This document shows positions 1 to 59,340 of a DNA stretch of 59,340 nt, piece after piece. The notes under the pieces were generated by a model. That model was not told the origin of the DNA. It ran no database searches and saw nothing but the letters and a program-made list of their open reading frames with translations. A program made the position numbers and the translations under genes. The stretch's first letter is position 1. Each line of letters begins with the position of its first letter. Where the stretch lies: IMG/VR virus record IMGVR_UViG_3300021961_000104, positions 1 to 59,340 of that record; one strand, 5' to 3'. The DNA is from a virus (lineage: Duplodnaviria; Caudoviricetes).

Positions 1-160
1 ATTACATATTACTGGGTATGGTGTTGTCCCCTCCCCTCTACACGTTTTTTCTCTAGGAAAAATCATTTCACAAAACGGGCCCCACCCTTCTTTTCTAGAC
101 AATTTTCTATACCTCAACGAGACCCCCTCCCCCACCCCATAGATTTATGACTTTGTCTAG

Positions 161-283
161 ACTATACTATACTCTACTATACTCTACTACTCTATACTAT
201 ACTAAACAATACTACACAGTACTATACGATACTATACTATACTCTACTATACTATACTATACTACAAATACTCTACGATACTA
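161..283. repeat. Degenerate 5-bp tandem repeat array (ACTAT/ACTCT) at the left end
   Basis: actatactat actctactat actctactac ... with 5-nt periodicity over about 120 bp; non-coding, G-poor strand. Confidence 0.9.
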
Positions 284-294
284 TTTGGATAATA
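264..294 (+). promoter_or_regulatory. Early promoter-like motif copy 1 (ACAAA-N5-TACGA-N8-GGATAATA)
   Basis: ACAAA TACTC TACGA TACTATTT GGATAATA; same spacing as five other copies. Confidence 0.65.
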
Positions 295-464
295 CTAATG
301 TTACTAATCTAAACTAATACTAATGTTCTTACATGCTATCTTTCTAGTATTTATTCAAGTCACTATACTAATCTATACTCAGAAATAATATCATACCCAG
401 ATATGATAAATTCAAGTATCATCAATACTAATGATATTTTAACTCCAATACTAATACTAAAAAC

Positions 465-512
465 TGTGACAATAGCCTATTACTCTATATTACTTAATAC
501 CCTTATGTCACA
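465..512. promoter_or_regulatory. Palindrome-flanked site A (TGTGACA-N34-TGTCACA), putative operator/origin
   Basis: Terminal 7-bp inverted repeat; interior matches the reverse complement of 8725-8770. Confidence 0.65.
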
Positions 513-539
513 CTTTTCTAAAACTAATTAAAAACTAAC

Positions 540-570
540 ACAAACAAAATACGTTATCGTCCGGATAATA
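540..570 (+). promoter_or_regulatory. Early promoter-like motif copy 2
   Basis: ACAAA CAAAA TACGT TATCGTCC GGATAATA, upstream of ORF 631. Confidence 0.75.
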
Positions 571-630
571 TAATAAACCAATAAGCAAATATAAAATATA
601 AAATAAATAAATTAAATTAAAATTAAAATT

Positions 631-855
631 ATGCAAATTAAATCAAATCGCTTCGTCATTCGCAAATCATTAATTGGCCAAAATGCCATTATCAATGTCA
701 CTTTCAAAAATAATAAAACTTTTGAATATAATCATGATATCGCTTATGAACTCATGTCTTCAAAATTAAATGAAATGCCTTGCTTTTTAAAATATAAAAG
801 CTATACTTCATCAACTTCAATACCAAAAATATTGCAAAACGCTCAAGTTTTATAA
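631..855 (+). CDS. Hypothetical early protein
   Basis: 74-aa ORF after promoter motif with A-rich leader. Confidence 0.75.
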   Translation: MQIKSNRFVIRKSLIGQNAIINVTFKNNKTFEYNHDIAYELMSSKLNEMPCFLKYKSYTSSTSIPKILQNAQVL

Positions 856-886
856 TATTTTAATATTGCTTTTGAAAAATTGCTAT

Positions 887-924
887 AGACTATATTTTTC
901 TTTGTAGAAAGAGATATATAGTCT
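887..924. terminator. Intergenic hairpin, possible terminator or processing site
   Basis: AGACTATAT...ATATAGTCT inverted repeat downstream of ORF 631. Confidence 0.4.
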
Positions 925-1075
925 TAAACCACCAACTACTTTTTATCAATAAAACAATTATACACTTACAAACTTAAAAAATTATGAGAAAATTCTATCA
1001 CTTTGTATTAATAAAATTCGAGCAATTCCAAGAATTTATGGGAAAAGCACCTAGTGAAACGACTTGGTTTTAATT

Positions 1076-1106
1076 ACAAACTAAAAACGATGCACTTTGG
1101 ATAATA
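1076..1106 (+). promoter_or_regulatory. Early promoter-like motif copy 3
   Basis: ACAAA CTAAA AACGA TGCACTTT GGATAATA. Confidence 0.7.
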
Positions 1107-1443
1107 TAATAAATGCAAAATTATACCTATGATTAATAAAATATTCGAACTTCAAACTTCATTTCAAATAATTTATTCGCACAAATATAAATTATATGAC
1201 TTCACTATTATTGACTTGGAAAGTAAAAAAGTTTTACACCATTATCATTATCCAAATTTAAAAATTATAAATAAATTAATTCAAGAATATAAATAAACAT
1301 TATGAAAAAAGTAACAATTACACTACGATCTTCACAATCCGTTAAAGAAATAAACAAAATAATGGAAGAAATGCTATGGGATAGTGAATTCAGCTATGAG
1401 TTTGAAGACGCGCTTTGGGTGATATCGAAAGATTAATTCAATC

Positions 1444-1474
1444 ACAAACCAAATACGATTATCTTTGGATAATA
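1444..1474 (+). promoter_or_regulatory. Early promoter-like motif copy 4
   Basis: ACAAA CCAAA TACGA TTATCTTT GGATAATA. Confidence 0.75.
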
Positions 1475-1716
1475 TAATAAACAATTAACCAAATATTATA
1501 AAATGGAATTATTATTTAACCCTTCTGACATTATTTCACATGAAAAATTAAAAACTTGGAGTAAAAAAGCTTTAACAGAATATATATTATATTGCACCTA
1601 TATTAAATTTCCTGAAGATAGTTATGAAGAAGATGAACTTCCAATGAATAAATTAATTGCTAAAATATAATTAAAACTTTCCATGCCTGGGATTAGAAAT
1701 ACGGGTGATGCCAAAT

Positions 1717-1757
1717 AGAAGTAATGGTTAATGCGAGTTCGATTCTCGCGACTTCAA
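1717..1757 (+). ncRNA. tRNA minihelix-like element (partial acceptor stem + T arm)
   Basis: GCGAG-TTCGATT-CTCGC T arm; GAAGT pairs with ACTTC; ends ACTAA like the two tmRNA-like RNAs. Confidence 0.5.
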
Positions 1758-1785
1758 CTAAATTAATAAATTAAAAAATAAAATT

Positions 1786-1905
1786 ATGGCAAATATGAGT
1801 ACAGACATCATGAAAATCTCGTTAAAATTATTCAATAAATTTTGGCATGAGTTAAATTCACAACAAAAAGATACAGTTTTAGAAGCGTATTACGATTGGT
1901 GTTAA
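1786..1905 (+). CDS. Small hypothetical protein (39 aa, MANMSTD...)
   Basis: Read manually; first 15 nt identical to start of ORF 2852. Confidence 0.55.
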   Translation: MANMSTDIMKISLKLFNKFWHELNSQQKDTVLEAYYDWC

Positions 1906-1909
1906 TATT

Positions 1910-2125
1910 ATGAAAATATATCAAGTAACAAATTTGTTTTTTCCAAACAAAAAAACATATCGCTGTGATATTGACGGTGATTCTATAGTTGGTGATTATG
2001 CATCAGTATCTGAATGGCGTAATGATAGACTTGAGAATAGTGATTATTACAAAGAATTAAAAGAATTAAACACTAAAGCTACTATTGAATTTTTGTCAAA
2101 AGACAAGGGTAACAAAGGTGATTAA
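1910..2125 (+). CDS. Hypothetical protein
   Basis: ORF track, tightly packed operon. Confidence 0.7.
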   Translation: MKIYQVTNLFFPNKKTYRCDIDGDSIVGDYASVSEWRNDRLENSDYYKELKELNTKATIEFLSKDKGNKGD

Positions 2126-2142
2126 TAAATAATGTAAAAATT

Positions 2143-2460
2143 ATGAAAATAAAAGTGAAAAATCAATTAAATTCTTTTGTTAATATTGATGAAGATGTAA
2201 ACGTTATTTGCAAAGGATGTTTTGGAGGCGATCAAATTAACCAACATACGAAATTTGGTGGTGGTCAATTTAATATGGGCGCAGAATTTAACGGTGGTCA
2301 ATTTAACCAAAAAACAAAATTCCTCGGAAGTCAATATAATTGTGATGCAACATTTAACGGAAGAATGTATTTTACTAACAACACAGTTTGGAAAGAAGGG
2401 ATTTGGAAGCAGAATGATGATGGCACTTTTACCGAATGCAAAATAATACCTAAAAACTAA
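2143..2460 (+). CDS. Protein with 11-aa FxGxQxN tandem repeats (beta-solenoid-like)
   Basis: FGGDQINQHTK/FGGGQFNMGAE/FNGGQFNQKTK/FLGSQYNCDAT. Confidence 0.7.
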   Translation: MKIKVKNQLNSFVNIDEDVNVICKGCFGGDQINQHTKFGGGQFNMGAEFNGGQFNQKTKFLGSQYNCDATFNGRMYFTNNTVWKEGIWKQNDDGTFTECKIIPKN

Positions 2461-2610
2461 AACAATGAAAATAACAGTAAAACACTACGGCGAAAAAGTA
2501 ACAGTCTCAACAAAACGAAATGATCTTTCTCTTGATGAATTTATGGATTGTGTAAAGACTATTGCTACAGCAATATATAACGAACAATTAGTAGAAAATT
2601 ATTGGAAATA

Positions 2611-2823
2611 ATGAAAACACCGATGCAAGAGTTGATTGAGCAACTCAATAGGGTAAAGCCCACAGAATTTTGTTCTATTGAAACAATTAAAGGATGGGCA
2701 GAACAAATGCTTGAGAAAGAGAAAAAGGTGGTGTGTGAGTTTGCATACAATTGCAGGAATATAATGGCAGCAGATGAATTTGCTATTAAACATTGGTACG
2801 ACAAAACTTTTAACACTAAATAG
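2611..2823 (+). CDS. Hypothetical protein (start moved to ATG, MKTPMQELIE)
   Basis: ORF track 2602 start is TTG; in-frame ATG at 2611. Confidence 0.7.
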   Translation: MKTPMQELIEQLNRVKPTEFCSIETIKGWAEQMLEKEKKVVCEFAYNCRNIMAADEFAIKHWYDKTFNTK

Positions 2824-2851
2824 AAATAAAAAACATTTAAAACAAAATACT

Positions 2852-3049
2852 ATGGCAAATATGAGTTATTGCAGAATGCGAAATACTGCAAATGATTTAC
2901 AAGATTGTATAAATGCAATTGAAGAAGGAGAATATACTGATGGAATAAGTAGAGAAGAAAGACGAGGTTTAAACGAAATACTTGAATTAGCTCAACACTT
3001 AATTGATAATCTTCAAGACGAAATTGGAGAAATGTCAATAGCATATTAA
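2852..3049 (+). CDS. Hypothetical acidic protein (MANMSYCR...)
   Basis: In-frame ATG at 2852 after A-rich leader, no overlap with upstream gene. Confidence 0.75.
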   Translation: MANMSYCRMRNTANDLQDCINAIEEGEYTDGISREERRGLNEILELAQHLIDNLQDEIGEMSIAY

Positions 3050-3051
3050 AA

Positions 3052-3501
3052 ATGAAGAAGATAATTTATATAGACATGGACGGCGTTTTAGTCGATTTAG
3101 ATTCAGAAATAAAAAAAACTGAAACTAAAATAAACGGCAAAATGAAGTTTTGTGGTGTTGGTTTTACTAATTTATTCAAAAATCCACAGCCAATAAGTGG
3201 TGCGATTGAAGCTTTTGAAATACTTAGAAAATCACCTAAATACGATGTCTATATATTATCTTCAGCTCCATGGCAAAATCCTGCTACTTGGACATACAAA
3301 AGACTATGGGTAGAAAAATATTTAGGCAAATCTGCTTTCAAAAGACTAATATTATCACATCACAAAAATTTATGTGCCGGTGATTACTTAATTGATGACA
3401 GATTAGCGAACGGTTCTGATAAATTCAATGGTGAATTAATACAATTTGGAACAAAAAACTTTGAGAATTGGAGTGTAATATTGAAATATCTTCAACCTTA
3501 A
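3052..3501 (+). CDS. HAD-family 5'(3')-deoxyribonucleotidase (NT5C-like)
   Basis: IYIDMDGVL motif I, LSS motif II, K..W, LIDD motif IV. Confidence 0.9.
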   Translation: MKKIIYIDMDGVLVDLDSEIKKTETKINGKMKFCGVGFTNLFKNPQPISGAIEAFEILRKSPKYDVYILSSAPWQNPATWTYKRLWVEKYLGKSAFKRLILSHHKNLCAGDYLIDDRLANGSDKFNGELIQFGTKNFENWSVILKYLQP

Positions 3502-3502
3502 T

Positions 3503-3533
3503 ACAAATAAAATACGATTATCTATGGATAATA
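3503..3533 (+). promoter_or_regulatory. Early promoter-like motif copy 5
   Basis: ACAAATAAAATACGATTATCTATGGATAATA, identical to copy 6. Confidence 0.8.
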
Positions 3534-3555
3534 TATTTATAAACAAACAATAACT

Positions 3556-3738
3556 ATGCAAATGAAAAAAATTAAATTTTTAACCGGAAAACGTATATCT
3601 CTTGACGGAGTTATATATAAGCCTTATTTATTAAGCGAATTACCAAATAGCTTCGGCGTGATTTGGGATGAGAATCGAGAAGATTTTGGAATTTCACAAT
3701 GGTTTAATTACAAAGGATTGACTTATGTCCGTAGTTAA
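3556..3738 (+). CDS. Hypothetical protein
   Basis: ORF directly after promoter motif. Confidence 0.7.
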   Translation: MQMKKIKFLTGKRISLDGVIYKPYLLSELPNSFGVIWDENREDFGISQWFNYKGLTYVRS

Positions 3739-3976
3739 TATGAAAGAATTATGCCTCTATGTAGAACAGGCGAGAAAAAATCGTGCAGCGGAGCATAGAC
3801 GCAAGCACTCACATGAAAAACTGTGCGGTGGACTTACAGACTCTGAATATAACAAGATGGTAATCAGACAGAAATCTAGCTTTCCCAAAGCTAAAAAGTT
3901 CACCCATAGTAAAATGTGGCAAGATACACACAAGAAATTTGATGTAAAACAGTTAAATATTATAAAAAAATCATGA
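3725..3976 (+). CDS. Hypothetical basic protein
   Basis: ORF track, short overlap with upstream gene. Confidence 0.7.
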   Translation: MSVVNMKELCLYVEQARKNRAAEHRRKHSHEKLCGGLTDSEYNKMVIRQKSSFPKAKKFTHSKMWQDTHKKFDVKQLNIIKKS

Positions 3977-4102
3977 AAAAAGATATTTTAAATTACATAG
4001 ATTGGAATAATATTTGTAAGGATTATGATTTAGAAAGTGGTGATTTATCTTTAGATCATACTTTAACGTTAGAATATATATTAGAATATTTTATAAAAGC
4101 AA

Positions 4103-4133
4103 ACAAATAAAATACGATTATCTATGGATAATA
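4103..4133 (+). promoter_or_regulatory. Early promoter-like motif copy 6
   Basis: 31-bp exact repeat of 3503-3533. Confidence 0.8.
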
Positions 4134-4160
4134 TATATGTAACAAATAAAAACAGAAATT

Positions 4161-4409
4161 ATGAGTAAGTTTTTTAATAAACAACTAATCGATGAATTAG
4201 TAGAAATAGCTCAACATGAAGGTTGGGAAATAATGGTAAATGATGTTTATAATCTGATTAATCTTGAATATAGTAACGAAAATAAAGAAGATAGATTTAC
4301 ATTGATGAAAACATTAATAAACGAAGTTGGTTTTGTTATTAAACAAAAGTTAATAATTAAAAATAAACATGAAAACATTAGGTTATTTTATAGTAGAAAA
4401 CGAAATTGA
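4161..4409 (+). CDS. Hypothetical protein
   Basis: ORF after promoter motif. Confidence 0.65.
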   Translation: MSKFFNKQLIDELVEIAQHEGWEIMVNDVYNLINLEYSNENKEDRFTLMKTLINEVGFVIKQKLIIKNKHENIRLFYSRKRN

Positions 4410-4535
4410 AAGAAATGTATTAGAAGTAGCGCTCGATCACATGGAAGAGCATCTAATAAATATTAGCGATGAGGTAGATGTTAAAAATAGGCTCAAAGCT
4501 TGTAGAAATTTAATGAAAAAAATAATATATTAATT

Positions 4536-4733
4536 ATGAATATTAAATATTGTAAATGCGGAAAAACAGTGCATCCAATACGATTAAAATTAGGTTATAA
4601 TACTTGTGTAGATCATTCTACAGTGCAAACTTACTCTTATGTTCCAATTATCGAGCATAAAACAGGTAATACAATTCAAATCGTTAGCCAAGAAGTTAGT
4701 GCTTCAGTGCACAGAGCTTGGCGACGTAAATAA
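4536..4733 (+). CDS. Small zinc-finger protein (DksA/TraR C4-finger-like)
   Basis: CKCGKTVHPIRL...TCVDH resembles CxxCGxxIxxxRL...CxxC. Confidence 0.55.
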   Translation: MNIKYCKCGKTVHPIRLKLGYNTCVDHSTVQTYSYVPIIEHKTGNTIQIVSQEVSASVHRAWRRK

Positions 4734-4739
4734 AATCAC

Positions 4740-4816
4740 GGGGGTGATTGGTTTTGACATAGCGTAAAGCCTACAAGGAAACGTTATGGAAGAGGGTTCG
4801 AATCCCTCCACCTCCA
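4740..4816 (+). ncRNA. Mini tmRNA-like RNA: tRNA-like domain only, Ala identity
   Basis: GGGGGTG/CACCTCC acceptor with G3:U70, A discriminator, stemless D loop ATTGGTTTTGAC, 8-bp P2-like helix, T arm GAGGG-TTCGAAT-CCCTC. Confidence 0.8.
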
Positions 4817-4842
4817 CTAAAACAAATAAATTATACATTATT

Positions 4843-5073
4843 ATGGCTAAATACAACGGTTGGACAAACTACGCTACATGGCGTATAAACTTAGAAATAT
4901 TAGAAGATATTGAATTTGAAAAACAAGTTTCTGCAGATTATTTAAAAGAAATAGTAGAAAATATAATATTCACTAACAAATCTGAAGGTGGATATATAGA
5001 AGATTACGCTAGAGCTTTTGTATCTGAAGTTAATTTCTATGAAATAGCTAAAAATATTAATGAAGAAAAATAA
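4843..5073 (+). CDS. Hypothetical phage protein (MAKYNGWTNYATW)
   Basis: In-frame ATG after the ncRNA; YNGWxNxxTW motif familiar from phage early genes. Confidence 0.8.
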   Translation: MAKYNGWTNYATWRINLEILEDIEFEKQVSADYLKEIVENIIFTNKSEGGYIEDYARAFVSEVNFYEIAKNINEEK

Positions 5074-5083
5074 ATAAATAAAA

Positions 5084-5356
5084 ATGACAAAAACAGAAAC
5101 AAAAAATCCAGAATTTTTAAAAGTAATGAATTACTTTTCAGATGTAACTTTTTTTGATAACGTAAACGGTGAAGAAGTTCATGTTCACGATTTTGCAAAA
5201 GATGATAATATAAGTTCATTTGGTTATATGTTCTGGTGGAATTTTGATGAACAAGAATGTGGTATTGAGTATATGAATACCCCGGGTTCTATTGAAAATG
5301 ATGAACCTTGTAGAACTGCGCAAGATTTTATTAACTACATTGAAGACAGTATGTAA
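5084..5356 (+). CDS. Hypothetical acidic protein
   Basis: ORF track. Confidence 0.75.
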   Translation: MTKTETKNPEFLKVMNYFSDVTFFDNVNGEEVHVHDFAKDDNISSFGYMFWWNFDEQECGIEYMNTPGSIENDEPCRTAQDFINYIEDSM

Positions 5357-5358
5357 AT

Positions 5359-5736
5359 ATGAGAGATATTAAAATACCTAAACATCAAGAAATAGTTAAT
5401 AAAATTAATGCTATGCAAGATTTTACTTACTATAAGAAAAAAAAGCGTAAATTAAGATATGTAGTTAGTTGTAATAACCTATATAAAGGCGAAAATCCAT
5501 CAATGAAGTGGTTTAGTTCTAATGAAAAAATAGATGAAATACTTAAAGACGAAACGTTCGAAGGTATTGGAGGGTGGTTTGATAAAGAAAACAATATTTA
5601 TTATGTAGACGCTGTGAAAACGTATTTAACTTTAAGCGTTGCTATGGGTATGGCTAATATGTTTAAAGAAAAAAGTATTTATGACACAAAAGAAAATAAA
5701 GTATTAAAAGTAAAAGATTATTATAAATTAGTATGA
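5359..5736 (+). CDS. Hypothetical protein (possible phage SAM-lyase-like fold, GGW..D...YYVD..QxSIYD pattern)
   Basis: C-terminal GGWFDKENNIYYVDA...EKSIYD; function only tentative. Confidence 0.6.
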   Translation: MRDIKIPKHQEIVNKINAMQDFTYYKKKKRKLRYVVSCNNLYKGENPSMKWFSSNEKIDEILKDETFEGIGGWFDKENNIYYVDAVKTYLTLSVAMGMANMFKEKSIYDTKENKVLKVKDYYKLV

Positions 5737-5984
5737 ATAAATTAAGTTTATTAGAAAGATTAAGACCTGACATAAAGCAGCAATTAGATAAAGACGAATA
5801 TCTTTATCCAGCTGTTATTAAAGATTTAAAGTTTTTATTATCACAACAAATTTTCTATAGCGATCTTACAGTTGGTCAAGTTATACAGTTGTGTTTATTT
5901 TCAACAATAAAAACGTACGATAGAACCTCTTTCAATTGGAAATATGGAGATGATTTATTTGAAGAAGAAAAAGAAAATATATGA
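5733..5984 (+). CDS. Hypothetical protein
   Basis: ATGA overlap with upstream gene. Confidence 0.75.
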   Translation: MNKLSLLERLRPDIKQQLDKDEYLYPAVIKDLKFLLSQQIFYSDLTVGQVIQLCLFSTIKTYDRTSFNWKYGDDLFEEEKENI

Positions 5985-6187
5985 ATACAATACACCAAAA
6001 AGCAAGCGATAGAGCTTTTGCAAAGTTAACAATGCTATTGTTAGAAAAAGAAAAAATAGAACAAGACTTGAGAAAAAGAAATACTGGAGGTTTAACCTTA
6101 GAAGAGTTTAAATCTTTACATGAAGGTCACTTACAAGAAATAAAAATATGGAATTATATAGCAAATTTAATAGAAAAAAACACATAA
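5981..6187 (+). CDS. Hypothetical protein
   Basis: ATGA overlap with upstream gene. Confidence 0.75.
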   Translation: MNTIHQKASDRAFAKLTMLLLEKEKIEQDLRKRNTGGLTLEEFKSLHEGHLQEIKIWNYIANLIEKNT

Positions 6188-6190
6188 ATT

Positions 6191-6637
6191 ATGAAAAAAA
6201 TAACAGAAGAATTAATTAACGAAAGATTAGAAGCTAAAGGCTTTGGTGAAAATATAGCTAAAGACGAAGATTTAGTGCACGAAGCTGTGCTAGGTCACTA
6301 TGGTTGTGAGTTAATTGACGAATGGGATGACAACGCGGAATACTTTATTTGCGAAGAGTCAACTGCTGATGGATATTCAGTGTACATTGCCACCTCAAAT
6401 CCACGTCAAATTAATGTTAGTGAAGACGTACATTATTACGATTCAGACCTCGGTGAAATGCTAGCCGAAGCTATAAAATGGAGTAATGGCGATACAGAAG
6501 ATCGAGTAAAAATATATGTTGAGGATCTAGGTGCACAATATGTTCAAGATGCAATGGAACAATTATTTGAAGAGCTTTCAGAAAGATTTGAAGAAGAAGT
6601 CTTAATGGATCTTAAAGAAGAAGGTTATTCTGAATAA
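6191..6637 (+). CDS. Highly acidic early protein (candidate DNA mimic)
   Basis: About 41 D/E versus about 11 K/R in 148 aa (hand count). Confidence 0.75.
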   Translation: MKKITEELINERLEAKGFGENIAKDEDLVHEAVLGHYGCELIDEWDDNAEYFICEESTADGYSVYIATSNPRQINVSEDVHYYDSDLGEMLAEAIKWSNGDTEDRVKIYVEDLGAQYVQDAMEQLFEELSERFEEEVLMDLKEEGYSE

Positions 6638-6649
6638 AATAGAGTAACA

Positions 6650-6730
6650 GGGTGTGACATCGGTTGATTGTACTAGGAACTCGGAGAGGAGATACGGTAC
6701 AGGGTATAGGTTCGAATCCTATCACATCCA
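6650..6730 (+). ncRNA. Second tmRNA-TLD-like/atypical tRNA-like RNA with Ala identity
   Basis: GGGTGTG/CACATCC acceptor with G3:U70, A discriminator, no D stem, TGTACT/GGTACA helix, T arm ATAGG-TTCGAAT-CCTAT. Confidence 0.75.
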
Positions 6731-6751
6731 CTAATTATAAAACAAAAATTA

Positions 6752-7045
6752 ATGACAGAAGAAGAAATGGACAAAATAGCTGAAATTATTGTCAATAAAA
6801 TGATAAAAAAGCAAGCGGAATATGACCAAAAGTTTAAACAAGAGTTACAAATGATTATAGATAATAATTTAGAAGACAATGATTTAATTATAGAACTTAA
6901 TACACAAAGTGCTTCTGATGTTGCTCGCCAAGAAATAGAAAGACTTAATAAAGAATTAAAAAACTCTATAGAGCAAGAAAATTACGAAAATTGTATTAAC
7001 CTTGCTAATCAAATTAACTATTTAAAAGAAAAATATAAACTATGA
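6752..7045 (+). CDS. Coiled-coil protein with C-terminal UVR (UvrB/C)-like motif
   Basis: LKNSIEQENYENCINLANQI. Confidence 0.65.
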   Translation: MTEEEMDKIAEIIVNKMIKKQAEYDQKFKQELQMIIDNNLEDNDLIIELNTQSASDVARQEIERLNKELKNSIEQENYENCINLANQINYLKEKYKL

Positions 7046-7872
7046 TAAAACCAATGTTAGCACATAAAGTTAACAATAATAAAATTGACTGGTCTGAAGA
7101 TGTTTTTATTCAGCCAAAACTAGACGGTGTCCGTTGTGTATTCACTAAAGATGGTGCTTATTCTCGTACTGGTAAAAAGTTTTATAACTTACGTCACGTA
7201 GAACTTGAACTCAAAGATTTTTTTATCAAAAATCCATTTGCAGTATTAGACGGTGAGTTATATAATCATGATCTAAAAGACGATTTCGAACAAATCATAT
7301 CGTTAGTCAGAAAACAAAAACCAACTGAAGAGGATCGCAGAAATGCACAAAATCTCATACAATATCATGTGTATGATACTATAGCCGAAGGTCCTAATTA
7401 CAAAGATAGACTCGAGTGGTTGCAATCAAATGTAATCACCGATCAAACTGTAAGATTAGTATTAACTATGAATGTAAATAATTATAATGAAGCTAATAGA
7501 TTTCATAATGATGTTTTCTTAAAACAAGGTTATGAAGGTTCTATATTACGCTTAAATCGTGCTTATGAGCAAAAACGCAGTTATAATCTTATGAAATTTA
7601 AAGATTTCAGCGATGACGAGGCTGTAATTATAGATTATGTCGCTGGTAAAGGCAAGAGACTTGGAACTCTTGGTAAATTTATTATGCGAGATGACTCTGG
7701 CATTGAATTTGGTTGTCCTCCGGGTAAAGGTTGGGACTACAGTAAATTAGAATATATATTAAATAATATTCAAGATTATATAGGTAAAAAAGCCACGTTC
7801 ACTTATTTCGAAAGAACTAAAGCTAATAGCTACAGACATCCACAATTTAAAACAATTAGAGATTATGAGTAA
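7042..7872 (+). CDS. ATP-dependent DNA ligase
   Basis: KLDGVR motif I, LDGEL, YDT, EGSILR, KFK; C-terminal OB fold. Confidence 0.95.
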   Translation: MIKPMLAHKVNNNKIDWSEDVFIQPKLDGVRCVFTKDGAYSRTGKKFYNLRHVELELKDFFIKNPFAVLDGELYNHDLKDDFEQIISLVRKQKPTEEDRRNAQNLIQYHVYDTIAEGPNYKDRLEWLQSNVITDQTVRLVLTMNVNNYNEANRFHNDVFLKQGYEGSILRLNRAYEQKRSYNLMKFKDFSDDEAVIIDYVAGKGKRLGTLGKFIMRDDSGIEFGCPPGKGWDYSKLEYILNNIQDYIGKKATFTYFERTKANSYRHPQFKTIRDYE

Positions 7873-7950
7873 ATTAATATGGAAATTATACAATGAAAAC
7901 ATGATAAGCCAAGAAGTGGCTCAAATGTTACTAGATAAATACTATGAATA

Positions 7951-8454
7951 ATGAATATATTTTATTTAGATAGAGATCCAGTGAAAGCTGCACAAGTACA
8001 ATATGACAAGCATGTTGTTAAAATGATCTTAGAATCAGCTCAAATGTTGTGCACAGCACATCATCACTATGCTGAATTATTAGGTTATGACAATAGTTAT
8101 ATTCCTTACAAAAAAGCACACTACAATCATCCTTCAACAATATGGACTAGAAAAAATAGTAGAAATTACTATTGGTTGTTTAATCACATGATCGCATTAG
8201 GCAATGAATACACTAAACGTTATGGTAAAAAACACTTAAGCATAACCAAATGTTTTGAGGTACTTCAAAATTGTCCCTTAGGTATGCCATTAGGTGGTTC
8301 TTTTACAGAGCCACCTCAATGTATGCCAGATCAATATAAAGTTGATGGCGATAGCGTGTCAGCATATTGGAATTATTATGAAAACGAAAAACACACTGTA
8401 AAAAACAAGAATGAGCAAAAAATTATACGACATATTAACATTAAACAATTATAA
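7951..8454 (+). CDS. Pyrimidine-dimer DNA glycosylase/endonuclease V-like protein
   Basis: MNIFYLD...DKHVVKMILESAQML, NHPSTIW, PQCMPD family motifs. Confidence 0.8.
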   Translation: MNIFYLDRDPVKAAQVQYDKHVVKMILESAQMLCTAHHHYAELLGYDNSYIPYKKAHYNHPSTIWTRKNSRNYYWLFNHMIALGNEYTKRYGKKHLSITKCFEVLQNCPLGMPLGGSFTEPPQCMPDQYKVDGDSVSAYWNYYENEKHTVKNKNEQKIIRHINIKQL

Positions 8455-8639
8455 TGGTATTTCTGACAAAATCAAAAGAGAAAGAAAAAAAAGCGCGCCA
8501 CGTGAAGTTTCTGGAGAGCAAGATAACAGAACTTTACAGCGAAGTTCTAAGTGAAGTTATAGAGGGCAATAGCCCTATAAACAAAGCAAAATTAATCAAA
8601 AAATATAATAATAGATTAAAATTATTAACATGGGTGTGA
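8454..8639 (+). CDS. Hypothetical protein
   Basis: TAATG coupling with upstream gene. Confidence 0.65.
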   Translation: MVFLTKSKEKEKKARHVKFLESKITELYSEVLSEVIEGNSPINKAKLIKKYNNRLKLLTWV

Positions 8640-8724
8640 CAGAAGAATTATTTGTTAAATTAAAACAAAAACAAAATAAATTCACAAAAGACAAAATTAT
8701 ATTTTGTACTTTAGAACCAGAAAC

Positions 8725-8770
8725 TGTGACAAAAGCCCTTAAGTATAAATAGTAATAGGCTAATGTCACA
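8725..8770. promoter_or_regulatory. Palindrome-flanked site B (TGTGACA-N32-TGTCACA), overlapping start codon of HTH gene
   Basis: Reverse complement aligns with 465-512; right arm overlaps ATG at 8763. Confidence 0.65.
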
Positions 8771-9383
8771 TGAAAGAAACATAGATTATTTACACAAAAG
8801 ACGTATTGTCTATCGTAGAAATCCTATAAACGATAAACCAACGCAAAGGTTTGAGTGGGGTGATTTCTATGAAGACGGTACGTATGAGTGTTACACATTG
8901 TTTCGTAGTAAAGCTAAAATCACAACATATAAATCTTTAAAATGGCATTTGTTAGTGTTATGGTATCTTAATCCACAATTAGATCAAGATGATTTTGATG
9001 ATATAGCTAGATTTTTATGCCATAAAGAAAATGGATTTATAACTTTTAATGTAATACCAGGTGTATTAAACAATATAATACATGAGGTTAGCATGTTTGA
9101 CTTAGATGAACCTCCAAAAAACAAATTAAGAAAAATTATATTTAATGATTTTTGCGGTTTATCTTTAGAAGAAAAAATGAAGATAGTTGGTCAAATGATA
9201 GGTAAATCAAAAAAAGTAAATCAAGACGATATTTACGAATGTATGATAGATCTTAATGACACAGGTCAAAAGATAACAATATCTCGTATCGCTAATTTAT
9301 TAAATTGTTCACCTAGAACAGTATACAGAACAATGGGTAATGAACTTAAGAAAGAAAAAGAATTGTTAAACAAACAAATATGA
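8763..9383 (+). CDS. DNA-binding protein with C-terminal HTH (possible replication initiator/regulator)
   Basis: ITISRIANLLNCSPRTVYR HTH. Confidence 0.75.
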   Translation: MSHERNIDYLHKRRIVYRRNPINDKPTQRFEWGDFYEDGTYECYTLFRSKAKITTYKSLKWHLLVLWYLNPQLDQDDFDDIARFLCHKENGFITFNVIPGVLNNIIHEVSMFDLDEPPKNKLRKIIFNDFCGLSLEEKMKIVGQMIGKSKKVNQDDIYECMIDLNDTGQKITISRIANLLNCSPRTVYRTMGNELKKEKELLNKQI

Positions 9384-9476
9384 GTAAAGAATTTAACGAG
9401 TGGATGGCTTATATAGGTAATATATACTATGCCAATAACGCATTAATGGAAAAAGCATTTGAAAAACTAGAAAAAA

Positions 9477-10232
9477 ATGAAGAAATATAACGTACAAAAT
9501 TACATTAGATACAAAGAAGATGTTAAAAAATCTATGCCTAATGACAGAAAATATAATGAGTACAATAGAGACGAACTTATTATAAAGTTTTTACCACTTG
9601 TAGAAAATTTAGCCAGAAAATTCTCTACATCTCAACAAGCTTCAGGTGTTTTAACTATAAATGATTTAATTCAAATTGGATCTGAATCTTTGATAAAAGC
9701 GGTTGATAGAATTGAATGGGAAACATTAAACAAATCAGAAGACATCGAAAAAACTTTAAAATCATTTTTGTCGAAAAGAATAAAAGGCGGTATTAGAAGA
9801 CAAATAGATATGGCTAGAGGTAACATGAGAATACCAGAGCATAAACTAAATGAAATACGTAGTAACCCTAAAGACAAACAAATGGTTGAAATGTTTTTTA
9901 ATAGTATATTCTTAAGTATAGATGCTCAAACTTCTAACGACGACGAGGAAAATATGATATATCAAATTGCAGATAAATCTGAACCATATAACATACAATT
10001 TCTTAACATTTATTTAAAAAGTTTAATGGAAAAACATTTAAACAAAAATGAATATGAAGTGCTTAGACTTTCTTACGGTCTTGACTGTGATCCGCATTCT
10101 GCAATTCAAATAGCAGAAAAATTAGGTATCAATGGTACAAGTTCTTACGTTAGAGTATCTGAGCTTAAAAAACAGGCTGTAACCAAATTAATAGAAAGCG
10201 TAGATCACTCACAAGTGCTTGATTTTCTTTAA
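9477..10232 (+). CDS. RNA polymerase sigma70-family factor
   Basis: Region 2 LPLVENLARKF...DLIQIG...LIKAVDR, MRIP, region 4 VLRLSYGL...IAEKLG. Confidence 0.9.
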   Translation: MKKYNVQNYIRYKEDVKKSMPNDRKYNEYNRDELIIKFLPLVENLARKFSTSQQASGVLTINDLIQIGSESLIKAVDRIEWETLNKSEDIEKTLKSFLSKRIKGGIRRQIDMARGNMRIPEHKLNEIRSNPKDKQMVEMFFNSIFLSIDAQTSNDDEENMIYQIADKSEPYNIQFLNIYLKSLMEKHLNKNEYEVLRLSYGLDCDPHSAIQIAEKLGINGTSSYVRVSELKKQAVTKLIESVDHSQVLDFL

Positions 10233-10261
10233 TTTACTTCAGTAAAACTGTTTTTATATAT

Positions 10262-10270
10262 GTAATTATA
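10262..10270 (+). promoter_or_regulatory. Putative middle/late promoter box GTAATTATA
   Basis: Intergenic between sigma and erf; resembles GTRATAnTA boxes upstream of late genes. Confidence 0.35.
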
Positions 10271-10294
10271 TTAATAACCAAACCACATACCAGT

Positions 10295-10837
10295 ATGACA
10301 TTAAATGAAAAATTAGCAACAATTCAGACAAAATTTAAATCAAAGAAAAGTAGATTTAATTCATTCGGCAAATATTACTTCAGATCAGCCGAAGATATCC
10401 TTGAAGCAACAAAACCCTTTCTATTAGAGTTAGGAGTATCAATTAGAATTGACGAAGACTTAATTGAAATGAGCGGTATACCTATTATTTGTTCTACAGC
10501 TACAATAAGCGACGGTGAAGATCAAATACGCGCTACAGCTATAGTCGGTGTTGATTTAGAGCAAAAAGGCATGCAAGTACCTCAACAATTTGGATCTGCT
10601 TCAAGTTACGGGAAAAAATATGCGTTAGGTAATTTATTCCTAATAGACGACACTCAAGATTCAGATGCAACAAATACTCATGACAAAACAGCAAAAACTA
10701 AAGTTGCATTAACATCCAAAACAGATCCTGCTTTTAATAAAGCAAAGGAATATGTAAAAGCGGGTGGTAAACTTGAAACAATTAAATCAAAATATGCCTT
10801 GTCTAAAGAAATCGAGGCTGAACTAAAAACCCTATAA
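10295..10837 (+). CDS. erf: ERF-family ssDNA annealing protein
   Basis: FNSFGKYYFRSAEDIL and GSASSYGKKYAL ERF motif. Confidence 0.9.
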   Translation: MTLNEKLATIQTKFKSKKSRFNSFGKYYFRSAEDILEATKPFLLELGVSIRIDEDLIEMSGIPIICSTATISDGEDQIRATAIVGVDLEQKGMQVPQQFGSASSYGKKYALGNLFLIDDTQDSDATNTHDKTAKTKVALTSKTDPAFNKAKEYVKAGGKLETIKSKYALSKEIEAELKTL

Positions 10838-11568
10838 TGGACAAAGAAAAAGTGTTAAAGAAGTTAGAAATAGATGAGCATTATTATGGAGAATTTGGTA
10901 AAAAATTCTTAAGTAACTCTGATATATCAACTTTACTAACAAACCCTTTGGCTTTAGGTAAGCAGTCGGAAAAATCTCCAGCTTTTTTAGTTGGAGGTTA
11001 TTTCCACACTGCAATTCTAGAACCTGATAAATTAAAAAACTTTAAAATAATTCAATCAACAACTAGAAACACTAAAGCGTACAAAGAGATCTCCGATGGA
11101 GAATTATGCTTATTGCAACATGAAGTAGATCAAATAGAATTAATGACAGATAAAGTTTTGTCTAATGATGTTTGTAGAGATCTTATTCGTGGTATAAATG
11201 TAGAATACGAAAAACCAGGTGTAACAGAACTAGAAGGTTTAGGATGGAAAGGTAAAGCTGATATAGTTAATCATGACGAAAGATTAATCATCGATTTAAA
11301 AACTACAGCTGACATAAATAAATTTAAGTACTCGGCTTCAAAATATAATTACGATAGTCAAGCTTATATTTATAGTAAACTTTTTGGTTATGAGTTTTTG
11401 TTTATAGTTATAGACAAAACAACACATCAAATAGGAGTATTCGATTGTTCTCCTGAATTTTATAACAAAGGCGAAGATAAAGTTAAAAGAGCATCAGAAC
11501 AATATAAACTATTTTATCAATCAGAAAACTTCGACCCTAATCAATTTTTTATTAACCAAACCCTTTAA
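10837..11568 (+). CDS. RecE/exonuclease VIII-like PD-(D/E)XK nuclease (DUF3799-like)
   Basis: LSNS, GGYFHTAILEP, KGKAD, IIDLKTT, YDSQAYIY. Confidence 0.85.
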   Translation: MDKEKVLKKLEIDEHYYGEFGKKFLSNSDISTLLTNPLALGKQSEKSPAFLVGGYFHTAILEPDKLKNFKIIQSTTRNTKAYKEISDGELCLLQHEVDQIELMTDKVLSNDVCRDLIRGINVEYEKPGVTELEGLGWKGKADIVNHDERLIIDLKTTADINKFKYSASKYNYDSQAYIYSKLFGYEFLFIVIDKTTHQIGVFDCSPEFYNKGEDKVKRASEQYKLFYQSENFDPNQFFINQTL

Positions 11569-11570
11569 AA

Positions 11571-11753
11571 ATGAAAAACCCAAAAAACCAAATCAAAACA
11601 TTTAGAACTTGTGTAGTTACAGGATTAAAAACAGATTCATCTAATTTTTATAGAAATCAAAATCACGTAAAAGCTGTAGACAATATTAGAAGAAATACTG
11701 GAGTAACTAAAAAGCAATTAATGAGAATGTTTAATCAATTAAATACATATTAA
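11571..11753 (+). CDS. Hypothetical basic protein
   Basis: ORF fills gap in operon. Confidence 0.65.
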   Translation: MKNPKNQIKTFRTCVVTGLKTDSSNFYRNQNHVKAVDNIRRNTGVTKKQLMRMFNQLNTY

Positions 11754-11754
11754 T

Positions 11755-12063
11755 ATGGCAAGTATTATTAAAACTAGTATCAATTTAGATGCAATTCCCA
11801 AAGATAAGATTATCATGGGCAAAAAAGGTAAATATTTACCTTTGACGTTTACTTTAAACGATGAGGTTGATAATTACGGTAATCAAGGTCCTGTTACTGT
11901 TGAACAAACAAAAGAGGAAAGAGATGCCAAAGCACCTAAAGTTTATTTAGGTAATGTAAAAGTAGTTTGGACTAATGGCACAAACGTAGAAGCTGCGCCT
12001 AGAGAAGGTCAACCAGCGCAAGCTATGAGCAAACAATCAGTAGAGGACGATCTACCATTTTAA
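11755..12063 (+). CDS. Single-stranded DNA-binding protein (putative)
   Basis: Acidic C-terminal DDLPF tail; between recombination and primase genes. Confidence 0.75.
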   Translation: MASIIKTSINLDAIPKDKIIMGKKGKYLPLTFTLNDEVDNYGNQGPVTVEQTKEERDAKAPKVYLGNVKVVWTNGTNVEAAPREGQPAQAMSKQSVEDDLPF

Positions 12064-12072
12064 TTAAATTAA

Positions 12073-13794
12073 ATGCAAGTAAACGAAACAGAGATCAATG
12101 GATTTTTGATTGATAAATTCAATCAACATGAGCTTGAAGTAGGTAAAACACAAGGGGTTTGTCCTTTGTGTTCTTCTGATAGACAACCCAAAAACCAAAA
12201 AGCAAAGTGCGCTTCTTATGATTGGGAACGGGGTCTCGGTACTTGCCACAATTGTAATAAATCATTTCAATTACATACTTATCAACGCAAAGGTGCTTCA
12301 GAAAAAATATATGTGAGACCTTTAATTGATAATGTTTCAGCTTTACAATCTAATTCTAAAGTTATTGAATGGTTTAAAACTAGAGGAATATCTCAGGAAA
12401 CTCTCAGGGACTTAAATGTCTCTGAGGGACCTGAGTTTATGCCTCAAACCGGTAAAACCGAGAATGTTATAAAGTTCAATTATATGATGGGCGATCAACT
12501 TATTAATATTAAGTATCGCGATGGTAGAAAGAACTTTAAATTATATAAAGGCGCTGAGAAAGTTTTTTACAATATAAACAATATTGTAGGTTACGATCAT
12601 TGTGTTATAGTAGAAGGAGAAATGGACGTCTTAGCTTTATACGAAGCTGGAATAAGTAATGCTATATCTGTACCAAATGGTGCTACATTAAATAGCAATA
12701 ATCTTGAATATTTAGATAACTGTATTGATTATTTTGAAGATAAACAAAAAGTAATTATTGCCGTTGACTCTGATGAAGCTGGTCAAGCTCTACAAACTGA
12801 ATTAGTTAGAAGACTTGGTGCTGAAGTTTGTTACATAGCTACTTTTCAAGATTGCAAAGATGCAAACGAATATTTATTAAAGTATGGAAAAGAACAACTG
12901 GCAAAGCGTATTACAGGGGCAAAACCTGTCCCACTTGAGAATGTTACAACGTTCAGGGATATTGAAGGAGAAATCACTGACTTCGTTAAAAATGGGTTTA
13001 AACCTGGTTTTCAAGTTGGATTGGAAAACTTTGACAATATATTTTCGACTTATACTGGTCAATTTATTACTGTCACTGGCATTCCATCGTCTGGTAAGTC
13101 GGATTTTGTCGACCAAATGTGTGTTGGATATAACAAAAACTACGGTTGGAAAACGGCATTTGCTTCTCCTGAAAATGCGCCAACGTATTTGCATGCACAT
13201 AAGCTCATGCGGAAAGTGTGGGAATATATGCCGAGTGCACAAGATATTGGTAATGACAAATGGAATCAAGTAGCAGAACATATTAACGACAATTTCTTTT
13301 TTATAGATATGGAGCGTTATACTTTAGAGTCTGTGCTTAGAAAAGGTGCTGAACTTGTAAAACGTAAAGGTATCAAATGCTTAGTTATAGATCCATTTAA
13401 TAAAGTAAGAGACGTAGATGCAAAATCTGATGACGTTAATAGATACACAATGGATTATTTACAGAAGATAGAAATGTTTTGTAAAAAATACGATGTATTA
13501 GTATTTATTGTAGCGCACCCAACTAAAATGTATAAAGATAGTAATGGTAAAATTGAAGAACCTACTATGTATAACATTAAAGGTGGCGGCGAATGGTATG
13601 ATGCTAGTTATCACGGTTTACTAGTTCATAGAGATTATGAAGCTAAAACAGTTAAAGCTAAAGTATTGAAAGTTAAATTTCAAAACCTTGGTGAAAACGG
13701 TGCTGAAGCTCATTTTAAATGGGAACCAAAGTCAGGATGTTTTGTTCCACATGAACCCATAAATATTTCTGATGAAAAAATGCCTTGGGAATAA
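12073..13794 (+). CDS. DNA primase-helicase (T7 gp4/Twinkle-like)
   Basis: N-terminal CxxC..CxxC zinc domain, TOPRIM VEGEMD/DSD, Walker A GIPSSGKS, VIDP. Confidence 0.95.
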   Translation: MQVNETEINGFLIDKFNQHELEVGKTQGVCPLCSSDRQPKNQKAKCASYDWERGLGTCHNCNKSFQLHTYQRKGASEKIYVRPLIDNVSALQSNSKVIEWFKTRGISQETLRDLNVSEGPEFMPQTGKTENVIKFNYMMGDQLINIKYRDGRKNFKLYKGAEKVFYNINNIVGYDHCVIVEGEMDVLALYEAGISNAISVPNGATLNSNNLEYLDNCIDYFEDKQKVIIAVDSDEAGQALQTELVRRLGAEVCYIATFQDCKDANEYLLKYGKEQLAKRITGAKPVPLENVTTFRDIEGEITDFVKNGFKPGFQVGLENFDNIFSTYTGQFITVTGIPSSGKSDFVDQMCVGYNKNYGWKTAFASPENAPTYLHAHKLMRKVWEYMPSAQDIGNDKWNQVAEHINDNFFFIDMERYTLESVLRKGAELVKRKGIKCLVIDPFNKVRDVDAKSDDVNRYTMDYLQKIEMFCKKYDVLVFIVAHPTKMYKDSNGKIEEPTMYNIKGGGEWYDASYHGLLVHRDYEAKTVKAKVLKVKFQNLGENGAEAHFKWEPKSGCFVPHEPINISDEKMPWE

Positions 13795-14046
13795 ATGGCT
13801 GGTTGGAAGAATCCTTGGGATATGGGAGAATGTAAGCCATCAAAAGAGCAATTTGATGCTTATATATGGTGCATTAGAAATAATATAAAAATATATCCTG
13901 TAGGTATACCTGGCGGAGGCGCTTGGTTTATAGAAATAGAAAACAATAACAAAAAAAATAGGACACCTAATGTGTTTATTAAAACACAAATATGGGAAAA
14001 ACTATTTGAATACTGTAAATACTACTACGACAAATATGAGAAATAA
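13795..14046 (+). CDS. Hypothetical protein
   Basis: ORF abutting helicase stop. Confidence 0.7.
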   Translation: MAGWKNPWDMGECKPSKEQFDAYIWCIRNNIKIYPVGIPGGGAWFIEIENNNKKNRTPNVFIKTQIWEKLFEYCKYYYDKYEK

Positions 14047-14677
14047 ATTTATAAACGCTGATGAGGCTTATGAATTTTTAATGAATGAGATTATTATAAA
14101 TGGTTTAGATTTTGATAACACTAAAGCACTGTTTAATTGTGGATTTTATATATTAAATCCAGAAGACAATCACATTAAAAATAAACACCGTAAATGGAGT
14201 TTAAAATACGCTGAAGCTGAATGGCAATGGTATTTGTCAGGTGATCCTAATATTAATAAGTTAGGTGAAATATATGGCAAAATACCTCCAATATGGCAAC
14301 GTATGGCCGATGAAAATGGTAATGTTAATTCAAACTATGGTTATCAATGGAAACGTAATGCGCAGATAGATTATATATGTGGCAAATTAAAAGCCAATAA
14401 AAATACTAGACACGCAGCTATAAGCATATATGACGCTAAAGAATATGATAAATACAAAACAGATACTCCATGTACTTACGCAGTTCAGTTTACGATTATA
14501 AACAATGATCTTTGTATGTCTGTCTACATGCGTTCTAATGACATCTGGTATGGTTTCTGTAACGATCAGTATCAGTTTTCATCATTGCAAAAAATGATTG
14601 CAAAGAGACTGAATTTAAACATTGGTTGGTATTATCATCACGCACATAACATGCATTTATATAACGATAAACTATAA
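14036..14677 (+). CDS. Thymidylate synthase-fold enzyme, dCMP hydroxymethylase-like
   Basis: PC catalytic motif, MRSND..GFCND, HNMHLY; start moved to ATG 14036. Confidence 0.85.
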   Translation: MRNKFINADEAYEFLMNEIIINGLDFDNTKALFNCGFYILNPEDNHIKNKHRKWSLKYAEAEWQWYLSGDPNINKLGEIYGKIPPIWQRMADENGNVNSNYGYQWKRNAQIDYICGKLKANKNTRHAAISIYDAKEYDKYKTDTPCTYAVQFTIINNDLCMSVYMRSNDIWYGFCNDQYQFSSLQKMIAKRLNLNIGWYYHHAHNMHLYNDKL

Positions 14678-14683
14678 AAAAAT

Positions 14684-15478
14684 ATGTATTATTTATACCA
14701 TATACCCGGTAAAAAGATTGGCGTTACACGTGATCTTAATAACAGGGTAACACAGCAACAAGGCTTTGCTGTAGATGAATATGAAGTTCTACTTACTAGC
14801 ACAGATATAGATTATATATCTGACATGGAAATAGAACTTCAACAGTCTTACGGCTACAAGAAAGATAGAACATTATACAAAAATTTATTTAAATCAAATA
14901 TGAAAATAAACCCAACAGACCAAACAAGTACATTTCCAGTTCCATTAAATAAACTAAAAGGCCATCTTATGGATAATCTAGGTTTAACATGGTCAACTCC
15001 TCAAGGATATGACTTTGAAATAACGCCAGATACGATCAAATGGATAATGTCTAACGCAACAACTTCAATGTTTAATAATAATCGTTGCTACATTTATAAT
15101 AAAGCATTCTACGAAGCTTTTAAAGATGCAATTAAAACTCCAAAAGAAAAAACTTTAGAAGATGTTTTTGTGCAATCAAATTTAACAAATTATTTCCCTT
15201 TAATTAGAGATTGGGCAGAAGATAGAGGTATATATGAGCACGGTAATTCTCACACTCAATATGTTAAGTTAATGGAAGAAGCTGGCGAACTAGCTAAAGC
15301 ATTGCTTGATGATAATATTGATGAAATAGAAGATGCTATTGGCGATATGGTTGTTGTTCTTACAAATTTAGCAGAACTTAATGACCTTAAAATTGAACGT
15401 TGTATTGAAACTGCATACAATCAAATTAAAAATCGTAAAGGAAAAATGACTAATGGAACTTTTGTAAAAAACTCATAA
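14684..15478 (+). CDS. GIY-YIG-like N-terminus fused to MazG-like nucleotide pyrophosphohydrolase
   Basis: YYLYH...KIGVT.DL..R; C-terminal KLMEEAGEL...DAIGD. Confidence 0.8.
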   Translation: MYYLYHIPGKKIGVTRDLNNRVTQQQGFAVDEYEVLLTSTDIDYISDMEIELQQSYGYKKDRTLYKNLFKSNMKINPTDQTSTFPVPLNKLKGHLMDNLGLTWSTPQGYDFEITPDTIKWIMSNATTSMFNNNRCYIYNKAFYEAFKDAIKTPKEKTLEDVFVQSNLTNYFPLIRDWAEDRGIYEHGNSHTQYVKLMEEAGELAKALLDDNIDEIEDAIGDMVVVLTNLAELNDLKIERCIETAYNQIKNRKGKMTNGTFVKNS

Positions 15479-15774
15479 TGAATATAGAAACTAAAGACGA
15501 AATAGTATTATCAGTACTTAAAAAAATGGACCAACGTAGTATTATAGGCCAAAAAAAATATGGAGCTACTATGATGCAAGAAATTGTTGGTGAAAAAAAA
15601 GATCTAAATAGATTTTTAATAGATGTTCAAGAGGAACTTATGGATGCATTACTTTATATAGAAGCAGCTAAACAATGTTTGCGAGACGAAATAGAAGAAT
15701 GTATGTTAAGACGTATGGACATTATAAGCCAAAACGGCAACACTGGAGAGCATTATGAGGAAAATGCTTGGTAA
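15478..15774 (+). CDS. Small all-alpha NTP pyrophosphohydrolase-like protein
   Basis: GQKKYG...QEELMDALLY. Confidence 0.6.
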   Translation: MNIETKDEIVLSVLKKMDQRSIIGQKKYGATMMQEIVGEKKDLNRFLIDVQEELMDALLYIEAAKQCLRDEIEECMLRRMDIISQNGNTGEHYEENAW

Positions 15775-16216
15775 AAAAAGGAGTGGTAAAAAAGGTCCCG
15801 TTGTAAGTAAGAAAGTTGTTTACGACGGGATTAATTTTGCTTCAGGATTAGAAAAATATATGTACATAGCTTTACAAAAAGCTAAAATCAAATCTAAATA
15901 CGAAGGAGAAACTTTTGTATTACTTAATGGTTTTCATTTTGAAAACGAAGTTTATGAAAGACAATCTAATGGAAAAGGATCATATATAAATAGAGGGGGT
16001 AAACGTATACTACCAATTAAATATACACCAGATTTTATAGGTGATAATTTCATAATTGAAACTAAAGGTAGATCCAACGACTCTTTTCCAATGCGCTGGA
16101 AGTTATTTAAAGAATTAGTAACAAATCAATTTCCAGGATATACATTATATAAACCACAAAATCAAAAAGAATGCGACGAGACGATAAGCATAATCCTTTC
16201 GAAGAGAAAAGGATAG
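15755..16216 (+). CDS. Endonuclease I-like PD-(D/E)XK nuclease/resolvase
   Basis: FASGLE, YTPDF, IETKG. Confidence 0.85.
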   Translation: MRKMLGKKRSGKKGPVVSKKVVYDGINFASGLEKYMYIALQKAKIKSKYEGETFVLLNGFHFENEVYERQSNGKGSYINRGGKRILPIKYTPDFIGDNFIIETKGRSNDSFPMRWKLFKELVTNQFPGYTLYKPQNQKECDETISIILSKRKG

Positions 16217-16344
16217 CAAGACAAAAGTACGCCGAACGCCAAATTGAAAAGTTTATAAAATGGAGTTGGGAAAATAGAGGTAAAGTAAAGTACAAAGAAT
16301 TAATTGAAATGCAAAATCAATATGGTATAAAGTGTTATGGCTAA
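16171..16344 (+). CDS. Small hypothetical protein (57 aa)
   Basis: Manually read ORF below track cut-off. Confidence 0.5.
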   Translation: MRRDDKHNPFEEKRIARQKYAERQIEKFIKWSWENRGKVKYKELIEMQNQYGIKCYG

Positions 16345-16477
16345 AGTAAAATCAAATGAATTTGCTTTCAAGAAAAAAGCAAAGGTTAAAAGACCTGAAA
16401 TTCACGCAAAATCAAAAACAAGTAGTTTAAAACAAAGCAAAAATTATGTCAAAAAATACAGAGGACAAGGAAAGTAA
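16337..16477 (+). CDS. Very basic small protein ending KKYRGQGK (46 aa)
   Basis: Manually read ORF. Confidence 0.65.
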   Translation: MAKVKSNEFAFKKKAKVKRPEIHAKSKTSSLKQSKNYVKKYRGQGK

Positions 16478-16607
16478 GCAGTGGTCGTTAGAAATAGGAC
16501 TTTATCCAGGTGTACTATTTGGAATAAGATCTTATGTTTACGAAGAAAGTACAGTATGGGTTTTATATTTACCGTTTGTAGATATAGCATTAGAAGTAGA
16601 TAATTAA
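16446..16607 (+). CDS. Small hypothetical protein (53 aa)
   Basis: Manually read; TAATG-coupled to next ORF. Confidence 0.55.
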   Translation: MSKNTEDKESKQWSLEIGLYPGVLFGIRSYVYEESTVWVLYLPFVDIALEVDN

Positions 16608-16774
16608 TGAAGGAAGATTTAGAAAGTAAACTTCACAGTATAGATGTTTTTACGCGTGACATATTAGATGACATGCGTAAATTATCTATATCAACTTCTA
16701 AAGCTGATATGATGGCTCATATAAATGCATGGAAAAATAATCTAAAAACAATTAAAAAAATAATAGAATTATAA
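16607..16774 (+). CDS. Small hypothetical protein (55 aa)
   Basis: Manually read; TAATG coupling on both sides. Confidence 0.6.
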   Translation: MKEDLESKLHSIDVFTRDILDDMRKLSISTSKADMMAHINAWKNNLKTIKKIIEL

Positions 16775-17742
16775 TGGGATTATTTGATAAAAGAATACCT
16801 TATAAACCTTTTGAATATCCAGAATATTATACAGAAGGTTGGTTAAAACAAGCTCAAGCATTTTGGTTACATACTGAAATATCAATGCAAGGAGATATTA
16901 AAGATTGGAAAGAAAAATTAAATGATAAAGAAAAAAATCTTGTAGGTAATATTCTATTAGGTTTTGCACAGACTGAATGCGCAGTTTCAGATTATTGGAC
17001 ACAAAAAGTAGTTAGTTGGTTTCCTAAACACGAAATACAACAAATGGCAATGATGTTTGGTTCTCAAGAAACAGTACACGCTGTAGCTTATAGCTATTTA
17101 AACGAAACATTAGGTCTTGAAAATTATGAAGCGTTTTTACACGAACCAGCAACAGCACAAAGATTTGACAATCTAGTTGCTTATGAAGGTACAGATCAAG
17201 TTGGTATCGCTAAATCGTTAGCTGTATTTTCTGCGTTTGCAGAAGGCGTTAGTTTATACTCTGCATTTGCTGTTTTGTATTCTTTTCAATTACGTAATCT
17301 TTTAAAAGGTATAGGGCAACAAATGAAATGGTCGGTAAGAGATGAATCATTACACAGCAAAATGGGTTGTCAGTTGTTTAGACAAATGTGTAACGAAAAT
17401 AATCAATTATTGCATCTGTGCCGAGAGGATATTATAAAAGCTGCTGAAACAATGGTAAGTTTAGAAGTAAAATATATTGACAAGATGTTTGAAATGGGAG
17501 ACGTTGAAGGAATATCATCTAATGATTTAAAACATTTTATAAAGAAAAGAGCAAATGAAAAACTTGTTGAACTGGGTTACATCGACCTTGGCGGATATTT
17601 CGCGTATGACAAAAAAGCATCCGATAATCTTGATTGGTTTTATCATCTTACCGGTGGTGTTACTCATACCGATTTTTTTGCTATACGACCGACTGATTAT
17701 TCGAAAGCGGGAGAAGGCGAAGACTTTGAAGATATTTGGTAA
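16774..17742 (+). CDS. nrdB: Ribonucleotide reductase class I beta subunit
   Basis: KPFEYP, FW..TE, ExxH...Y, EG..LYSAF, RDESLH. Confidence 0.95.
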   Translation: MGLFDKRIPYKPFEYPEYYTEGWLKQAQAFWLHTEISMQGDIKDWKEKLNDKEKNLVGNILLGFAQTECAVSDYWTQKVVSWFPKHEIQQMAMMFGSQETVHAVAYSYLNETLGLENYEAFLHEPATAQRFDNLVAYEGTDQVGIAKSLAVFSAFAEGVSLYSAFAVLYSFQLRNLLKGIGQQMKWSVRDESLHSKMGCQLFRQMCNENNQLLHLCREDIIKAAETMVSLEVKYIDKMFEMGDVEGISSNDLKHFIKKRANEKLVELGYIDLGGYFAYDKKASDNLDWFYHLTGGVTHTDFFAIRPTDYSKAGEGEDFEDIW

Positions 17743-17777
17743 CATTATAACAGAGGAAGAAATAAAAGATACATTAT

Positions 17778-17978
17778 ATGAAAGAACAGAAATTGATAGA
17801 AATGAGCAACAAAGTAGAAACACTAGGTCAACTAGTGACAATGCTTTTAAACGAGGTAAACAATCTCAAGATTTTGTCTTTTGGGAACAATAACACTATG
17901 AAGTTAATGCCAGGTTATGAAGAAGCTATAGAACAATTAAAAGAAAAATCAAAAGCAGAGACAGAAAATGTGGAATAA
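17778..17978 (+). CDS. Hypothetical protein
   Basis: ORF between nrdB and nrdA. Confidence 0.65.
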   Translation: MKEQKLIEMSNKVETLGQLVTMLLNEVNNLKILSFGNNNTMKLMPGYEEAIEQLKEKSKAETENVE

Positions 17979-19689
17979 CGAATGGAAGAAAGGCGAAGAT
18001 TATCCTGTTTGGGGAGATACTGAAGTTTATAAAAAAACAATATCAGGAGGTTATTTATTTCACGACGAATCTCCGAGAGAAGCTTATGAAAGAGTAGCTA
18101 AAACAGTAGCAAGAAGATTATACAAACCAGAGTTAGCGACTAAGTTCTTTGATTACATTTGGAACGGATGGTTATGTTTAGCATCACCAGTTCTTAGTAA
18201 TACTGGTACAGATCGCGGTTTACCTATTAGTTGTTTTGGTATTGATGTTGCTGATAGTATACAAGATATTGGACAGAAAAATTTAGAGATGATGCTACTC
18301 GCTAAGCACGGCGGTGGAGTTGGTATCGGTGTTAATCAAATAAGACCCGCTGGCGCTAAAATTACAGGTAATGGAACATCAGATGGAGTCGTACCATTCT
18401 GCAAAATATATGACTCAACAATCCTTGCAACCAATCAAGGATCTGTTAGACGAGGAGCTGCAAGCGTTAATATCAACATTGAGCATGATGATTTTGAAGA
18501 GTGGCTTGAAATACGAGAACCGAAAGGAGATGTTAACAGACAATCGCTTAATCTACATCAATGCGCAGTTATTGGTGATAAGTTTATGCGAAAACTTGAA
18601 CAAGGAGATGCGGATGCTAGAAATAGATGGAGTAAACTTCTTAGAAAACGAAAATCAACTGGCGAACCGTACATATTGTTTAAAGGAAATGTTAACAAAG
18701 CAAATCCGGAAGCATACAAAAGCAATGGATTAAAAGTACATATGACAAATATATGCAGTGAAATTGCATTGCATACAGATGAGAATCATAGTTTTGTTTG
18801 TTGTTTGTCGTCATTAAATTTAGCTAAATATGAAGAGTGGAAAGACACTAACCTTATATATGACTCCATTTGGTTTCTTGATGGGATTATGGAGGAATTT
18901 ATTCAAAGAGCGAAAGGACTTAGAGGTTTTGAAAATGCCATTCGTTCTGCTGTTAAAGGACGAGCGCTTGGGTTGGGTGTTCTTGGATGGCACACCTATC
19001 TCCAAGAACTTGGTATTCCGTTTGAAGGTTTACTTGCTCAGTTTGAAACTAGGAAAATATTTTCGCAAATTAAAATCGAAAGTGAAAGAGCTTCCAGATC
19101 TCTTGCTGAAATTTATGGTGAACCTTTGTGGTGCGTTGGCACTGGTATGCGTAATACTCATTTGCGTGCTATTGCTCCCACTGTTAGTAATTCAAAGCTT
19201 AGTGGCAATATATCCCCGGGAATAGAACCTTGGGCAGCAAATGTATTCACCGAACAATCTGCTAAAGGAACTTTTATTAGGAAAAACCCGACATTATTAA
19301 AGCTTTTAAGAAAGCATAAATTAAATACAAATGAAATTTGGGACAAAATTCTTGCAGATGGTGGTAGCGTTCAAGATATATCTGAACTTGATGAAATTAC
19401 TGTTGGCACCCACGAAATCCCTGCGAAAGAAGTATTTAAGACGTTTAAGGAGGTTAACCAATTAGAGTTAGTAAAACAAGCTGGAATAAGACAGCAGTAT
19501 ATAGATCAATCAGTTAGTTTAAATTTAGCTTTTCCAAGTGAAGCTACTCCAAAGTGGATTAATCAAGTCCACATGGAAGCGTGGAAAAACGGAGTTAAAA
19601 CATTATATTATACAAGAACTGAGTCTGTATTAAGAGGAGATATTGCTGCTGCAGCAATGGATCCTGATTGTTTAAGTTGTGATGGATAA
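17968..19689 (+). CDS. nrdA: Ribonucleotide reductase class I alpha subunit (short, no ATP cone)
   Basis: ISCF, GGGVG, RRGA, TNICSEI, APT, KTLYY, C-terminal CLSC. Confidence 0.95.
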   Translation: MWNNEWKKGEDYPVWGDTEVYKKTISGGYLFHDESPREAYERVAKTVARRLYKPELATKFFDYIWNGWLCLASPVLSNTGTDRGLPISCFGIDVADSIQDIGQKNLEMMLLAKHGGGVGIGVNQIRPAGAKITGNGTSDGVVPFCKIYDSTILATNQGSVRRGAASVNINIEHDDFEEWLEIREPKGDVNRQSLNLHQCAVIGDKFMRKLEQGDADARNRWSKLLRKRKSTGEPYILFKGNVNKANPEAYKSNGLKVHMTNICSEIALHTDENHSFVCCLSSLNLAKYEEWKDTNLIYDSIWFLDGIMEEFIQRAKGLRGFENAIRSAVKGRALGLGVLGWHTYLQELGIPFEGLLAQFETRKIFSQIKIESERASRSLAEIYGEPLWCVGTGMRNTHLRAIAPTVSNSKLSGNISPGIEPWAANVFTEQSAKGTFIRKNPTLLKLLRKHKLNTNEIWDKILADGGSVQDISELDEITVGTHEIPAKEVFKTFKEVNQLELVKQAGIRQQYIDQSVSLNLAFPSEATPKWINQVHMEAWKNGVKTLYYTRTESVLRGDIAAAAMDPDCLSCDG

Positions 19690-19690
19690 T

Positions 19691-19724
19691 AAAAAAGGGG
19701 TCTCGTTTGAGGCCCCTTTTTTTT
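19691..19724. terminator. Bidirectional rho-independent terminator between converging arms
   Basis: AAAAAAGGGGTCTC-GTTT-GAGGCCCCTTTTTTTT. Confidence 0.9.
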
Positions 19725-19730
19725 GGTTAC

Positions 19731-19777
19731 AGGAACTTTAGGTATGGTACGCCTATTTGTTTTGTTCCTTTTTTTTT
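19731..19777 (+). terminator. Second tandem terminator-like hairpin
   Basis: AGGAAC..TAGG..CCTA..GTTCCT followed by T run. Confidence 0.5.
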
Positions 19778-19819
19778 AATAATTATAAATTGTACAAGTA
19801 CTAATTTTATGATAAGGTT

Positions 19820-20230
19820 TTAGACCTCAGAATCAACGTATCGACCTTGACCACCTCCTTTAGCAATAAATTTTTTGCTTACGACAACATCGGGTTTATC
19901 AGAAAATATATTACTATATCCTTCATATTTAGTTTTTAATTTCCTGCGTCTTCCAGTATCATCAACGTATTTCTCTTTAACAATCGTTTTATTACCTCGA
20001 TTAACTTCAACTCTTTTATAACCAGCGTCTTCAACTTCATTCACAGGGTCATAACCTTTTTCTACATTTCTATGACGTAACTTAAATTTGTTAGGTGATT
20101 CATCGCGCACGCAGTTATTAACCATTTTAGTTCTACCACTTGCTGTTTTCTTACCGCTTGGTGATTCTTTTTTTCCTTTAGCAACATAACCTTTCCAGCA
20201 CGTCATCTTTTTATACAATGGTGATTCCAT
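19820..20230 (-). CDS. Basic hypothetical protein (CWKGY...NNCV motif)
   Basis: ORF track. Confidence 0.7.
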   Translation of the reverse strand: MESPLYKKMTCWKGYVAKGKKESPSGKKTASGRTKMVNNCVRDESPNKFKLRHRNVEKGYDPVNEVEDAGYKRVEVNRGNKTIVKEKYVDDTGRRRKLKTKYEGYSNIFSDKPDVVVSKKFIAKGGGQGRYVDSEV

Positions 20231-20231
20231 A

Positions 20232-20651
20232 TTAACAATTTATTAAGTATTCATATTCTTTTTGTACATCAAAACTAGGACATGCTTTAGCGGCGAATTC
20301 GTTGTGACCATGCAACGTAGCGCCTTTATAAGTGCCAAGCAGCTCGTTAAGCAAACAATCTAATGCTTCTTTTTGTTTGTCTGTTCTAGTATCTTTTGGT
20401 TTAAAATTCAAAGCATCTATACCGCCAACATATACAACACCTATTGAATTTTTATTCAACCCTTTTGTATGAGCTCCCGCAACTTCTATTGGTCTACCTG
20501 TATGAATAGAACCATCTAAATAAACTACATAATGATAACCTATATCAGACCATCCTTGAGCTTTATGCCACAGCCTAATATCCTCGACAGTAGTATGTCT
20601 ACCTTCAGGCGTAGCAGTACAATGTAATATTATTTTATTTATTGTTCTCAT
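20232..20651 (-). CDS. Endolysin, N-acetylmuramoyl-L-alanine amidase (T7 lysozyme-like)
   Basis: ILHCTAT, GWSDIGYHY, GAH, HGH..F..KACPSF. Confidence 0.95.
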   Translation of the reverse strand: MRTINKIILHCTATPEGRHTTVEDIRLWHKAQGWSDIGYHYVVYLDGSIHTGRPIEVAGAHTKGLNKNSIGVVYVGGIDALNFKPKDTRTDKQKEALDCLLNELLGTYKGATLHGHNEFAAKACPSFDVQKEYEYLINC

Positions 20652-20811
20652 TTTTATTTTTATTATCTTTAATTTCCTTTATTTTAGCCAACGTATAGAT
20701 TATAGAGACTAATAATAAAATTATCTTCAACGCCATTTCGACTTGAGTAAATGATACAACTAATGAAAAGCCATTTAAAACATATAATCTTATATCGTTA
20801 GCAAAGTTCAT
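20635..20811 (-). CDS. Small membrane protein, putative holin (58 aa)
   Basis: Manually read: MNFANDIRLYVLNGFSLVVSFTQVEMALKIILLLVSIIYTLAKIKEIK..., hydrophobic segments plus charged tail, directly upstream of endolysin. Confidence 0.65.
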   Translation of the reverse strand: MNFANDIRLYVLNGFSLVVSFTQVEMALKIILLLVSIIYTLAKIKEIKDNKNKNENNK

Positions 20812-20936
20812 TTAAAATTATTTAAAAGTTAATTTCATCAAAAATTGGTTCCATTTAGATTTCAATAGTTGATTAAATTTAATTATATTGTTCCCTAGTT
20901 TTACAAAAAATTTTCCCATTGTGTTTTATTTATTAG

Positions 20937-21227
20937 TTACCATTTTACTTTATCTGCCCAATACGCGGCAGACATTTTTCCTTTAGCTATATTTTTAGCG
21001 TGTCTTGCTTTAAATGATTTGCGTTTAGCTTTCATTCTATCAGATTCACCTTTTTTTGGAGCACCAGCTGTGCTAGCTCCTTGTTCACCAAATCTTATAA
21101 TCTTTTCAACTCCACCTTCACAAGCTTTAACTACATGTGACTTTGTTGGATGACTAGGAGTTCTCTGAGGTTTGTTGCATGCCATTTCTTTTTTAGCAGC
21201 CATTTGAAAAGGTGTGATCTTAAACAT
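20937..21227 (-). CDS. Basic hypothetical phage protein
   Basis: PTKSHVV...IRFGEQG...SFKARH...SAAYWA. Confidence 0.8.
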   Translation of the reverse strand: MFKITPFQMAAKKEMACNKPQRTPSHPTKSHVVKACEGGVEKIIRFGEQGASTAGAPKKGESDRMKAKRKSFKARHAKNIAKGKMSAAYWADKVKW

Positions 21228-21229
21228 AA

Positions 21230-24200
21230 TTATTGTTTTTTACTCATTAATTCTAATATCTTATTAACTCTATCTTCTTCATATTTTAAAGCTCTAATTT
21301 CTTTTTTACTTAAACCAAAGTTAGTTAATGTTTTTACTTGATCTGGTTTGTTCTCGGCTTTAATTGAATCAAATTGTTTTTGTAATCTTTGTTCAGCTGT
21401 TAGTTTCTTAGGTTTAACCTCTTCTTTTGGTTTAACTTCTTTTTTAGTAGATTCTACTTCTTCTTTAGTTTCAATTTTTTCTATAGGTTTATTTTTTAAC
21501 TCTATAATTTTATTGACTCTATTTTCTTCGTATTTTAATTCTTTAATTTCAGCTTTAGTTAAACCTAATTCTTCCAACATTTGCTTTTGTTCAGCAGTGT
21601 TAGTTTGGTCCATCATTAATTTAACAGCTTCAGCAGCTTCTTCTTCTGGTGTTAAAGGCTCAACAGCATCAAAACCACCGTAATAAGGTAAACCAACGTC
21701 GTAAGTTGACCAACCTAAAATTAAAGCTATTTTTTGCCATCTTACAGAAAGTTCGCTAAATATACCTCTCATGTTGTTTGTTTTCTTAACAACTCTGTCT
21801 ACTGGCACGTTAGTTAAACCTGTAAATACTTGAGCTACTGCTAAGTAAGCTGGATTATCTAAACTCCAACCTTTTTCTTTCATTTCTTTTTTATTCCAAC
21901 TAAAAGATCTTAAACCTCCATATATTTTACCTACTTTAGATCCTAATGGCGGAGAAAAAGCAAACAAATCCTCAACAGCTTCTTCGTATTCAGGTCTTTT
22001 TTTATCATTTTCTTCCATTAAAGTTAACAAAAAGTTTTTTAAGGAAGATACAGCAGCCCCAGTTATACCAAGTCCTCTAAGTTGAGAATCAAGCATACCA
22101 TTTGCAACTTTAACAGCTTTTTCTTTACGAGTATTTTTTAGCTCTTCTTTGCTATCATCATCGTCATCATCTCCAAAACCAATAGCATCTATAGCTGATT
22201 GAAGTGTATTGAATAATAAGTTTTGAACAATACCATAGTATATTATTTTAGAAACATTAGCTTTAGCATTGCCTCTACCGTTAACAAGATCTTGTATAGC
22301 TCTTTTTTGAATACGAGCATACTGCATTGGTGTATTTGCCCATGCTAATATAACTCTACCAGCTGTTGACGCTTGTTGTTTACTAATTCTAACCGGATTG
22401 CTAGACTGTTGACTTTCTTCTGCTATTGCTCTAAAATCTTCAAAAGCACGTTGTTCAGCTAGTTTAGGATCCATACCTGATTTAACTAAACTTTTTATTC
22501 TATTTCTATAAAATGTAGAACCTCCACTAGCTATAGCAAAACTATCTGCAATTTGAGTCATAACAAATCCTTTGTTAAGGATATAAGAAATAATAGCAGT
22601 CGCTTTATTTTTAGAGTTAGCAGCAGCATCAGCAATTTCAGATTCACTTATGTTTATCTTTAAACCATTTCTACGTTCAACAAGATAATCAGAATTCATT
22701 AATGTAATAAAATCTTTCCAAAATTGTTTTTGATTAGCAAATGCTAAACCTGCTTTAAATATATTATTATCACTCCAGTTTATAAAGTTTACAGATGATA
22801 TAGTTTGTAACAAGGCACTTCTAGTATTCAAAAACATAACAGCACCAACGGAATTGTTAAGCCAATCTAATATACCTTGTGTAGTACTATCACCTCCTTT
22901 GGGTCTATTACTACCAGACTTCATTCTACGGATAGAATCCTCTATAGCTGCTCGCCAATTAGTACCATAAGCAGCTTCCATTTTATTTAAATTTTCTTCT
23001 GAAAATATAATATCAACATTTTCTCTAAACTCTTGTTGGTACTCGGCTCTTTTAACTGTATTTATATCATTAATAATATCAGAACTTATAGTACCGGCTA
23101 ACCAACTATCAGATGGTGAAGGATATGGTTTGTCTTTTTGTATAGTAAAAAGTTGCTCTGCAAATACTTTTAATTTAGGATCACTTTCAACAAATGAAGT
23201 TAAATCTTGAATATCTTTTTTACTTAAACCAGGAATTTCGACACCTTGACTTTGCCATATAAACACTCTTATAGCATGAGAATAATTAAACTTACCTATA
23301 CCAGTTTGTTTGTTAAGTGTTTTTGGTAATGTTTTAAGCTGTGTTTTTAAAGCAATAAAATCGTTCATTGCAGCTATCTTAGCTTGAGTTACAGATATTT
23401 CAGATCTATTGTATGTATCTAAAAGATTTTGTTTTAGGAACGCCATTTGTGCATCACCTTTTTTACCTTTACCTATCATTTCATACAATAAACCAGTAAA
23501 ATCTTCTGCGCCAGCGGGTATAAAGAAATTGTATTTACCTTTTCCAGCGCCAACAGTTCTAGCTTTAGCTGCTGAGTATTTTTTATAAGTTTCAATACCA
23601 GCTGTATCAAAAATCATATCATTAATAACTCTATCAAAATCTTGTCTTTTACTAGCTTTAGCTTGTTGAACTTTAGACTTAACGTCAATTTGACTCAATA
23701 CTTCTTCAACAGCTTTTACATTTCCAGTAACATCATCAGCAAAGTAAAAATCATTATAACCTTCAGAAGCTTTGTCCATAATCCATCTAGCCTTAGCTTC
23801 AGCAGCGCCATCACCAAGTCCAGTTATATTTTTAATAGGTATATTTAAACCTAAACTTTTAAGGAATTGTTGAATTGGTTTAGCGGCGTCAGCTGGTCTT
23901 GCTGTTAAAACAAAAATATCTTTAGTACCTCTTTTGTCAGCTATAATTTTAGCGACTTTAAACAATGGTCCTTCTTTGCCATCTATAACTTTGCTAAATT
24001 CAGAAAAATTCCATTCAGCTCCTTGTGCTTCTAAATCAGTGGCTTGTTCAGCGAAAGTTCCAGCCTCTAGTTTACCTTGAATATTGCTATTAATACCAGC
24101 ATAAACTTTATCTAAAAAATCTTGTGGTAAATCCTCTCCAAAGCCTATTTCTTCTGTATTTATTTCATACAACTTATCGCCAAAATCTTTTCTATAAAGC

Positions 24201-27200
24201 TCGGTACTTTCTTGCACTTGGTTCCAACTTCTTTCGACTATAAAATCTGGTAAAGATCTTTCTACTCTAGCTTTGTTTCTAGCCAATGCCGTTTCTAAAG
24301 ACGTATTAGCAACTACCATATGGACTTCATAACCTGCATCCTGCAACTGCTTAACTTTTTTCATTGTAGCAGGGTAAGAAGCTCCAGTGCCGTCAATCAC
24401 CATACCATCGCCATTAGCAGCGTATTTATCAAATTTAGCAACAGCAGCTTTTCTAGCAGCGGCACCCAATTTAGCTCTAGTAGATATTTGCTCTGTAGTA
24501 TATTCAGCTTCTTTAGCTGGCAGTCCAGCTTCAGCTTTCATAACTTCTAAAGCTATATCTTGATTAACAACTTTATAACCTTGTCTACCTAACTTAAGCC
24601 CTTTTCCAATGTTTGTTTTTCCAGCACCAGGTCCACCAACCATAAATATAGCTTTCTGTCTAACTGATTCAGGAGAAAAACCACCTTCAAAATTAGGCAT
24701 AGTATATATAACTCTACTATTAGTACGAGCTAATGTATCGTCAAAATCAAATACTCTAATTTTCTTAACTGGCGCGTTTAATTTTCTAGCATTATTTAAA
24801 GCTTTATCAGCTTTGCTTAAAGCATCGATACTAGTTTTAACTGTTACAGCTTTATCGTACTTTATAGAGTCAGGGATTAAATCACTATTACGTTTAGAAG
24901 CCATTGCTTTACCTTTAACTAAAGGTAGATAAGCTTTAATTGTTTGACTAGGATTATAATTTAGATCACTAATAGCCTTAATTATTTGTTCGTTTTGATA
25001 AGAAATAGCCTCTAACTTTTGACTTTCGTTATAAGAATTATAAACATCTAGTGGAATACCAGCGTTTACAGTTTCAGCCATAGTTTTGCCAGTGTAAGGA
25101 TTTGTAATAGTATTTAAATCTATACCAGCAGCAGCAAGTCTAACTATTGGATTGTCAAATATAGTGAAACCTTCTGGAAGAGTAGAATCTAACTTAGCCA
25201 TATCTAATAAAAAGTCATCCTTTTTAGATAATTGAGTTTGATAATAGTTATCTCTAATAGCTTGCATTATTGGTTGGGCTTTGTTATTTTTTATTGCCCA
25301 CATAATATAAGCTCCAACTACAGAAGCTGGTGGATTATGTTCTTCTCTATATTTTTCTCCTTTTCTTTGCTCTGGTTTACTACCTTTTCCAGCATATTCC
25401 ATTGTGTTGGATCTGTATAAAAAAGGAGCGGCTATTTTTATTAAACCAGAAGTGGCTTGATAGCTTTGTACAATTATAGTTCCAGCTACATCTAAAGACA
25501 TTCCATTAGCAACAGCGTCAGCAAGTTGATTAACAACATGATCTAACACATCCATGTTTACTTTAGACTGAACCTTTGCTTTATCTGTAAAAGCATTTTT
25601 GATATTTATTTTTATAGGTTTTTTACCTTTATATTCTTTAGTTGATTCTATTAATTTTATATAAACAGGATCTTTTTCACCATAATATAATCTTCCTGGT
25701 TTTGCAACCCAATTAGTTATTTCGCTACCAAGGCTACCTTCAGCAGATTTCTCTAAAAAATATCTACCATCTGTAGTTTTAACATATTTTTCAACACCAA
25801 TAGTGCCTTTTTTTCCTTTTACAAATTTACCATCAACTATTTTACCGTAAAAACTTTGTCTTCCACCACTACCCATCATTCCAGCTCTCAATGTAGCTGT
25901 ATCAAGTCCATATTTTTCGACAGCTTCTTGTATTTGATCTTGAATAGTTTTTCTATTTTGTTCATTTATAGAAGGTGAATTATAACGCAACGACTTAGCT
26001 AAATCGGTTTTAGATCTTAGTATGCTTAAACCTTTTAGTTCTTCTAAATTTTCAGGCGTTATTCTTTTACTAGCCATTGATTTAGATTTTCCAGCAGCTA
26101 TATCTTGTTTAACCTCTAAATTTAAATCAGTTTCAGATCTTACTATTTCATTAGTTACTAATCTACCATATAGATTTGCAATACCTTTTAACGCTTGAGC
26201 CTCAGATGATCTAGCGCTAAAGTCTTCAGCTTTTTTACCTTCAACTATACCAAACGTTTTTAGAAAATCAGCTTTTGTAATTCCTTTATTTAAAGCAAAC
26301 GGAGATAAACCAGCTCCTTTAGTAATTCTAGGTTTTTTAGTATAAAAAGCATTTAACAAACCCTTTGGCACTCCAGTAGAGGTACCTAAGAGCTTATCTG
26401 TTGCAGCTTCTATCACTGCGCCTTCAGGTAATATCTTTAATAATTTATCTGCGTTCTTATTGACAAATCTTTGTATAGCATTAGCATCACCTTTAGATAG
26501 GTTAGCAGTTGGATCTGTTAGTTTTTTAACTGGTATTCCAATTTCTTGAGCTATAATTTCAGGAGCTAGATCGCCTAACTTCTTAAACGTCATTTGTTCA
26601 GGATCTATACCTTTTATTTTAGAAGCAATATTTTCTTTTATTTTAGCAACAGCATCGTTAGATATTAAAGAGCTAGGTTTTATTAAAGTTGTAACTGGTT
26701 TTGTAGATACTTCAACATCTTGCTCTGTAGCTGTTTGGCGTTGCATTTTTTCAGTAACACCTTCTTGTGACTCAGATTGAATGATCTCATTATATCTAGG
26801 GTCAGCTTCATAAAACTCTTGCAACCTAGCGTCAAATAAGCTTCTGCCAGAAGCAGACTTTGAGTTTAAGTAACCCATGACACTATCGTTTCGATCTGGT
26901 GTCCATTTATCTATTAAGCTAACTAATCCTCTTTTTTCATCTAAAGCAAAAGTTCTAGCTATATCATCAATAACGTCTTCGCTTAGGTTTATATTACGCA
27001 TACGTCTTTTAGCCTCATCAACTAAAGAATACGCAGCCATAATAGTAGCATCTTTCTTTTTATTAGAATCAAGAAGATCTGGCTTCATGGCCTCAACTTC
27101 TTGATATACTCTTTTACTCTCTTTAGCAGCAGTATCAGTGACCTCGTCTTGCATCAAACTCTCAAAACTTTTAATAGCTTTAGCGCCTTTGGTTCTTTGA

Positions 27201-29980
27201 TCTATTTTAACCTCTCCTTCTACCAAAGCACCTTTAGCTCCTTCTTTAGCTACAGCTAATTGAACTTCAGACAAGCCTTTACCAGATTGAATTGTTTTGT
27301 TGTAATCTTTTAAGAAGTTAAAAATATCTTTACCTGTATCAAACGTTATGTTTAAAGGTTGTTTACCAGATCTAAATAAATTATTAAATAAATCTATTAA
27401 ACTTTCAAAAAACCCTTTTGTTTTTTCATTATAAACAATATCTCCATTAGACATGGCTTCGCTAACCAATGGTATAACTTCTTCCCACGTAGCAGCTGCA
27501 GAGTACTTAGGATCTTCTAAGTATTGTCTAAATCTATTTTCAAGATTACTATTTGTTATTGATATGTCTTTATTATTTACTATTTCAGAAAGTAAATTTT
27601 TTCCAAATATAATTGATAACTCTGGATTATCTTTAAAGGTTTGTTGGAAAAATGGATGTAATATTTCGTGTTGATCTGTTGTGAATTTAAAATCTTCTGC
27701 AGCGGCTCTATCGTTTATTAATATTATTTTTTTGTCATTTAATATAATTGATTGACCATATCCAGTTGATTCTTGAACTTCTCCGCCTTGATCTTTTATT
27801 TCTTGTACTCTTTTTTCGTAACCTTCTTGTGTATCAAAAGTTTCAAAATCAGATTCTAATTGTTCTGATATTATTTTAGCAGCTTCTCTGGCTTTTGATT
27901 GTTTTATTTTAATTAAATTTTCTTTTATTAAATTTTCATCTATGCTATTTTTAATAGCAAAAATATCATTAGACAACTTTTTATTCTTATTTACAACAGC
28001 TCCTTTTGCTGAACCATATTGTCTGCTATCAATTTCGCCATTTATATAAGCAACATTTAAATCTTTTAATATTTTATTATTTTTTTCTTTTTCAGAAACT
28101 AAATTTAAAACTTCTGCTTTTTGATTTGAATCTAAAAGTTTTGCTGAAATATAATTATTTTCTAAAAATTCTTTTAATGAATTTTCAGTTGTATTTATTT
28201 CTATATCAATAGCGTCTCTAAAAGCTTTATTTTTATTTAAAGCTCTAGCTTTTTGTAAGCCTCCAATAGTTTCAATGTGCTGATTGACAAATGCTAAAGA
28301 TTCTTTATCACTTCTCAAAGCTTTAGCTATTGTAGATGGCGCCGAAACTACCGTAGAACCAACAAGACCTTGTAAATAACTTTCAAGCCCATCTTCTGAA
28401 GCCATAGCTGATATGCCATCAAGTACGGAATTATTAAGGTTTTTACCGTCAGCTAAACTTTTATTTATTTCTTCAGTTCCTAATTGAAAAACCTCTGTTA
28501 AACCTTCTTTATTTTGAGTTAAAAGTAATGAAGCAAAAGGAGAATATTTACCTGTATACCCAGCAATTTGTTTTGAAATACCTTTAAGTCCAGCGTATTC
28601 AAGACTCATAGCCAAAACTCCTAATGTAAGTGGAGTGTTGATTTCTGTTTCATTATTTCTAACTAACTCTTCTATTGGGTTCTCTGAATCTTTATATTTA
28701 GAATTTGCTTTTGAAACATTGTAGTCTACATACATAGGAGCAACTATTTGAGGAAACAAAGAACCTCCTCTAGTTAAGGCAGCTGGTGCTGCTGTTTCAA
28801 TAAGACTTCCAACCGCATTAAATACTCCACCTATTATTTCAGGTATATCTCCTTTTTTAAAACCCGATACAATTCCACCAACGTCTGTTCTTGTTTCGCT
28901 TAATTTTTTTACTTTACCAAATTGCTCGATCATATAATCTTCAGCAAATTTACCAACTTCATTATCTGTACCTGAATATACTGCTTTTACGTTTGAACCA
29001 ATTTGTCTTTTTAGTCTACTTAATTCTTTCCAACGCTCAGGGTTTTTAGAAAATAATACCTCGCTGTTATCGTTTGGGTCAATAAAAGCTATAGCTGTTT
29101 CTGGCATTTTTCCGGTTAAAAAGTCGGCAGCATCTTGGCCGGCAGTATTTTTTATAAAATCTATTCCAGCAAGTTTAGCAGACTCCCAAGAAGTTTCTAG
29201 TCCTATAGGTATATTTTCAACAGTACCAATAAACCTTCCGGTAATATCCATAATTGGTTCCATTATTATATCAGCTATTGTTGGCTTTATTTCCGGTATA
29301 TCTTTTTTAGATAATTCAGAAATATAATCAGAAACCTTGTCTAATTCTTTATATGATACTATAGCTTTGTTTGTTTGTAAATTATCTCCTCCAAAAGCTT
29401 TTCTTATATTATTTATTTTTTGTAAATTTAAAAACTCATTTTCAGGTTTTAAAACTTCTTGTTGTGTTTTATTTAAAAAGTCATTAAAACTTTCCCCTTC
29501 TTTTTTTTCTTTTTGATATTTACCAAAAACATTATAAAGATCATTATCTATAGTTTCATCTGGAGCTAATTCCAATTGATAATAAGCTATAGTTCTTTCT
29601 GGAGTACCTGATTTATATTTTTTTAATATAGAATTTATTTGATCTTGTTTGTATTTTTTCTCTTCTTTTTCAAACTCCTTTATAGACTTTCCAAACAAGT
29701 CTTTATGCATTTTATCAAAATCACCTTCTTGATATTTCAAATCTCCATTTCCATATACTACATCTGAAAATGATGTCTCGGACGCATCCGGTTGTTTGGG
29801 TGATGCAGTTGCATCCGTTTTGTCTACAACACCCTTCGTCTTTGCTTCGTCGATAACGTCATCTACAACTTTATCTTCAACAGGTGGATTATTTTTTTTC
29901 CACTCTTGAGCTTTGTCAAATATTTCTTTATCAGATAATCCTTGATCTTGTAGAGAAGCTATATATTCTAATAATGTCAT
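21230..29980 (-). CDS. Giant (2916 aa) virion/ejection polyvalent protein: zincin peptidase, sigma-like module, HAD phosphatase with inserted P-loop kinase
   Basis: HEILH; GLVSLIDKWTPDR; DFDDT/LTAR/FADD; GGPGAGKT; lies after tail and internal-protein genes. Confidence 0.8.
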   Translation of the reverse strand: MTLLEYIASLQDQGLSDKEIFDKAQEWKKNNPPVEDKVVDDVIDEAKTKGVVDKTDATASPKQPDASETSFSDVVYGNGDLKYQEGDFDKMHKDLFGKSIKEFEKEEKKYKQDQINSILKKYKSGTPERTIAYYQLELAPDETIDNDLYNVFGKYQKEKKEGESFNDFLNKTQQEVLKPENEFLNLQKINNIRKAFGGDNLQTNKAIVSYKELDKVSDYISELSKKDIPEIKPTIADIIMEPIMDITGRFIGTVENIPIGLETSWESAKLAGIDFIKNTAGQDAADFLTGKMPETAIAFIDPNDNSEVLFSKNPERWKELSRLKRQIGSNVKAVYSGTDNEVGKFAEDYMIEQFGKVKKLSETRTDVGGIVSGFKKGDIPEIIGGVFNAVGSLIETAAPAALTRGGSLFPQIVAPMYVDYNVSKANSKYKDSENPIEELVRNNETEINTPLTLGVLAMSLEYAGLKGISKQIAGYTGKYSPFASLLLTQNKEGLTEVFQLGTEEINKSLADGKNLNNSVLDGISAMASEDGLESYLQGLVGSTVVSAPSTIAKALRSDKESLAFVNQHIETIGGLQKARALNKNKAFRDAIDIEINTTENSLKEFLENNYISAKLLDSNQKAEVLNLVSEKEKNNKILKDLNVAYINGEIDSRQYGSAKGAVVNKNKKLSNDIFAIKNSIDENLIKENLIKIKQSKAREAAKIISEQLESDFETFDTQEGYEKRVQEIKDQGGEVQESTGYGQSIILNDKKIILINDRAAAEDFKFTTDQHEILHPFFQQTFKDNPELSIIFGKNLLSEIVNNKDISITNSNLENRFRQYLEDPKYSAAATWEEVIPLVSEAMSNGDIVYNEKTKGFFESLIDLFNNLFRSGKQPLNITFDTGKDIFNFLKDYNKTIQSGKGLSEVQLAVAKEGAKGALVEGEVKIDQRTKGAKAIKSFESLMQDEVTDTAAKESKRVYQEVEAMKPDLLDSNKKKDATIMAAYSLVDEAKRRMRNINLSEDVIDDIARTFALDEKRGLVSLIDKWTPDRNDSVMGYLNSKSASGRSLFDARLQEFYEADPRYNEIIQSESQEGVTEKMQRQTATEQDVEVSTKPVTTLIKPSSLISNDAVAKIKENIASKIKGIDPEQMTFKKLGDLAPEIIAQEIGIPVKKLTDPTANLSKGDANAIQRFVNKNADKLLKILPEGAVIEAATDKLLGTSTGVPKGLLNAFYTKKPRITKGAGLSPFALNKGITKADFLKTFGIVEGKKAEDFSARSSEAQALKGIANLYGRLVTNEIVRSETDLNLEVKQDIAAGKSKSMASKRITPENLEELKGLSILRSKTDLAKSLRYNSPSINEQNRKTIQDQIQEAVEKYGLDTATLRAGMMGSGGRQSFYGKIVDGKFVKGKKGTIGVEKYVKTTDGRYFLEKSAEGSLGSEITNWVAKPGRLYYGEKDPVYIKLIESTKEYKGKKPIKINIKNAFTDKAKVQSKVNMDVLDHVVNQLADAVANGMSLDVAGTIIVQSYQATSGLIKIAAPFLYRSNTMEYAGKGSKPEQRKGEKYREEHNPPASVVGAYIMWAIKNNKAQPIMQAIRDNYYQTQLSKKDDFLLDMAKLDSTLPEGFTIFDNPIVRLAAAGIDLNTITNPYTGKTMAETVNAGIPLDVYNSYNESQKLEAISYQNEQIIKAISDLNYNPSQTIKAYLPLVKGKAMASKRNSDLIPDSIKYDKAVTVKTSIDALSKADKALNNARKLNAPVKKIRVFDFDDTLARTNSRVIYTMPNFEGGFSPESVRQKAIFMVGGPGAGKTNIGKGLKLGRQGYKVVNQDIALEVMKAEAGLPAKEAEYTTEQISTRAKLGAAARKAAVAKFDKYAANGDGMVIDGTGASYPATMKKVKQLQDAGYEVHMVVANTSLETALARNKARVERSLPDFIVERSWNQVQESTELYRKDFGDKLYEINTEEIGFGEDLPQDFLDKVYAGINSNIQGKLEAGTFAEQATDLEAQGAEWNFSEFSKVIDGKEGPLFKVAKIIADKRGTKDIFVLTARPADAAKPIQQFLKSLGLNIPIKNITGLGDGAAEAKARWIMDKASEGYNDFYFADDVTGNVKAVEEVLSQIDVKSKVQQAKASKRQDFDRVINDMIFDTAGIETYKKYSAAKARTVGAGKGKYNFFIPAGAEDFTGLLYEMIGKGKKGDAQMAFLKQNLLDTYNRSEISVTQAKIAAMNDFIALKTQLKTLPKTLNKQTGIGKFNYSHAIRVFIWQSQGVEIPGLSKKDIQDLTSFVESDPKLKVFAEQLFTIQKDKPYPSPSDSWLAGTISSDIINDINTVKRAEYQQEFRENVDIIFSEENLNKMEAAYGTNWRAAIEDSIRRMKSGSNRPKGGDSTTQGILDWLNNSVGAVMFLNTRSALLQTISSVNFINWSDNNIFKAGLAFANQKQFWKDFITLMNSDYLVERRNGLKINISESEIADAAANSKNKATAIISYILNKGFVMTQIADSFAIASGGSTFYRNRIKSLVKSGMDPKLAEQRAFEDFRAIAEESQQSSNPVRISKQQASTAGRVILAWANTPMQYARIQKRAIQDLVNGRGNAKANVSKIIYYGIVQNLLFNTLQSAIDAIGFGDDDDDDSKEELKNTRKEKAVKVANGMLDSQLRGLGITGAAVSSLKNFLLTLMEENDKKRPEYEEAVEDLFAFSPPLGSKVGKIYGGLRSFSWNKKEMKEKGWSLDNPAYLAVAQVFTGLTNVPVDRVVKKTNNMRGIFSELSVRWQKIALILGWSTYDVGLPYYGGFDAVEPLTPEEEAAEAVKLMMDQTNTAEQKQMLEELGLTKAEIKELKYEENRVNKIIELKNKPIEKIETKEEVESTKKEVKPKEEVKPKKLTAEQRLQKQFDSIKAENKPDQVKTLTNFGLSKKEIRALKYEEDRVNKILELMSKKQ

Positions 29981-29990
29981 TTATTAAATT

Positions 29991-31085
29991 TTAAAGTTTA
30001 TTATCTTCGATAAATTTTTGTGCTTTAGCTTTTTTATATTCAGCCATATCAAATACAACAGCATCTTCTTTAACTGTTGGCAATTGATTTGTAACAAATT
30101 GTTTTAAGTAGTTATTAATGAAGTATTGTTTGTACTTCGTTTCAAACATCATTTTTTTCTTTTGATCTAAAGGTAAATCAGTTTCGTAATTCCAAGGAGT
30201 TGGAGAAATAATGTTCTCGACAGTTTGATCGTTTTCCTCAGCAGTTACACCGCTTGATATGTAAACATTCCAAGCAGCAACAGCTCTTTGCTCTGAACTA
30301 AGCAAACCAGCTACTTCAGCGCTAATAAAAGGATCTATTTTTCTTTGTATTTTGTCTATGTCGTATTTAAGAACATTACGACCTTTGCCATTACCAATAT
30401 CAATAACTTCGTAATCAAAAGAACCATCTGCATTCATAATCACATATTCTTCTGATATTTTAGCTCCAGCTGATAATTGTCCATTTTCGTTAACATCACT
30501 TAAAGAAAATATACCAACTTCAGTTAAAAGTCTTAACATGTCTTTGTTTATATCTGGAGTTGAAACTACTAAAGATGTTTTAGCTTCTATCAAGGCATTT
30601 AGCGAAGTGTTATTTATAATTAACGGTTGTTCAAAACCTGGTCCAAAAAAAGCTATTTGCTGAGAACCATCTGGCATTAGATTTAAATAAACATCATAAC
30701 CATCTGATTTAGAAAAACCAGGTCTACCATTTAATATACTATTAGCGACAGTAAAACTGTAATTATTGTTTGGATCAAAGTTCGGCTCGTCCGTTACACT
30801 TAATTCACCTATAAGAGTAGATAGAAAATCCAAAGAAGCTTGTGGAGCTTCTTTTAATTGCTTCAATTGATTTAACTCAACCTCACAATTATATGAAGAG
30901 CAATTACCTGAATCAATAGCCATTTTAAGTTTAGCATAAATTTTTGCCGTATCTCTATAGGCATTGTCTAATATTCTAAAATTATAATCGCTAGAATTAG
31001 AAATAAAACCTTTGTTATAAGCAATAGCGTCACTGTCATTAAATTGCTTTAGATAAAGATTTTTAAACAAGTTTTGGTTTTCCAT
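29991..31085 (-). CDS. Putative internal virion protein
   Basis: Position between pilot-like gene and giant protein. Confidence 0.6.
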   Translation of the reverse strand: MENQNLFKNLYLKQFNDSDAIAYNKGFISNSSDYNFRILDNAYRDTAKIYAKLKMAIDSGNCSSYNCEVELNQLKQLKEAPQASLDFLSTLIGELSVTDEPNFDPNNNYSFTVANSILNGRPGFSKSDGYDVYLNLMPDGSQQIAFFGPGFEQPLIINNTSLNALIEAKTSLVVSTPDINKDMLRLLTEVGIFSLSDVNENGQLSAGAKISEEYVIMNADGSFDYEVIDIGNGKGRNVLKYDIDKIQRKIDPFISAEVAGLLSSEQRAVAAWNVYISSGVTAEENDQTVENIISPTPWNYETDLPLDQKKKMMFETKYKQYFINNYLKQFVTNQLPTVKEDAVVFDMAEYKKAKAQKFIEDNKL

Positions 31086-31103
31086 TATTTATTTAATTTT
31101 TTA

Positions 31104-31769
31104 TTAATTCCCACCGCCACTGAATAACGCTGATCCAATTTGTCCAATAGCGCTAATACCACCGAGTGTACTTGCTGTAGCGTCTGCAGATGCTTGTGCT
31201 TTAGCTTGTGTAGCTGCGCCAAGTTGAGCAGCTGCTCTATCTAATTGTTGCATCTCTCTTTGCTCTTTTTGACCAAAGACAAAAGCTTTTCCAGAAACAT
31301 CAGCCTCTTGAATTCTCTGAGCTTCAGCCATTTTTTGCTGTTGCATTTGCGCTTCTCCTTGCGCGCGTTTATCTTCGTTAGATTTTTCTTGCATTTCTAT
31401 ATTAGCACTAACGTCTTTTTTAGCTTGTAAAGCTGCTTGAGCCAAAGCAGTTGCTCCACCCGCGCCAGCACCAGTTGCTCTCATAGCGTCTAAAGTGTTA
31501 GCTAAAGATATATCAGCTTCTTCTATTTGCATTTCAGCAGCACCAGTGGCTACTGATAAATTAGTAAAAGGATTACTTATCATAGAACTAAGATCAGTTA
31601 TTCCTTCGTAAGGATTTATAATCTTTTGTCTATTCTTTTCTAGAGAATTTAATTTTGCTTCTAGTCTAGATTTTTCTTTAGCAGCTTCTGCAGCGGCTCT
31701 TCTAGCTTTGCCACCACCAAAAAGACTACCAGCTAAAGAGGCTACGCCTCCGATTATTGCACCTATCAT
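31104..31769 (-). CDS. Putative internal virion/DNA pilot-like protein
   Basis: G/A-rich hydrophobic termini, A/Q-rich coiled coil. Confidence 0.65.
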   Translation of the reverse strand: MIGAIIGGVASLAGSLFGGGKARRAAAEAAKEKSRLEAKLNSLEKNRQKIINPYEGITDLSSMISNPFTNLSVATGAAEMQIEEADISLANTLDAMRATGAGAGGATALAQAALQAKKDVSANIEMQEKSNEDKRAQGEAQMQQQKMAEAQRIQEADVSGKAFVFGQKEQREMQQLDRAAAQLGAATQAKAQASADATASTLGGISAIGQIGSALFSGGGN

Positions 31770-31791
31770 TTTTTATTTATTTTAAATTATT

Positions 31792-33174
31792 TTAATAAGA
31801 AGATACGTTGAAATTTGTTGAAACAGCGAATAACTCTGCTGGTTGTCCAACTACACTAGTTCCACTAGCACCAATTGACATAGTTATTTCTGAGTAAAAA
31901 CCTTTTACACCAGTAGCTTCTGGTTCTCCAATACTATCATCTACTAATACTCTATTTTTATATCTCGCAGCATTCACAACATTATTAGGTCCTGAACTAG
32001 ATATACTTGAAAAATATTTATTTTCTTTCTCCCAAAAACCTGCGTATTGTAATTCTTGAATACCTGGTTCTAAATAAGACCCATCTACATAAGACTTAAC
32101 AACTTTAGCTCCTTCATAGTCTGTAACAAGACTTGTCATCTCCCAATTATCAGTACCTTCATAATTAATTGTTAAAAACTCTTTAACAATATTAGGAGAT
32201 GGATTTGCTATAAATGTTATAGTAGAAGCGTTATCAATGCCATAAAAATTAGATCTATTTACACTGTCAGAATAATGTAACCAAACTTTACCATTTTTAA
32301 TACTATAAAATTTATTTCTTAAACTACCCATTTGTTCTGGTACAAATGACATGAAACTCACCCAACCAGTAGGTTGTTCATCAAACATTAATGTTGAAAA
32401 ATAATTATTAATGTTATCTTGTAAAGAAATTACATAACTTTTGTTGTTAACATCCCAAGCTCCTTTTATTTCACCAGATGATGTTATATTAACTAGATTA
32501 TCTCTAAACCAGTCAACCATACCATGAGATGATATTTCTGTAATACCATCTTGAGAGAGTCTTAATACAACTGATTTATTTTTATCTGTAAAATATTTTC
32601 TATAACCGTATACGGCAAATGACTCTGGATTTGTACCAATACCCCATTCGCCACCATAAGGAACTATTTGACCTATTACAACGTTAGAGCTAGTCACAGT
32701 GCCACCACCTTCAGCAGAATAAATAGCATCTTTGTCTATTAAAGCTCTATTCACTTTTCTTTCTTGAAAAATAGTAAGGTTTGAATCTTCTGAATATAAT
32801 TTCTGTATAGATCCAAAAGCCGGGTCAACTGATTTAGTTATATTTTCAGCTGTAGAAAATACGTTAATTGCATTAAATCCTGTGCTTGAATTATATATAC
32901 CGGAATATATTAATCCGTTTTGTTTACGCTGTAAATTAGGTTCTTCTTCAACAAGATACGCTCTAACTCCTAAATCTACAATAGTATTATTATAACCACC
33001 ATTAATCCTAGCTTCTTCAATATACCAAAAACTATCCGACTTAGTTGGATCGGGTGGACCAAAATCATCATCATAAGAACTTGACCACTCAGGAGCAACG
33101 TCTACTTCATCGCTGTTTACTACTTTTTTTAACCAAAAAGTGTTATAATATCCTACTTCTAATGTTGCAGCCAT
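31792..33174 (-). CDS. Tail stabilization/nozzle protein (C-terminal part-like)
   Basis: GSIQKL, PESFA.YG..YFTD, LRLSQDGITEIS motifs of crAss-like/P22 gp10-type tail proteins. Confidence 0.7.
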   Translation of the reverse strand: MAATLEVGYYNTFWLKKVVNSDEVDVAPEWSSSYDDDFGPPDPTKSDSFWYIEEARINGGYNNTIVDLGVRAYLVEEEPNLQRKQNGLIYSGIYNSSTGFNAINVFSTAENITKSVDPAFGSIQKLYSEDSNLTIFQERKVNRALIDKDAIYSAEGGGTVTSSNVVIGQIVPYGGEWGIGTNPESFAVYGYRKYFTDKNKSVVLRLSQDGITEISSHGMVDWFRDNLVNITSSGEIKGAWDVNNKSYVISLQDNINNYFSTLMFDEQPTGWVSFMSFVPEQMGSLRNKFYSIKNGKVWLHYSDSVNRSNFYGIDNASTITFIANPSPNIVKEFLTINYEGTDNWEMTSLVTDYEGAKVVKSYVDGSYLEPGIQELQYAGFWEKENKYFSSISSSGPNNVVNAARYKNRVLVDDSIGEPEATGVKGFYSEITMSIGASGTSVVGQPAELFAVSTNFNVSSY

Positions 33175-33178
33175 AATT

Positions 33179-33187
33179 TATTATCAC
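33179..33187 (-). promoter_or_regulatory. Putative late promoter box GTGATAATA
   Basis: Intergenic; recurs at 39479, 49089, 51583, 55809. Confidence 0.35.
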
Positions 33188-33203
33188 TTATTTATTTTAA
33201 ACA

Positions 33204-36200
33204 TTACGGACATGTTGTTGGTTGTGTTGGATCGCAACTAAAAATATTATCTACTATTGGCGAGTTTAATCCATTATTAGCAAATCCATCTTCAACCATA
33301 GTGTTTACAACATATCTAACAATATTTCTAGCAATTAAATCTACTCCATCAAGATCCCATGGATCTGTAACTTCTGGTATATCTGGATATAACGTATATT
33401 GCACGTAAACTTGTCCCTTTAAATTCTCTTGAAAACCCTCATACATGAAAGTATCAAGTCCAGCACCATGGCAATTTCCTTCTGTTTCTCTAAATATATT
33501 TTTAATTAATTGTGTTATTTCAAAAGAACCTTGTAGATTTAATTCTGATTCATCAAAAGTTAAAGTAGCTCTAGTTGTATTAGCATCCTCGGTAACAAAT
33601 ATTTCATCACCTAAATCTGATCCGCATAGATTATTATTACTTTTGAAAAATTGCCATTTTATATCTTGTTTAAGTGGTAAGGTGCTTAAATCAAATTGAT
33701 TTTCATTTCCATTAACATCAGAAGGATTAGGCGTTACAATTTCAATACCTAACTTAAATTGAGTAGTATTATAATTAGTTAAAGCACCTATTAAACCACT
33801 TAAAATAGTTTTAGTTATTTGTACTCCACCTTCGTTTGAAGGATTTGAACTAGAGCACACGTACCATGTGTTTAAGCTAGGTTCATAAGCTAATCCGCCA
33901 TGTCTAGACCATTTAGTGGTACCATTGCCAAAATCTTCGTTAAGGTTATCAAACGGAGTTGAGGTAGGTTTAAACTTAGCAGTTCCACTTAAACTTGGAT
34001 TTATAAAAGGAGTTGGGTAAGTTACTTGTAACCAAACTTCTTTTTCATCTACTGTAAAACCAGTAGCATTATCAGCATCACTTAATCTATATCTTACAAG
34101 ATAATCCTGTCCCCTGTCAACTTTTGCTAAATCAACTTGTAGATACGCTGTACCGTCAGTTTGGATTGGAGAAAAAGTAAATGTTCCTGAAGAAATAGGA
34201 TCAAGACCGATTCCGTTTGGTTTAGAAGGATCTTCATAAGCTTTTTTTTGATAATAAACATTAAGTTGAAGCCCGTTTAATCGATATGGATTAAGATTTA
34301 AAGCAGTTGTTGCCCCGTTTTCAAGATCTTGAAGTTGAAATATAGGTATAATGTCAGTTGCTCCTTGTGCCTTTGGTATAAATATAGATGGAGAATTAAG
34401 ACTACCAGTTGCTGGAAAAACTCCAATATCACAAACATAATTTTGTAAAGGAATTTGTACAGTAATATCTTGAGTTAAACCAGATGGCAATGTAAATCTC
34501 ATTGTAATATCATATACATCAAAAGTAGAACTTTGTGATGTATATACAAAATCACTAATAGATTTTAAAGCATAAGTATCTGGCAGCGAAGAGGTTAATT
34601 CTAATTCAAAGAAATTATATGGAGTAACATCAGTTCCTATACCATTAACAACACTAATTATAACTCCAGTAGTACCTGATGCTATTGGATTTCCTTCTCC
34701 ATCTAATAAATTAAAAGGATCAGCAATAGCAACACCACCTGGTGCACTATATTCTATATTTTCTACAAAATTTGATGCGTCTGTTGGATTAGGACTTAAA
34801 CCCGAAATACCAACATTATCTTGTTTAATTAATTCATTAAGATCAGAAATTAAACCTCCTGTGGACGTTTCCCAGTATATATCTAATAATGATGTGACCG
34901 GTTCGGTTTCTAATATACTTAATCTAGGTAGATTTTCACCGCCCTCTTCGTATGCTGGCATTCCTATACCTAAAGATGTATTAGTTGAAATTCTTGCTAA
35001 CAAAGGATTTGATTGATTTTGATAAAACCCAGGAAAAGATGTATATGTTGTTCCAGGGTTATTATTATATAACTCTTGCTCAGAACCAATAGTAGTAGCT
35101 ATAAAATTATTTCTACCTGGATAATATTGTATAGTGAGCGGAGCTGCTGCAGAGTTATCATCATGCTCTGCTGTATTCTCAACCCTAACATAAAGTCTTG
35201 TGTTACTAGATCTATATTGTTGTTGGTCTGGACCAACTTCTGTCAAATCTCTTGGTATTTTGTTTATATTGTCTCCAATTAAAACAACATTTGCTATTTC
35301 ATCAATTTCTTCTGGTGTTATCGGAGTAGCGTATGATGGATTACCGTTTAAAAAACCAGGCAAGTAAGCATTGTAATAATCTTGCTCTGTTTGTTTGACT
35401 ACAATTCTATAAGAATACCAGCCTAATGGATTTATTGTATATACGTACTTGGCTTCAGTAGTTGAACCACCGTAACCACCAGTAAAATTATAAATATTTG
35501 CTATTTGCTCTTCAGTGGTTATCACAGTATCAGAGCCATTAAACGATGCAGATAATATTTTAGTGAAATCAACATGATAACCTCTTAAATAATTATTTAA
35601 TCCCGCGCCGTTAATTGGTGATAATTGAGCAGTAAAATCACCACCAGTTATCGTATATTCATAAGGAAAAGTTGAAGTTATTGTCGTTGTATTAACAACG
35701 TCTTGAAGCAAGAAGTTAGTTGGTTGAGCATAAGTTCCTACGTAAAACTGCGTTGGTGTTTCTTGAATAGGACTATTAAATCTTATTTGTAACGTATCAC
35801 CATACCAATTTAAAGGTCCGCCCCATCCTGATTCTTTGTACGGATGGTAAATAGTTGAAGTTGGTTCGTTAGCGTTAATGCCAGCTATAATTGTTGATAA
35901 TAAAACGGAAGAAGCTCTACCAAATTTATCGTACAATACAACGCCAACCTCGTAATTTCTATTTTGCTTTAAACTGTGGTTAGGATATTCAGCTGTAAAA
36001 TTTGAACTTGCTGGATTTTTAGAATTTACAAATATATTATAATCTAAAGAAGATGGAGCGTTGTTTCTATTAACATAATTACCGTAAACAACTCTATTAC
36101 TTATAACGTCTTGAGCTAATGCTCTAACCGGTACTTTATCTGAAACTCTGGTTGTGTCTGCATTTGGTAGTGTTTTATATGGTTTTTTAGATTGATAAGT

Positions 36201-37439
36201 ATATTTAAAATAATTCATATCCGCAGCATATTCATCTTCAAAAGTCACAGAAGATATAGGTACTGTCTGTAAAACCTTTATAGCTATAGCATCAGATTCT
36301 TTATATAATATATCAACTTCTTGTATTTTATAATCAGATAAAGGATTATTAGATGGAAATGGTATGTATAATTCTATATTATTAGCTTTATTCTCCATCC
36401 AAGACAATATAGTACTCTTGTAAGCATCCACTTCGTTTTTACCTCTATCACCGATTTCTCCAGCAACATACGCTTCTCCTAAGAAAAATCCATCTTGTTT
36501 AGGTATAAACATTACTTGAGTAAATGGAGCTATTAACGAATACTCATTGTCAGCATATTTAAATCTATAACTAAATCTTACAAATTTATCTTCTAAAAAA
36601 TCAGGATCTCCTTTCCAACTAGGATTACTAGATTCATCAGACATTGTAGTTCTTGAAAACTTTATAGTGTCATTAATTAATATTGTAGTACTAGAGTCTT
36701 GATCTACAGTGATAACTGTATTCGTTAAATCTGATTTATCAACATTAATAACAATACCTAAGAATTGTGGGTCTAAAATATTATCAATTTCAGTGGATTC
36801 GTCTACAGCATAATCTCCAACTGCTATAGTATTGTCTATACCAGATATTGTAAACGTAGTAGCGTCAAGACCCAGGAAAATTACTATTCTATTTTCTTCA
36901 ACAACAGCTGAGATGGGCAAATATGGTGAGAATTTAGCAACAGAAATGTGCTCTTCTTTTGTGTAGTAACCAGGAGAACTTAATGCTGTATTAACATTTA
37001 TAACTCTAGGTTGGTTTCTATTGTCTGTAAAAAACAATAAATTTTCCAGCATACTTATACCGTATACCGGTGACAGGGTAGAAAAATTTAAAAAACTTCC
37101 AGACACTAAAGTGTTAAAACTTGTTGACCCGGGTATATATCTATATATTGCACAACTAGCGCTAATTGGCGCTATTGTAGAACCAGAATAATCAGTTGTA
37201 AAAATATACATACAATTATTAGATTCGTCCATGAATAAACCAATAGCAGTATGCCCTTCAGGAGTAATAGTTTGTATTAACTCATTGCCTTTAATATTCT
37301 CTAAAGCTCCTACATCAGAACCTTCGGATCTATTAATAGATATATTTTGAGCATCTCTATATTCTCCATTTGGAAGAATTCTTTCATCAATATCTTTGTT
37401 CATCCTAGATTGGAGGAACATATTTTTAGATTCTGCCAT
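33204..37439 (-). CDS. Large tail stabilization/structural protein
   Basis: MNKDIDER..PNGEYRDAQN N-terminus, FSYRFKY, NRVVYGNY, YDKFGR. Confidence 0.75.
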   Translation of the reverse strand: MAESKNMFLQSRMNKDIDERILPNGEYRDAQNISINRSEGSDVGALENIKGNELIQTITPEGHTAIGLFMDESNNCMYIFTTDYSGSTIAPISASCAIYRYIPGSTSFNTLVSGSFLNFSTLSPVYGISMLENLLFFTDNRNQPRVINVNTALSSPGYYTKEEHISVAKFSPYLPISAVVEENRIVIFLGLDATTFTISGIDNTIAVGDYAVDESTEIDNILDPQFLGIVINVDKSDLTNTVITVDQDSSTTILINDTIKFSRTTMSDESSNPSWKGDPDFLEDKFVRFSYRFKYADNEYSLIAPFTQVMFIPKQDGFFLGEAYVAGEIGDRGKNEVDAYKSTILSWMENKANNIELYIPFPSNNPLSDYKIQEVDILYKESDAIAIKVLQTVPISSVTFEDEYAADMNYFKYTYQSKKPYKTLPNADTTRVSDKVPVRALAQDVISNRVVYGNYVNRNNAPSSLDYNIFVNSKNPASSNFTAEYPNHSLKQNRNYEVGVVLYDKFGRASSVLLSTIIAGINANEPTSTIYHPYKESGWGGPLNWYGDTLQIRFNSPIQETPTQFYVGTYAQPTNFLLQDVVNTTTITSTFPYEYTITGGDFTAQLSPINGAGLNNYLRGYHVDFTKILSASFNGSDTVITTEEQIANIYNFTGGYGGSTTEAKYVYTINPLGWYSYRIVVKQTEQDYYNAYLPGFLNGNPSYATPITPEEIDEIANVVLIGDNINKIPRDLTEVGPDQQQYRSSNTRLYVRVENTAEHDDNSAAAPLTIQYYPGRNNFIATTIGSEQELYNNNPGTTYTSFPGFYQNQSNPLLARISTNTSLGIGMPAYEEGGENLPRLSILETEPVTSLLDIYWETSTGGLISDLNELIKQDNVGISGLSPNPTDASNFVENIEYSAPGGVAIADPFNLLDGEGNPIASGTTGVIISVVNGIGTDVTPYNFFELELTSSLPDTYALKSISDFVYTSQSSTFDVYDITMRFTLPSGLTQDITVQIPLQNYVCDIGVFPATGSLNSPSIFIPKAQGATDIIPIFQLQDLENGATTALNLNPYRLNGLQLNVYYQKKAYEDPSKPNGIGLDPISSGTFTFSPIQTDGTAYLQVDLAKVDRGQDYLVRYRLSDADNATGFTVDEKEVWLQVTYPTPFINPSLSGTAKFKPTSTPFDNLNEDFGNGTTKWSRHGGLAYEPSLNTWYVCSSSNPSNEGGVQITKTILSGLIGALTNYNTTQFKLGIEIVTPNPSDVNGNENQFDLSTLPLKQDIKWQFFKSNNNLCGSDLGDEIFVTEDANTTRATLTFDESELNLQGSFEITQLIKNIFRETEGNCHGAGLDTFMYEGFQENLKGQVYVQYTLYPDIPEVTDPWDLDGVDLIARNIVRYVVNTMVEDGFANNGLNSPIVDNIFSCDPTQPTTCP

Positions 37440-37445
37440 TTAATT

Positions 37446-38657
37446 TTAGTGTTTAATCCATTTAGATTTACCTCTCATTACTTGAGTAATTTCCTCAATC
37501 TTAATATTAGATAATCTTATTTTAGCGTTTCTTAATTTAGATGATTTTTCTCTTCTAAGTCTCTGAACCAAATACTCAGGTTGATTAGCCCTAGTAGATA
37601 TGATAGCATGTAGTATATGAGCATATAGAGCTTCTTCTGCTAACTTTGGAACCTTAGTGTCAGTGTCATACGCTAAACCATCAGAAATGTACTCTAAAAT
37701 GATTAATTGATTAACCATTCCACCTGCAAAAGACATTTTACCCTCGCGTTCGTTTAAATTAAACCAACCGTTCATTTGAGAGTATTGTGGGTCAGCTCCG
37801 TAGATTTCACCCCAATTAACATAACCTATCCATTCACCGTTGTTGTTATAATTTATATTAAAATCATCAACAACTTGCTGCTGTACGTTATTCTCATGCC
37901 ATCTTTCTTGTGTTATAGAAGTACCTTCTATATCTTCTCCGAAGTTATCTTGAGTTGGAACGCCTTTTGAATCCTGTACTTGTGTGTAGTAAGGACTCAT
38001 AGTTAAATTGTTTGTTGGGTATATAACGTGTTTTACACCAGCGTTATCTATCCAAGATGTTTTAACATAGTTAACATAATCTTGTGGTAACACTAATGTC
38101 AAACTAGGAGGTATAGTTAATTCAGCTGACTTTATGCTTTTTAAAGTATCATAACTAAATTCTTGTAAAGCTCTTTTAGCGTGAAATAGTACATCTGATT
38201 TCTTAACTGTTTGTATTAATTTACCATCTCCAACATATCCAACCATGAAGTTTTCTATAGCGTCATTAAGAGATATATAAGAATAACTACCATAGTTATT
38301 TTCTACAGTTTGACCATAAGCTTTTTCAGCGTCTGTATTACCATATTGACCACCGTCTAGCACTTTTAACTGTACAACAATGTACATACCGTTAGCTGGA
38401 GCAAGTCCAGATGGAAATACTATTGAATTGTTATTAACGCTAAAACTAGATGTATATTCTAACCAATCACCAGGAATACCAGTGCTACTTAAGTATAATT
38501 TAAAATTATTTAAAGCGTAATTTACATTATTAGGATCCCAACTTCCAAATACTAAACTAGTGTCAAACGTTGTTTTAAATGACAAAGTAGAACCATCTCC
38601 TCTAAAACCTTGAGTTCCTTGGTAATATTGCTGATTAGTTTCTGTTATTAAACTCAT
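37446..38657 (-). CDS. Tail tubular/ring protein
   Basis: LPQDYVNY motif, position in head-tail module. Confidence 0.65.
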   Translation of the reverse strand: MSLITETNQQYYQGTQGFRGDGSTLSFKTTFDTSLVFGSWDPNNVNYALNNFKLYLSSTGIPGDWLEYTSSFSVNNNSIVFPSGLAPANGMYIVVQLKVLDGGQYGNTDAEKAYGQTVENNYGSYSYISLNDAIENFMVGYVGDGKLIQTVKKSDVLFHAKRALQEFSYDTLKSIKSAELTIPPSLTLVLPQDYVNYVKTSWIDNAGVKHVIYPTNNLTMSPYYTQVQDSKGVPTQDNFGEDIEGTSITQERWHENNVQQQVVDDFNINYNNNGEWIGYVNWGEIYGADPQYSQMNGWFNLNEREGKMSFAGGMVNQLIILEYISDGLAYDTDTKVPKLAEEALYAHILHAIISTRANQPEYLVQRLRREKSSKLRNAKIRLSNIKIEEITQVMRGKSKWIKH

Positions 38658-38660
38658 TTG

Positions 38661-39431
38661 TTATGATTTTTCGTTTATTTTTGTCATTTGAGCTTCTTGT
38701 TCTGCGGCTTGTATAATAGTAGGATCACTTATAATAATACCGCAATATTTTAATATCTGTATAATTAGATTTGTTTGTTCTTCTTGAATTAATTCAAAGT
38801 CAATAGATGTGTTTGTGTCATATAAATATTGACCTTGAGAACCAACAATATAACCCCAGAATGGATTAGAAGGTTTAATAATTCCATTAACAAAAATACT
38901 ATTAGGTGTTGGTGTTATGTCTATGTATGGTGTGGTTAAATTATTTAAACCGGTGGCAGATGTTATTGAGTATAAAGGATAGTTATTTGATGGAGCTGTT
39001 AATCTAGATTTTGATATCGTCTTTAGTTCTTTGAAAGAAACTCTTTGAGCCTCTATATCTGTTAAAGTAGCGCCACCAGTTGAAGATATATAATCACAAT
39101 ATACACTTCCAACTTTATAAATAGCTCTATCTCCAACTCCTAAAGTTTGATTCCATTTATTACCAGTAACAGTCCAAACGCCTTCGTTAGTAATAAAAGG
39201 TATTAGTTTGTTTTCTAAGTTATAAAATGAATTAAAAAACTCAGTATCGTTTTGAGAATTTTGTTGATTTTTACGATTAAACTGATCTCCATCGGCAAAG
39301 TAAGATTCGAATATTTCAAGTTGAACTTGAGTCGCAATTTTATTAAACTCGTTTGGAGTTATATAACCTCTTTGCTCTTTATTTAAAATAAGTAAAACCG
39401 TCTTATATACTTCGTTTACGTTTACCGCCAT
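38661..39431 (-). CDS. Head-tail adaptor/ring protein
   Basis: NKEQRGYITPNEFN; position downstream of capsid module. Confidence 0.6.
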   Translation of the reverse strand: MAVNVNEVYKTVLLILNKEQRGYITPNEFNKIATQVQLEIFESYFADGDQFNRKNQQNSQNDTEFFNSFYNLENKLIPFITNEGVWTVTGNKWNQTLGVGDRAIYKVGSVYCDYISSTGGATLTDIEAQRVSFKELKTISKSRLTAPSNNYPLYSITSATGLNNLTTPYIDITPTPNSIFVNGIIKPSNPFWGYIVGSQGQYLYDTNTSIDFELIQEEQTNLIIQILKYCGIIISDPTIIQAAEQEAQMTKINEKS

Positions 39432-39451
39432 TGTGTTATTTTATTTATACT

Positions 39452-39474
39452 AAAAAGGCGGCCGAAACCGCCTT
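39452..39474 (-). terminator. Rho-independent terminator
   Basis: Minus strand AAGGCGG-TTTCGG-CCGCC-TTTTT. Confidence 0.75.
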
Positions 39475-39493
39475 ATAATAGTATTACTTGTTT

Positions 39494-40351
39494 TTATAGT
39501 TTTTTATCTATAGATTTATAGATTTCAACACCTTCGTCTGTTTTCAAAAACGCTGCAAAAGCAGAGTAAGGATTTTCATCAAAAGGTACGTTCATTAATT
39601 TTCTACCATTAGCTCCCCAGGTAAATGTTCTTTGATCTGGTGATAAAATTATAATTTTAGCTTCTGCAGCTCTAATAGCTATATTTCTAAGTTGAACGTT
39701 ATCATCATTAGCTAAATCTATGAAAAGTTTTGGATTATTTCTAGCAAATAACATTAGATCTCTTTTTAATTCTTTTGAACTCATAGAACTAACTTTAGAA
39801 CCTAATTCAACTCTTAAAATAGCTTCAGCAAAATCAATATCCATTTCTCTAGCTAAATTCAATGCATCGATTTGTAAGTCTAAAATACTTAACTCATCTT
39901 GAGCTACCATAACTGGATTATATTCTGTATAAACTTTTCCTTTAGCTGGATGATATAATGATAATAATTTTTGTAAATTTTGTTTTTCTTTAGGTACAAA
40001 TAAAACTCCATCTTTAAATATAACGTGACCAAGAGTAACTTCTCCTTTTTGATAAGTTTTAAGTGGAGAAGATTGGTTTGTAGCATATCTTATTTCATGC
40101 TGCTCTCCAGTCTCTTCATCAAACCACAGCAACGCGTGTTTTGTAGTGTGTTTGCAATTTATAGTATACGTTAATGGAGATTTTTTTCCTTTTAAAAAAT
40201 ATGTTCTATCTTTAATTTCCCATTCAGGTTTTTTTTCAACTGTCTCTTTTTTCGCTACAGTTGGAATATCTACTGTATTTACATTTACAGTTTGTTCTTG
40301 GTGCGGAACTTCAATAACGTTATCCGCAGTTTTTTTAGCTTTGTTTGCCAT
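39494..40351 (-). CDS. Capsid-associated structural protein (putative)
   Basis: Immediately downstream of major capsid gene. Confidence 0.6.
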   Translation of the reverse strand: MANKAKKTADNVIEVPHQEQTVNVNTVDIPTVAKKETVEKKPEWEIKDRTYFLKGKKSPLTYTINCKHTTKHALLWFDEETGEQHEIRYATNQSSPLKTYQKGEVTLGHVIFKDGVLFVPKEKQNLQKLLSLYHPAKGKVYTEYNPVMVAQDELSILDLQIDALNLAREMDIDFAEAILRVELGSKVSSMSSKELKRDLMLFARNNPKLFIDLANDDNVQLRNIAIRAAEAKIIILSPDQRTFTWGANGRKLMNVPFDENPYSAFAAFLKTDEGVEIYKSIDKKL

Positions 40352-40379
40352 GATATAATAAAATTAAATAGTTATAAAA

Positions 40380-40420
40380 GTAATAATTACCCCCGTCATT
40401 ACAACGAGGGTAAGAATTAC
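40380..40420 (-). terminator. Hairpin/terminator after major capsid gene
   Basis: GTAATAATTACCCCCGT-loop-ACGAGGGTAAGAATTAC followed by TTTT on minus strand. Confidence 0.6.
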
Positions 40421-40431
40421 ATTACTTGTGA

Positions 40432-41907
40432 TTATGCTCCTTGGAATAATACAAAGTTATTAGCACCTTGTACACAAAGACATCTTTCAGAAAGGAAGTT
40501 TACCTCCATAGCGTCTAGATCAGATGTGTAAGCGCCTCCGGCAGAACCAGTCAACCATTGTTTCATTCTACGATCGTCAGCTTGTGAAGCTCTATAACGA
40601 ACATGTAAGAATGGACGACGGATATTTGTTCCTAGGATTTGATCGTAAACAGTTGAAGTTCCAGCTGGTACCAAAACACCTTCGATGCTAGCTGTCAACG
40701 TGTCATAAGCGCCTCGAGTAGAAGCATCGTTCAAATATTTCCAATCTGTCTTATAGAAATCGTAAGAACCTCTACGGAAACCACTAAATCCAAGATTTAA
40801 CGCCATTTCAGCAGAATTCTCAAATACACCATAAGAACTACCACCTTGGTAAAGTCCAGAAGCAGGTCCACCAACACTAGCTAACATATCATCAAAATCC
40901 AAAGAAGTTTGACGATTCAAGAAAAGCATGTTTTCTTCAATAGCTCCTTGAGTGTCTAAGTTTTTCAAGATTTCATCGAAAGCAGCTAGACCAGTAGCAG
41001 CAGTAAAACCAGTGTTTACATTACCACGATCTTTAATAGCAGCAAACAAACCTTGAGTCCCTTTGTAACCAGCTTGATAAGCAGCGTCACCAGAAACACC
41101 AACAGTAGAATCAGCTAACTCACCTTCTACAACAGCCATTTCTAAGTAATCTTCAAAACGTAAACGAGTTTCAGATTCAGCTTTTAAATACCAAAGGTAA
41201 CCAGAAGTACCGTCTTCAGTAGCAACTTCAACCCAACCAATTTGAGCCATATCAGATCCATTAACAACGTACTTGTCTCTAATAATGATTGGTGAATTAG
41301 AATATTGAGTAAAAGAAGGAGTAATACTTCTTCTTCCGGTAGTATCTGCTAAACCAGTAGAATTTATAACGCTAACACCTTTGCTATATTCAGAACCATA
41401 AACAAAGATTTTAAGACCAGTAGCCGCAACGGCAGAAAGATCAGCAGCGCCGTAAGGAGCTACTACAACTGTAGCTAAACTACCAGCTTGACTAGATGCT
41501 GTTACAACTGCTTTAATATCAGTGTTATTTGTATTATCTAAAATAACAATAGTGTCACCTTTAGAAATAACATTTTCAACAAAAGTATTAGCAGTTCCGC
41601 CTACTGTAAAAGTAAGAGTATCTACTAAGTCATTAGAAACCTCATTGTAAGCAATGTGTAGTCTATTTTGTTCAGACCAAATAACTTGATCTGATGTCAT
41701 TGGCATTTCAGCGCCAACCATGCGTAAGAAACCTGATAGAGTACGATTACCGTAACGCTCTACTTCAGCTTCGTAAATTTCTGGCAAATACTGTTGTGCA
41801 AAAGTATCTGTACCATTTACAGGATCGTTAAATTTTAGCCAGTTGCTATCATTTAACTGTTGTTTCTGACTTGGTTTAATAGAACCAAATGAAGGAGTTA
41901 AACTCAT
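40432..41907 (-). CDS. Major capsid protein
   Basis: 491 aa after portal and scaffold, followed by terminator; A/G/T-rich structural composition. Confidence 0.85.
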   Translation of the reverse strand: MSLTPSFGSIKPSQKQQLNDSNWLKFNDPVNGTDTFAQQYLPEIYEAEVERYGNRTLSGFLRMVGAEMPMTSDQVIWSEQNRLHIAYNEVSNDLVDTLTFTVGGTANTFVENVISKGDTIVILDNTNNTDIKAVVTASSQAGSLATVVVAPYGAADLSAVAATGLKIFVYGSEYSKGVSVINSTGLADTTGRRSITPSFTQYSNSPIIIRDKYVVNGSDMAQIGWVEVATEDGTSGYLWYLKAESETRLRFEDYLEMAVVEGELADSTVGVSGDAAYQAGYKGTQGLFAAIKDRGNVNTGFTAATGLAAFDEILKNLDTQGAIEENMLFLNRQTSLDFDDMLASVGGPASGLYQGGSSYGVFENSAEMALNLGFSGFRRGSYDFYKTDWKYLNDASTRGAYDTLTASIEGVLVPAGTSTVYDQILGTNIRRPFLHVRYRASQADDRRMKQWLTGSAGGAYTSDLDAMEVNFLSERCLCVQGANNFVLFQGA

Positions 41908-41922
41908 GATTTTTTAATTTTT

Positions 41923-43116
41923 TTAGTTAAATTTTTTTATTTTAAGTTTTGATGAATCAGCACCAGATATAGCTCTAACCTTAAATCCATTTATAAATAC
42001 ATCACCTTGTTGAGATCTAGCTTTAGTATCACTAAGGTTTTTTGAGTTATTTACAACTTCTTTAACAGCATCAGCTTTACCTTGTTCGTAAAAATGAGAT
42101 GCGATTCTATCGACATTTTCAGCAGCATACATAGCTTTATGATAACCTTTCATATCTTTAACATTGCCTGCTTCATCAAGGAACTTCCCGATAAGGTTGT
42201 TAATGTTTGATTGGTTTTCAGCAACTTTATCACCGTTTTGAATATTATACTTATAACTTTTTTCACCTATTTTAAAATCGAAACCTTCGAAATTTTGAGT
42301 AAAAAGTTTTTTAGTACTTTCTTTAAATTGTGAATGTTGTTGGTCAGCTAACTCCTGCTGTTTATTATATCGGTTGAAAAAGTCCATAGCTTTTTGAGTG
42401 TCCGGGTTTACGTTTGATCTCAACTTGATTTCATCGTAATATTTACTCTTCGTGTCTTCTAAAAAGTTTTTTGCTTTAGCAACCTCTTCTTTAAACGCAA
42501 GTTTTTTCTTGCGAATATCTCTTTCCTCATCTATATCTTCGTCGATAATAAAATCTTCAAGAAGAAGATCTATATCGTCGCTTTCTAAATAAGGTTTATT
42601 TTTTTTGTAATATTCTTTTAATAATGAAACCTCGTTTAAATTAGAATAATCAGTATTTAATCTAACGTAATCTTCTACAGTTCCACCTGTTTCTTCCATA
42701 AAAGAAACTAGTTTTTCAATATTTTCAGGTAATTGTTTACCTAAAATTTTTTCATCTCTTAAAGCCTCTTTAACCTCTGCCTCTACTCTATTTACTTCTT
42801 GTGTAACTTCTTTGATTGGGTTAAATTCTTTATCATCTTCAACGCTCCCTTGGTTTCCTTGTCCCATTTCTTGCAATTCCACTTCGGGTTGTTCTGGGCG
42901 TAACACGCTGCTCTCTGAGCTTGATTCTTGAACGGCATTATCTTCTGCTTTTAATTCTTCTTTAGGTATTACAACTTTTGTAACATCTGGTGGTAACTGA
43001 ACTAAAGGTTCTTTAATATTAACTTTAGTTACTTGTTCTTCTTTTTTTACTAATTGTTTTGGTTTTGGCTTTGATTTTAATTTAAAATCACCCTCTTGTT
43101 TTACTTGTTCTGACAT
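41923..43116 (-). CDS. Capsid scaffolding protein (putative)
   Basis: Acidic low-complexity N-terminus, coiled coils, between portal and MCP. Confidence 0.75.
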   Translation of the reverse strand: MSEQVKQEGDFKLKSKPKPKQLVKKEEQVTKVNIKEPLVQLPPDVTKVVIPKEELKAEDNAVQESSSESSVLRPEQPEVELQEMGQGNQGSVEDDKEFNPIKEVTQEVNRVEAEVKEALRDEKILGKQLPENIEKLVSFMEETGGTVEDYVRLNTDYSNLNEVSLLKEYYKKNKPYLESDDIDLLLEDFIIDEDIDEERDIRKKKLAFKEEVAKAKNFLEDTKSKYYDEIKLRSNVNPDTQKAMDFFNRYNKQQELADQQHSQFKESTKKLFTQNFEGFDFKIGEKSYKYNIQNGDKVAENQSNINNLIGKFLDEAGNVKDMKGYHKAMYAAENVDRIASHFYEQGKADAVKEVVNNSKNLSDTKARSQQGDVFINGFKVRAISGADSSKLKIKKFN

Positions 43117-43146
43117 AATATGATATAATTAAATAATTAATGGTGC

Positions 43147-45534
43147 CTACATGAAGGCTTCTATACCCATATCGGGTTGGTTTTCAAAGTCTATAGGTAA
43201 ACTATCGTTTTGCCTTTGACTTATTAATTCACTTTGCTGTGTAGCTTCCATTTTGCTACGTTTATCTTTACGATCTTCAATAGCATTTTCTTTTTGCTGT
43301 ATATTTTGAACCTCTAATTGCTTAAGTTGCATATCGTATTGAAACTGCAACTCCATCTCTTGACGCTTAATGAGAGAAGCTTGTTCCATTTTCTGTATGT
43401 CCATTTGAGTTTTAGCTTGTTCGAGTTGAACTTTAGAACCAGATATAGCTTGTTGTTTTTGTACTTCAGCCATAGCGGTTCTTTCAGCTGTTTCAGCTTG
43501 TGCAGAAGCTTGCGCTTGAATATTAGCTCTTTGATTTTCTTGATCTTGTTTGTTCTTTTGCTTACGTTTAACTTTAAGCATTTGATTAGCTAGTTTAAGA
43601 TTTTTAATTTGTCTTAAATCTATAGCATCTTCTAAATCAATACCTCCTTGAGCTATAGCGGTTTGAATATTTTGTTCTAACTGAGCCCGTTCTTCTTCAT
43701 CTGGTTCTAGTTCTAAGAATATACCAAAATCATATAGATTAAGATTTATTATTTCCTCGAGAACTTTAACATTATAACTTGAAACAGAATTTCTAAGAGA
43801 TTCAGATGTTAATGGAAAATATAAAGCATCTGCTATTCTAAGAGAAACATTTTCAGCTATTTTCAATGTAATATATTGAGCAGCTTGATTAATATGTCTT
43901 GTAGCAACATTAGATGCGTTAGCTGCCATTTTCTGCAAACCAACTAAAGAGTTTTTATCCATTGCGCTACCATCTCTAGCTTCATTAAGTCCGGTAACGT
44001 CGCGTATCATTTGTAAATAATACTGATAAGTTTGTATTAAACTTTGTATCTTAGCACCTCCACTTGAACTATTTAATTCTTGAATAGGTACTTTACCGTG
44101 ATTCAATTCACCGTCTTGAGTTAAAGATCTACCAACAATAGAACCAGTTTGGAAATACATGTTTAAAGCTTCGGCTGGATTGTAATTAGTTCCATTACCA
44201 AGATCAACTTCTGCTAAACCGTCCATATCTAAATAAACACCATCTGGTACCATCCTAGATAATACTTGTTGTAGTTTTAAATGAGTTAATTGAATCATAT
44301 CAGCAAATCCAATACACTTACTTACAATTGACTCTATTCTACCTTTGTACATTCTAGGTGCACATATAACGTAGTTCATTTTAACTTTAGTAGTATCAGC
44401 AAAAGGTCTAGACATATTTTCTGCTAATCTCCAGTCCAAAAGCATATCAGTACCTAATATCTTAGCGCCAGAATATAAAACCTCAATAGACCTTGACACT
44501 CTTTCAAAGTTATCATTTTCAGGTGGATTAAATGTATCTGGTTTTTCTAAAGCTTTTAGTAAGCCTACTTCAGTTTGTTTTATTTTAAAAACTTGATCGT
44601 GGTAAGTTTTGTATTCAAAATAAAGTACTTGAACAGTGTTTTCGTCATAGTTACCCCAACCGGTTATATACTGTCTATTGCCCGGCATTTTCTGTATTCT
44701 TTCCAAATCTTCATTTGAAATGTCTGGAAATTCTTTTTTTAATTCTGGTATAGTTATAGATTTAACTTCACCAACATAATAAATATCGTCAAAATTAGGA
44801 TCTTCAGTATATGAATAAACCATATAAGCTGGATCTACGTAATCAACAGTTATACCTTCAGCTGTATTGAAATTAGTTTTAGCAGCGCCAATACCAATAG
44901 TGGTAAAGTCCATGTGAAGTCTGCGTCTAACTAAATCGTATTTATTTTGAGCAAGTACAGTTGATATAGTTTCTTCTTGAGCTATTTCTATAGATTGCTT
45001 ATAACTCAATTGCATGTGTAATTCTAACTGTTCAGAATCCTCGGGAACTAAGTTTGGGTCCGGAGATTGATAAAGATCTATACCTAAAGTTTGTTTTAGA
45101 GTTTCTAAATACTCTTTAGCTATCATATCTTCTTGCAACTTACTAGCGTATTCAGTTCTTTTCTTTACAGAATTTGGATCTTGAGAATAAGCTTTAATAT
45201 CGTAGAATTTTTGCGACATACCATTAACTACGATGTCAACAAATTTTGATAGTATTGGTACTGGTTTCCAGTCTAAATTTAAATAAGACAAATCACCATT
45301 TATAGATAATTCATCTTTATATTTTTGAACAGGTTGTTCTCCTCTAGCGTATAATCTTAATTGGTGGAAATTATTCCAATTAGTTAAATATCTATTACCC
45401 CCAGCTCGTCCTTGGTCAAACCACTCGTACTCTATAGCTTGAGCCACTTGACTTCCATATTCCCAACTAGCCTTTTCATCATTACTGACTATCTGACTTG
45501 GAAAAGCGCTGTTACTGTTAGTGTATATATTCAT
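43147..45534 (-). CDS. Portal protein
   Basis: 795 aa after terminase, Q-rich coiled-coil C-terminal barrel. Confidence 0.85.
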   Translation of the reverse strand: MNIYTNSNSAFPSQIVSNDEKASWEYGSQVAQAIEYEWFDQGRAGGNRYLTNWNNFHQLRLYARGEQPVQKYKDELSINGDLSYLNLDWKPVPILSKFVDIVVNGMSQKFYDIKAYSQDPNSVKKRTEYASKLQEDMIAKEYLETLKQTLGIDLYQSPDPNLVPEDSEQLELHMQLSYKQSIEIAQEETISTVLAQNKYDLVRRRLHMDFTTIGIGAAKTNFNTAEGITVDYVDPAYMVYSYTEDPNFDDIYYVGEVKSITIPELKKEFPDISNEDLERIQKMPGNRQYITGWGNYDENTVQVLYFEYKTYHDQVFKIKQTEVGLLKALEKPDTFNPPENDNFERVSRSIEVLYSGAKILGTDMLLDWRLAENMSRPFADTTKVKMNYVICAPRMYKGRIESIVSKCIGFADMIQLTHLKLQQVLSRMVPDGVYLDMDGLAEVDLGNGTNYNPAEALNMYFQTGSIVGRSLTQDGELNHGKVPIQELNSSSGGAKIQSLIQTYQYYLQMIRDVTGLNEARDGSAMDKNSLVGLQKMAANASNVATRHINQAAQYITLKIAENVSLRIADALYFPLTSESLRNSVSSYNVKVLEEIINLNLYDFGIFLELEPDEEERAQLEQNIQTAIAQGGIDLEDAIDLRQIKNLKLANQMLKVKRKQKNKQDQENQRANIQAQASAQAETAERTAMAEVQKQQAISGSKVQLEQAKTQMDIQKMEQASLIKRQEMELQFQYDMQLKQLEVQNIQQKENAIEDRKDKRSKMEATQQSELISQRQNDSLPIDFENQPDMGIEAFM

Positions 45535-47745
45535 TTAACTTATTATTTTTGATGTAATACCTTTATTATCGTATTTTTTAATATTTAAATTAAAAACTTC
45601 TTTGTTAACTGGTTGCGATGGTGAATATCTATTTTTATTACAAGCCATCAAAGCTAAACCAGAACTAATAGAGGCATCGTGTTTTGTTCTGTTATTTATA
45701 TTAAACTTAGCCCAATCATTTAATGTTCTTTGAAAGTACATATCACCATAACCTATTTCTCTTAATCCCACAAAACTTTCTATATAAGTCTCTATAGCGG
45801 CAGCGTGAGCTTGTTTTATATCTTCACTAGAGTTTGGTATTCCACCAAGTTCTCTTTCTGTTACTGATAGTTTATTAAGTTTTTTATCAGGTCTGTTCAT
45901 TGAAAAAGCTCTATAACCTCTTCTTTTAAAATGATACAATAATCTAGGTTTATTATTTTCTGCTAATATTGGCATACCATAAAATACGCAAGCCATTAAA
46001 ACGTCTTCAAAGAATATTTCAGCTGTTTGTGGTCTAGCTATATATTCTAAAAAGAAATGATTAGGAGGTACGTCTTCCATAGTGAATTTAGTTAAACCAT
46101 GTAAAGATCCATTAGATCCTCTTTCATCTACAGTTCCAGATATATCATAAGGGTCACATCCAAAAGCACCACAATGCTCGTTTCCAGGATATTTTAAACC
46201 ATTTCTTACAATTACTTTATTTTGCATATTCAATGGAGGAACCCATGTGATTAAAAATCTACCATTTTTATTTGGCACAAATTCTACTTTAGTATCTGGT
46301 ACTGCATTTTGCCATTGAAAACTACCTCTAGTGATTGATATTGAATTTTTAAGATCTTCATTAAAATCTATCTGTTGATATATTTTAGTTAAATTAAATA
46401 AAGATTCTTTTGATTCATCTCTAAAAGCGTGTTGAGTAGTTCTTGGAAACTGTCTATAGAATTCATTTAATCCATCTTGATCGTTCTTTAAACCATCTAC
46501 TTCGTTCTCCCAGTATTCTATTACACCTTGTTTTATTAAATTACCAAAAACATCTATCACTGGTTCTTTCGGAGTATTGAATACAGGAAATCCATAAGAA
46601 TCAATGTATCCCTCGTAGTTCCATTCCATAGGTATGAACAAACTATATAATCCTGAGCGAGTCTGTCCATTGGCGTTTCTCTGTGTGACATCTGAGTCAT
46701 CGTATAATTTTTTAAAATTATCACCTCCTTTGTCTAATGCGTTAGAAGTAGATCCCATCATACATTTACCTATAACTCTCGACCCAAGTCTTAAACAAGT
46801 TTTAGTAATCCTCCAGTTGTTTAATATATTAGTTGGTCTTTCCCATTTACCACTTTCGTCGTGAACTAATAATTTAAGTTTTTCACCATCATAAGAGTTA
46901 TCACCTGTGTTTTTCCAATCTATAGTTGTATCTAGACCAGTTATATCTTGTAATTTTTCATTAGTATCAAGTTTACGTCTTGTAAATTTAGATGCTGGAA
47001 CTCTATAAGCTAATTCTGTTTTAGGACGGTCCATACCGTCTTGTATTGGTTTAAAGAAAAAAGGGTAGTTTACCGATATTGGAACTACCTTGTCTGTAAA
47101 CATTTTTTTAGCATCTGGTCCAGATTTAGATAATATTCCAAATCTAGCATCACTTGATATTGTAGCTAGATTAACTGTTTCTCCAGACGCCATGAAAGAG
47201 AATCCTGAACGTCTGTTTTTAAGATAACATATTCCGTAACATCTTTCATCTGCTTTACACGCTTCCCAGAATATGTAGAACAATCTATTTGACTCTCTGA
47301 AGTCTGGTTGACCGACGTCGATTTTTGACCACTGCAAGTACATATAATGAGTACCAGTGATGTAAGTAGCCAAACCTTTATTATAGAACCAAAATCCTTG
47401 TTCTCTTTTATTAAATTCATTATCGATGTAATCATACCATCTCTCTTTAAAGTCTTTGGGATATTCCTCCCAGTCAAAAACAGTTTTTATTTTATCTAGT
47501 TCTTTGGGATATTCAGTGTGCTCCCATTTATCGTTTTTAAATTTATGTATGTTAGTTTCTTTTGGTAATGCTATTTTTAAATTTTCTATTTCATAAACAT
47601 CACCAATTTCACCGGTCTTACTTATAACAACAACATCGTGTTCTTCGTTATAACCATACTCCCATTTTTTATACCTATTCATTCTGTCTAGAACTTTAGG
47701 TTTTATATGGTCTTTTATAATTCTATATAGAGTTTGCTCGTACAT
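45535..47745 (-). CDS. terL: Terminase large subunit
   Basis: KNRRSGFS Walker A variant, VHDESGKW Walker B, GST, GCDPYD and HDA nuclease motifs. Confidence 0.92.
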   Translation of the reverse strand: MYEQTLYRIIKDHIKPKVLDRMNRYKKWEYGYNEEHDVVVISKTGEIGDVYEIENLKIALPKETNIHKFKNDKWEHTEYPKELDKIKTVFDWEEYPKDFKERWYDYIDNEFNKREQGFWFYNKGLATYITGTHYMYLQWSKIDVGQPDFRESNRLFYIFWEACKADERCYGICYLKNRRSGFSFMASGETVNLATISSDARFGILSKSGPDAKKMFTDKVVPISVNYPFFFKPIQDGMDRPKTELAYRVPASKFTRRKLDTNEKLQDITGLDTTIDWKNTGDNSYDGEKLKLLVHDESGKWERPTNILNNWRITKTCLRLGSRVIGKCMMGSTSNALDKGGDNFKKLYDDSDVTQRNANGQTRSGLYSLFIPMEWNYEGYIDSYGFPVFNTPKEPVIDVFGNLIKQGVIEYWENEVDGLKNDQDGLNEFYRQFPRTTQHAFRDESKESLFNLTKIYQQIDFNEDLKNSISITRGSFQWQNAVPDTKVEFVPNKNGRFLITWVPPLNMQNKVIVRNGLKYPGNEHCGAFGCDPYDISGTVDERGSNGSLHGLTKFTMEDVPPNHFFLEYIARPQTAEIFFEDVLMACVFYGMPILAENNKPRLLYHFKRRGYRAFSMNRPDKKLNKLSVTERELGGIPNSSEDIKQAHAAAIETYIESFVGLREIGYGDMYFQRTLNDWAKFNINNRTKHDASISSGLALMACNKNRYSPSQPVNKEVFNLNIKKYDNKGITSKIIS

Positions 47746-48020
47746 TACTTAGATCTTCCTTCAGCAAAACCTTTAAAAGACTTTGGTTCTACTGCCTCTA
47801 CAGGTGTTTCGTTTAACAAACTCTCTTCAGCTTCTATTCTATTTAATATTTCAAAAGCATCAAATATAGCTAATTTTTTTGTAGCTGCTGCATTTTTTAA
47901 TCTATCTGCTGTAATATCATCGCCAGAATCAACAATAGCTTCTTTGGCTACTTTGATAAGTTCCTCAACTGCTACTTGCCCAGCTTGGATTATATTCAAC
48001 TTCGTTTCCTTGGTATTCAT
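47745..48020 (-). CDS. Putative terminase small subunit
   Basis: Helical 91 aa, TAATG-coupled to terL. Confidence 0.5.
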   Translation of the reverse strand: MNTKETKLNIIQAGQVAVEELIKVAKEAIVDSGDDITADRLKNAAATKKLAIFDAFEILNRIEAEESLLNETPVEAVEPKSFKGFAEGRSK

Positions 48021-48570
48021 ATTTAATTACAATATCATTAGATTTCATACAGTATAGTCTTTTGTCATCGACTAAAAATTCCCATTCACTATGTGGCGTA
48101 AAACCAACAAGATCTCCAGGATTAATTCCTAGCGCTTCTAAAGAACTATTACCGTATTTTAATATGCCAATAAGGCTTTCTTCTTTATCGAGCGTTAGAT
48201 CGCTTCTATTAGTTATTGGAGATATAAAACATCTATCGTTTATAGTATTCCAAATATTATTATGTTTGTATAAATATATTTGATCTAGCGTACATAAATG
48301 TAAATCATCTTTTAAATAAGATCTACTTTTCTTTTTAACACCTTTCATATCATAGAATGTTCTAAATACGTTCTGATGAACAACTACAATATCACCAATT
48401 GATATTTTACAATTAAAAGCTAGTGGCACTTGAACAACTTCAGCTATCCTATTGACAAACTTCCAGTTTTCTATCTTAGTGTTAACCACTAAATCTTTGC
48501 CACCAACTTTAATTGTATTATTATATTTTTCTCCAACTGGCTTTACAATAAAGTCATACAAACTTTTCAT
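47965..48570 (-). CDS. Tandem GroES-like (co-chaperonin-fold) protein
   Basis: FIVKP...IGDIVVV and CFISP...GINPGDLVGF...MKSNDI. Confidence 0.65.
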   Translation of the reverse strand: MKSLYDFIVKPVGEKYNNTIKVGGKDLVVNTKIENWKFVNRIAEVVQVPLAFNCKISIGDIVVVHQNVFRTFYDMKGVKKKSRSYLKDDLHLCTLDQIYLYKHNNIWNTINDRCFISPITNRSDLTLDKEESLIGILKYGNSSLEALGINPGDLVGFTPHSEWEFLVDDKRLYCMKSNDIVIKYEYQGNEVEYNPSWASSS

Positions 48571-48797
48571 TAGTATTCTAAATCATACTCAACAGATATT
48601 GCCATGTTAGAATTAAACTTCTTCCATGGCATTACCTCGTTGTTTTTCTTTATATATATACTATAAGAGTTATCAGATTCTTCTAAAAGTATATGAGAAA
48701 TCTCGTGACCTCCATATACTTGTTGACCTATAGAATAATGCATAGCATCGTTCTTATAGTCAGAACCTATACTTATTTTTCTTATAATTGAAGACAT
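48570..48797 (-). CDS. Hypothetical protein
   Basis: IRKISIG.DYK..AMHY; coupled to neighbours. Confidence 0.75.
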   Translation of the reverse strand: MSSIIRKISIGSDYKNDAMHYSIGQQVYGGHEISHILLEESDNSYSIYIKKNNEVMPWKKFNSNMAISVEYDLEY

Positions 48798-49057
48798 TAC
48801 TCTACTACTTCTAAGTTCTTTTCGGTTTCAATAACAGTGTATTCGCCTGTAGCAATATCTATATTGATAGGACCGTATTCTTTTTCTAGTTCAACTTTAA
48901 CTAATTCTAGTTCGTTGTTAACTTCTTTCAAACCTTGAAGTAGGTTTTGTTTTTGAGCTTCTAAATAACCAACATCTGTCAATGCTCTTGATAGTTTGTT
49001 TTGAAGATCTTTAATGTTGTCTAATTGCTCTTGTGTAATTTTGTTTACTTTTTTCAT
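48797..49057 (-). CDS. Coiled-coil hypothetical protein
   Basis: LEKEYG.INID..TGEY C-terminus. Confidence 0.75.
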   Translation of the reverse strand: MKKVNKITQEQLDNIKDLQNKLSRALTDVGYLEAQKQNLLQGLKEVNNELELVKVELEKEYGPINIDIATGEYTVIETEKNLEVVE

Positions 49058-49077
49058 TTGATTTTATTTAATTGTTA

Positions 49078-49482
49078 TTATTTACTATTATTATCACTTA
49101 TTGATTTACCTTTTTCCCAACTTCTACCAACAAAGTAGGCTCCATATACTGTAACTAGTAATGTTTGGAATATTGGTACGTATTCTTCAGCTATTTTAAA
49201 TTCACCTATGTTACCGTCAGAGAAAGCACAAATAGTAAAAACAACCGTAAGATATATTAATATCATAGGTCGAATATTTTTTGCTAAGAAAGAATCAGAT
49301 TTCATATCTGCTTCCCATCTCGCGGTTACCTGAATTTGAGCTTCGCTGTCAGCTTTTTCAAGTATTTCTTGAATTAGTCTTTGAGCCTCTAGCTTTTCTT
49401 CTTTAGTAGTGGTTAACTTATCGATGACGTCACCAACCTCTTTGATGACGCCACCTGTAAGCCATTCAATAACTTTTTTCAT
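49078..49482 (-). CDS. 3TM holin-like protein (GTA holin family-like)
   Basis: RWEADMKSDSFLAKNIRP plus two hydrophobic segments, YFVGRSWEK. Confidence 0.75.
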   Translation of the reverse strand: MKKVIEWLTGGVIKEVGDVIDKLTTTKEEKLEAQRLIQEILEKADSEAQIQVTARWEADMKSDSFLAKNIRPMILIYLTVVFTICAFSDGNIGEFKIAEEYVPIFQTLLVTVYGAYFVGRSWEKGKSISDNNSK

Positions 49483-49490
49483 TTTAAAAA

Positions 49491-50042
49491 TTAACTTTTA
49501 CCTCTATTAGTAGCGCATCCTCCGCCTTTACAACCCATTTTTCTTTTTTGGGGATTTGTTCCAACACTACCACCTAAACCTAAACCAATTTTCAAATTTT
49601 TACTTTTAGCTCCAATTGACATTCCTTGCATCGTTGGTTCTTCATACTTTGGTGGTTTTTCTTTTATTAAATCTGTAGAAGGTTTTATAGTTCCAGGCAC
49701 TGGTCCAACTCTAAGATCTTTTATAGTTTCTTTTCTAGTCTCTAAACCTTGTCTTTTAGCAAAACTTGCTTTAGCCTCAGGAGTTGCTGCTAGCCATTTA
49801 TCATATTCTGGTGTACCAGGTTGAACAAGGTCATAATTTCTTCTCTTACCGGTAACTGGAGTTTCAAATTCAAATGTTATATCTTTACCTTGTCTTTTTA
49901 TACCCGCAACTTTTTCCCTTCCTCTCTCTTCTGTCCATTCTCCACTTCTAGCGTCTTCAGGAGGAGTTTGAGAAAAAGGAGTAAAAGAACCTTTATCGTA
50001 ACCAGCGCGCATCATTACGCCTTTTTTCATTGAATAACCCAT
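49491..50042 (-). CDS. Basic low-complexity protein (leader-tagged family)
   Basis: Shares QTPPEDxRSGE with ORF 50066. Confidence 0.7.
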   Translation of the reverse strand: MGYSMKKGVMMRAGYDKGSFTPFSQTPPEDARSGEWTEERGREKVAGIKRQGKDITFEFETPVTGKRRNYDLVQPGTPEYDKWLAATPEAKASFAKRQGLETRKETIKDLRVGPVPGTIKPSTDLIKEKPPKYEEPTMQGMSIGAKSKNLKIGLGLGGSVGTNPQKRKMGCKGGGCATNRGKS

Positions 50043-50065
50043 TATTATTGTTTTTAAAGTTTTAA

Positions 50066-50704
50066 TTATCGCTTCGGTTTGCTTTTATTTAGCATGTCTT
50101 GTCTTCTCTGTTCTCGGGCAATTTCTAAATCAGCATTTTTCTTATCGCGAGTTGCTCGCATTTGCTCAAGTTTAGCTTTTTTATCTAATTCATATTGTGA
50201 TGGTGGTTTTATTGGCGGTAATTTTTTTGTCGCGATAGTACCTCCTGTAAGTTTACCATCTTGATATGTAGCTCCTCCAGTTTCTTTAATAAGTTTTTTA
50301 ACTTCTTTTACAGAAAGATCAGCTTTTCTACCCGTGTAAGTTAAATCATTACTACTATCAAGACCTACAAGTTTACCACCACCTTTTCCAAAGATATTTA
50401 TATTAAGTGATTTTTCGCCAAACTGCCCTTTGTTAATTTTAACACTAGATTTACGAGATCCTGTTGTGTAAGCTGTACCTTCAAAACCTTCCTTAGCAGC
50501 TTTTACGATTCCTTTAGCTAATTCTTTTCTTGCTCTTGGACTTACTCTTTCTGTAGATCCTTCAATTTGAACTACTCTCTCACCACTTCTAGTGTCTTCA
50601 GGAGGAGTTTGTTTGTTTGGTGTAGAATCTTGTTTAAAACTCATAGGTACACCGTTACCTGTCTTAGCGTAATCACCACGCCCTGGATTCATTTTAAATG
50701 CCAT
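50066..50704 (-). CDS. Basic protein with MAFKMNPGRG leader
   Basis: First 25 aa nearly identical to ORF 50734. Confidence 0.75.
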   Translation of the reverse strand: MAFKMNPGRGDYAKTGNGVPMSFKQDSTPNKQTPPEDTRSGERVVQIEGSTERVSPRARKELAKGIVKAAKEGFEGTAYTTGSRKSSVKINKGQFGEKSLNINIFGKGGGKLVGLDSSNDLTYTGRKADLSVKEVKKLIKETGGATYQDGKLTGGTIATKKLPPIKPPSQYELDKKAKLEQMRATRDKKNADLEIAREQRRQDMLNKSKPKR

Positions 50705-50733
50705 AATTATTTTTTAATTGTTTTAGCTATTGT

Positions 50734-51177
50734 TTAATTACTGCGTAATCTTCTAATAGTATCAGCAGCTTTTTTAATTATAGCGCCTTGTTTTTTACGC
50801 TCTTTAGTTAAATATCCTCCGCCATCTGCTCTGACGGCTTGACCTCCTTTAGCAAATTCTTCTGGGGTTGGTGTAAGTTTAATATCGGCAAGAGACTCTC
50901 CTTTGCTTTTAGCACGAGATAGTGCCATCTCCACCTTGCGCTGGGCAGCTTCCGTTGATTTTGTACCAGCGCCTTTACCAGCAGCAGCAGGAACTAATAC
51001 ACTAGCTTTTTCAACATTTGTTAGTCTATTAATTTCCCCAGATTTTGGGTCGATAACATCTTCTTCCCACTCTTGCTTTTCACCTACAGGAGGGAAATTT
51101 TCTTGACGAAAACTCATAGGTATACCTTTACCTGTTTTAGCGTAATTACCACGTCCTGGATTCATTTTAAATGCCAT
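50734..51177 (-). CDS. Basic protein with MAFKMNPGRG leader
   Basis: Leader shared with ORF 50066. Confidence 0.75.
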   Translation of the reverse strand: MAFKMNPGRGNYAKTGKGIPMSFRQENFPPVGEKQEWEEDVIDPKSGEINRLTNVEKASVLVPAAAGKGAGTKSTEAAQRKVEMALSRAKSKGESLADIKLTPTPEEFAKGGQAVRADGGGYLTKERKKQGAIIKKAADTIRRLRSN

Positions 51178-51195
51178 GTCTTTGTTTTTAATTGT

Positions 51196-51552
51196 TTAAT
51201 ATAGTCTTGTGAATTTAATTGTACCGTTATAACTACCCGTTATTTCTGCTTTTAAAGTATCTTTAGAAATCATTTCATATACACCTTGTATATTCCAATT
51301 ATTTCTTTTATTAGTTAATTCTGTTTTAACAATACCGTTTTTATAGTTTAATACTTTTTCATCAAGAGTTCTACCTGATTCTAAGTTAAAATTTAAAAAC
51401 TGAAATTCATCTTCTTCGTTATAAAGTATAACTAATTCATAAATTGAATCATCCGTTATCCAGTGACCGTTAAAATCTGAATAATTAAAGTCTACTTGTG
51501 CCATTGTGTTTAATACGGTAAACGTAAAAAACGTTAAAAATAAATTTTTCAT
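51196..51552 (-). CDS. Secreted beta-rich protein with Bacteroidota-type signal peptide
   Basis: MKNLFLTFFTFTVLNTMA-Q; FNGHW lipocalin-like start. Confidence 0.7.
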   Translation of the reverse strand: MKNLFLTFFTFTVLNTMAQVDFNYSDFNGHWITDDSIYELVILYNEEDEFQFLNFNLESGRTLDEKVLNYKNGIVKTELTNKRNNWNIQGVYEMISKDTLKAEITGSYNGTIKFTRLY

Positions 51553-51587
51553 TTGATTGTATTAGATTAAATTATATATATTTATTA

Positions 51588-51938
51588 TTACGAGTAATTT
51601 AATTTATTTGCCCTCCATGCTTCTTTTTCCCATGGTAGTGTTTTATCACCTTCTTTCATACTGGCTCTTGGGTATTTTTTCCCTTTCCAGTAAACGTATT
51701 TATCATCGTAATCTAAGTCATTTCTATATTTACCAGAACTGTCTTTGATACACCCCATTTGTTCTAGGTGTATTTTTTCATGACGAATAGCATCTTCTCT
51801 AACTTCTGGAGATAATTTTTTGTCAACTAATATAGATCCATTATTATGAGCTTCACCCATAACATCACCATCTAAGTCAACTTGGTAAATTGGCGTATTA
51901 TCCATAGACAACTTACCCATTCTCATTTTAAATGCCAT
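51588..51938 (-). CDS. Small zincin-like metallopeptidase with MAFKM N-terminus
   Basis: HEKIH (HExxH) with downstream PWEKEA. Confidence 0.7.
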   Translation of the reverse strand: MAFKMRMGKLSMDNTPIYQVDLDGDVMGEAHNNGSILVDKKLSPEVREDAIRHEKIHLEQMGCIKDSSGKYRNDLDYDDKYVYWKGKKYPRASMKEGDKTLPWEKEAWRANKLNYS

Positions 51939-51947
51939 TTGTTTTTA

Positions 51948-52388
51948 TTAAAAATAACCTTGATTAACAAGAGTGTCGAATCCACTTGAAGATAATGTCC
52001 CCTTAGAAACAGCATCTAGAGCTTGTTCTTTTGTCATTTTTTTAGATGTAGATTTAGATCTATTTCTAATTTCTTTAGTTTTATCTTCAAATTCTTGTCT
52101 TTCTTTACTAAAAGCTTCATTTCCTAAATGATCCCAATATGTATATCCAGGTTTATTTTTTCTCTTATCTCTTCTATCAGCTCTATCTTCTTGCCATCTA
52201 GCTCTTGATTCTGGAGTTATTGAACTTTTAGCTATATCAACCATATCTTTTTGAAACTTGTCAAATACATCTCTATTAGATACATATACTTTAGAATCAG
52301 CACCTTGAGAATAAGCTCCTTTTAACGGTGTGGATGGAAGATTATAACCTTTACCAGCCCAATGCTTAGATATATTAGACTTACTCAT
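51948..52388 (-). CDS. Basic hypothetical protein
   Basis: ORF track, TAATG-coupled. Confidence 0.7.
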   Translation of the reverse strand: MSKSNISKHWAGKGYNLPSTPLKGAYSQGADSKVYVSNRDVFDKFQKDMVDIAKSSITPESRARWQEDRADRRDKRKNKPGYTYWDHLGNEAFSKERQEFEDKTKEIRNRSKSTSKKMTKEQALDAVSKGTLSSSGFDTLVNQGYF

Positions 52389-52597
52389 TACTTACGTCCT
52401 TTAGCGCGTTGAGTAATTGGACCGGCGATATAGTTAGTTGGATATTTAAGAACTTCCATACCATTTTTACCAGAACTAGAACCATCACCCATTGGGAAAC
52501 CATCCATATTTAATGGACCATCCCAAAGAGCATTAGCTCCTGTCATACCATTTTTTTCTATACCTTTTACAGCTGCGGTTTTTTCTTTGTTTATCAT
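52388..52597 (-). CDS. Small Gly-rich hypothetical protein
   Basis: ORF track, coupled on both sides. Confidence 0.7.
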   Translation of the reverse strand: MINKEKTAAVKGIEKNGMTGANALWDGPLNMDGFPMGDGSSSGKNGMEVLKYPTNYIAGPITQRAKGRK

Positions 52598-53193
52598 GAT
52601 TTTTTATTTAATCTTTTTTTACCTCTTTCTTCTTTAATAAAAGATCTCATATCTTTTCTAGACATATATCCTTTTTCAAACTGTTGTTTAGCCCAATCGC
52701 GTTCATTCATAAACTCGTACTTAGCACCAAGTCTTTTGGATCTTTCACTACCAGGTTCAGCACTTTCGTATTTAGCTTCAATTCTATCTTTTCTACTTGT
52801 ATTAGTTTGAGCAAATGGACTTGATCCATACAAACCGTTCATACCTGTTGTATCGACATCTGAAATTTGACCCATAGGTGCTGCTGGTTGAGGTGGCATC
52901 AATTGTGGATTATACAAGGCTTTCATATTTTCTTGAGCAGTTGGTGAGAATACGTTTTGTCCAACATCACCCATACCGGCTTTTTGATGTTGCACACCGT
53001 TTACTACAGATGCATTGTAAGCTTGTTGAGCATTATATCTTTGCATGTGTTGGGCTGTAGCTTGTGCATTTCTTTGATCTTGAGTCAAACCCATCATACC
53101 ACTCATCATACCAGGATTTACAAACTTAGCTGGACTAGAGTGCGAAGATTTACACATGCACGCTGCTGAACCACATTTTGAACATTTACCCAT
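52594..53193 (-). CDS. Low-complexity M/G/Q/P-rich protein with Cys-rich N-terminus
   Basis: MGKCSKCGSAACMCK; internal SSPAKF and SSPFAQ. Confidence 0.7.
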   Translation of the reverse strand: MGKCSKCGSAACMCKSSHSSPAKFVNPGMMSGMMGLTQDQRNAQATAQHMQRYNAQQAYNASVVNGVQHQKAGMGDVGQNVFSPTAQENMKALYNPQLMPPQPAAPMGQISDVDTTGMNGLYGSSPFAQTNTSRKDRIEAKYESAEPGSERSKRLGAKYEFMNERDWAKQQFEKGYMSRKDMRSFIKEERGKKRLNKKS

Positions 53194-53194
53194 T

Positions 53195-53641
53195 TTATCT
53201 ATCTTTATCTTTATTTACATTTTTTATTGAAGTTATAAGAACTTTATCCATATATGTTCTACCCTTCATTATATTGTTTCTATGAATACTGGTAGGTAAA
53301 TCCTCTTCACCTAACATAATCCTATACATTTGCTTTATTAAAAGCTTACACCTAAAAGATGTTTTGTATATATGATATTTTTGTGTTGTTCTGTTTCTAT
53401 GTCTCCATACAACTATCCAACCTTCTTTTAACAAACGATTCCAGCGGCGGTTATCCCAACTATAGGAATAACTGCCAGCCTCGAAATCCTTTTTTGTAAA
53501 CATATCTATGCAGTCTAAGTATATCAATAACTCTATATCTGCATCGTTAAGATTGTTGTTTCTACAAGCCCATTTACGAATTATTCGATAATGTTTAAGC
53601 AGATTCATTGTTTTTAAATCTTCTGCGTCTAGCCTTTTCAT
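53195..53641 (-). CDS. Hypothetical protein, possible winged helix
   Basis: ADIELLIYL...LLKEGWI pattern. Confidence 0.6.
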   Translation of the reverse strand: MKRLDAEDLKTMNLLKHYRIIRKWACRNNNLNDADIELLIYLDCIDMFTKKDFEAGSYSYSWDNRRWNRLLKEGWIVVWRHRNRTTQKYHIYKTSFRCKLLIKQMYRIMLGEEDLPTSIHRNNIMKGRTYMDKVLITSIKNVNKDKDR

Positions 53642-53901
53642 AAAACAACAACTACATCTTGTACTTTTATAACGTGATATGTTTGCTTATCTATTTCTAT
53701 TTTATGACCAGCGTGCTTATCATACAATATAACGTCATTTTCTTTTAAACCTAGTACTTCGCTTCCAACAGAAAAAACTGTTGCTCTAATGTACCTTATA
53801 TCATCTCTATGATTCTCTGCAAGTAAAAGTCCACCTTTTGTTTTAGTTGTACCTTCTTTTGCTTTGTTTATGATTATATTATTACCTATTGCTTTCATCA
53901 A
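53638..53901 (-). CDS. groES: Co-chaperonin GroES
   Basis: TKGGLLL mobile loop, VFSVG, LKENDVILY, QDVV; adjacent to groEL. Confidence 0.9.
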   Translation of the reverse strand: MMKAIGNNIIINKAKEGTTKTKGGLLLAENHRDDIRYIRATVFSVGSEVLGLKENDVILYDKHAGHKIEIDKQTYHVIKVQDVVVVL

Positions 53902-55435
53902 TTCTTAAATTATTGATTACACAATCGGTTGACAGTATTGTTGTGGCTACTGAAGCTGCATTTTTAAGAGCACTTTTGGTAACAAGTAAAGGATCGATAA
54001 TACCTGATTTAATCATATTTACCATTTTTCCTGTAACCACGTCGAAACCTACACCTTTTTTGGTTGGAGATTCTACGTTTTCAACCCCTGCATTATCTAA
54101 TATTGTTTTATAAGGAGCTTGAATAGCTTTTAATAAAACATCTTCACCAACAGATTTGGCTGTTAAGTTTTTAGAAGCATTTAGTAATGCAATACCGCCA
54201 CCAGAAACTATACCCTCTTTGATAGCAGCTTTAGTAGCACAGATGGCATCTTCAACCCTATCTGTTTTTTCTTTTAATTCTATTTCAGAGTTAGCACCTA
54301 CTTTTACTATAGCTATTCTAGCTGAAAGCATTGCTAATCTTTTTTCTAGTTTCACTACTTTGTTGCTATTTTTTTCAACTAGTAATTCTTTTTTTATTTC
54401 ATCAATAACTTCTAAAACTTGTTCAGAAGGTTCATTGACTTGTAATATTGTTTCTTCATGAGAAGTAACGCTTTTAACACAAGTTCCTAAATGTTCAACT
54501 TGAATTAATTCTATATCGTCACCTAAATCTTCATTTATAATTACAGCACCTGTCAATAAAGACAAATCATCTAACATTTGTTTTTTATTGATACCGTATG
54601 TAGGTGCATCAATTACATTTACTTTTATAGCACCTTTTAACTTGTTCATAGCTAGAGCTGATAAAACACCTTGTTCTAAGTCACCTATAATAAGTAAAGG
54701 TTTATTGTTTTTTATTACGTACTCTAGCACAGATTGTATCTGTCTAATGCTATCTACTGGTGATTCTAAAAGTAATATTAAAGGTTTTTCTAATTCAGCT
54801 GTCTTTGTTTGAGGATTAGTTATAAAATGTGAATTTTTTAATCCTTTTTGATATTGAACACCGTCAACAACTTCAACAACTGTTTTACCATCTGAAGCAG
54901 TTTCCATCATTACAACACCAGTGTTGTTTACAGATCTAAACGCATCAGCTATAATTAAACCTAATTCTTTATCATTATTTGTTGATATTGTAGCTATTTG
55001 ATCTATCATATTACCTTCAACAGCAATACTATTAGATTCTAAATAATTAACAACTTTATCAACAGCTTTGTTTATACCTTCTTTTAATTCTCTAGAATTT
55101 GTTTTATCAGCAACCTTGTAAGCCTCTTCTAATATAGCATGAGCTAAAACAGTTGCTGTCGTGGTTCCATCACCTGCTTCTTGAACAGTTTTTCTAGCAG
55201 CTTCTTTTAAAAGTGTGGCACCCATATTTTCAACTGGATCTCTTAATATTATAGAATCAGCAACGGTAACTCCGTCTTTTGTTATAATAGGTCTTCCAGT
55301 ATTGTCTTCTAGTATCACACATTTGCCGCTAGCTCCTAAAGTGGAGCTAACAGCTTTTGTGAGTTTTTCAATTCCTTTAAATATATTTATTCTGGCATCT
55401 TCACCAAAATTTAGATTCTTGACTATAGCGTCCAT
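53882..55435 (-). CDS. groEL: Chaperonin GroEL
   Basis: ITKDGVTVA, AGDGTTTATVLA, DRVEDA, GGGIAL, GIIDP; lacks GGM tail. Confidence 0.97.
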   Translation of the reverse strand: MDAIVKNLNFGEDARINIFKGIEKLTKAVSSTLGASGKCVILEDNTGRPIITKDGVTVADSIILRDPVENMGATLLKEAARKTVQEAGDGTTTATVLAHAILEEAYKVADKTNSRELKEGINKAVDKVVNYLESNSIAVEGNMIDQIATISTNNDKELGLIIADAFRSVNNTGVVMMETASDGKTVVEVVDGVQYQKGLKNSHFITNPQTKTAELEKPLILLLESPVDSIRQIQSVLEYVIKNNKPLLIIGDLEQGVLSALAMNKLKGAIKVNVIDAPTYGINKKQMLDDLSLLTGAVIINEDLGDDIELIQVEHLGTCVKSVTSHEETILQVNEPSEQVLEVIDEIKKELLVEKNSNKVVKLEKRLAMLSARIAIVKVGANSEIELKEKTDRVEDAICATKAAIKEGIVSGGGIALLNASKNLTAKSVGEDVLLKAIQAPYKTILDNAGVENVESPTKKGVGFDVVTGKMVNMIKSGIIDPLLVTKSALKNAASVATTILSTDCVINNLRIDESNR

Positions 55436-55466
55436 ATTTAATTTAATTTGATTTGATTGGTTTGGT

Positions 55467-55757
55467 TTATTTAAAGGTTTTTACTACTTTTGGTCCTTTT
55501 GAAAATTCGACTTTATTTTTGTAGTGTTCTACGGTTTGATCAATTGCAGTCTCTGCTCCTTCTAGCGTTTCACGTCTTGTTACGTCGTGCCATTGAGATT
55601 CGACATGTTGATCTTGGTACTCTGTTTGATAAAAACCGTTTACTAATTGAACTATTCTCCAATTGCTTTTATTAGCAATGTGTTTCCATAGTTCTAAACG
55701 TTGTTCATCTGGTTGTGATTGACTAGACCACGAATTAGTCTGGTAAAATAGTGTCAT
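55467..55757 (-). CDS. Hypothetical protein
   Basis: ORF track. Confidence 0.75.
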   Translation of the reverse strand: MTLFYQTNSWSSQSQPDEQRLELWKHIANKSNWRIVQLVNGFYQTEYQDQHVESQWHDVTRRETLEGAETAIDQTVEHYKNKVEFSKGPKVVKTFK

Positions 55758-55843
55758 TGGTTTTGGTTTTTAATGTTTATTATTGGTTTCGCTTGTAAGC
55801 GATGTTTTTATTATTACAGGTTTTATTAGTAAATTACCTTTTA

Positions 55844-56632
55844 CTAAACAACCCTTATTCTTAAATTTCCATCATTTCTTCTGTATAAACCATACAATGG
55901 TACACCAAGAATAGCAGCATCGACATCAGACTGCGCAACTATTAAATCCGGCATGATTATTTTTTCTAAGCTTAATTCAATAGAAAATCCGTCAATTTTA
56001 TGAGTACTAACACCAACTTCTCCTGCATTTAATTCGTATTTAACAGTTAAGTTTTCTTCTACAGCTGTTTCTGGTAGAACAATTTTACCCCCAGTTTCGT
56101 AAGCAATAGAGTCACCTATTTCAGTTGTAGATGTAAATTTTGGTATATAATTTATTGTTCCAGAAACAACTCCAGATCCAGGTATACCTTGTGGTCCTTG
56201 TGGTCCAGTTGCACCAGTTGGTCCGGTTGGTCCAGTCGCTCCAGCTGTTCCAGCGGTTCCAGCTGGCCCTTGAATACCTTGTGGTCCTCTTAATGGACCT
56301 ATATTAATCCAAGCTAAGCTAGCGGCCCAAACCCAACCATCTCCAGTATCGTCAGTAATGTATAAATCACCAACGGTATTACCAGAAGTTGGTAAACTAG
56401 TAGATGTAGGTACTGTGCCTAAAATATTTATAGATGTACCATCATTACCAGCAGGTCCTTGAGGTCCAGCAGGTCCAGTAGCTCCACCTTCCCCAGTTGG
56501 CACGTAAGAAGTTACAAGATTTATTAAACTTTGAACAGTGAAATTAGCTGTAACTATATCGCTCATTTCAGTTCCAATTAATAGATCTTCTACTGTTGGA
56601 TTTTTTATTGGGTAACTATTAGTGATTGCCAT
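55844..56632 (-). CDS. Collagen-like fibre/spike protein
   Basis: Two Gly-X-Y blocks (GATGPAGPQGPAG; GPQGIQGPAGTAG...). Confidence 0.85.
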   Translation of the reverse strand: MAITNSYPIKNPTVEDLLIGTEMSDIVTANFTVQSLINLVTSYVPTGEGGATGPAGPQGPAGNDGTSINILGTVPTSTSLPTSGNTVGDLYITDDTGDGWVWAASLAWINIGPLRGPQGIQGPAGTAGTAGATGPTGPTGATGPQGPQGIPGSGVVSGTINYIPKFTSTTEIGDSIAYETGGKIVLPETAVEENLTVKYELNAGEVGVSTHKIDGFSIELSLEKIIMPDLIVAQSDVDAAILGVPLYGLYRRNDGNLRIRVV

Positions 56633-56641
56633 TTTGTATAT

Positions 56642-56986
56642 TTATTTTGGTTCAGCCACTGGCTCACCAATTGTTAGCGTAATAGACTTAGGGTTAATTA
56701 AGTCAGCAATCTGTGAAGCAATATTAGTTTCAATAGATGCAACTTGCTCGTCACCCATAGTCGCTTTTGTCCAAGCCACTACCTCTTCATTAGTAAGTTC
56801 ATCAAATGGTATGAAGTCAGTAATACCACTAGTATCTAAAACTTGAGTTCCAATATTAGTTGCGCTGACATCAGCATCTTCATCTTTACCTATTACTATC
56901 CAGTGTACGTTATACACAACATCTGTGTAATCCCCGTCTGTAGGGTAAACGTCTACAGTTTTGCAATTCCAATCGTAAGTAATCAT
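56642..56986 (-). CDS. Tail-fibre-associated protein
   Basis: VVYNVHW...FIPFDELT.E.V..W pattern; fibre module context. Confidence 0.7.
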   Translation of the reverse strand: MITYDWNCKTVDVYPTDGDYTDVVYNVHWIVIGKDEDADVSATNIGTQVLDTSGITDFIPFDELTNEEVVAWTKATMGDEQVASIETNIASQIADLINPKSITLTIGEPVAEPK

Positions 56987-57007
56987 AGTTTATTGTTTTT
57001 GTTGTTA

Positions 57008-57451
57008 TTATTTTGAGCAAGTCGCTACATTAGTTACTACCCCACTTGTATTAGTAGTGTAAGCTATAGAAACTGCTCCAGCTTCTGCTTTTCTATTTCC
57101 AGAACTCAATGTTATTGTTCCAGCTGCATTAGTGTAAACAGTGTCATTAACAGCAGGTAAAGCCCCAGTTCCATTGTGATAATAGCCTCCTTCTGCAAGA
57201 CCATTAAGACAAGCTGAATTTCTGGTAGGATAAGATACGCTGTCCGAAGCAAAAAGAGTAAGAGTTGGACCAGCGCTAGCTCCATAAAAATCATCCATTT
57301 TAATAGCACCAGTTGGCACTCCAGCTAAGTCTCTTAAATCAGTGTCTCCTAAGCCAGATGTAGCATTTTGCGCTTTGCCAAGTTCTAAATTAATAGACTC
57401 ACCGACAGTTGTTCCACCTATAGATAATACGCCTGATGTATTAAGAGCCAT
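57008..57451 (-). CDS. Short fibre/tail-associated protein
   Basis: MALxxSG..S...SINLELG...LRDLAG..GAIxMxDFYG. Confidence 0.7.
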   Translation of the reverse strand: MALNTSGVLSIGGTTVGESINLELGKAQNATSGLGDTDLRDLAGVPTGAIKMDDFYGASAGPTLTLFASDSVSYPTRNSACLNGLAEGGYYHNGTGALPAVNDTVYTNAAGTITLSSGNRKAEAGAVSIAYTTNTSGVVTNVATCSK

Positions 57452-59339
57452 AACTTTCTAATTTAGCTTTTAGTTCATCAATTTGTTTTTGCTGTTCTTT
57501 CATAGCTTCAATAAGTAATCCAACCATATTGCCATAGGCAACTGCTTTCATACCATTGTCATCTGTTTCTACAACCTCTGGTAATACTTCTTCAACTTCT
57601 TGTGCTATTACACCAATACAAGTTTTTTCTTCACCTATCTTGTTGAATTCAACACCTCTTAGTTTATTTACTTTTTCAAGAGCACTATCTATTGTTTTGA
57701 TATTTTCTTTTACCCTAACATCAGAAAACGCTATAACGTTACCAGTTGCTCTAATAGTACCAGTAACATCTAATTCATAAACTGGCGTTGGGGTTAATAT
57801 ACCAAAATATCCATTAGATTGTAATATTCTTGCTCTTTCAAGACCATTAGTAGCTATAGCAACACCAAAGTAACCTGATAATACTAACGGAATAGAAGCA
57901 GAACTTCCGCATGATAATCCATAATGAGCAGTGTCAGCACCATTTAAAGTAAAACTATCTCCAACATTAAATCCAATTTTTACACCATTAGCACTTTCTG
58001 TTGTTTCAATGTTACCAGTAACTGCAAGTTTTTCAGTAGGATTTGTGATATTAATACCGACGTTGCCAGCAGAGTCAATAACTACTCTATCAACCTCAGT
58101 TCCAAGTGTACCAGTCATAAATTTAATACCACCATATTCACTAACTAAATTAAGTAAATCGCTAGCATCAAGATGTTGAATATATGATCTTCTAGTTCCT
58201 GCTTGATAAAAAGACATAAAAGGATTACCAGTTGCGCTACTATCGTCTAATACTAATAACTGACCAGTAGTGCCTGATAATTCTAGTTTTGCCGATGGAC
58301 TAGTAGTACCAATCCCAACGTTACCATTAGAAATAATACGCATATATTCACTACCATTGGTATTAAATGTCATTGCGTTTGTTGAATGCTGGTATCTTAT
58401 ACGACCAATAGCACCATTTTGCGGATCGCCAAAAGCTATTGAACCATAATTTGTATTTGGGCTTAAAATAGTTAAGCCTGTATCACCGCTACCTTCAATT
58501 ACTGCATCATTTAGACCATTTAAAGAAGTGGCTCCAATACTTCCTTTAGAAACTACAAATCTCTCACCAGCATTAAAAGTTGTTACTCCAATCCCAACGT
58601 TGCCACCATTAAAATGGGTTATACCAGAAGATCTAATTGCTACAGTTGTATCACCAGCGCCTGTGCTTGCAAATAATGCAGCGTTAATTCCTCCTGGTTC
58701 ATACGCATGGATATTTCCAGCAACTTGTAATTTTTCATTAGGACTAGTTGTACCAATACCAACATTGCCACCGTTGAAATATGAACTACCAGCTGTATTT
58801 AAAGAAATTGTAGCTAATTGGCCATTGGCATATAAAACAGTTTGAGCGTTATCTAAACTGTCTATATAAAAATTATGAGTTATACTGTCATCAGTATCTT
58901 CTCTTATAAGTAGTGCATTTGAATTTGTAGCAGAGTGAATATCTAATTTAGCCCCAGGACTAGGAGTTCCAATCCCTACGTTGCCGCTGGAGTCAATACG
59001 CATTGTTTCAGTTATAGCGCCAGCATCTGTTACTGAACCAAATGTTGTAAGTCCAGAAGCTCCGCCAATATACGACGTGGAGTTTGCCACATCTCCATTA
59101 CCAATAGTTAGATATGCAAAACCTGTAGATGATTTAATCTGTAATAGATTGTTGCTTAAATTACCGTTTGGTGCAAATGTTGCAGAACCAATTTGTAATT
59201 TGGCTCCTGGACTAGTCGTTCCAATCCCGACGTTGCCTGACGAAGAAAATGTTACATCTTGACTTCCTGAAGGGAAAAATTTAATATCACCAGAAGTACC
59301 TGGTTTTAATGTTATATTGCCTATTAAACCAGTGCCACC
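57441..59339 (-). CDS. Tail fibre with GNVGIG repeats and C-terminal intramolecular chaperone (peptidase S74); 5' end beyond window
   Basis: Frame stays open from 59090 to window edge; repeated GNVGIGTTSP; SDVRVKENI...GVIAQE. Confidence 0.9.
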   Translation of the reverse strand, partial: GGTGLIGNITLKPGTSGDIKFFPSGSQDVTFSSSGNVGIGTTSPGAKLQIGSATFAPNGNLSNNLLQIKSSTGFAYLTIGNGDVANSTSYIGGASGLTTFGSVTDAGAITETMRIDSSGNVGIGTPSPGAKLDIHSATNSNALLIREDTDDSITHNFYIDSLDNAQTVLYANGQLATISLNTAGSSYFNGGNVGIGTTSPNEKLQVAGNIHAYEPGGINAALFASTGAGDTTVAIRSSGITHFNGGNVGIGVTTFNAGERFVVSKGSIGATSLNGLNDAVIEGSGDTGLTILSPNTNYGSIAFGDPQNGAIGRIRYQHSTNAMTFNTNGSEYMRIISNGNVGIGTTSPSAKLELSGTTGQLLVLDDSSATGNPFMSFYQAGTRRSYIQHLDASDLLNLVSEYGGIKFMTGTLGTEVDRVVIDSAGNVGINITNPTEKLAVTGNIETTESANGVKIGFNVGDSFTLNGADTAHYGLSCGSSASIPLVLSGYFGVAIATNGLERARILQSNGYFGILTPTPVYELDVTGTIRATGNVIAFSDVRVKENIKTIDSALEKVNKLRGVEFNKIGEEKTCIGVIAQEVEEVLPEVVETDDNGMKAVAYGNMVGLLIEAMKEQQKQIDELKAKLESYGS

Positions 59340-59340
59340 T

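Follow-up and report, generated by a model that had tools for sequence, protein, structure and literature searches.

What reads the repeated, promoter-like motif at the injection-proximal end of the genome of this uncultured marine phage? A pattern scan for the tripartite motif beginning ACAAA-N5-TACGA-N8 across the window (the whole stretch of DNA analysed, 59,340 nt) returned six copies within the first 4.2 kb, all on the + strand as the first-pass annotation had reported, compared with a mean of 0.10 matches, a maximum of 2 and never 6 in 100 dinucleotide-preserving shuffles. The copies at 264, 1444, 3503 and 4103 matched exactly, and those at 540 (TACGT) and 1076 (AACGA) carried one mismatch each. 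Their confinement to this region, likewise claimed at first pass, was borne out by a weight matrix derived from these copies, which detected no seventh copy above 12 bits on either strand of the window. When scored with a matrix of 290 sites from the motif family described below, five copies reached 36.0–39.6 bits and copy 264 only 16.3 bits; the runners-up in the window scored 4.9 and 4.6 bits. The copies and the genes behind them are:

264..294, + strand: motif copy 1; exact match, weakest copy, within a CTATA repeat, without a convincing ORF downstream
540..570, + strand: motif copy 2; 60 nt before ATG 631, TACGT, 5-bp dyad, 36.5 bits
1076..1106, + strand: motif copy 3; 22 nt before ATG 1129, AACGA, without dyad, 36.0 bits
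1444..1474, + strand: motif copy 4; 28 nt before ATG 1503, dyad, 39.6 bits
3503..3533, + strand: motif copy 5; 22 nt before ATG 3556, dyad, 37.4 bits
4103..4133, + strand: motif copy 6; 27 nt before ATG 4161, dyad, overlapping the stop codon of the preceding ORF
631..4409, + strand: block of small early-type ORFs; the units behind copies 2–6 (ORF layout; Pfam scan of 55 ORFs)

The placement at gene boundaries thus held for five copies, with 22–60 nt between motif and ATG, and failed for copy 1, which overlaps a CTATA tandem repeat (157–284). The sole ORF of the early block with a recognizable family in the Pfam scan encodes an NT5C-like nucleotidase (3052–3501). A related strain, represented by one contig from metatranscriptome run X11, lacked exactly positions 4098–4140 (43 nt, spanning copy 6); both metatranscriptome runs consist of assembled contigs of related strains, which may contain DNA and show no 5' ends.

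Further downstream, two genes on the same strand bear on how the motif may be used:

8763..9383, + strand: conserved 206-aa protein with a C-terminal HTH (weak Pfam HTH matches), just upstream of the sigma gene
9477..10232, + strand: sigma-70-family sigma factor, 251 aa, FliA/group-3-like

The sigma factor matched phrog_351 (E 5.6e-18) and scored 51.5 bits with TIGR02937 (cut-off 42.9 bits), and its Pfam r2 and r4 matches lay below their cut-offs. A profile built from it matched 57 solved sigma chains, the best being FliA (1rp3, E 1.4e-11), with SigA (E 3.6e-10) trailing by roughly one order of magnitude only. Judged by these profile matches, the product is a bona fide sigma-70-family protein. 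Its gene stands on its own within the replication module, 5.3 kb downstream of the last of the six copies, and neither the host-type scan nor the family matrix scan of the window revealed a promoter of its own. No other sigma factor and no RNA polymerase was detected in any ORF of the window by PHROG and Pfam profile searches.

A motif search in relatives, which had been proposed as a check at first pass, was performed on both strands of 80 related, sigma-bearing IMG/VR loci and yielded 359 sites, every one on the + (coding) strand and none on the − strand. Each of the 43 loci in which 9 kb or more precede the sigma gene held 2–12 copies. The window and 13 relatives together contributed 66 sites, again all on the + strand. 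The invariant core reads ACAAAC (positions 1–6)-N18-GATAAT(A) (positions 25–30/31), the spacing being constant across sets of 61 and 290 unique sites. Positions G25-A26-T27-A28-A29-T30-A31 were invariant or nearly so (A26 in 290/290, T30 in 287/290), and C2 was found in 280/290 unique sites. TACGA, which lies in the spacer, was less conserved than the two blocks, and a T(G) directly preceded the −10-like block, the extended −10 positions reading n-T-G (T in 195/290 and G in 132/290 sites). Among the 66 sites, the next ATG-ORF began a median 22.5 nt after the motif end (at most 40 nt in 47), and the core lay outside any ORF in 56. The motif is common to a large uncultured podophage clade, whose hosts are probably Flavobacteriia.

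The layout agrees with that of sigma-70-family promoters, in which a spacer of constant length, ~16–19 bp (here 18 bp), lies between two conserved blocks and the −10 block carries A at −11 (A26) and T at −7 (T30). Because of this two-block geometry, the fixed strand and the position just before start codons, the promoter part of the first-pass annotation holds: the sites are predicted sigma-70-family-type promoters, at which transcription would start.

The ATTATC-N4-GATAAT hairpin had been reported for three copies and is present in them (1444, 3503 and 4103), with a 5-bp version, TTATC-N5-GATAA, in copy 540; across the family, however, it is a minority feature. Of 62 unique sites, 13 had a stem of 5 bp or more and 6 had one of 6 bp or more, compared with 7.0 ± 2.3 sites with at least 5 bp after shuffling of the spacers. 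The dyad is an add-on rather than part of the core, possibly an operator for a dimeric regulator. The conserved HTH protein encoded nearby may be a regulator; in its AF2 model (pLDDT 86), only residues 149–206 matched generic HTH folds (Z 5–6.4), and it was conserved in 13 relatives. Together with the number of stems and the location of the sites, always within future leaders or gene starts, this protein would suit a motif that is not a promoter but a protein operator, a leader RNA element or a replication/packaging repeat. We consider this very improbable, given that 49 of the 62 sites have no stem of at least 5 bp, that the invariant letters form two blocks at promoter spacing rather than a symmetric site, and that the sites are dispersed over several kb at gene starts, unlike clustered iterons. 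In addition, some relatives have an ATG only 3–7 nt after the motif, so that a separate promoter would scarcely fit upstream of an RNA element.

If the sites are promoters, the host enzyme is an obvious candidate reader. The motif had been described as unlike the Bacteroidota primary-sigma type, and this was confirmed: the conserved core has neither the TAnnTTTG −7 box nor the −33 TTG, with the nuance that the spacer of copy 1444 also contains TATCTTTG, a host-type −7 box. The sense-strand intergenic DNA of the window held no TTG-N17–21-TAnnTTTG, and E. coli-type promoters were not in excess in the window (56 found, 67.7 expected). The two-block motif ACAAA-N19-GATAATA was not enriched in 80 Flavobacteriaceae genomes (184 occurrences versus 202 for the reversed control) and thus does not represent a widespread type of host promoter. 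It nevertheless deserves weighing that the host holoenzyme alone could read the motif, using its primary sigma outside the usual consensus or an alternative sigma of the host, with the phage sigma serving the late minus-strand operon, as in the classical cascade of host-read early and phage-sigma-read late genes. This arrangement has the simplest logic, poses no start-up problem and accounts for the missing repeated late motif: the late genes form a single minus-strand operon from ~59 kb to 20 kb (~40 kb), in which no repeated late motif was seen. GATAAT matches TATAAT at 5 of 6 positions, TTTG immediately preceded GATAAT in 46 of 327 sites (15.3 expected), and a full TAnnTTTG was embedded at positions 17–24 in 8 of 327 (2.25 expected), copy 1444 included. 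The early promoters of T4 also have an idiosyncratic extended consensus. Moreover, the T7 A1 promoter was transcribed in vitro by Cellulophaga RNA polymerase (10.1101/2020.03.07.982082). In the same work, middle promoters of Cellulophaga phage phi14:2 were shown by the authors to be host-read (10.1101/2020.03.07.982082), and the g070, g075, g108 and g110 promoters of this phage read TTG-N17-TAnnTTTG; they have both boxes that are absent from the motif core. The lack of excess in the Flavobacteriaceae genomes also speaks against the host enzyme acting alone, as does the sister phage MW202828.1, whose early region has a completely different repeated motif. On balance, reading by the host enzyme alone, although the main rival explanation, appears rather unlikely.

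The phage sigma, in turn, accompanied the motif throughout. Sigma and motif occurred together in all 13 motif-bearing loci of sufficient length and in 43 of 43 loci, the sigma being present in 80 further IMG/VR loci, and both were missing from the sister phages MW202828.1, elemoE and phi38:1; this co-occurrence is a single clade-level pattern rather than a set of independent events. No homologue of the phage sigma was found at E ≤ 0.001 in 40 Flavobacteriaceae genomes, a count from which genome G001, which carries relatives of this phage, was left out. That the phage supplies the specificity factor, as proposed, is plausible given that a phage-encoded sigma goes with the motif in every case; what did not stand is its assignment to a domain of a virion protein, since the sigma is a separate gene.

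We therefore favour, with a probability of roughly 0.45, a reading in which the motif copies are promoters used by the host core polymerase together with the phage FliA-like sigma, perhaps started by weak host recognition. The −35-like ACAAAC and the −10-like GATAAT(A), 18 bp apart, would serve as sigma-70-family-type promoters, and the six sites would divide the 4.2 kb at the injection-proximal end into short transcription units, each with a very short leader. The reader would be host core RNA polymerase carrying the product of 9477–10232 and not the host primary sigma. With all copies placed upstream of the sigma gene, and no host-type promoter for that gene, some initial, weak transcription would be required. 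The host holoenzyme could supply it from GATAAT or from a TAnnTTTG embedded here and there, copy 1444 being an example, after which read-through would let the phage sigma boost its own expression. This extra start-up step, with a sigma gene placed downstream and lacking an independent promoter, counts against reading by the phage sigma. Assigning the phage sigma to the early motif also gives no account of what reads the 40-kb late operon.

A further candidate reader is a factor that enters with the DNA, as the first-pass annotation had supposed. The proposed carrier is a single large protein:

21230..29980, − strand: giant virion-module protein, 2916 aa; Zeta/AAA_33 kinase (1770–1930), HAD-like phosphatase, all-helical C-terminus

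Its gene lies after the tail genes, where crAss-like phages encode their virion polymerase, and the structural module is crAss-related (muzzle protein PF25731 and PF25729). Cargo proteins encoded at this position are reported to be ejected in crAss-like and N4-like phages. Together with the lack of host-type promoters in the sense-strand intergenic DNA, these features would fit a virion-delivered reader, be it a portion of the giant protein that resembles a polymerase or a sigma, or sigma molecules packaged in the virion. Searches for such a reader were negative: PHROG, Pfam and NCBIfam profiles identified no sigma or polymerase domain in the 2916-aa protein, in 13 of its homologues or in the other late ORFs, and phmmer of the giant protein against PDB sequences gave no match. 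A DxDxD regular expression, which recovers DFDID in phi14:2 gp66, gave, apart from a run of D residues, no hit in the window protein, its MW202828.1 homologue or phi38:1 gp100/gp101, and tblastn of gp66 against the window returned nothing below E 5. The conserved C-terminal 987 aa (1930–2916) adopt a fold of a HAD-like domain plus helices without a polymerase match; this fold check covered 1930–2916, and residues 1–1770 were analysed by sequence methods only. The N-terminal ~700 aa show little conservation across relatives that share the motif, which would not be expected of a reader of an invariant motif, and the sigma gene sits in the replication module, not among virion genes. Delivery of the reader by the virion is accordingly improbable. 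We assign similarly low odds to the specific variant in which the phage begins its programme with a sigma that it carries in or produces within seconds: a packaged FliA-like sigma, or another motif-specific factor, is ejected with the DNA and redirects the host core polymerase before any phage gene is expressed, the sigma then maintaining itself by read-through from the motif promoters. We know of no description of a virion-delivered sigma factor, and literature searches aimed at other questions showed no case. The first-pass claims of a virion-delivered sigma-like domain and of a factor needed before any phage gene is expressed thus gained no positive evidence, the only sigma being encoded downstream of all copies.

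Among known systems, Bacteroidota primary-sigma promoters share with the motif the two blocks, the short leaders before genes and, presumably, the host phylum, whereas neither TTG (−33) nor TAnnTTTG (−7), as found in phi14:2, matches the core in the window. N4-like and crAss-like virion-polymerase systems are comparable in having few promoters clustered at the first-entering genome end and in being podophages with a giant protein of the ejected type encoded after the tail genes and, as here, a crAss-like muzzle protein. They differ in their virion polymerase (phi14:2 gp66), none being detectable here by sequence, with the fold check covering 1930–2916. N4-like virion-polymerase promoters are each known to form a short DNA hairpin, whereas stems of at least 5 bp are limited to the 13 sites mentioned above. 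For phi14:2, the authors noted no common motif upstream of the early gp66 transcripts (10.1101/2020.03.07.982082).

Promoters of sigma-28 (FliA), the best solved relative of the phage sigma, come closer in layout. In a sigma-28 open complex, the elements are TCTAAAG (−36 to −30) and GCCGATAA (−15 to −8) (PMC12784957). With G25 set to −12, GATAA falls at −12 to −8, where it is identical to the sigma-28 element, and ACAAACa at −36 to −30, in the same register as the upstream block; however, ACAAACa matches TCTAAAG at only 3 of 7 positions, and the extended −10 reads tTG here and GCC there. The likeness may reflect only the generic layout of the sigma-70 family.

In T4 and phiEco32 (gp36), phage sigma factors serve middle or late genes and not the leftmost genes, which counts against the favoured reading. 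The same is described for the SPO1 cascade (gp28, gp33/34), whose sigmas act on middle and late genes (PMC13401047). The earliest genes of SPO1 and phiEco32 have host-type promoters, whereas here the non-host motif is confined to the front of the injection-proximal genes; the host phylum differs, and the sigma gene lies downstream of the motif. The likeness to SPO1 and phiEco32 lies in a phage without a polymerase of its own, a sigma-70-family factor, a non-host two-block consensus and use of the host core enzyme, the last of these being predicted here.

The six motif copies were recovered on the plus strand at 264, 540, 1076, 1444, 3503 and 4103, as claimed in the first-pass annotation; the tripartite pattern proposed there was exact in four copies and showed one mismatch in the other two, against a mean of 0.10 pattern matches in shuffled sequences. 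Matrix scans of both strands gave no further copy in the window. A matrix derived from 290 related sites gave five copies 36-40 bits and copy 264 only 16.3 bits. The latter is located within a (CTATA)n repeat, with no credible ORF downstream, and the other five end 22-60 nt upstream of an ATG. That these sites act as promoters is well supported and, in our judgement, highly probable. Exactly 43 nt holding copy 4103 (4098-4140) are skipped in a contig of a related strain from the metatranscriptome run X11, and the motif thus behaves as a discrete insertion/deletion module. A second joint in the contig data replaces 4136-4531.

Searching IMG/VR with the exact relaxed pattern yielded 33 loci with one match each and unrelated flanks, that is, chance matches, so relatives were found through proteins instead. 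The motif search in relatives suggested in the first-pass annotation detected copies in 13 of the 15 loci found through the ligase, the remaining two containing almost no upstream DNA. After one refinement round, the window and these 13 loci provided 66 sites (61 unique), all on the coding strand. The phage sigma factor was used as a second query (at least 8000 clusters in the search) and identified at least 418 IMG/VR contigs encoding it, 80 of which were kept; these carry 359 sites on the plus strand, the minus strand having none. Where 9 kb or more lies upstream of the sigma gene (43 loci), every locus contains 2-12 copies, most often 7. Copies sit 1-10 kb upstream of the sigma gene, and 15 sites lie ~2 kb downstream of its start. 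Because the ligase and sigma sets share contigs, they cannot be counted as independent. One long-read contig, G001:C7, which was binned with a Flavobacteriaceae genome, comprises ~1.8 genome units of a relative, each with a five-copy cluster. The clade has many members and is frequent in marine and estuarine data.

The family consensus reads tTACAAAc-aAAatACGA-N7-tgGATAATAtaa. GATAATA shows little or no variation, C2 occurs in 280 of 290 unique sites, and the TACGA block is weaker and largely missing from one subclade. The median distance to the next ATG-initiated ORF is 22.5 nt (at most 40 nt in 47 of 66 sites). Since the ATG follows only 3-7 nt past the motif in some relatives, GATAAT is favoured as the putative -10 block over TATAAT five bases further on, and the leaders would be very short or absent. 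Iteron, origin and RNA-element readings were rejected, given the spacing and position of the sites, and we regard non-promoter readings as highly improbable.

By terminase and portal, the closest named phages are MW202828.1 (63% and 50% identity), Flavobacterium Elemovirus phages and Cellulophaga phi38:1/phi18:3-like phages; given these neighbours, the host is probably a member of the Flavobacteriia. Megablast of positions 1-20000 against GenBank phages returned no match, and no cultured clade member was found in the phage collection, its nearest records (Elemovirus, Callevirus and MW202828.1) being without motif and sigma. In Cellulophaga phi38:1, Elemovirus elemoE and MW202828.1, only scattered chance matches to the motif were detected.

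The proposal that the motif is not of the host primary-sigma type was borne out, as its core is devoid of TTG/TAnnTTTG. TTG-N17-21-TAnnTTTG was not found in sense-strand intergenic regions of the window, and TAnnTTTG occurs only five times on the plus strand of the left 20 kb, once within copy 1444. As a positive comparison, TTGACT-N17-TATATTTG, TTGCAT-N17-TACTTTTG and similar sequences were found upstream of g070, g075, g108 and g110 of Cellulophaga phage phi14:2, where the accessible text of the mapping study places host-polymerase promoters (10.1101/2020.03.07.982082); the same text describes the early transcripts that the virion polymerase of this phage produces as sharing no motif. In 80 Flavobacteriaceae genomes, the two-block core gave 184 matches versus 202 for a reversed control, so the motif does not represent a widespread class of host promoter; a small regulon in the host is possible. 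TTTG directly precedes GATAAT in 46 of 327 sites (15.3 expected), with the full TAnnTTTG embedded in 8 (2.25 expected), and these minority sites could permit some host-driven initiation. A scan for E. coli-type promoters found 56 versus 67.7 expected, none with both hexamers on a sense-strand motif copy. Terminator-like sites numbered only 2, both on the minus strand. Two metatranscriptome runs contain related strains only as contigs, which show no 5' ends, with DNA carry-over possible, and the high depth at 1-400 reflects a simple repeat.

The ATTATC-N4-GATAAT dyad noted earlier in three copies was confirmed in 1444, 3503 and 4103. Stems of at least 6 bp were found in 6 of 62 unique sites (2.3 in spacer shuffles) and stems of at least 5 bp in 13 (7.0 ± 2.3 in shuffles, with 15 of 1000 shuffles reaching 13); because sites related by descent were counted repeatedly, these figures are not probabilities. 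The dyad is an optional feature rather than part of the core, and a hairpin promoter of the N4 type is not supported, given the small share of sites with a stem of at least 5 bp.

The early and control regions contain the following further elements:

4740-4819, plus strand: match to the tmRNA tRNA-like domain, ~80 nt (Rfam tmRNA model, 65 bits versus a gathering threshold of 47)
6650-6733, plus strand: match to the tmRNA tRNA-like domain, ~80 nt (Rfam tmRNA model, 25.7 bits, below gathering)
466-511: inverted element of ~45 bp, GTGACAwwAGCC-N~20-GGCTAwTGTCAC, conserved in relatives and usually followed by a T-run

Both tmRNA matches consist of the tRNA-like domain alone, the 5' and 3' ends being directly connected without the mRNA-like part; they may be phage-encoded mimics of this domain. 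ARAGORN detected no tRNA or tmRNA in the window. A third tRNA-like T-arm was seen, by eye only, at ~1740-1760 (element perhaps ~1690-1765). In related loci (L041, L044, L045, L049, L051, L053, L054, L107), the inverted element sits in the interval from the first late gene to the first motif copy, within the divergent control region that separates the late from the early operon; in the window it is found after copy 264 and before copy 540, not upstream of the first copy, and in G001:C7 it is flipped. It could serve as a regulator site or terminator, or as an end-related signal. C-rich blocks at 20-146 (cccctcccc, gggccccaccc, ccccctcccccacccc) are conspicuous in a genome of 30% GC and are kept in the control region of relatives. 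Several contigs, among them the window and the related loci L042 and L047, start 230-260 bp upstream of the first motif copy, which may indicate either a physical end of the genome or a break in the assembly there. The corresponding region of the sister phage MW202828.1 (43.7-55.2 kb; L007/L191), an early/middle region, instead carries 14 perfect copies of the 16-bp palindrome GTGTCGTTAACGACAC, many of them 15-35 nt before ATGs, so the early-region motif is lineage-specific within the phage group.

With hexamers ACAAAC and GATAAT and an 18-bp spacer, the motif has the layout of sigma-70-family promoters. The only transcription proteins encoded in the window are a 251-aa sigma factor (9477-10232, plus strand) and, just upstream, a 206-aa protein with a C-terminal HTH (8763-9383, plus strand); family scans of the window ORFs gave no match to an RNA polymerase. 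The sigma factor passes the curated cut-off of TIGR02937, with SigB/F/G, SigK and FliA types as next-best models, and a profile of ten relatives best matched FliA (1rp3, E 1.4e-11), followed by primary sigmas from 3.6e-10. In 40 Flavobacteriaceae genomes screened in addition to G001, which carries relatives of the phage, no homologue was found at E ≤ 0.001. Every motif-bearing ligase locus of sufficient reach (13 of 13) encodes both sigma and HTH protein; elemoE, phi38:1 and the entire MW202828.1 have neither these two nor the motif, and for elemoE, 10 kb outside the compared sequence are annotated as a single CDS. For the HTH protein, Foldseek returned nothing at E ≤ 0.001, VIA-align matched only the last 58 residues to generic HTH folds (Z ≤ 6.4), and a profile search against PDB sequences produced no meaningful match.

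The tentative reader of the motif is the phage sigma acting on the host core (probability about 0.45), a reading favoured by the non-host consensus, by the strict co-occurrence and by the resemblance to FliA of both the sigma and the -10 core. As the sigma gene lies downstream of every copy without a promoter of its own, a start-up step must be assumed, which would be a first weak host-driven round or a carried-in sigma. No such assumption is needed in the classical scheme, with the motif read by host holoenzyme and the phage sigma devoted to the single late operon, but the missing TAnnTTTG then needs explaining, and we consider this less likely. Inspecting relatives by eye for a late promoter yielded no more than a tentative CTGTAAGTATATA, seen in three loci.

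The window covers an entire IMG/VR record (59,340 bp), which is rated linear and 92% complete; ~8% of the genome is missing past the right end, at which a tail-fibre ORF is cut off. Plus-strand genes at ~0.6-19.7 kb encode small ORFs, ligase, DNA-binding protein, sigma, Erf, exonuclease, primase-helicase, ThyX, MazG and ribonucleotide reductase; the minus strand, from 59 to 20 kb, encodes tail fibres, GroEL/GroES, terminase, portal, capsid-module proteins, a crAss-type muzzle, a 2916-aa protein and an amidase. None of the ORFs of 150 aa or more matched a DNA polymerase family, despite the primase-helicase, ligase, Erf and exonuclease. Near-identical ribonucleotide reductase genes (80-93% identity) occur on short contigs (L060-L104) binned as Aliivibrio, Nitrosomonadales, Chloroflexota, Thiothrix and others, most likely mis-binned phage contigs from the same clade. 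Individual features of the late region are:

33204-37439, minus strand: crAss-type muzzle protein (PF25731, PF25729; phrog_14478), apparently split, first ORF
31792-33174, minus strand: same muzzle protein, adjoining second ORF
53882-55435, minus strand: GroEL (family match)
53638-53898, minus strand: Cpn10 (family match)
47965-48570, minus strand: second GroES-like protein (family match)
51588-51938, minus strand: 116-aa ORF with no family match, containing DLDGD and DLDYD (two DLDxD motifs; six-frame polymerase-motif regex)

The two muzzle ORFs correspond to the beginning (first ORF) and the end (second ORF) of the family model, and the GroEL/Cpn10/GroES-like set is also found in Elemovirus and Callevirus relatives. 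The DLDxD motifs are probably metal-binding and unrelated to polymerases.

Delivery of a sigma-like domain with the virion, as proposed in the first-pass annotation, was unsupported when the 2916-aa protein (21230-29980, minus strand) was examined as its carrier. No sigma or polymerase family was detected in this protein, even at E ≤ 10, or in the other late ORFs, and searches of NCBIfam and PDB sequences with the giant protein gave nothing. BLASTP of the phage sigma against it showed no similarity (best E 0.68); it has no DxDxD signature beyond a run of D residues, the same regex finding DFDID in the phi14:2 virion polymerase gp66, and tblastn of gp66 against the window returned nothing. Its sole family domain is a Zeta/AAA_33 kinase (residues 1770-1930), also matching phrog_505 (polynucleotide kinase), and 13 homologues (2611-4134 aa) contain only the kinase (5 of 13) and DUF5763 (2 of 13). 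Conservation among relatives is confined to ~700-2764 (best at 1970-2764), and the N-terminal third is variable. A fold of the last 987 residues, predicted from 37 sequences (pLDDT 73), comprises a HAD-like domain and then helices; Foldseek with these 987 residues found nothing at E ≤ 0.001, the matches being local ones to HAD phosphatases and none to a polymerase. In the ESM Atlas, both parts of the protein matched unnamed clusters only, with Zeta/AAA_33 and LPD39 clusters at 0.82-0.84 as a lead only. The predicted architecture combines a kinase, a HAD-like phosphatase and a long helical C-terminus. It is similar to that of large multi-domain proteins ejected by other phages, and the pairing of kinase and phosphatase is reminiscent of a polynucleotide kinase-phosphatase. 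That a virion-delivered factor reads the motif is improbable.

No description of the promoters or sigma factors of these phages was found in the literature searched; in their accessible text, PMC5335546 does not contain 'promoter', and PMC8776804 contains none of 'promoter', 'sigma' and 'RNA polymerase'. If the phage sigma is indeed paired with the motif, the two would represent a compact orthogonal sigma/promoter pair for Bacteroidota, in which expression tools are scarce, and a simple sequence tag by which the clade's early region and genome end could be recognised, with a phage sigma apparently controlling the first rather than the late genes. If the host alone reads the motif, flavobacterial polymerase would accept promoters far from TTG/TAnnTTTG. 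In the solved sigma-28 open complex, as given in the accessible text, GCCGATAA occupies -15 to -8 and TCTAAAG -36 to -30 (PMC12784957). With G25 set to -12, the phage GATAA falls at -12 to -8 and ACAAACa at -36 to -30, so that the register is the same and the -10 core identical, whereas the -35 block and the extended -10 differ. Phage-specific promoters of the sigma-70 type paired with a phage sigma are an already-known kind of system; new are the motif consensus itself and the arrangement, in phages whose hosts are probably Bacteroidota, of non-host promoters confined to the front of the first genes and a sigma gene located downstream of them.

What the first reader, a model, noticed from the sequence alone, without database searches (positions are those of the whole stretch)
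4740..4819. 77-nt tmRNA mimic with the tRNA-like domain but no mRNA-like domain
Seen: 5' GGGGGTGATTGGTTTTGAC, 7-bp acceptor with G3:U70, A discriminator, unpaired D loop, CATAGCGT/ACGTTATG helix closing a 15-nt insert, 3-nt linker, canonical T arm, no encoded CCA. Known: this is the architecture of the tmRNA TLD, charged by AlaRS via G3:U70 and bound by SmpB; normal tmRNA carries a few hundred nt of pseudoknots and tag ORF at the insert position. Inference: a phage RNA that titrates SmpB/EF-Tu, rescues ribosomes without degradation tagging, or decoys a defence nuclease. I know TLD-only RNAs from some mitochondria but not as a described phage system.
Basis: partly seen in the sequence, partly recalled or inferred. 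Interest (0 to 1): 0.85.

Follow-up and report, generated by a model that had tools for sequence, protein, structure and literature searches.

The report
Tag-less mini-tmRNA gene in a phage
A phage related to phages of marine flavobacteria carries an 80-base RNA gene that copies only the alanine-accepting, tRNA-like end of the bacterial ribosome-rescue RNA (tmRNA); one such phage RNA was already described, and this one belongs to a much larger, little-noticed family.

Summary
Window 4740-4819 (+) matches Rfam tmRNA end to end (65 bits, cut-off 47), with 306 central model positions replaced by 13 nt. It has a 7-bp acceptor stem with G3:U70, an A discriminator, an unpaired D-loop analogue, an 8-bp P2 helix closing a 15-nt insert, a T arm and no encoded CCA. 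There is no tag frame and there are no pseudoknots.

It is not a one-off deletion. A strict pattern finds 101 such stretches in IMG/VR. The family covaries strongly (95% of cells paired against 67% shuffled; G3:U70 in 88 of 88 rows). Five relatives of this phage carry only short tmRNA-like RNAs and no full-length tmRNA. A weaker second copy lies at 6650-6733.

It is not new in kind. Mycobacteriophage DS6A has a "TLD only" tmRNA, and a similar molecule inhibits tmRNA in E. coli (PMC4131195, PMC11915505). DS6A's RNA fits my family model (61 bits).

Most likely it is processed like a tRNA, charged with alanine and bound by host SmpB, so that stalled ribosomes are diverted from degradation tagging. 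Expression, charging and SmpB binding are untested. It is a new member of a known kind, and the family's breadth looks under-described.

The parts
4740..4819 (+). TLD-only mini-tmRNA gene: 77 nt to the discriminator plus a 3-nt CTA trailer
   Evidence: Rfam tmRNA 65 bits, E 3.9e-23; family model R1 80.9 bits; MFE fold
4740..4746 (+). acceptor stem, 5' strand (GGGGGTG); G3 of the G3:U70 pair is at 4742
   Evidence: sequence; G3:U70 in 88 of 88 distinct family rows
4747..4757 (+). unpaired D-loop analogue ATTGGTTTTGA carrying the tmRNA signature letters (GG, TT, GA of GAC)
   Evidence: aligned to the conserved GGaUUCGAC of the Rfam consensus
4758..4765 (+). P2 helix, 5' strand (CATAGCGT)
   Evidence: fold; all 8 pairs of this helix show changes on both sides across the family
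4766..4780 (+). 15-nt insert in place of the pseudoknots and tag frame: purine-rich AAAG, then a small CC..GG hairpin; holds the family motif AAAGCC
   Evidence: an A-R-R-R-C-C-type motif in 43 of 73 family RNAs against 5.1 expected from shuffles
4781..4788 (+). P2 helix, 3' strand (ACGTTATG)
4789..4791 (+). 3-nt linker GAA (GAC in most family members)
4792..4808 (+). T arm GAGGG-TTCGAAT-CCCTC
   Evidence: 5 of 5 pairs formed in 73 of 73 RNAs
4809..4816 (+). acceptor stem 3' strand CACCTCC (U70 at 4813) and discriminator A (4816)
   Evidence: A discriminator in 73 of 73
4817..4819 (+). 3' trailer CTA. CCA is not encoded, so 3' trimming and CCA addition would be needed.
   Evidence: CCA is encoded in only 25 of 74 unique pattern-hit sequences
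6650..6733 (+). second, weaker anticodon-less tRNA-like RNA: acceptor GGGTGTG/CACATCC with G3:U70, A discriminator, the same CTA trailer, a T arm, and a TGTAC/GTACA stem closing a 23-nt insert
   Evidence: R1 39 bits, E 7.6e-7; Rfam tRNA 24.8 bits, below the cut-off of 29; ARAGORN none; fold not better than shuffles, z -0.49; relatives carry 1-2 similar RNAs
4536..4733 (+). upstream 65-aa ORF on the same strand, ending 6 nt before the RNA; no family match
   Evidence: carried together with the RNA on contigs of a 90-95% similar relative
4843..5073 (+). downstream 76-aa ORF on the same strand, starting 24 nt after the RNA; weak DUF7249 / phrog_871 match

Best explanation
Window 4740-4819 is a real phage RNA gene: a tmRNA reduced to its tRNA-like domain (TLD). 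It sits among small same-strand early genes of a podophage related to phages of Flavobacteriia.

Inferred mechanism:
1. It is transcribed with its neighbours.
2. It is cut out like a tRNA: RNase P at the 5' end, 3' trimming to the discriminator, then CCA addition.
3. It is charged with alanine by host AlaRS through G3:U70 and A73.
4. It is bound by host SmpB at the D-loop/T-loop elbow.
5. Because it has no resume codon, no tag frame and no stop codon, it competes with host tmRNA for SmpB, and probably for EF-Tu and stalled ribosomes. Nascent proteins on broken or cleaved phage mRNAs then escape the ssrA degradation tag.

Shown here: the architecture, family-wide covariation, invariant alanine identity elements, enrichment in phages, the absence of a phage SmpB or any conserved protein partner, and likeness to the DS6A RNA. 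Inferred: expression, processing, charging, SmpB binding and the effect on tagging.
For: Identity and structure:
- Full-length match to Rfam tmRNA with the centre deleted.
- The fold equals the TLD plus P2.
- No anticodon arm: ARAGORN finds no gene.

Family:
- The strict pattern gives 101 stretches in IMG/VR.
- These reduce to 74 unique sequences including the window.
- On the 89-row model alignment, 95.1% of cells pair against 66.9% in shuffles (0 of 500 shuffles reach it). The covariation score is 0.643 against 0.132. Slid controls give 47-55%. 19 of 23 pairs change on both sides.

Alanine identity:
- G3:U70 is GU in 88 of 88 rows, while the neighbouring pairs 5:68 and 6:67 swap freely (GC 41, CG 21, AU 16 and others).
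- U70 and A73 were not constrained by my search pattern.

No protein partner:
- No SmpB domain in the window.
- No translation-related Pfam family in 20 early ORFs.
- The largest shared neighbour protein cluster covers 7 of 74 loci. The RNA must therefore work with host factors.

Precedent:
- DS6A is listed as 'TLD only', and a similar molecule strongly inhibits tmRNA whether or not it can be charged (PMC4131195 passages; PMC11915505 passages).
- The DS6A RNA (28478-28560) scores 61.2 bits with R1 and has the same inner hairpin type and the same ACTA end.

Coexistence with full-length tmRNA, which suggests the short form is not simply a substitute for the long one:
- Streptomyces phage Peebs.
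- 3 of 3 Poribacteria genomes.

Conservation in a relative:
- Contigs of a 90-95% similar phage show no substitution inside 4740-4819.
- The same contigs show 5 substitutions in the upstream ORF and 22-25 in 5108-5300.
Against: - No expression, processing, CCA addition, alanylation or SmpB binding was measured. The two metatranscriptome runs are held as contigs, which cannot show transcription, RNA ends or strand.
- No promoter or terminator signal stands out. Sigma-70-like sites number 41 against 51.7 expected. The Bacteroidetes-type motif (recalled consensus) gives 8 matches against 5.6 expected.
- The host is unknown, so the host SmpB and tmRNA could not be compared.
- The nearest complete or cultured relatives lack the RNA: MW202828, Elemovirus, and Cellulophaga and Tenacibaculum phages. 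It is therefore dispensable for this phage type.
- According to the citing papers, inhibition by a TLD-only RNA does not need charging. Yet G3:U70 is invariant here. That fits a charged RNA reaching the ribosome better than pure titration, so the exact mode of action is open.
- Part of the apparent conservation is circular. My pattern fixed GGGG, GA, GG, TT, GAC and most of the T loop. The alignment counted was fitted to the model.
Confidence: 0.5

Rival explanations
1. Tag-less ribosome rescuer. The alanine-charged RNA, with SmpB and EF-Tu, enters stalled ribosomes and accepts the nascent chain. The peptidyl-RNA is then released by a stop-independent route such as an ArfB-type hydrolase, or by drop-off followed by Pth. 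Ribosomes are freed and the protein gains one alanine but no degradation tag. The benefit would be rescue capacity, not inhibition.
For: - G3:U70 (88 of 88 rows) and A73 stay invariant while other acceptor pairs covary. This argues for selection on charging.
- CDS-less tmRNAs in mitochondria and plastids co-occur with SmpB and are thought to help with incomplete mRNAs (PMC11915505 passage).
- In the current model, Ala-TLD with SmpB is the unit that enters the A site and receives the peptide (PMC3929946 passages).
Against: - With no stop codon there is no built-in release step.
- No ArfB, Pth or release-factor-like gene was found in the 20 early ORFs scanned. The rest of the window was not scanned for these.
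- The only experimental precedent cited reports inhibition, not rescue.
Confidence: 0.25
2. Anti-defence decoy. The RNA mimics tmRNA or tRNA to soak up, or mis-trigger, a host defence component that recognises the tmRNA/tRNA acceptor-T-arm shape. Examples would be nucleases acting on tRNA or tmRNA, or systems with SmpB-like domains.
For: - CoCoNuT type II and III-A systems carry SmpB-like domains predicted to bind tmRNA (PMC11090510 passages).
- A phage anti-CRISPR associates with tRNA and tmRNA fragments (PMC11662646 passages).
- The RNA lies among small early ORFs of unknown function, a typical place for counter-defence genes.
- It is scattered across unrelated phages.
Against: - No defence system is known to be blocked by such an RNA.
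- A decoy need not keep the alanine identity set invariant.
- Poribacteria keep a syntenic chromosomal copy among ordinary genes, which fits a housekeeping role.
Confidence: 0.1
3. Alanyl donor outside the ribosome. An anticodon-less alanine acceptor would supply Ala to a transferase, in the way Ala-tRNA is used in cell-wall or lipid modification, without being drawn into decoding.
For: Only the invariant alanine identity elements and the lack of an anticodon.
Against: - No transferase gene is conserved next to it.
- It keeps tmRNA-specific D-loop and linker letters rather than tRNA-Ala features.
Confidence: 0.03
4. Non-functional relic: a captured piece of host ssrA (for example an attachment-site remnant) or a decayed phage tmRNA.
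For: - tmRNA genes are common integration sites, and phages can carry ssrA fragments (PMC9004378 passages).
- The closest cultured relatives lack the RNA.
Against: - Both halves of the TLD are joined by a helix that covaries across the family.
- No tyrosine integrase in the window.
- No substitutions inside the RNA while the flanks diverge.
- Relatives keep 1-2 such RNAs and no long form.
Confidence: 0.03
5. An unusual tRNA-Ala that decodes codons.
For: G3:U70, A73 and a normal T arm. The second element at 6650-6733 scores 24.8 bits with the Rfam tRNA model.
Against: - There is no anticodon stem-loop. An 8-bp helix with a 15-nt insert stands where the D stem, anticodon arm and variable loop should be.
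- ARAGORN finds no gene.
- The Rfam best match is tmRNA.
Confidence: 0.02

Closest known systems
TLD-only tmRNA of mycobacteriophage DS6A (tmRNA Website entry; Mao et al. 2009, as cited in PMC4131195 and PMC11915505)
   Same: - Phage-borne, about 80 nt.
- Acceptor stem with G3:U70, A discriminator, unpaired D-loop analogue ending in GAC.
- A 6-8-bp P2 helix closing a short hairpin that starts with a purine-rich run followed by CC.
- T arm, and the same ACTA 3' end.
- Not annotated in the GenBank record.
- Hit by the same model R1: 61.2 against 80.9 bits.
   Different: - A different phage type and host phylum (a siphophage of mycobacteria, against a podophage of the Flavobacteriia-phage type).
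- GC-rich against AT-rich genome.
- The Rfam score is below the cut-off for DS6A (43 bits) and above it here (65 bits).
- The window has a second, weaker copy.
- The inhibition experiment used a similar E. coli-based molecule, not this RNA.
Canonical bacterial tmRNA (Rfam RF00023)
   Same: 5' and 3' ends, G3:U70, the D-loop analogue, the start of P2 and the T arm. The match runs end to end and is over the gathering score.
   Different: It lacks the 306 central model positions: no pseudoknots, no resume codon, no tag frame, no stop codon. It is 77 nt against roughly 350.
CDS-less organellar tmRNAs (jakobid and oomycete mitochondria, RF02544; about 65-bp plastid forms in Mallomonadaceae)
   Same: Reduced to the tRNA-like domain with no tag reading frame (PMC11915505 passage).
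   Different: - Organellar, and usually circularly permuted two-piece genes in mitochondria.
- They are the only tmRNA of their compartment.
- Here the RNA is an extra, phage-supplied copy facing a host that presumably has a full tmRNA.
Full-length phage tmRNAs (Bxz1-type mycobacteriophages, Bacillus phage G, two-piece tmRNA of Methylophilales phage Melnitz)
   Same: A phage-encoded member of the tmRNA family (PMC4131195; PMC9004378).
   Different: Those keep a tag frame. Streptomyces phage Peebs carries both kinds, an annotated 267-nt tmRNA and an unannotated short form, so the two are distinct genes.
Phage-encoded tRNA genes
   Same: Small, and presumably processed and charged by host enzymes. 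In some phages the short form sits inside a tRNA array (Peebs; L028, L059).
   Different: No anticodon arm, so it cannot decode. The window holds no ordinary tRNA gene.

Membership tests
tmRNA (RF00023), tRNA-like domain | Score over Rfam's gathering cut-off, with both ends of the model matched | tested here: met
   65 bits against 47, model positions 1-374
tmRNA (RF00023), tRNA-like domain | 7-bp acceptor stem with G3:U70 and A73 (alanine identity) | tested here: met
   Sequence; GU in 88 of 88 family rows
tmRNA (RF00023), tRNA-like domain | Unpaired D-loop analogue with conserved GG..UU.GAC, and a T arm | tested here: met
   Alignment to the Rfam consensus; fold
tmRNA (RF00023), full molecule | mRNA-like domain: resume codon, tag reading frame and stop codon | tested here: not met
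   Only 15 nt lie inside P2. Across the family, 32 of 45 motif-bearing RNAs have no in-frame stop after the CC-ending triplet.
tmRNA (RF00023), full molecule | Pseudoknots PK1-PK4 | tested here: not met
   306 model positions are replaced by 13 nt
tmRNA (RF00023), function | Alanylation by AlaRS and binding by SmpB | not testable with these tools
   Needs biochemistry. The window encodes no SmpB of its own.
Phage TLD-only tmRNA (DS6A type) | Phage-borne RNA of about 65-105 nt: TLD plus P2 closed by a short hairpin, with no tag frame | tested here: met
   DS6A and the window both match R1 over positions 1-82.
Phage TLD-only tmRNA (DS6A type) | Purine-rich run followed by CC at the start of the insert | tested here: met
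   Window AAAGCC; DS6A AAAACC; 43 of 73 family RNAs against 5.1 expected. This is my own observation, not a published criterion.
Phage TLD-only tmRNA (DS6A type) | Inhibits host trans-translation when expressed | not testable with these tools
   Reported for a similar molecule in E. coli. Known to me only through citing sentences; the primary paper is not held.
tRNA-Ala | Cloverleaf with D stem and an anticodon arm bearing an Ala anticodon | tested here: not met
   ARAGORN finds no gene. The fold has a single long helix with an insert.
ssrA-derived attachment site of a temperate phage | Only the 3' part of ssrA, with an integrase in the genome | tested here: not met
   Both halves are present and paired. 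No Phage_integrase match in the window.

The most novel reading that the evidence does not exclude
TLD-only tmRNAs are not a curiosity of one mycobacteriophage. They form a widespread, phage-enriched RNA family.

What my calls show:
- At least 101 IMG/VR stretches under a strict pattern.
- Unannotated copies in cultured Streptomyces phages.
- One or two copies per genome in this flavobacterial-type podophage lineage.
- A syntenic chromosomal copy in Candidatus Poribacteria beside the normal tmRNA.
- A conserved insert motif of their own and invariant alanine identity.

The novel reading is that this family is a general way to reprogramme ribosome rescue during infection. Charged RNAs would enter stalled ribosomes and block or bypass degradation tagging. 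That would matter most when host nucleases shred phage mRNA.
Probability: 0.35. Interest if true: 0.75.

Novelty: new member of a known kind. Interest (0 to 1): 0.55.

Why it matters
Trans-translation is the main bacterial system for rescuing stalled ribosomes, and it marks unfinished proteins for destruction. A phage that brings a charged, tag-less look-alike of tmRNA would be tampering with that quality control. This would count most when host RNases or defence nucleases cut phage mRNAs.

The kind is known from one phage and one set of E. coli experiments. The breadth shown here is wider. The RNAs occur in very different phages, in phages that also carry a full tmRNA, and as a stable chromosomal gene in one bacterial phylum. 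That points to a recurrent, selected function that standard annotation misses. ARAGORN finds nothing or calls bogus long tmRNAs, and several copies fall below Rfam's cut-off.

The work also names cultured systems in which the function can be tested, the Streptomyces phages of the Peebs group.

Tried and rejected
- DNA similarity of window 4000-6000 to 50,697 phage records: no match.
- Promoter and terminator scans of 1-8000, and a Bacteroidetes-type promoter motif (a consensus I recalled): neither exceeds chance. They say nothing about transcription.
- Conserved protein partner: all-against-all BLAST of ORFs within 3 kb of 74 family loci gave no cluster larger than 7 loci. Pfam on 20 early ORFs of the window gave no translation-related family. 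No SmpB and no integrase.
- Hidden short tag frame starting at the conserved GCC: rejected. 32 of 45 motif-bearing RNAs have no in-frame stop, and the triplet lies in a hairpin stem.
- The insert motif as the P2a/P2b junction of normal tmRNA: not seen in the four full-length tmRNAs I looked at.
- Cultured close relatives as a test system: MW202828, Flavobacterium phage elemoE_6-9C, Cellulophaga phages phi13:2, phi38:1 and Calle_1, and Tenacibaculum phage Gundel_1 have no such RNA. The only hits there are about 23 bits and not followed up, likely ordinary tRNA genes.
- Sequencing runs: 20 rows, mostly marine, estuary and sediment DNA metagenomes. The two RNA-library runs are contigs of a relative and cannot show transcription, ends, strand or CCA. 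Parts of the stretch without cover in those runs are not evidence of anything.
- Window 1688-1760 (R1 15.5 bits, E 0.2): a T-arm-like hairpin followed by ACTA but with no acceptor pairing. Not counted as a copy.
- Row dropped before counts: L061. It matched the search pattern, but its 3' side forms no acceptor stem and it gave no R1 hit.
- L103 (Peebs) was left out of the script counts, because its D-loop letters did not fit my parsing expression. It is included.
- L127 and L148 among the genome-contig hits also lack an acceptor 3' strand.
- Supplements are closed. Supplementary Table S2 of PMC11915505 (taxonomic breakdown of the 9 'Standard, no CDS' sequences) may list further known cases that I could not see.
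- Mao et al. 2009 is not held. I know it only from sentences in papers that cite it.
Full report
1. THE OBSERVATION

- 4740-4746: acceptor strand GGGGGTG, which pairs with CACCTCC at 4809-4815. The third pair is G:U.
- 4816: discriminator A.
- 4817-4819: CTA, so CCA is not encoded.
- 4747-4757: 11 unpaired nt that end in the GA of the tmRNA-typical GAC.
- 4758-4765 CATAGCGT pairs with 4781-4788 ACGTTATG.
- 4766-4780: a 15-nt insert.
- 4789-4791: linker GAA.
- 4792-4808: a canonical T arm.

Tool results agree.
- Rfam's tmRNA model matches from its first to its last position at 65 bits (cut-off 47, E 3.9e-23), with 306 central positions replaced by 13 nt. It is the only Rfam match over threshold in the window.
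- The minimum-free-energy fold is the same structure (z -2.8).
- ARAGORN finds neither a tRNA nor a tmRNA in the window.
This is far beyond chance.

2. THE GENOME

The window is a whole IMG/VR virus record of 59,340 bp, estimated 92% complete, with about 31% G+C.
- It encodes a large terminase, a portal, a virion protein, a tail fibre, a GroEL-like chaperonin, a DNA ligase, a primase-helicase and ribonucleotide reductase.
- It also encodes ERF, a PDDEXK nuclease, thymidylate synthase and MazG.
- Its terminase is 63% identical to that of an uncultured podophage (MW202828).
- The terminase is 31-44% identical to those of Flavobacterium, Cellulophaga and Tenacibaculum phages. A Maribacter phage is also among the 87 matching records.
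- The host is therefore probably a member of the Flavobacteriia. This is an inference.
- The DNA occurs in marine, estuary and sediment metagenomes.
- The RNA lies in the early, rightward-transcribed block of small ORFs. It starts 6 nt after a 65-aa ORF and ends 24 nt before a 76-aa ORF.
- There is no SmpB, no integrase and no ordinary tRNA gene.

3. NOT A ONE-OFF

A pattern built from the element found 101 stretches in IMG/VR. The pattern was GGGG..GA, 2-4 nt, GG.TT.GAC, 20-50 nt, GGTTCRA.TCC. The hits reduce to 74 unique sequences including the window.

I dropped L061 because it has no acceptor 3' strand. The remaining 73 all show the following:
- G3:U70 and an A discriminator;
- a 5-bp T stem;
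- a helix starting at the C of GAC, 6-10 bp long in 54 of 73.
65 of the 73 have 7 of 7 acceptor pairs.

U70, A73 and the P2 pairing were not part of the search pattern. The 5' GGGG, the D-loop letters and the T loop were, so their constancy in this set is circular.

I built a covariance model (R1) from 24 of these sequences and searched 88 sources with it. It gave 89 hits. On that alignment:
- 95.1% of cells form standard pairs against 66.9% in shuffles (0 of 500 shuffles reach the observed value);
- the covariation score is 0.643 against 0.132;
- slid controls give 47-55%;
- 19 of 23 pairs change on both sides;
- pair 3:70 is GU in 88 of 88 rows, although pairs 5:68 and 6:67 take four to six pair types.
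Caveats: the alignment is fitted to the model, and related sequences inflate the shuffle test. The slid controls and the variety of pair types still make the structure secure.

4. RELATIVES OF THIS PHAGE

Using the DNA ligase 2.2 kb downstream as a handle, I found 15 related IMG/VR loci at 51-76% identity.
- Six of them carry nine R1 hits with E below 1e-3. All are on the ligase strand and upstream of the ligase.
- These RNAs are 71-106 nt long. Eight of the nine have the acceptor pair GGGCGTG/CACGTCC, again with G3:U70, an A discriminator, and a CTA or CTG trailer. The ninth (L164:1768-1864) begins AGGC and does not fold into an acceptor and T arm.
- Their inserts vary in length.
- Of the five loci scanned with Rfam (7 of the nine RNAs), the five matches listed at E 0.01 or better are all to tmRNA, at 22-39 bits, below the cut-off. 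Two RNAs gave no listed match.
- A whole-record search of five relatives, two of them at least 97% complete, found only these short hits and no full-length tmRNA.
- Several loci had too little upstream DNA to judge. The most distant ones with 6 kb of upstream DNA (L170, L171) had none.

The window has a second copy of this looser type at 6650-6733.
- It has the acceptor pair GGGTGTG/CACATCC with G3:U70, an A discriminator, a CTA trailer and a T arm. A 5-bp stem closes a 23-nt insert.
- R1 gives 39 bits, E 7.6e-7.
- It is weaker evidence on its own. Rfam tRNA gives 24.8 bits, below the cut-off of 29, and its fold is no better than shuffles.

Contigs of a 90-95% similar phage carry the upstream ORF plus the RNA.
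- There is no substitution inside 4740-4819. One contig has an extra G at the 5' edge.
- The same contigs show 5 substitutions in the upstream ORF and 22-25 in 5108-5300.
This is a small sample, but it is the pattern expected under purifying selection.

5. WHAT IS ALREADY KNOWN

- The tmRNA Website paper lists 'Mycobacterium phage DS6A (TLD only)'. [quoted passage not shown]
- The 2025 database paper repeats this and counts 9 'Standard, no CDS' sequences among 97,179. It also reports CDS-less plastid forms of about 65 bp, and mitochondrial forms (PMC11915505, passages).
- The primary paper (Mao et al. 2009) is not held.
- I located the DS6A RNA at 28478-28560 of JN698994, unannotated, between gp33 and gp34. 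Rfam gives it 43 bits and R1 gives 61.2 bits. It has the same parts as the window's RNA, down to a purine-rich run followed by CC at the start of the insert and an ACTA end.
The window's RNA is thus a new member of a known kind.

Six full-text searches found no paper that describes such RNAs as widespread in phages. That is the limit of what I can say about what is in print.

6. THINGS THE LITERATURE I COULD SEE DOES NOT MENTION

(a) Cultured Streptomyces phages.
- 21 records of the Peebs/Samisti12 group match at least 80% of the window's RNA at 77-79% identity, with no annotated feature under the match.
- In Peebs the RNA lies inside a tRNA array and has G3:U70 and the AAAGCC motif.
- R1 gives it 55.7 bits. 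Rfam gives only 30 bits.
- The same genome has an annotated 267-nt tmRNA (95 bits).

(b) The insert motif. 43 of 73 family RNAs have A-R-R-R-C-C (or the near variant AA-R-CCC), nearly always 6-9 nt after GAC, against 5.1 expected from shuffles. It heads a small G+C hairpin (helix 3, 79.5% of cells paired).

(c) Bacterial genomes. In 185,579 species genomes the same pattern hits only 34 stretches.
- 21 of these are one conserved chromosomal RNA of Candidatus Poribacteria.
- It is syntenic in 18 of 21 loci with a PLP-decarboxylase-like gene and lies among ordinary genes.
- It is present beside a full-length tmRNA in 3 of 3 genomes tested.

(d) No protein gene travels with the RNA across phage lineages.

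7. MECHANISM

Established knowledge:
- G3:U70 with A73 marks an RNA for AlaRS.
- SmpB binds the elbow of the TLD.
- Ala-TLD with SmpB and EF-Tu is the unit that enters the empty A site and receives the nascent chain (PMC3929946, passages).

The window's RNA keeps all of these parts and lacks everything that follows: resume codon, tag and stop codon.

My best reading (0.5) is that it competes with host tmRNA for SmpB, and probably for EF-Tu and stalled ribosomes, and so lowers ssrA tagging during infection.

The invariance of G3:U70 argues that charging matters. This leans towards the RNA actually visiting the ribosome. The tag-less-rescue variant (0.25) is therefore a serious rival rather than a footnote.

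Coexistence of short and long forms in Peebs and in Poribacteria suggests the short form is a modulator or an alternative rather than a substitute.

A decoy role against defence proteins that read the tmRNA shape (0.1) is suggested only by published predictions (PMC11090510; PMC11662646).

Nothing here measures expression, processing, charging or binding.

8. VERDICT

It is right on anatomy, untested on function and wrong on precedent.
- Novelty: a new member of a known kind. The family's breadth, its own motif, its multiple copies in this lineage and a bacterial chromosomal branch seem under-described.
- Interest: 0.55.

Noticed in passing
window 6650-6733 (+): A second anticodon-less tRNA-like RNA with G3:U70, an A discriminator, a CTA trailer and a T arm, 310 nt upstream of the DNA ligase gene. 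R1 gives 39 bits. It is below the Rfam tRNA cut-off and ARAGORN does not call it.
   Followed up: partly
window 1688-1760 (+): A T-arm-like hairpin (GCGAG-TTCGATT-CTCGC) followed by ...ACTA, in a 240-nt intergenic gap, with no acceptor pairing (R1 15.5 bits, E 0.2). It may be a decayed third copy.
   Followed up: no
L103:2496-2575 (Streptomyces phage Peebs, NC_042011 86378-86457), and 20 further Streptomyces phage records: An unannotated TLD-only tmRNA inside the tRNA array of cultured phages that also carry an annotated 267-nt tmRNA (97263-97529). Rfam scores the short one at only 30 bits, so pipelines miss it.
   Followed up: partly
L118-L151 (21 Candidatus Poribacteria loci, e.g. L131:4650-4735): A conserved, syntenic chromosomal mini-tmRNA (64-70 bits with Rfam in the 3 genomes tested) with its own hairpin, next to a PLP-decarboxylase-like gene. 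It is present beside a normal full-length tmRNA in 3 of 3 genomes tested. One genome has two short copies.
   Followed up: partly
L004, L005, L007, L019, L050: ARAGORN anchors long 'tmRNA' calls with implausible 17-33-aa tags on the 3' end of these short RNAs. Such mis-annotations may hide the family in public records.
   Followed up: no
L116:1501-1583 (phage DS6A, JN698994 28478-28560): The published TLD-only RNA of DS6A is not annotated in the GenBank record. It lies between gp33 and the DNA polymerase III gene.
   Followed up: yes
family-wide, 6-9 nt after GAC (window 4766-4771): A purine-rich A-R-R-R-C-C-type motif heading a small G+C hairpin occurs in 43 of 73 RNAs (5.1 expected). It is shared by the window, DS6A and Peebs. 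Its role is unexplained.
   Followed up: partly
window 4788 onward, run X4 (table 7): A loose end in a marine metagenome contig reads like another mini-tmRNA variant joined to the same T arm (it contains AAAGCC). High summed depth over 4640-4741 and 4776-4843 suggests several related elements in that sample.
   Followed up: no
window 21230-29980 (-) and 53882-55435 (-): A 2916-aa ORF of unknown role and a GroEL-like chaperonin gene (phrog_5725, E 1e-133) in a 59-kb podophage-type genome.
   Followed up: no
L045:4049-4119 (+): A second, weak R1 hit (33 bits) about 500 nt downstream of that contig's mini-tmRNA, next to a tRNA-Asp gene. Multiple copies may occur outside the window's lineage too.
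   Followed up: no

What the first reader, a model, noticed from the sequence alone, without database searches (positions are those of the whole stretch)
6650..6733. Second, divergent Ala-identity TLD-like RNA: a structural family rather than a relic
Seen: sequence differs from the 4740 RNA, but G1-G2-G3:U70, A73, trailing CTAA, stemless D loop with GG, a central helix closing a small hairpin and a TTCGAAT T loop are all retained, with compensatory stem changes (GGGGGTG/CACCTCC versus GGGTGTG/CACATCC; GAGGG/CCCTC versus ATAGG/CCTAT). No 7-nt anticodon loop. Inference: selection on structure, so a functional anticodon-less RNA family.
Basis: partly seen in the sequence, partly recalled or inferred. 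Interest (0 to 1): 0.75.

Follow-up and report, generated by a model that had tools for sequence, protein, structure and literature searches.

The report
Phage tRNA-like RNA without anticodon
The stretch is a real, conserved small RNA gene of an uncultured marine phage that copies the top half of a tRNA (the tRNA-like domain of bacterial tmRNA) but has no anticodon and no tag-coding part; it belongs to a large phage RNA family that standard annotation misses.

Summary
Observation confirmed. Window 6650-6730 (+), with a CTAA trailer to 6734, has a 7-bp acceptor stem with G3:U70 and A73. It also has a GG-containing D region, a 7-bp central helix closing a small hairpin, and a 5-bp T stem with a UUCGAAU loop. 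There is no anticodon loop, and ARAGORN calls nothing.

It is not a relic. A covariance model built only from other phages' RNAs finds it at 44.8 bits, E 5.6e-9. Orthologues L172 and L292 and a scaffold variant, L239, keep all helices, with 5 compensatory pairs. L292 conserves the RNA in otherwise unrelated DNA.

It belongs to a phage family of tmRNA-TLD-only RNAs: 81 IMG/VR stretches carry the main 3' module. The ends are near-invariant and the middles are modular. Three of five relatives' records carry two strong copies, like this window.

Correction: Ala identity is not fixed. The closest orthologue has G3:C70, and the sister lineage mostly has G3:C70 with U73.

Most likely role (inferred): the RNA is cut out by tRNA-processing enzymes and acts as a decoy or stand-in in host SmpB/tmRNA ribosome rescue. 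The one described phage precedent I found is mycobacteriophage DS6A.

The parts
6650..6730 (+). The whole anticodon-less tRNA-like RNA (81 nt, from G1 to discriminator A73)
   Evidence: Sequence. Model R2, built from other phages only, scores it 44.8 bits, E 5.6e-9. Orthologues are L172, L292 and L239.
6650..6656 (+). Acceptor stem, 5' strand (GGGUGUG)
   Evidence: Pairs 7 of 7 with 6723-6729. Pair 4 is changed on both sides relative to the family's main type.
6657..6668 (+). D-loop-like region containing GG, with no conserved D stem
   Evidence: The possible AUC/GAU mini-stem is not kept in L239.
6669..6674 (+). Central helix (P2-like), 5' strand
   Evidence: Pairs with 6696-6701. The first two pairs show compensatory changes in L292 and L239. 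Only 2% of shuffled interiors give a 7-bp helix at this place.
6674..6697 (+). Central cassette UAGGAACUC-N6-GAGAUACGG (internal loop plus a 3-bp hairpin at 6680-6691)
   Evidence: The same cassette stands in 8 IMG/VR stretches, in four different contexts once the window is counted. The internal-loop positions 6677 and 6694 change together in L172.
6696..6701 (+). Central helix, 3' strand
6702..6705 (+). Spacer (GGGU) between the central helix and the T arm
   Evidence: In the main family this spacer is mostly AAC.
6706..6722 (+). T arm (AUAGG / UUCGAAU / CCUAU)
   Evidence: The same T stem occurs in the syntenic RNA of L048-type phages. Pairs 1 and 2 are compensatory relative to the main family.
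6723..6729 (+). Acceptor stem, 3' strand (CACAUCC); U70 is at 6727
   Evidence: Position 6727 is C in L172.
6731..6734 (+). CTAA trailer; no CCA is encoded
   Evidence: The same trailer follows ordinary tRNA genes in related phage loci. 9 of the 10 Bacteroidota tmRNA genes whose 3' end was located also encode no CCA.
4740..4820 (+). First TLD-only RNA of the window (77 nt plus CTAA), a sister member of the family
   Evidence: Rfam RF00023 gives 65 bits over model positions 1-374, with the 306-nt middle replaced by 13 nt. R2 gives 48.3 bits. Its 5' 20-mer matches Bacteroidota tmRNA genes.
1688..1761 (+). Weak third candidate: a mini top-half element (core about 1716-1761) with a short acceptor stem, an AAUGGUUAAU loop, a T arm and a CTAA trailer
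   Evidence: R1 gives 27.1 bits and R2 gives 25.8 bits, E 2.9e-4. That is within the range of ordinary tRNAs. Similar mini elements occur in relatives.
6191..6637 (+). Upstream ORF (148 aa, no known family); its homologue precedes the second RNA in relatives
6752..7045 (+). Downstream ORF (97 aa, no known family), followed by the DNA ligase gene at 7042-7872
4536..4733 (+). Conserved zinc-ribbon ORF (65 aa) that lies just upstream of the first RNA in relatives

Best explanation
Window 6650-6730 is a functional gene for a small structured RNA. The RNA mimics the tRNA-like domain (TLD) of tmRNA: an acceptor stem, a stemless D loop, a helix in place of the anticodon arm, and a T arm. It has no anticodon, no tag reading frame and no pseudoknots.

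It is a diverged member of a large family of TLD-only RNAs carried by uncultured marine phages related to crAss-like phages. Their hosts are probably Bacteroidota.

Inferred mechanism:
1. The RNA lies 12 nt after one ORF and 21 nt before the next, on the same strand. No promoter or terminator of its own was detected.
2. So it is probably transcribed with the early genes and cut out by host RNase P (5' end) and a 3' tRNA-processing nuclease. CCA is then added.
3. This copy (G3:U70, A73) could be charged by alanyl-tRNA synthetase.
4. It then competes with, or stands in for, host tmRNA by binding SmpB. That blunts or redirects ribosome rescue and tagging during infection.
5. Charging is probably dispensable for this sub-lineage.

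Shown: the structure, its conservation, covariation, family membership and restriction to phages.

Inferred: processing, charging, SmpB binding and the effect on trans-translation.

My odds:
- A real, selected, TLD-type RNA: about 0.9.
- The SmpB / trans-translation mechanism specifically: about 0.4.
For: Structure and independent detection
- The features are read directly from the sequence.
- R2, built from 20 RNAs of other phages, scores it 44.8 bits, E 5.6e-9, second in the window.
- Ordinary tRNAs in two flavobacterial genomes score 27.8 bits or less with R2.

Conservation and covariation
- In the alignment of the window RNA, L172, L292 and L239, 96.9% of cells pair and 5 of 24 pairs change on both sides. 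Slid controls pair at 32-54%.
- In 20 family members, 100% of cells pair and 5 of 12 pairs are compensatory; 0 of 500 shuffles reach this.
- A closing central helix of 4 bp or more is present in 27 of 31 distinct members. Shuffled interiors give a mean of 12.2 and a maximum of 18.
- L292 shares 90.6% identity over 96 nt with the RNA. The rest of its 3,095 nt gives only two short weak DNA matches and three weak translated matches to other parts of the window, and no homologue of the 16 window ORFs tested.

TLD kinship
- The sister RNA at 4740 is a full-model RF00023 match at 65 bits.
- L239 has the same central cassette in the main-family scaffold and scores 35.4 bits on RF00023.
- Full-length phage tmRNAs of 319-386 nt share ends with the 4740 RNA, and forms of 126-185 nt with the main family's ends fill the gap between short and full-length forms.
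- The 5' end of the 4740 RNA matches 24 genome stretches, mostly in Bacteroidota tmRNA genes.

Family size and copy number
- 81 IMG/VR stretches carry the main 3' module. 60 of 77 distinct elements pair it with GGGCGUG, which keeps the G3:U70 wobble.
- Synteny: one RNA follows the zinc-ribbon ORF and a second follows the homologue of ORF 6191-6637.
- There are 1-3 matches per related record, and two strong ones in 3 of 5 records.

Phage-specific
- No match at E <= 1e-4 in 151 genomes of the family that holds the flavobacterial genome G001.

Precedent
[quoted passage not shown] Source: PMC4131195, passages read.
- PMC11915505 (passages read) says the DS6A form inhibits endogenous tmRNA in E. 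coli.

Local composition
- GC is 0.475 at the RNA against about 0.2-0.35 around it.
Against: - No direct evidence of expression or processing. The RNA-library runs are held as contigs and cannot show transcripts or ends.
- Folding energy is no better than shuffles (z = -0.49).
- Rfam's tmRNA model does not report this RNA at E <= 10. Its best Rfam match is the tRNA model, below cut-off.
- G3:U70 is replaced by G3:C70 in the closest orthologue L172 and in 4 of 5 distinct sequences of the AGGCGUG sister lineage, which also has U73. So alanine charging, and therefore entry into the ribosome as Ala-TLD, is not conserved here.
- The spacer before the T arm is GGGU, whereas the main family has AAC. 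Bacterial tmRNAs have GGAC there (consensus). SmpB contacts may therefore differ (recalled structural knowledge, not tested).
- Against L172 the RNA diverges 3.7%, within the range of its neighbours (1.4-11.6%). That pair alone shows no extra constraint.
- Several copies per genome, exchangeable middles and mini forms without a central helix are not needed for simple SmpB titration.
- The phage encodes no SmpB of its own.
- The 100% pairing is partly by construction. I picked those members with a script that required perfect stems.
Confidence: 0.5

Rival explanations
1. The tRNA top half is only a scaffold. The acceptor/T-arm/D-loop module ensures cutting, CCA addition and stability. The working part is the exchangeable central cassette (here UAGGAACUC-N6-GAGAUACGG), which would bind a protein or an RNA. 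Alternatively the set of 2-3 elements per genome acts as decoys for other host factors that recognise tRNA top halves, for example toxins that attack acceptor ends.
For: - The ends are near-invariant over 60 distinct main-type elements, while the whole RNAs run from 67 to 160 nt because the middles vary.
- The window's cassette recurs in four contexts: the GGGUGUG scaffold, the main GGGCGUG scaffold (L239), a non-Ala tRNA-like scaffold (L287), and an intergenic region in L286 and L288-L291.
- The L016 cassette sits in the main scaffold at position 1 in one phage, and in the AGGCGUG/AUAGG scaffold at position 2 in others.
- Ala identity is lost in some lineages.
- Mini forms keep only the acceptor stem, D loop and T arm.
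Against: - The main family keeps the thermodynamically weaker G3:U70 wobble plus A73 in 60 of 77 distinct elements, and only one shows A3-U70. That points to selection for alanine identity, which a mere scaffold would not need.
- The family grades into full-length phage tmRNAs.
- No partner for any cassette is known.
- No Rfam family matches the cassette contexts at E <= 0.01.
Confidence: 0.25
2. It is mainly a processing signal. tRNA-like structures embedded in the early polycistronic transcript recruit RNase P and 3' tRNA nucleases, which cut the mRNA into segments. The released RNA has no function of its own.
For: - The RNA is tightly embedded between same-strand ORFs, with gaps of 12 and 21 nt.
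- Promoter-like sites are not enriched (51 found against 56.1 +/- 7.0 in shuffles), and there is no + strand terminator in 1-9000.
- 2-3 such elements sit at fixed intergenic places in relatives.
- The minimal conserved unit is the top half, which is what RNase P needs (established knowledge, recalled).
- The trailer is the same as after real tRNA genes.
Against: - This does not explain the conserved central helix and cassette.
- It does not explain retention of G3:U70/A73 in the main family.
- It does not explain conservation of the RNA in a different gene context in L292.
- Cutting would happen under the best explanation as well, so the two readings are not exclusive.
Confidence: 0.17
3. It is a decaying relic, either of a tRNA-Ala or tmRNA gene, or of an attachment-site fragment of host ssrA.
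For: - Folding energy is not better than shuffles.
- Scores in Rfam are below cut-off.
- Divergence from L172 is similar to that of the flanks.
Against: - All helices stay intact, with compensatory changes across orthologues.
- The RNA is conserved in unrelated flanks.
- Both strands of the acceptor stem are present, unlike an attachment-site fragment.
- No integrase was found in the record, which is 92% complete by CheckV's estimate.
- The family has dozens of members.
Confidence: 0.03
4. It is a canonical tRNA, for example tRNA-Ala with a short intron or an odd anticodon arm, that scanners miss.
For: - The best Rfam match is the tRNA model at 24.8 bits.
- ARAGORN calls one family member, L016, a 97-nt tRNA-Gln(CUG).
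Against: - ARAGORN calls nothing in the window or in 7 of the 8 loci scanned.
- The apical loop is 6 nt and varies (GGAGAG, AGGGAG, AGGGGG, GGCGAA).
- Short tRNA introns are not known in bacteria or their phages (recalled).
- By eye, the anticodon stem implied by the L016 call has mismatches in L016 itself and loses more pairs in the L048-type variants (sequences).
Confidence: 0.02

Closest known systems
TLD-only tmRNA of mycobacteriophage DS6A (tmRNA Website entry; PMC4131195, passages read; PMC11915505, passages read)
   Same: [quoted passage not shown]
- The proposed action is inhibition of host trans-translation by titrating SmpB, with or without charging.
   Different: - A different phage and host group: an actinobacteriophage, against uncultured marine phages probably of Bacteroidota.
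- DS6A is described as a single case. Here there is a family with dozens of members, 2-3 copies per genome, exchangeable central cassettes, mini forms, and sub-lineages that have lost G3:U70/A73.
- I did not see the DS6A sequence, so no direct alignment was made.
Reading-frame-less tmRNAs of jakobid mitochondria and Mallomonadaceae plastids (PMC11915505, passages; PMC3590771, abstract seen in the listing)
   Same: Reduced tmRNAs that keep the tRNA-like domain and lack the mRNA-like region. The plastid forms are about 65 bp.
   Different: - Those are the organelle's own rescue RNA and work with an imported SmpB.
- Here the RNA is viral, comes in addition to the host's full tmRNA, and is present in several diverged copies.
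Bacterial and phage full-length tmRNA (Rfam RF00023)
   Same: - An acceptor stem with G3:U70 and A73, a stemless D loop with GG, a helix in place of the anticodon arm, and a T arm.
- Phage full-length tmRNAs with the same end motifs as the 4740 RNA exist in IMG/VR.
   Different: - No pseudoknots and no tag reading frame.
- The 6650 RNA is not reported by RF00023 at E <= 10.
Canonical tRNA-Ala (Rfam RF00005)
   Same: Acceptor identity elements, the T arm, and a trailer like that of tRNA genes in these phages.
   Different: - No anticodon arm and no D stem.
- Below the Rfam cut-off (24.8 against 29 bits).
- Not called by ARAGORN.
Engineered 'tRNA scaffold' RNAs (PMC3753655; only its title and abstract start were seen, in the listing)
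   Same: A tRNA-like frame that carries a foreign RNA insert in place of the anticodon arm. This would be a working analogy if the scaffold reading is right.
   Different: It is man-made. There is no evidence here that the natural cassettes work independently of the frame.

Membership tests
tmRNA (Rfam RF00023), full-length | Score at or above the curated cut-off of 47 bits | tested here: not met
   No RF00023 match at 6650 at E <= 10. The 4740 RNA scores 65 bits. The homologue L239 scores 35.4 bits.
tmRNA (Rfam RF00023), full-length | An mRNA-like domain with a tag reading frame, plus pseudoknots | tested here: not met
   Only 49 nt lie between the acceptor 5' strand and the T stem. They form one helix and one hairpin.
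TLD-only (reading-frame-less) tmRNA variants | A 7-bp acceptor stem with G3:U70 and A73 (alanine identity) | tested here: met
   Met in this copy and in L292. Not conserved: L172 has G3:C70, and the AGGCGUG sister lineage mostly has G3:C70 with U73.
TLD-only (reading-frame-less) tmRNA variants | A D loop with GG and no D stem, with a helix directly replacing the anticodon arm | tested here: met
   A 12-nt D region is followed by a 7-bp helix. The helix covaries and is family-wide, present in 27 of 31 members. A 3-bp mini-stem in the D region is possible but not conserved.
TLD-only (reading-frame-less) tmRNA variants | A T arm with a 5-bp stem and a 7-nt UUCGAAU-type loop | tested here: met
TLD-only (reading-frame-less) tmRNA variants | Binding to SmpB, charging by AlaRS, and inhibition of or participation in trans-translation | not testable with these tools
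   No tool here models RNA-protein binding. The precedent comes only from papers.
Phage TLD-only scaffold family defined here (models R1, R2) | A significant score with a model built without window sequences, above the tRNA background | tested here: met
   R2 gives 44.8 bits, E 5.6e-9. The best hits in two flavobacterial genomes are 27.8 bits or less.
Phage TLD-only scaffold family defined here (models R1, R2) | The same place in the genome as in relatives (after the homologue of ORF 6191-6637, upstream of the ligase gene) | tested here: met
   L042, L048/L156, L165, L167, L169, L173, L177 and L184 carry an RNA there. L046 and L047 show no model hit there, and L043 and L045 have only weak mini-element hits between that ORF and the ligase gene.
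Canonical tRNA (Rfam RF00005 / ARAGORN) | A cloverleaf with a 5-bp anticodon stem and a 7-nt loop; score at or above 29 bits | tested here: not met
   24.8 bits with a 23-nt insert. ARAGORN finds 0 genes.
Attachment-site fragment of host ssrA | Only the 3' part of the gene is present, next to an integrase | tested here: not met
   Both acceptor strands are present. There is no Phage_integrase match at E <= 1.

The most novel reading that the evidence does not exclude
These phages carry a repertoire of natural 'tRNA-scaffolded' small RNAs. The frame is a near-invariant tRNA top half, which secures cutting, CCA addition and stability. It displays exchangeable RNA cassettes such as UAGGAACUC-N6-GAGAUACGG, which moves between at least four frames. 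Mini versions and non-Ala versions exist beside the Ala-type ones. Under this reading the function lies in the cassettes, or in decoying several host factors that read tRNA top halves, and not only in SmpB titration.
Probability: 0.25. Interest if true: 0.85.

Novelty: new variant of a known kind. Interest (0 to 1): 0.68.

Why it matters
The papers I read describe one TLD-only tmRNA in a phage (DS6A). My literature searches found no description of a family of them.

What is new here:
- Such RNAs are common in a clade of uncultured marine phages. 81 IMG/VR stretches carry the main 3' module.
- They usually come in two or three diverged copies per genome.
- Only the 2 host-like members (the window's 4740 RNA and L006) reached an Rfam cut-off, and ARAGORN called only one member, L016, as a doubtful tRNA-Gln; no main-family RNA in the 19 loci scanned reached a cut-off.
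- Their ends are near-invariant while their middles are modular.

What it would open up if the trans-translation reading is right:
- It would point to ribosome rescue as a regular target of phage takeover in Bacteroidota.
- It would give natural variants for dissecting what a TLD needs in order to bind SmpB and enter the ribosome: with or without G3:U70, with or without the central helix.

Practical use: the two models made here could annotate genes that are currently read as empty intergenic DNA.

Tried and rejected
- **Thermodynamic test**. The 6650 RNA folds no better than shuffles, so stability alone is not evidence.
- **Rfam at gathering and E-value thresholds**. Only the host-like members (the 4740 RNA and L006) pass. 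In the 19 loci scanned at gathering threshold, none of the main-family RNAs reaches any family's cut-off.
- **Pattern ATAGG-T-loop-CCTAT-CAC in IMG/VR**. 97 stretches were found. The 79 that I printed are nearly all ordinary tRNAs, so it was of little use.
- **GenBank phage collection.**
  - DNA search with a 4-kb stretch found only a ligase fragment.
  - Searches with two family RNAs found only T-arm matches to tRNAs.
  - The ligase protein has no relative above 39% identity.
  - So no cultured relative was found.
- **Promoter and terminator scan**. Nothing above chance.
- **Sequencing runs**.
  - Two metatranscriptome runs, X14 and X20, hold relatives of the stretch, but only as contigs.
  - They cannot show transcription, ends or CCA. 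I draw no conclusion on expression or habitat from them.
  - In X14 one contig carries a variant of the 6650 RNA in which 4 nt of the apical loop are replaced by 38 nt. I did not fold it, because that would need a joined sequence.
- **MAFFT alignment of the 6650 RNA with the L048/L016-type RNAs**. It misplaced the 5' strand of the central helix. The homology of that helix across the two types rests on reading by eye only.
- **Zinc-ribbon ORF 4536-4733.**
  - No Pfam or PHROG family.
  - 155 clusters of unnamed homologues.
  - AlphaFold model with mean pLDDT 77.5.
  - No PDB fold match at E <= 0.001.
  - Its link to the RNAs stays a matter of gene order.
- **A tag reading frame in the 125-149-nt forms** (L039, L249, L225, L285). 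I looked by eye. The variable stretch is a hairpin with compensatory changes, not a conserved frame (sequences).
- **Phage-encoded partners.** No phage-encoded SmpB, CCA-adding enzyme or integrase.
- **Supplementary files** were not opened. Table S1 of PMC9004378 lists tmRNAs of 402 phages and may include reduced forms that I could not see.
- **Mao et al. 2009**, the experimental source for TLD-only inhibition, is not in the library. I know it only through the two papers that cite it.
Full report
**What is there**

The window is a 59,340-bp IMG/VR virus record that CheckV estimates to be 92% complete. Its left arm is a run of small + strand ORFs.

Between ORF 6191-6637 and ORF 6752-7045 lies the stretch in question. 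Read directly, 6650-6730 folds as follows:
- A 7-bp acceptor stem (6650-6656 with 6723-6729) with G1-C72, G2-C71, G3:U70 and discriminator A73.
- A 12-nt D-like region containing GG.
- A 7-bp central helix that closes an internal loop and a 3-bp hairpin with a 6-nt loop.
- A 3-4-nt spacer.
- A T arm, AUAGG-UUCGAAU-CCUAU.
- CTAA follows, and no CCA is encoded.

Scanner and database results:
- ARAGORN finds no tRNA or tmRNA in the window.
- Rfam's tRNA model gives 24.8 bits against a cut-off of 29, with a 23-nt insert in place of the anticodon loop.
- Rfam's tmRNA model does not report this RNA at E <= 10.
- The first RNA, at 4740-4819, is a whole-model tmRNA match at 65 bits, with the 306-nt middle replaced by 13 nt.

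The folding energy of the 6650 RNA is not better than shuffles (z = -0.49), so the case has to rest on comparison with other sequences.

**Is it more than chance, and is it conserved?**

Independent detection:
- I built a covariance model, R2, from 20 RNAs of other phages and no window sequence.
- With filters off, it ranks the two window RNAs first and second in the whole window: 48.3 bits for the 4740 RNA, and 44.8 bits, E 5.6e-9, for the 6650 RNA.
- In two marine flavobacterial genomes its best hits are 27.8 bits or less. The score is therefore not generic tRNA likeness.

Orthologues. A metagenome scan and a cassette scan found the following:
- L172 is 94.8% identical to the window over 2,576 bp. 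It differs in the RNA at three places. Two are opposed internal-loop positions, where G.A becomes U.G. The third is U70, which becomes C.
- L292 keeps the RNA at 90.6% over 96 nt. The rest of its 3,095 nt shows only short weak matches elsewhere in the window, and no homologue of the 16 window ORFs I tested.
  - Its changes include a compensatory U-A to C-G in the central helix.
  - They also include a U-A to U.G in the acceptor stem.
- L239 carries the same central cassette inside the family's main scaffold.
  - It has compensatory changes in the acceptor stem, the central helix and the T stem.
  - It scores 35.4 bits on Rfam's tmRNA model.

On these four sequences, 96.9% of cells pair and 5 of 24 pairs change on both sides. 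Slid controls pair at 32-54%.

**The family**

Size and recognition:
- Pattern scans of IMG/VR gave 37, then 81, stretches.
- Model searches gave about 100 strong matches in the fetched loci.
- In the 19 loci scanned at Rfam's cut-offs, none of the main-type RNAs reaches one.

The main type:
- Its ends are near-invariant: GGGCGUG at the 5' end, and a GCAGG/CCUGC T stem followed by CACGUCC-A at the 3' end.
- Whole RNAs run from 67 to 160 nt because the middles vary.
- 60 of 77 distinct elements pair the fixed 3' strand with GGGCGUG, so the G3:U70 wobble is kept. One has A3-U70. The other 16 were ambiguous under my nearest-match rule.

Structure across members:
- In a MAFFT alignment of 20 members, all 240 stem cells pair and 5 of 12 pairs are compensatory. 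No shuffle out of 500 reaches this.
- Those 20 members were picked by a script that demanded perfect stems, so the 100% figure is partly built in.
- A closing central helix of 4 bp or more sits at the expected place in 27 of 31 distinct members. Shuffled interiors give a mean of 12.2 and a maximum of 18.

Link to full tmRNAs:
- Full-length phage tmRNAs of 319-386 nt share ends with the 4740 RNA.
- Forms of 126-185 nt with the main family's ends lie between the short and full-length forms.

Gene order in relatives, found through the ligase and ORF 6191-6637:
- One RNA follows a conserved zinc-ribbon ORF, as the 4740 RNA does here.
- A second RNA follows the homologue of ORF 6191-6637, as the 6650 RNA does here.
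- The second-place RNAs of L048-type phages share the AUAGG/CCUAU T stem with the window's RNA, but have A1:U72 and U73 and carry another cassette.
- Five related records hold 1-3 model matches each, and three of the five hold two strong ones.

Distribution:
- The family was not found at E <= 1e-4 in 151 genomes of the family that holds the flavobacterial genome G001.
- It was not found in GenBank phages.

**Host and phage**

- The 5' 20-mer of the 4740 RNA matches 24 genome stretches, most of them tmRNA genes of Bacteroidota, including marine Flavobacteriaceae.
- Where the 3' end of those genes could be located, 9 of 10 also encode no CCA.
- The phage has a match to the crAss 'muzzle' protein, a primase-helicase, ribonucleotide reductase, a chaperonin and a DNA ligase.
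- It has no SmpB, CCA-adding enzyme or integrase.

**How it most likely works**

Shown: a conserved, phage-specific, TLD-shaped RNA gene with selected helices.

Inferred:
- The RNA sits 12 and 21 nt from same-strand ORFs and has no detectable signals of its own. It is probably cut out of the early transcript by RNase P and a 3' tRNA nuclease, and then receives CCA.
- This copy has the main alanine identity element (established knowledge, recalled), so it could be charged.

Published precedent (passages read):
- Phage DS6A has a TLD-only RNA.

I therefore favour a decoy or stand-in for host tmRNA at SmpB, at about 0.4.

**Against that reading**

- Alanine identity is not fixed in this sub-lineage. 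L172 has G3:C70, and 4 of 5 distinct AGGCGUG-type sequences have G3:C70 with U73.
- The spacer next to the T arm differs from that of tmRNAs.
- Several copies per genome and mini forms without a central helix exist.
- The cassette of this RNA recurs in four different contexts. That fits a scaffold-plus-cassette or multi-target decoy reading, at about 0.25.
- A pure processing-signal role is possible and is not exclusive, at about 0.17.
- A relic or a canonical tRNA is unlikely, at 0.05 together or less.
- ARAGORN calls one family member, L016, a 97-nt tRNA-Gln. It calls nothing in the other seven loci scanned. By eye, the implied anticodon stem has mismatches in L016 itself and loses more pairs in the L048-type variants.

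**Expression**

Two metatranscriptome runs hold relatives of the stretch, but only as contigs. They cannot show transcripts or ends.

**Comparison with what is known, and novelty**

- The RNA works like, and is built like, the reading-frame-less tmRNAs of phage DS6A, jakobid mitochondria and some plastids.
- It fails the defining features of a full tmRNA (tag frame, pseudoknots, Rfam cut-off) and of a tRNA.
- My literature searches found no description of a phage family of such RNAs.
- I rate it a new variant of a known kind.

**Verdict**

Noticed in passing
window 1688-1761 (core about 1716-1761), + strand: A third, weak tRNA-top-half element in the gap between ORFs 1503-1670 and 1910-2125. 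It has a short acceptor stem, an AAUGGUUAAU loop, a GCGAG/CUCGC T stem with a UUCGAUU loop, and a CTAA trailer. R1 gives 27.1 bits and R2 gives 25.8 bits. Local GC peaks at 0.438.
   Followed up: partly
L043:2705-2748, L045:2995-3038, L264:7470-7513 (-), L052:3473-3518; also within L169:4808-4896, L173:5067-5136 (-), L184:240-336, L246:6005-6089 and L261:5948-6033 (-): Mini elements of 40-45 nt consisting of an acceptor stem, a 9-10-nt GG loop, a T arm, N73 and a CTA-type trailer, with no central helix. The acceptor sequences differ but stay paired. One of them, L264, keeps G3:U70; the others do not.
   Followed up: partly
L239:10878-10901, L287:177-200, L286:10080-10103 (-), L288, L289, L290, L291, L292:592-615 (-): The cassette UAGGAACUC-N6-GAGAUACGG of the 6650 RNA recurs in other RNA contexts: the main scaffold, a non-Ala tRNA-like scaffold, and an intergenic region. 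The flanks and the 3-bp stem are invariant, and the loops vary. No Rfam family matches at E <= 0.01.
   Followed up: partly
window 4536-4733, + strand: A 65-aa zinc-ribbon ORF with a very conserved C-terminal half. It is 83-87% identical in relatives whose neighbouring ORFs are 26-60% identical, and it lies just upstream of the first RNA in six relatives. It has 155 unnamed homologue clusters, no Pfam or PHROG family, and no PDB fold match.
   Followed up: partly
L017:4036-4147, reverse strand of L021 (rc positions 8708-8794), L286 about 9915-10010 (-): Another tRNA-like type, with an AACUAGG... 5' end, a GAGG/CCUC T stem, a CUAGUU-A 3' end and a long insert. It sits near the TLD-only RNAs in some phages.
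   Followed up: no
L022:1923-2003, L065:1756-1832 and 2002-2081: tRNA-like genes with a normal D arm, G3:U70 and A73, but aberrant anticodon arms.
   Followed up: no
L003, L031, L034 and other phage tRNA clusters: Many ordinary tRNA genes in these phage loci are also followed by CTAA directly after the discriminator. The trailer is therefore not specific to the TLD-only RNAs.
   Followed up: no
window 6682-6687, in a contig of run X14: A relative's copy of the 6650 RNA has 4 nt of the apical loop replaced by 38 nt. The insert looks like a second copy of the cassette arms (tables 5 and 5c). It was not folded.
   Followed up: no
L039:2237-2366, L249:4118-4246, L225:1245-1373 (-), L285:684-836 (-): Family members of 125-149 nt with a long central domain. 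Their variable apical stretch is a hairpin with compensatory changes and is not a tag reading frame (read by eye).
   Followed up: partly
window 21230-29980 (-) and 33204-37439 (-): A 2916-aa ORF with an AAA_33/Zeta_toxin-type kinase domain at residues 1770-1926. Also a 1411-aa ORF whose N-terminus matches the crAss-virus muzzle protein, which points to kinship with crAss-like phages.
   Followed up: no
L016:556-652: ARAGORN calls this family member a 97-nt tRNA-Gln (CUG). The conserved UUCUGAG in the L016/L048-type cassette resembles an anticodon loop, but the implied stem has mismatches in L016 and loses more pairs in the L048-type variants (read by eye).
   Followed up: partly
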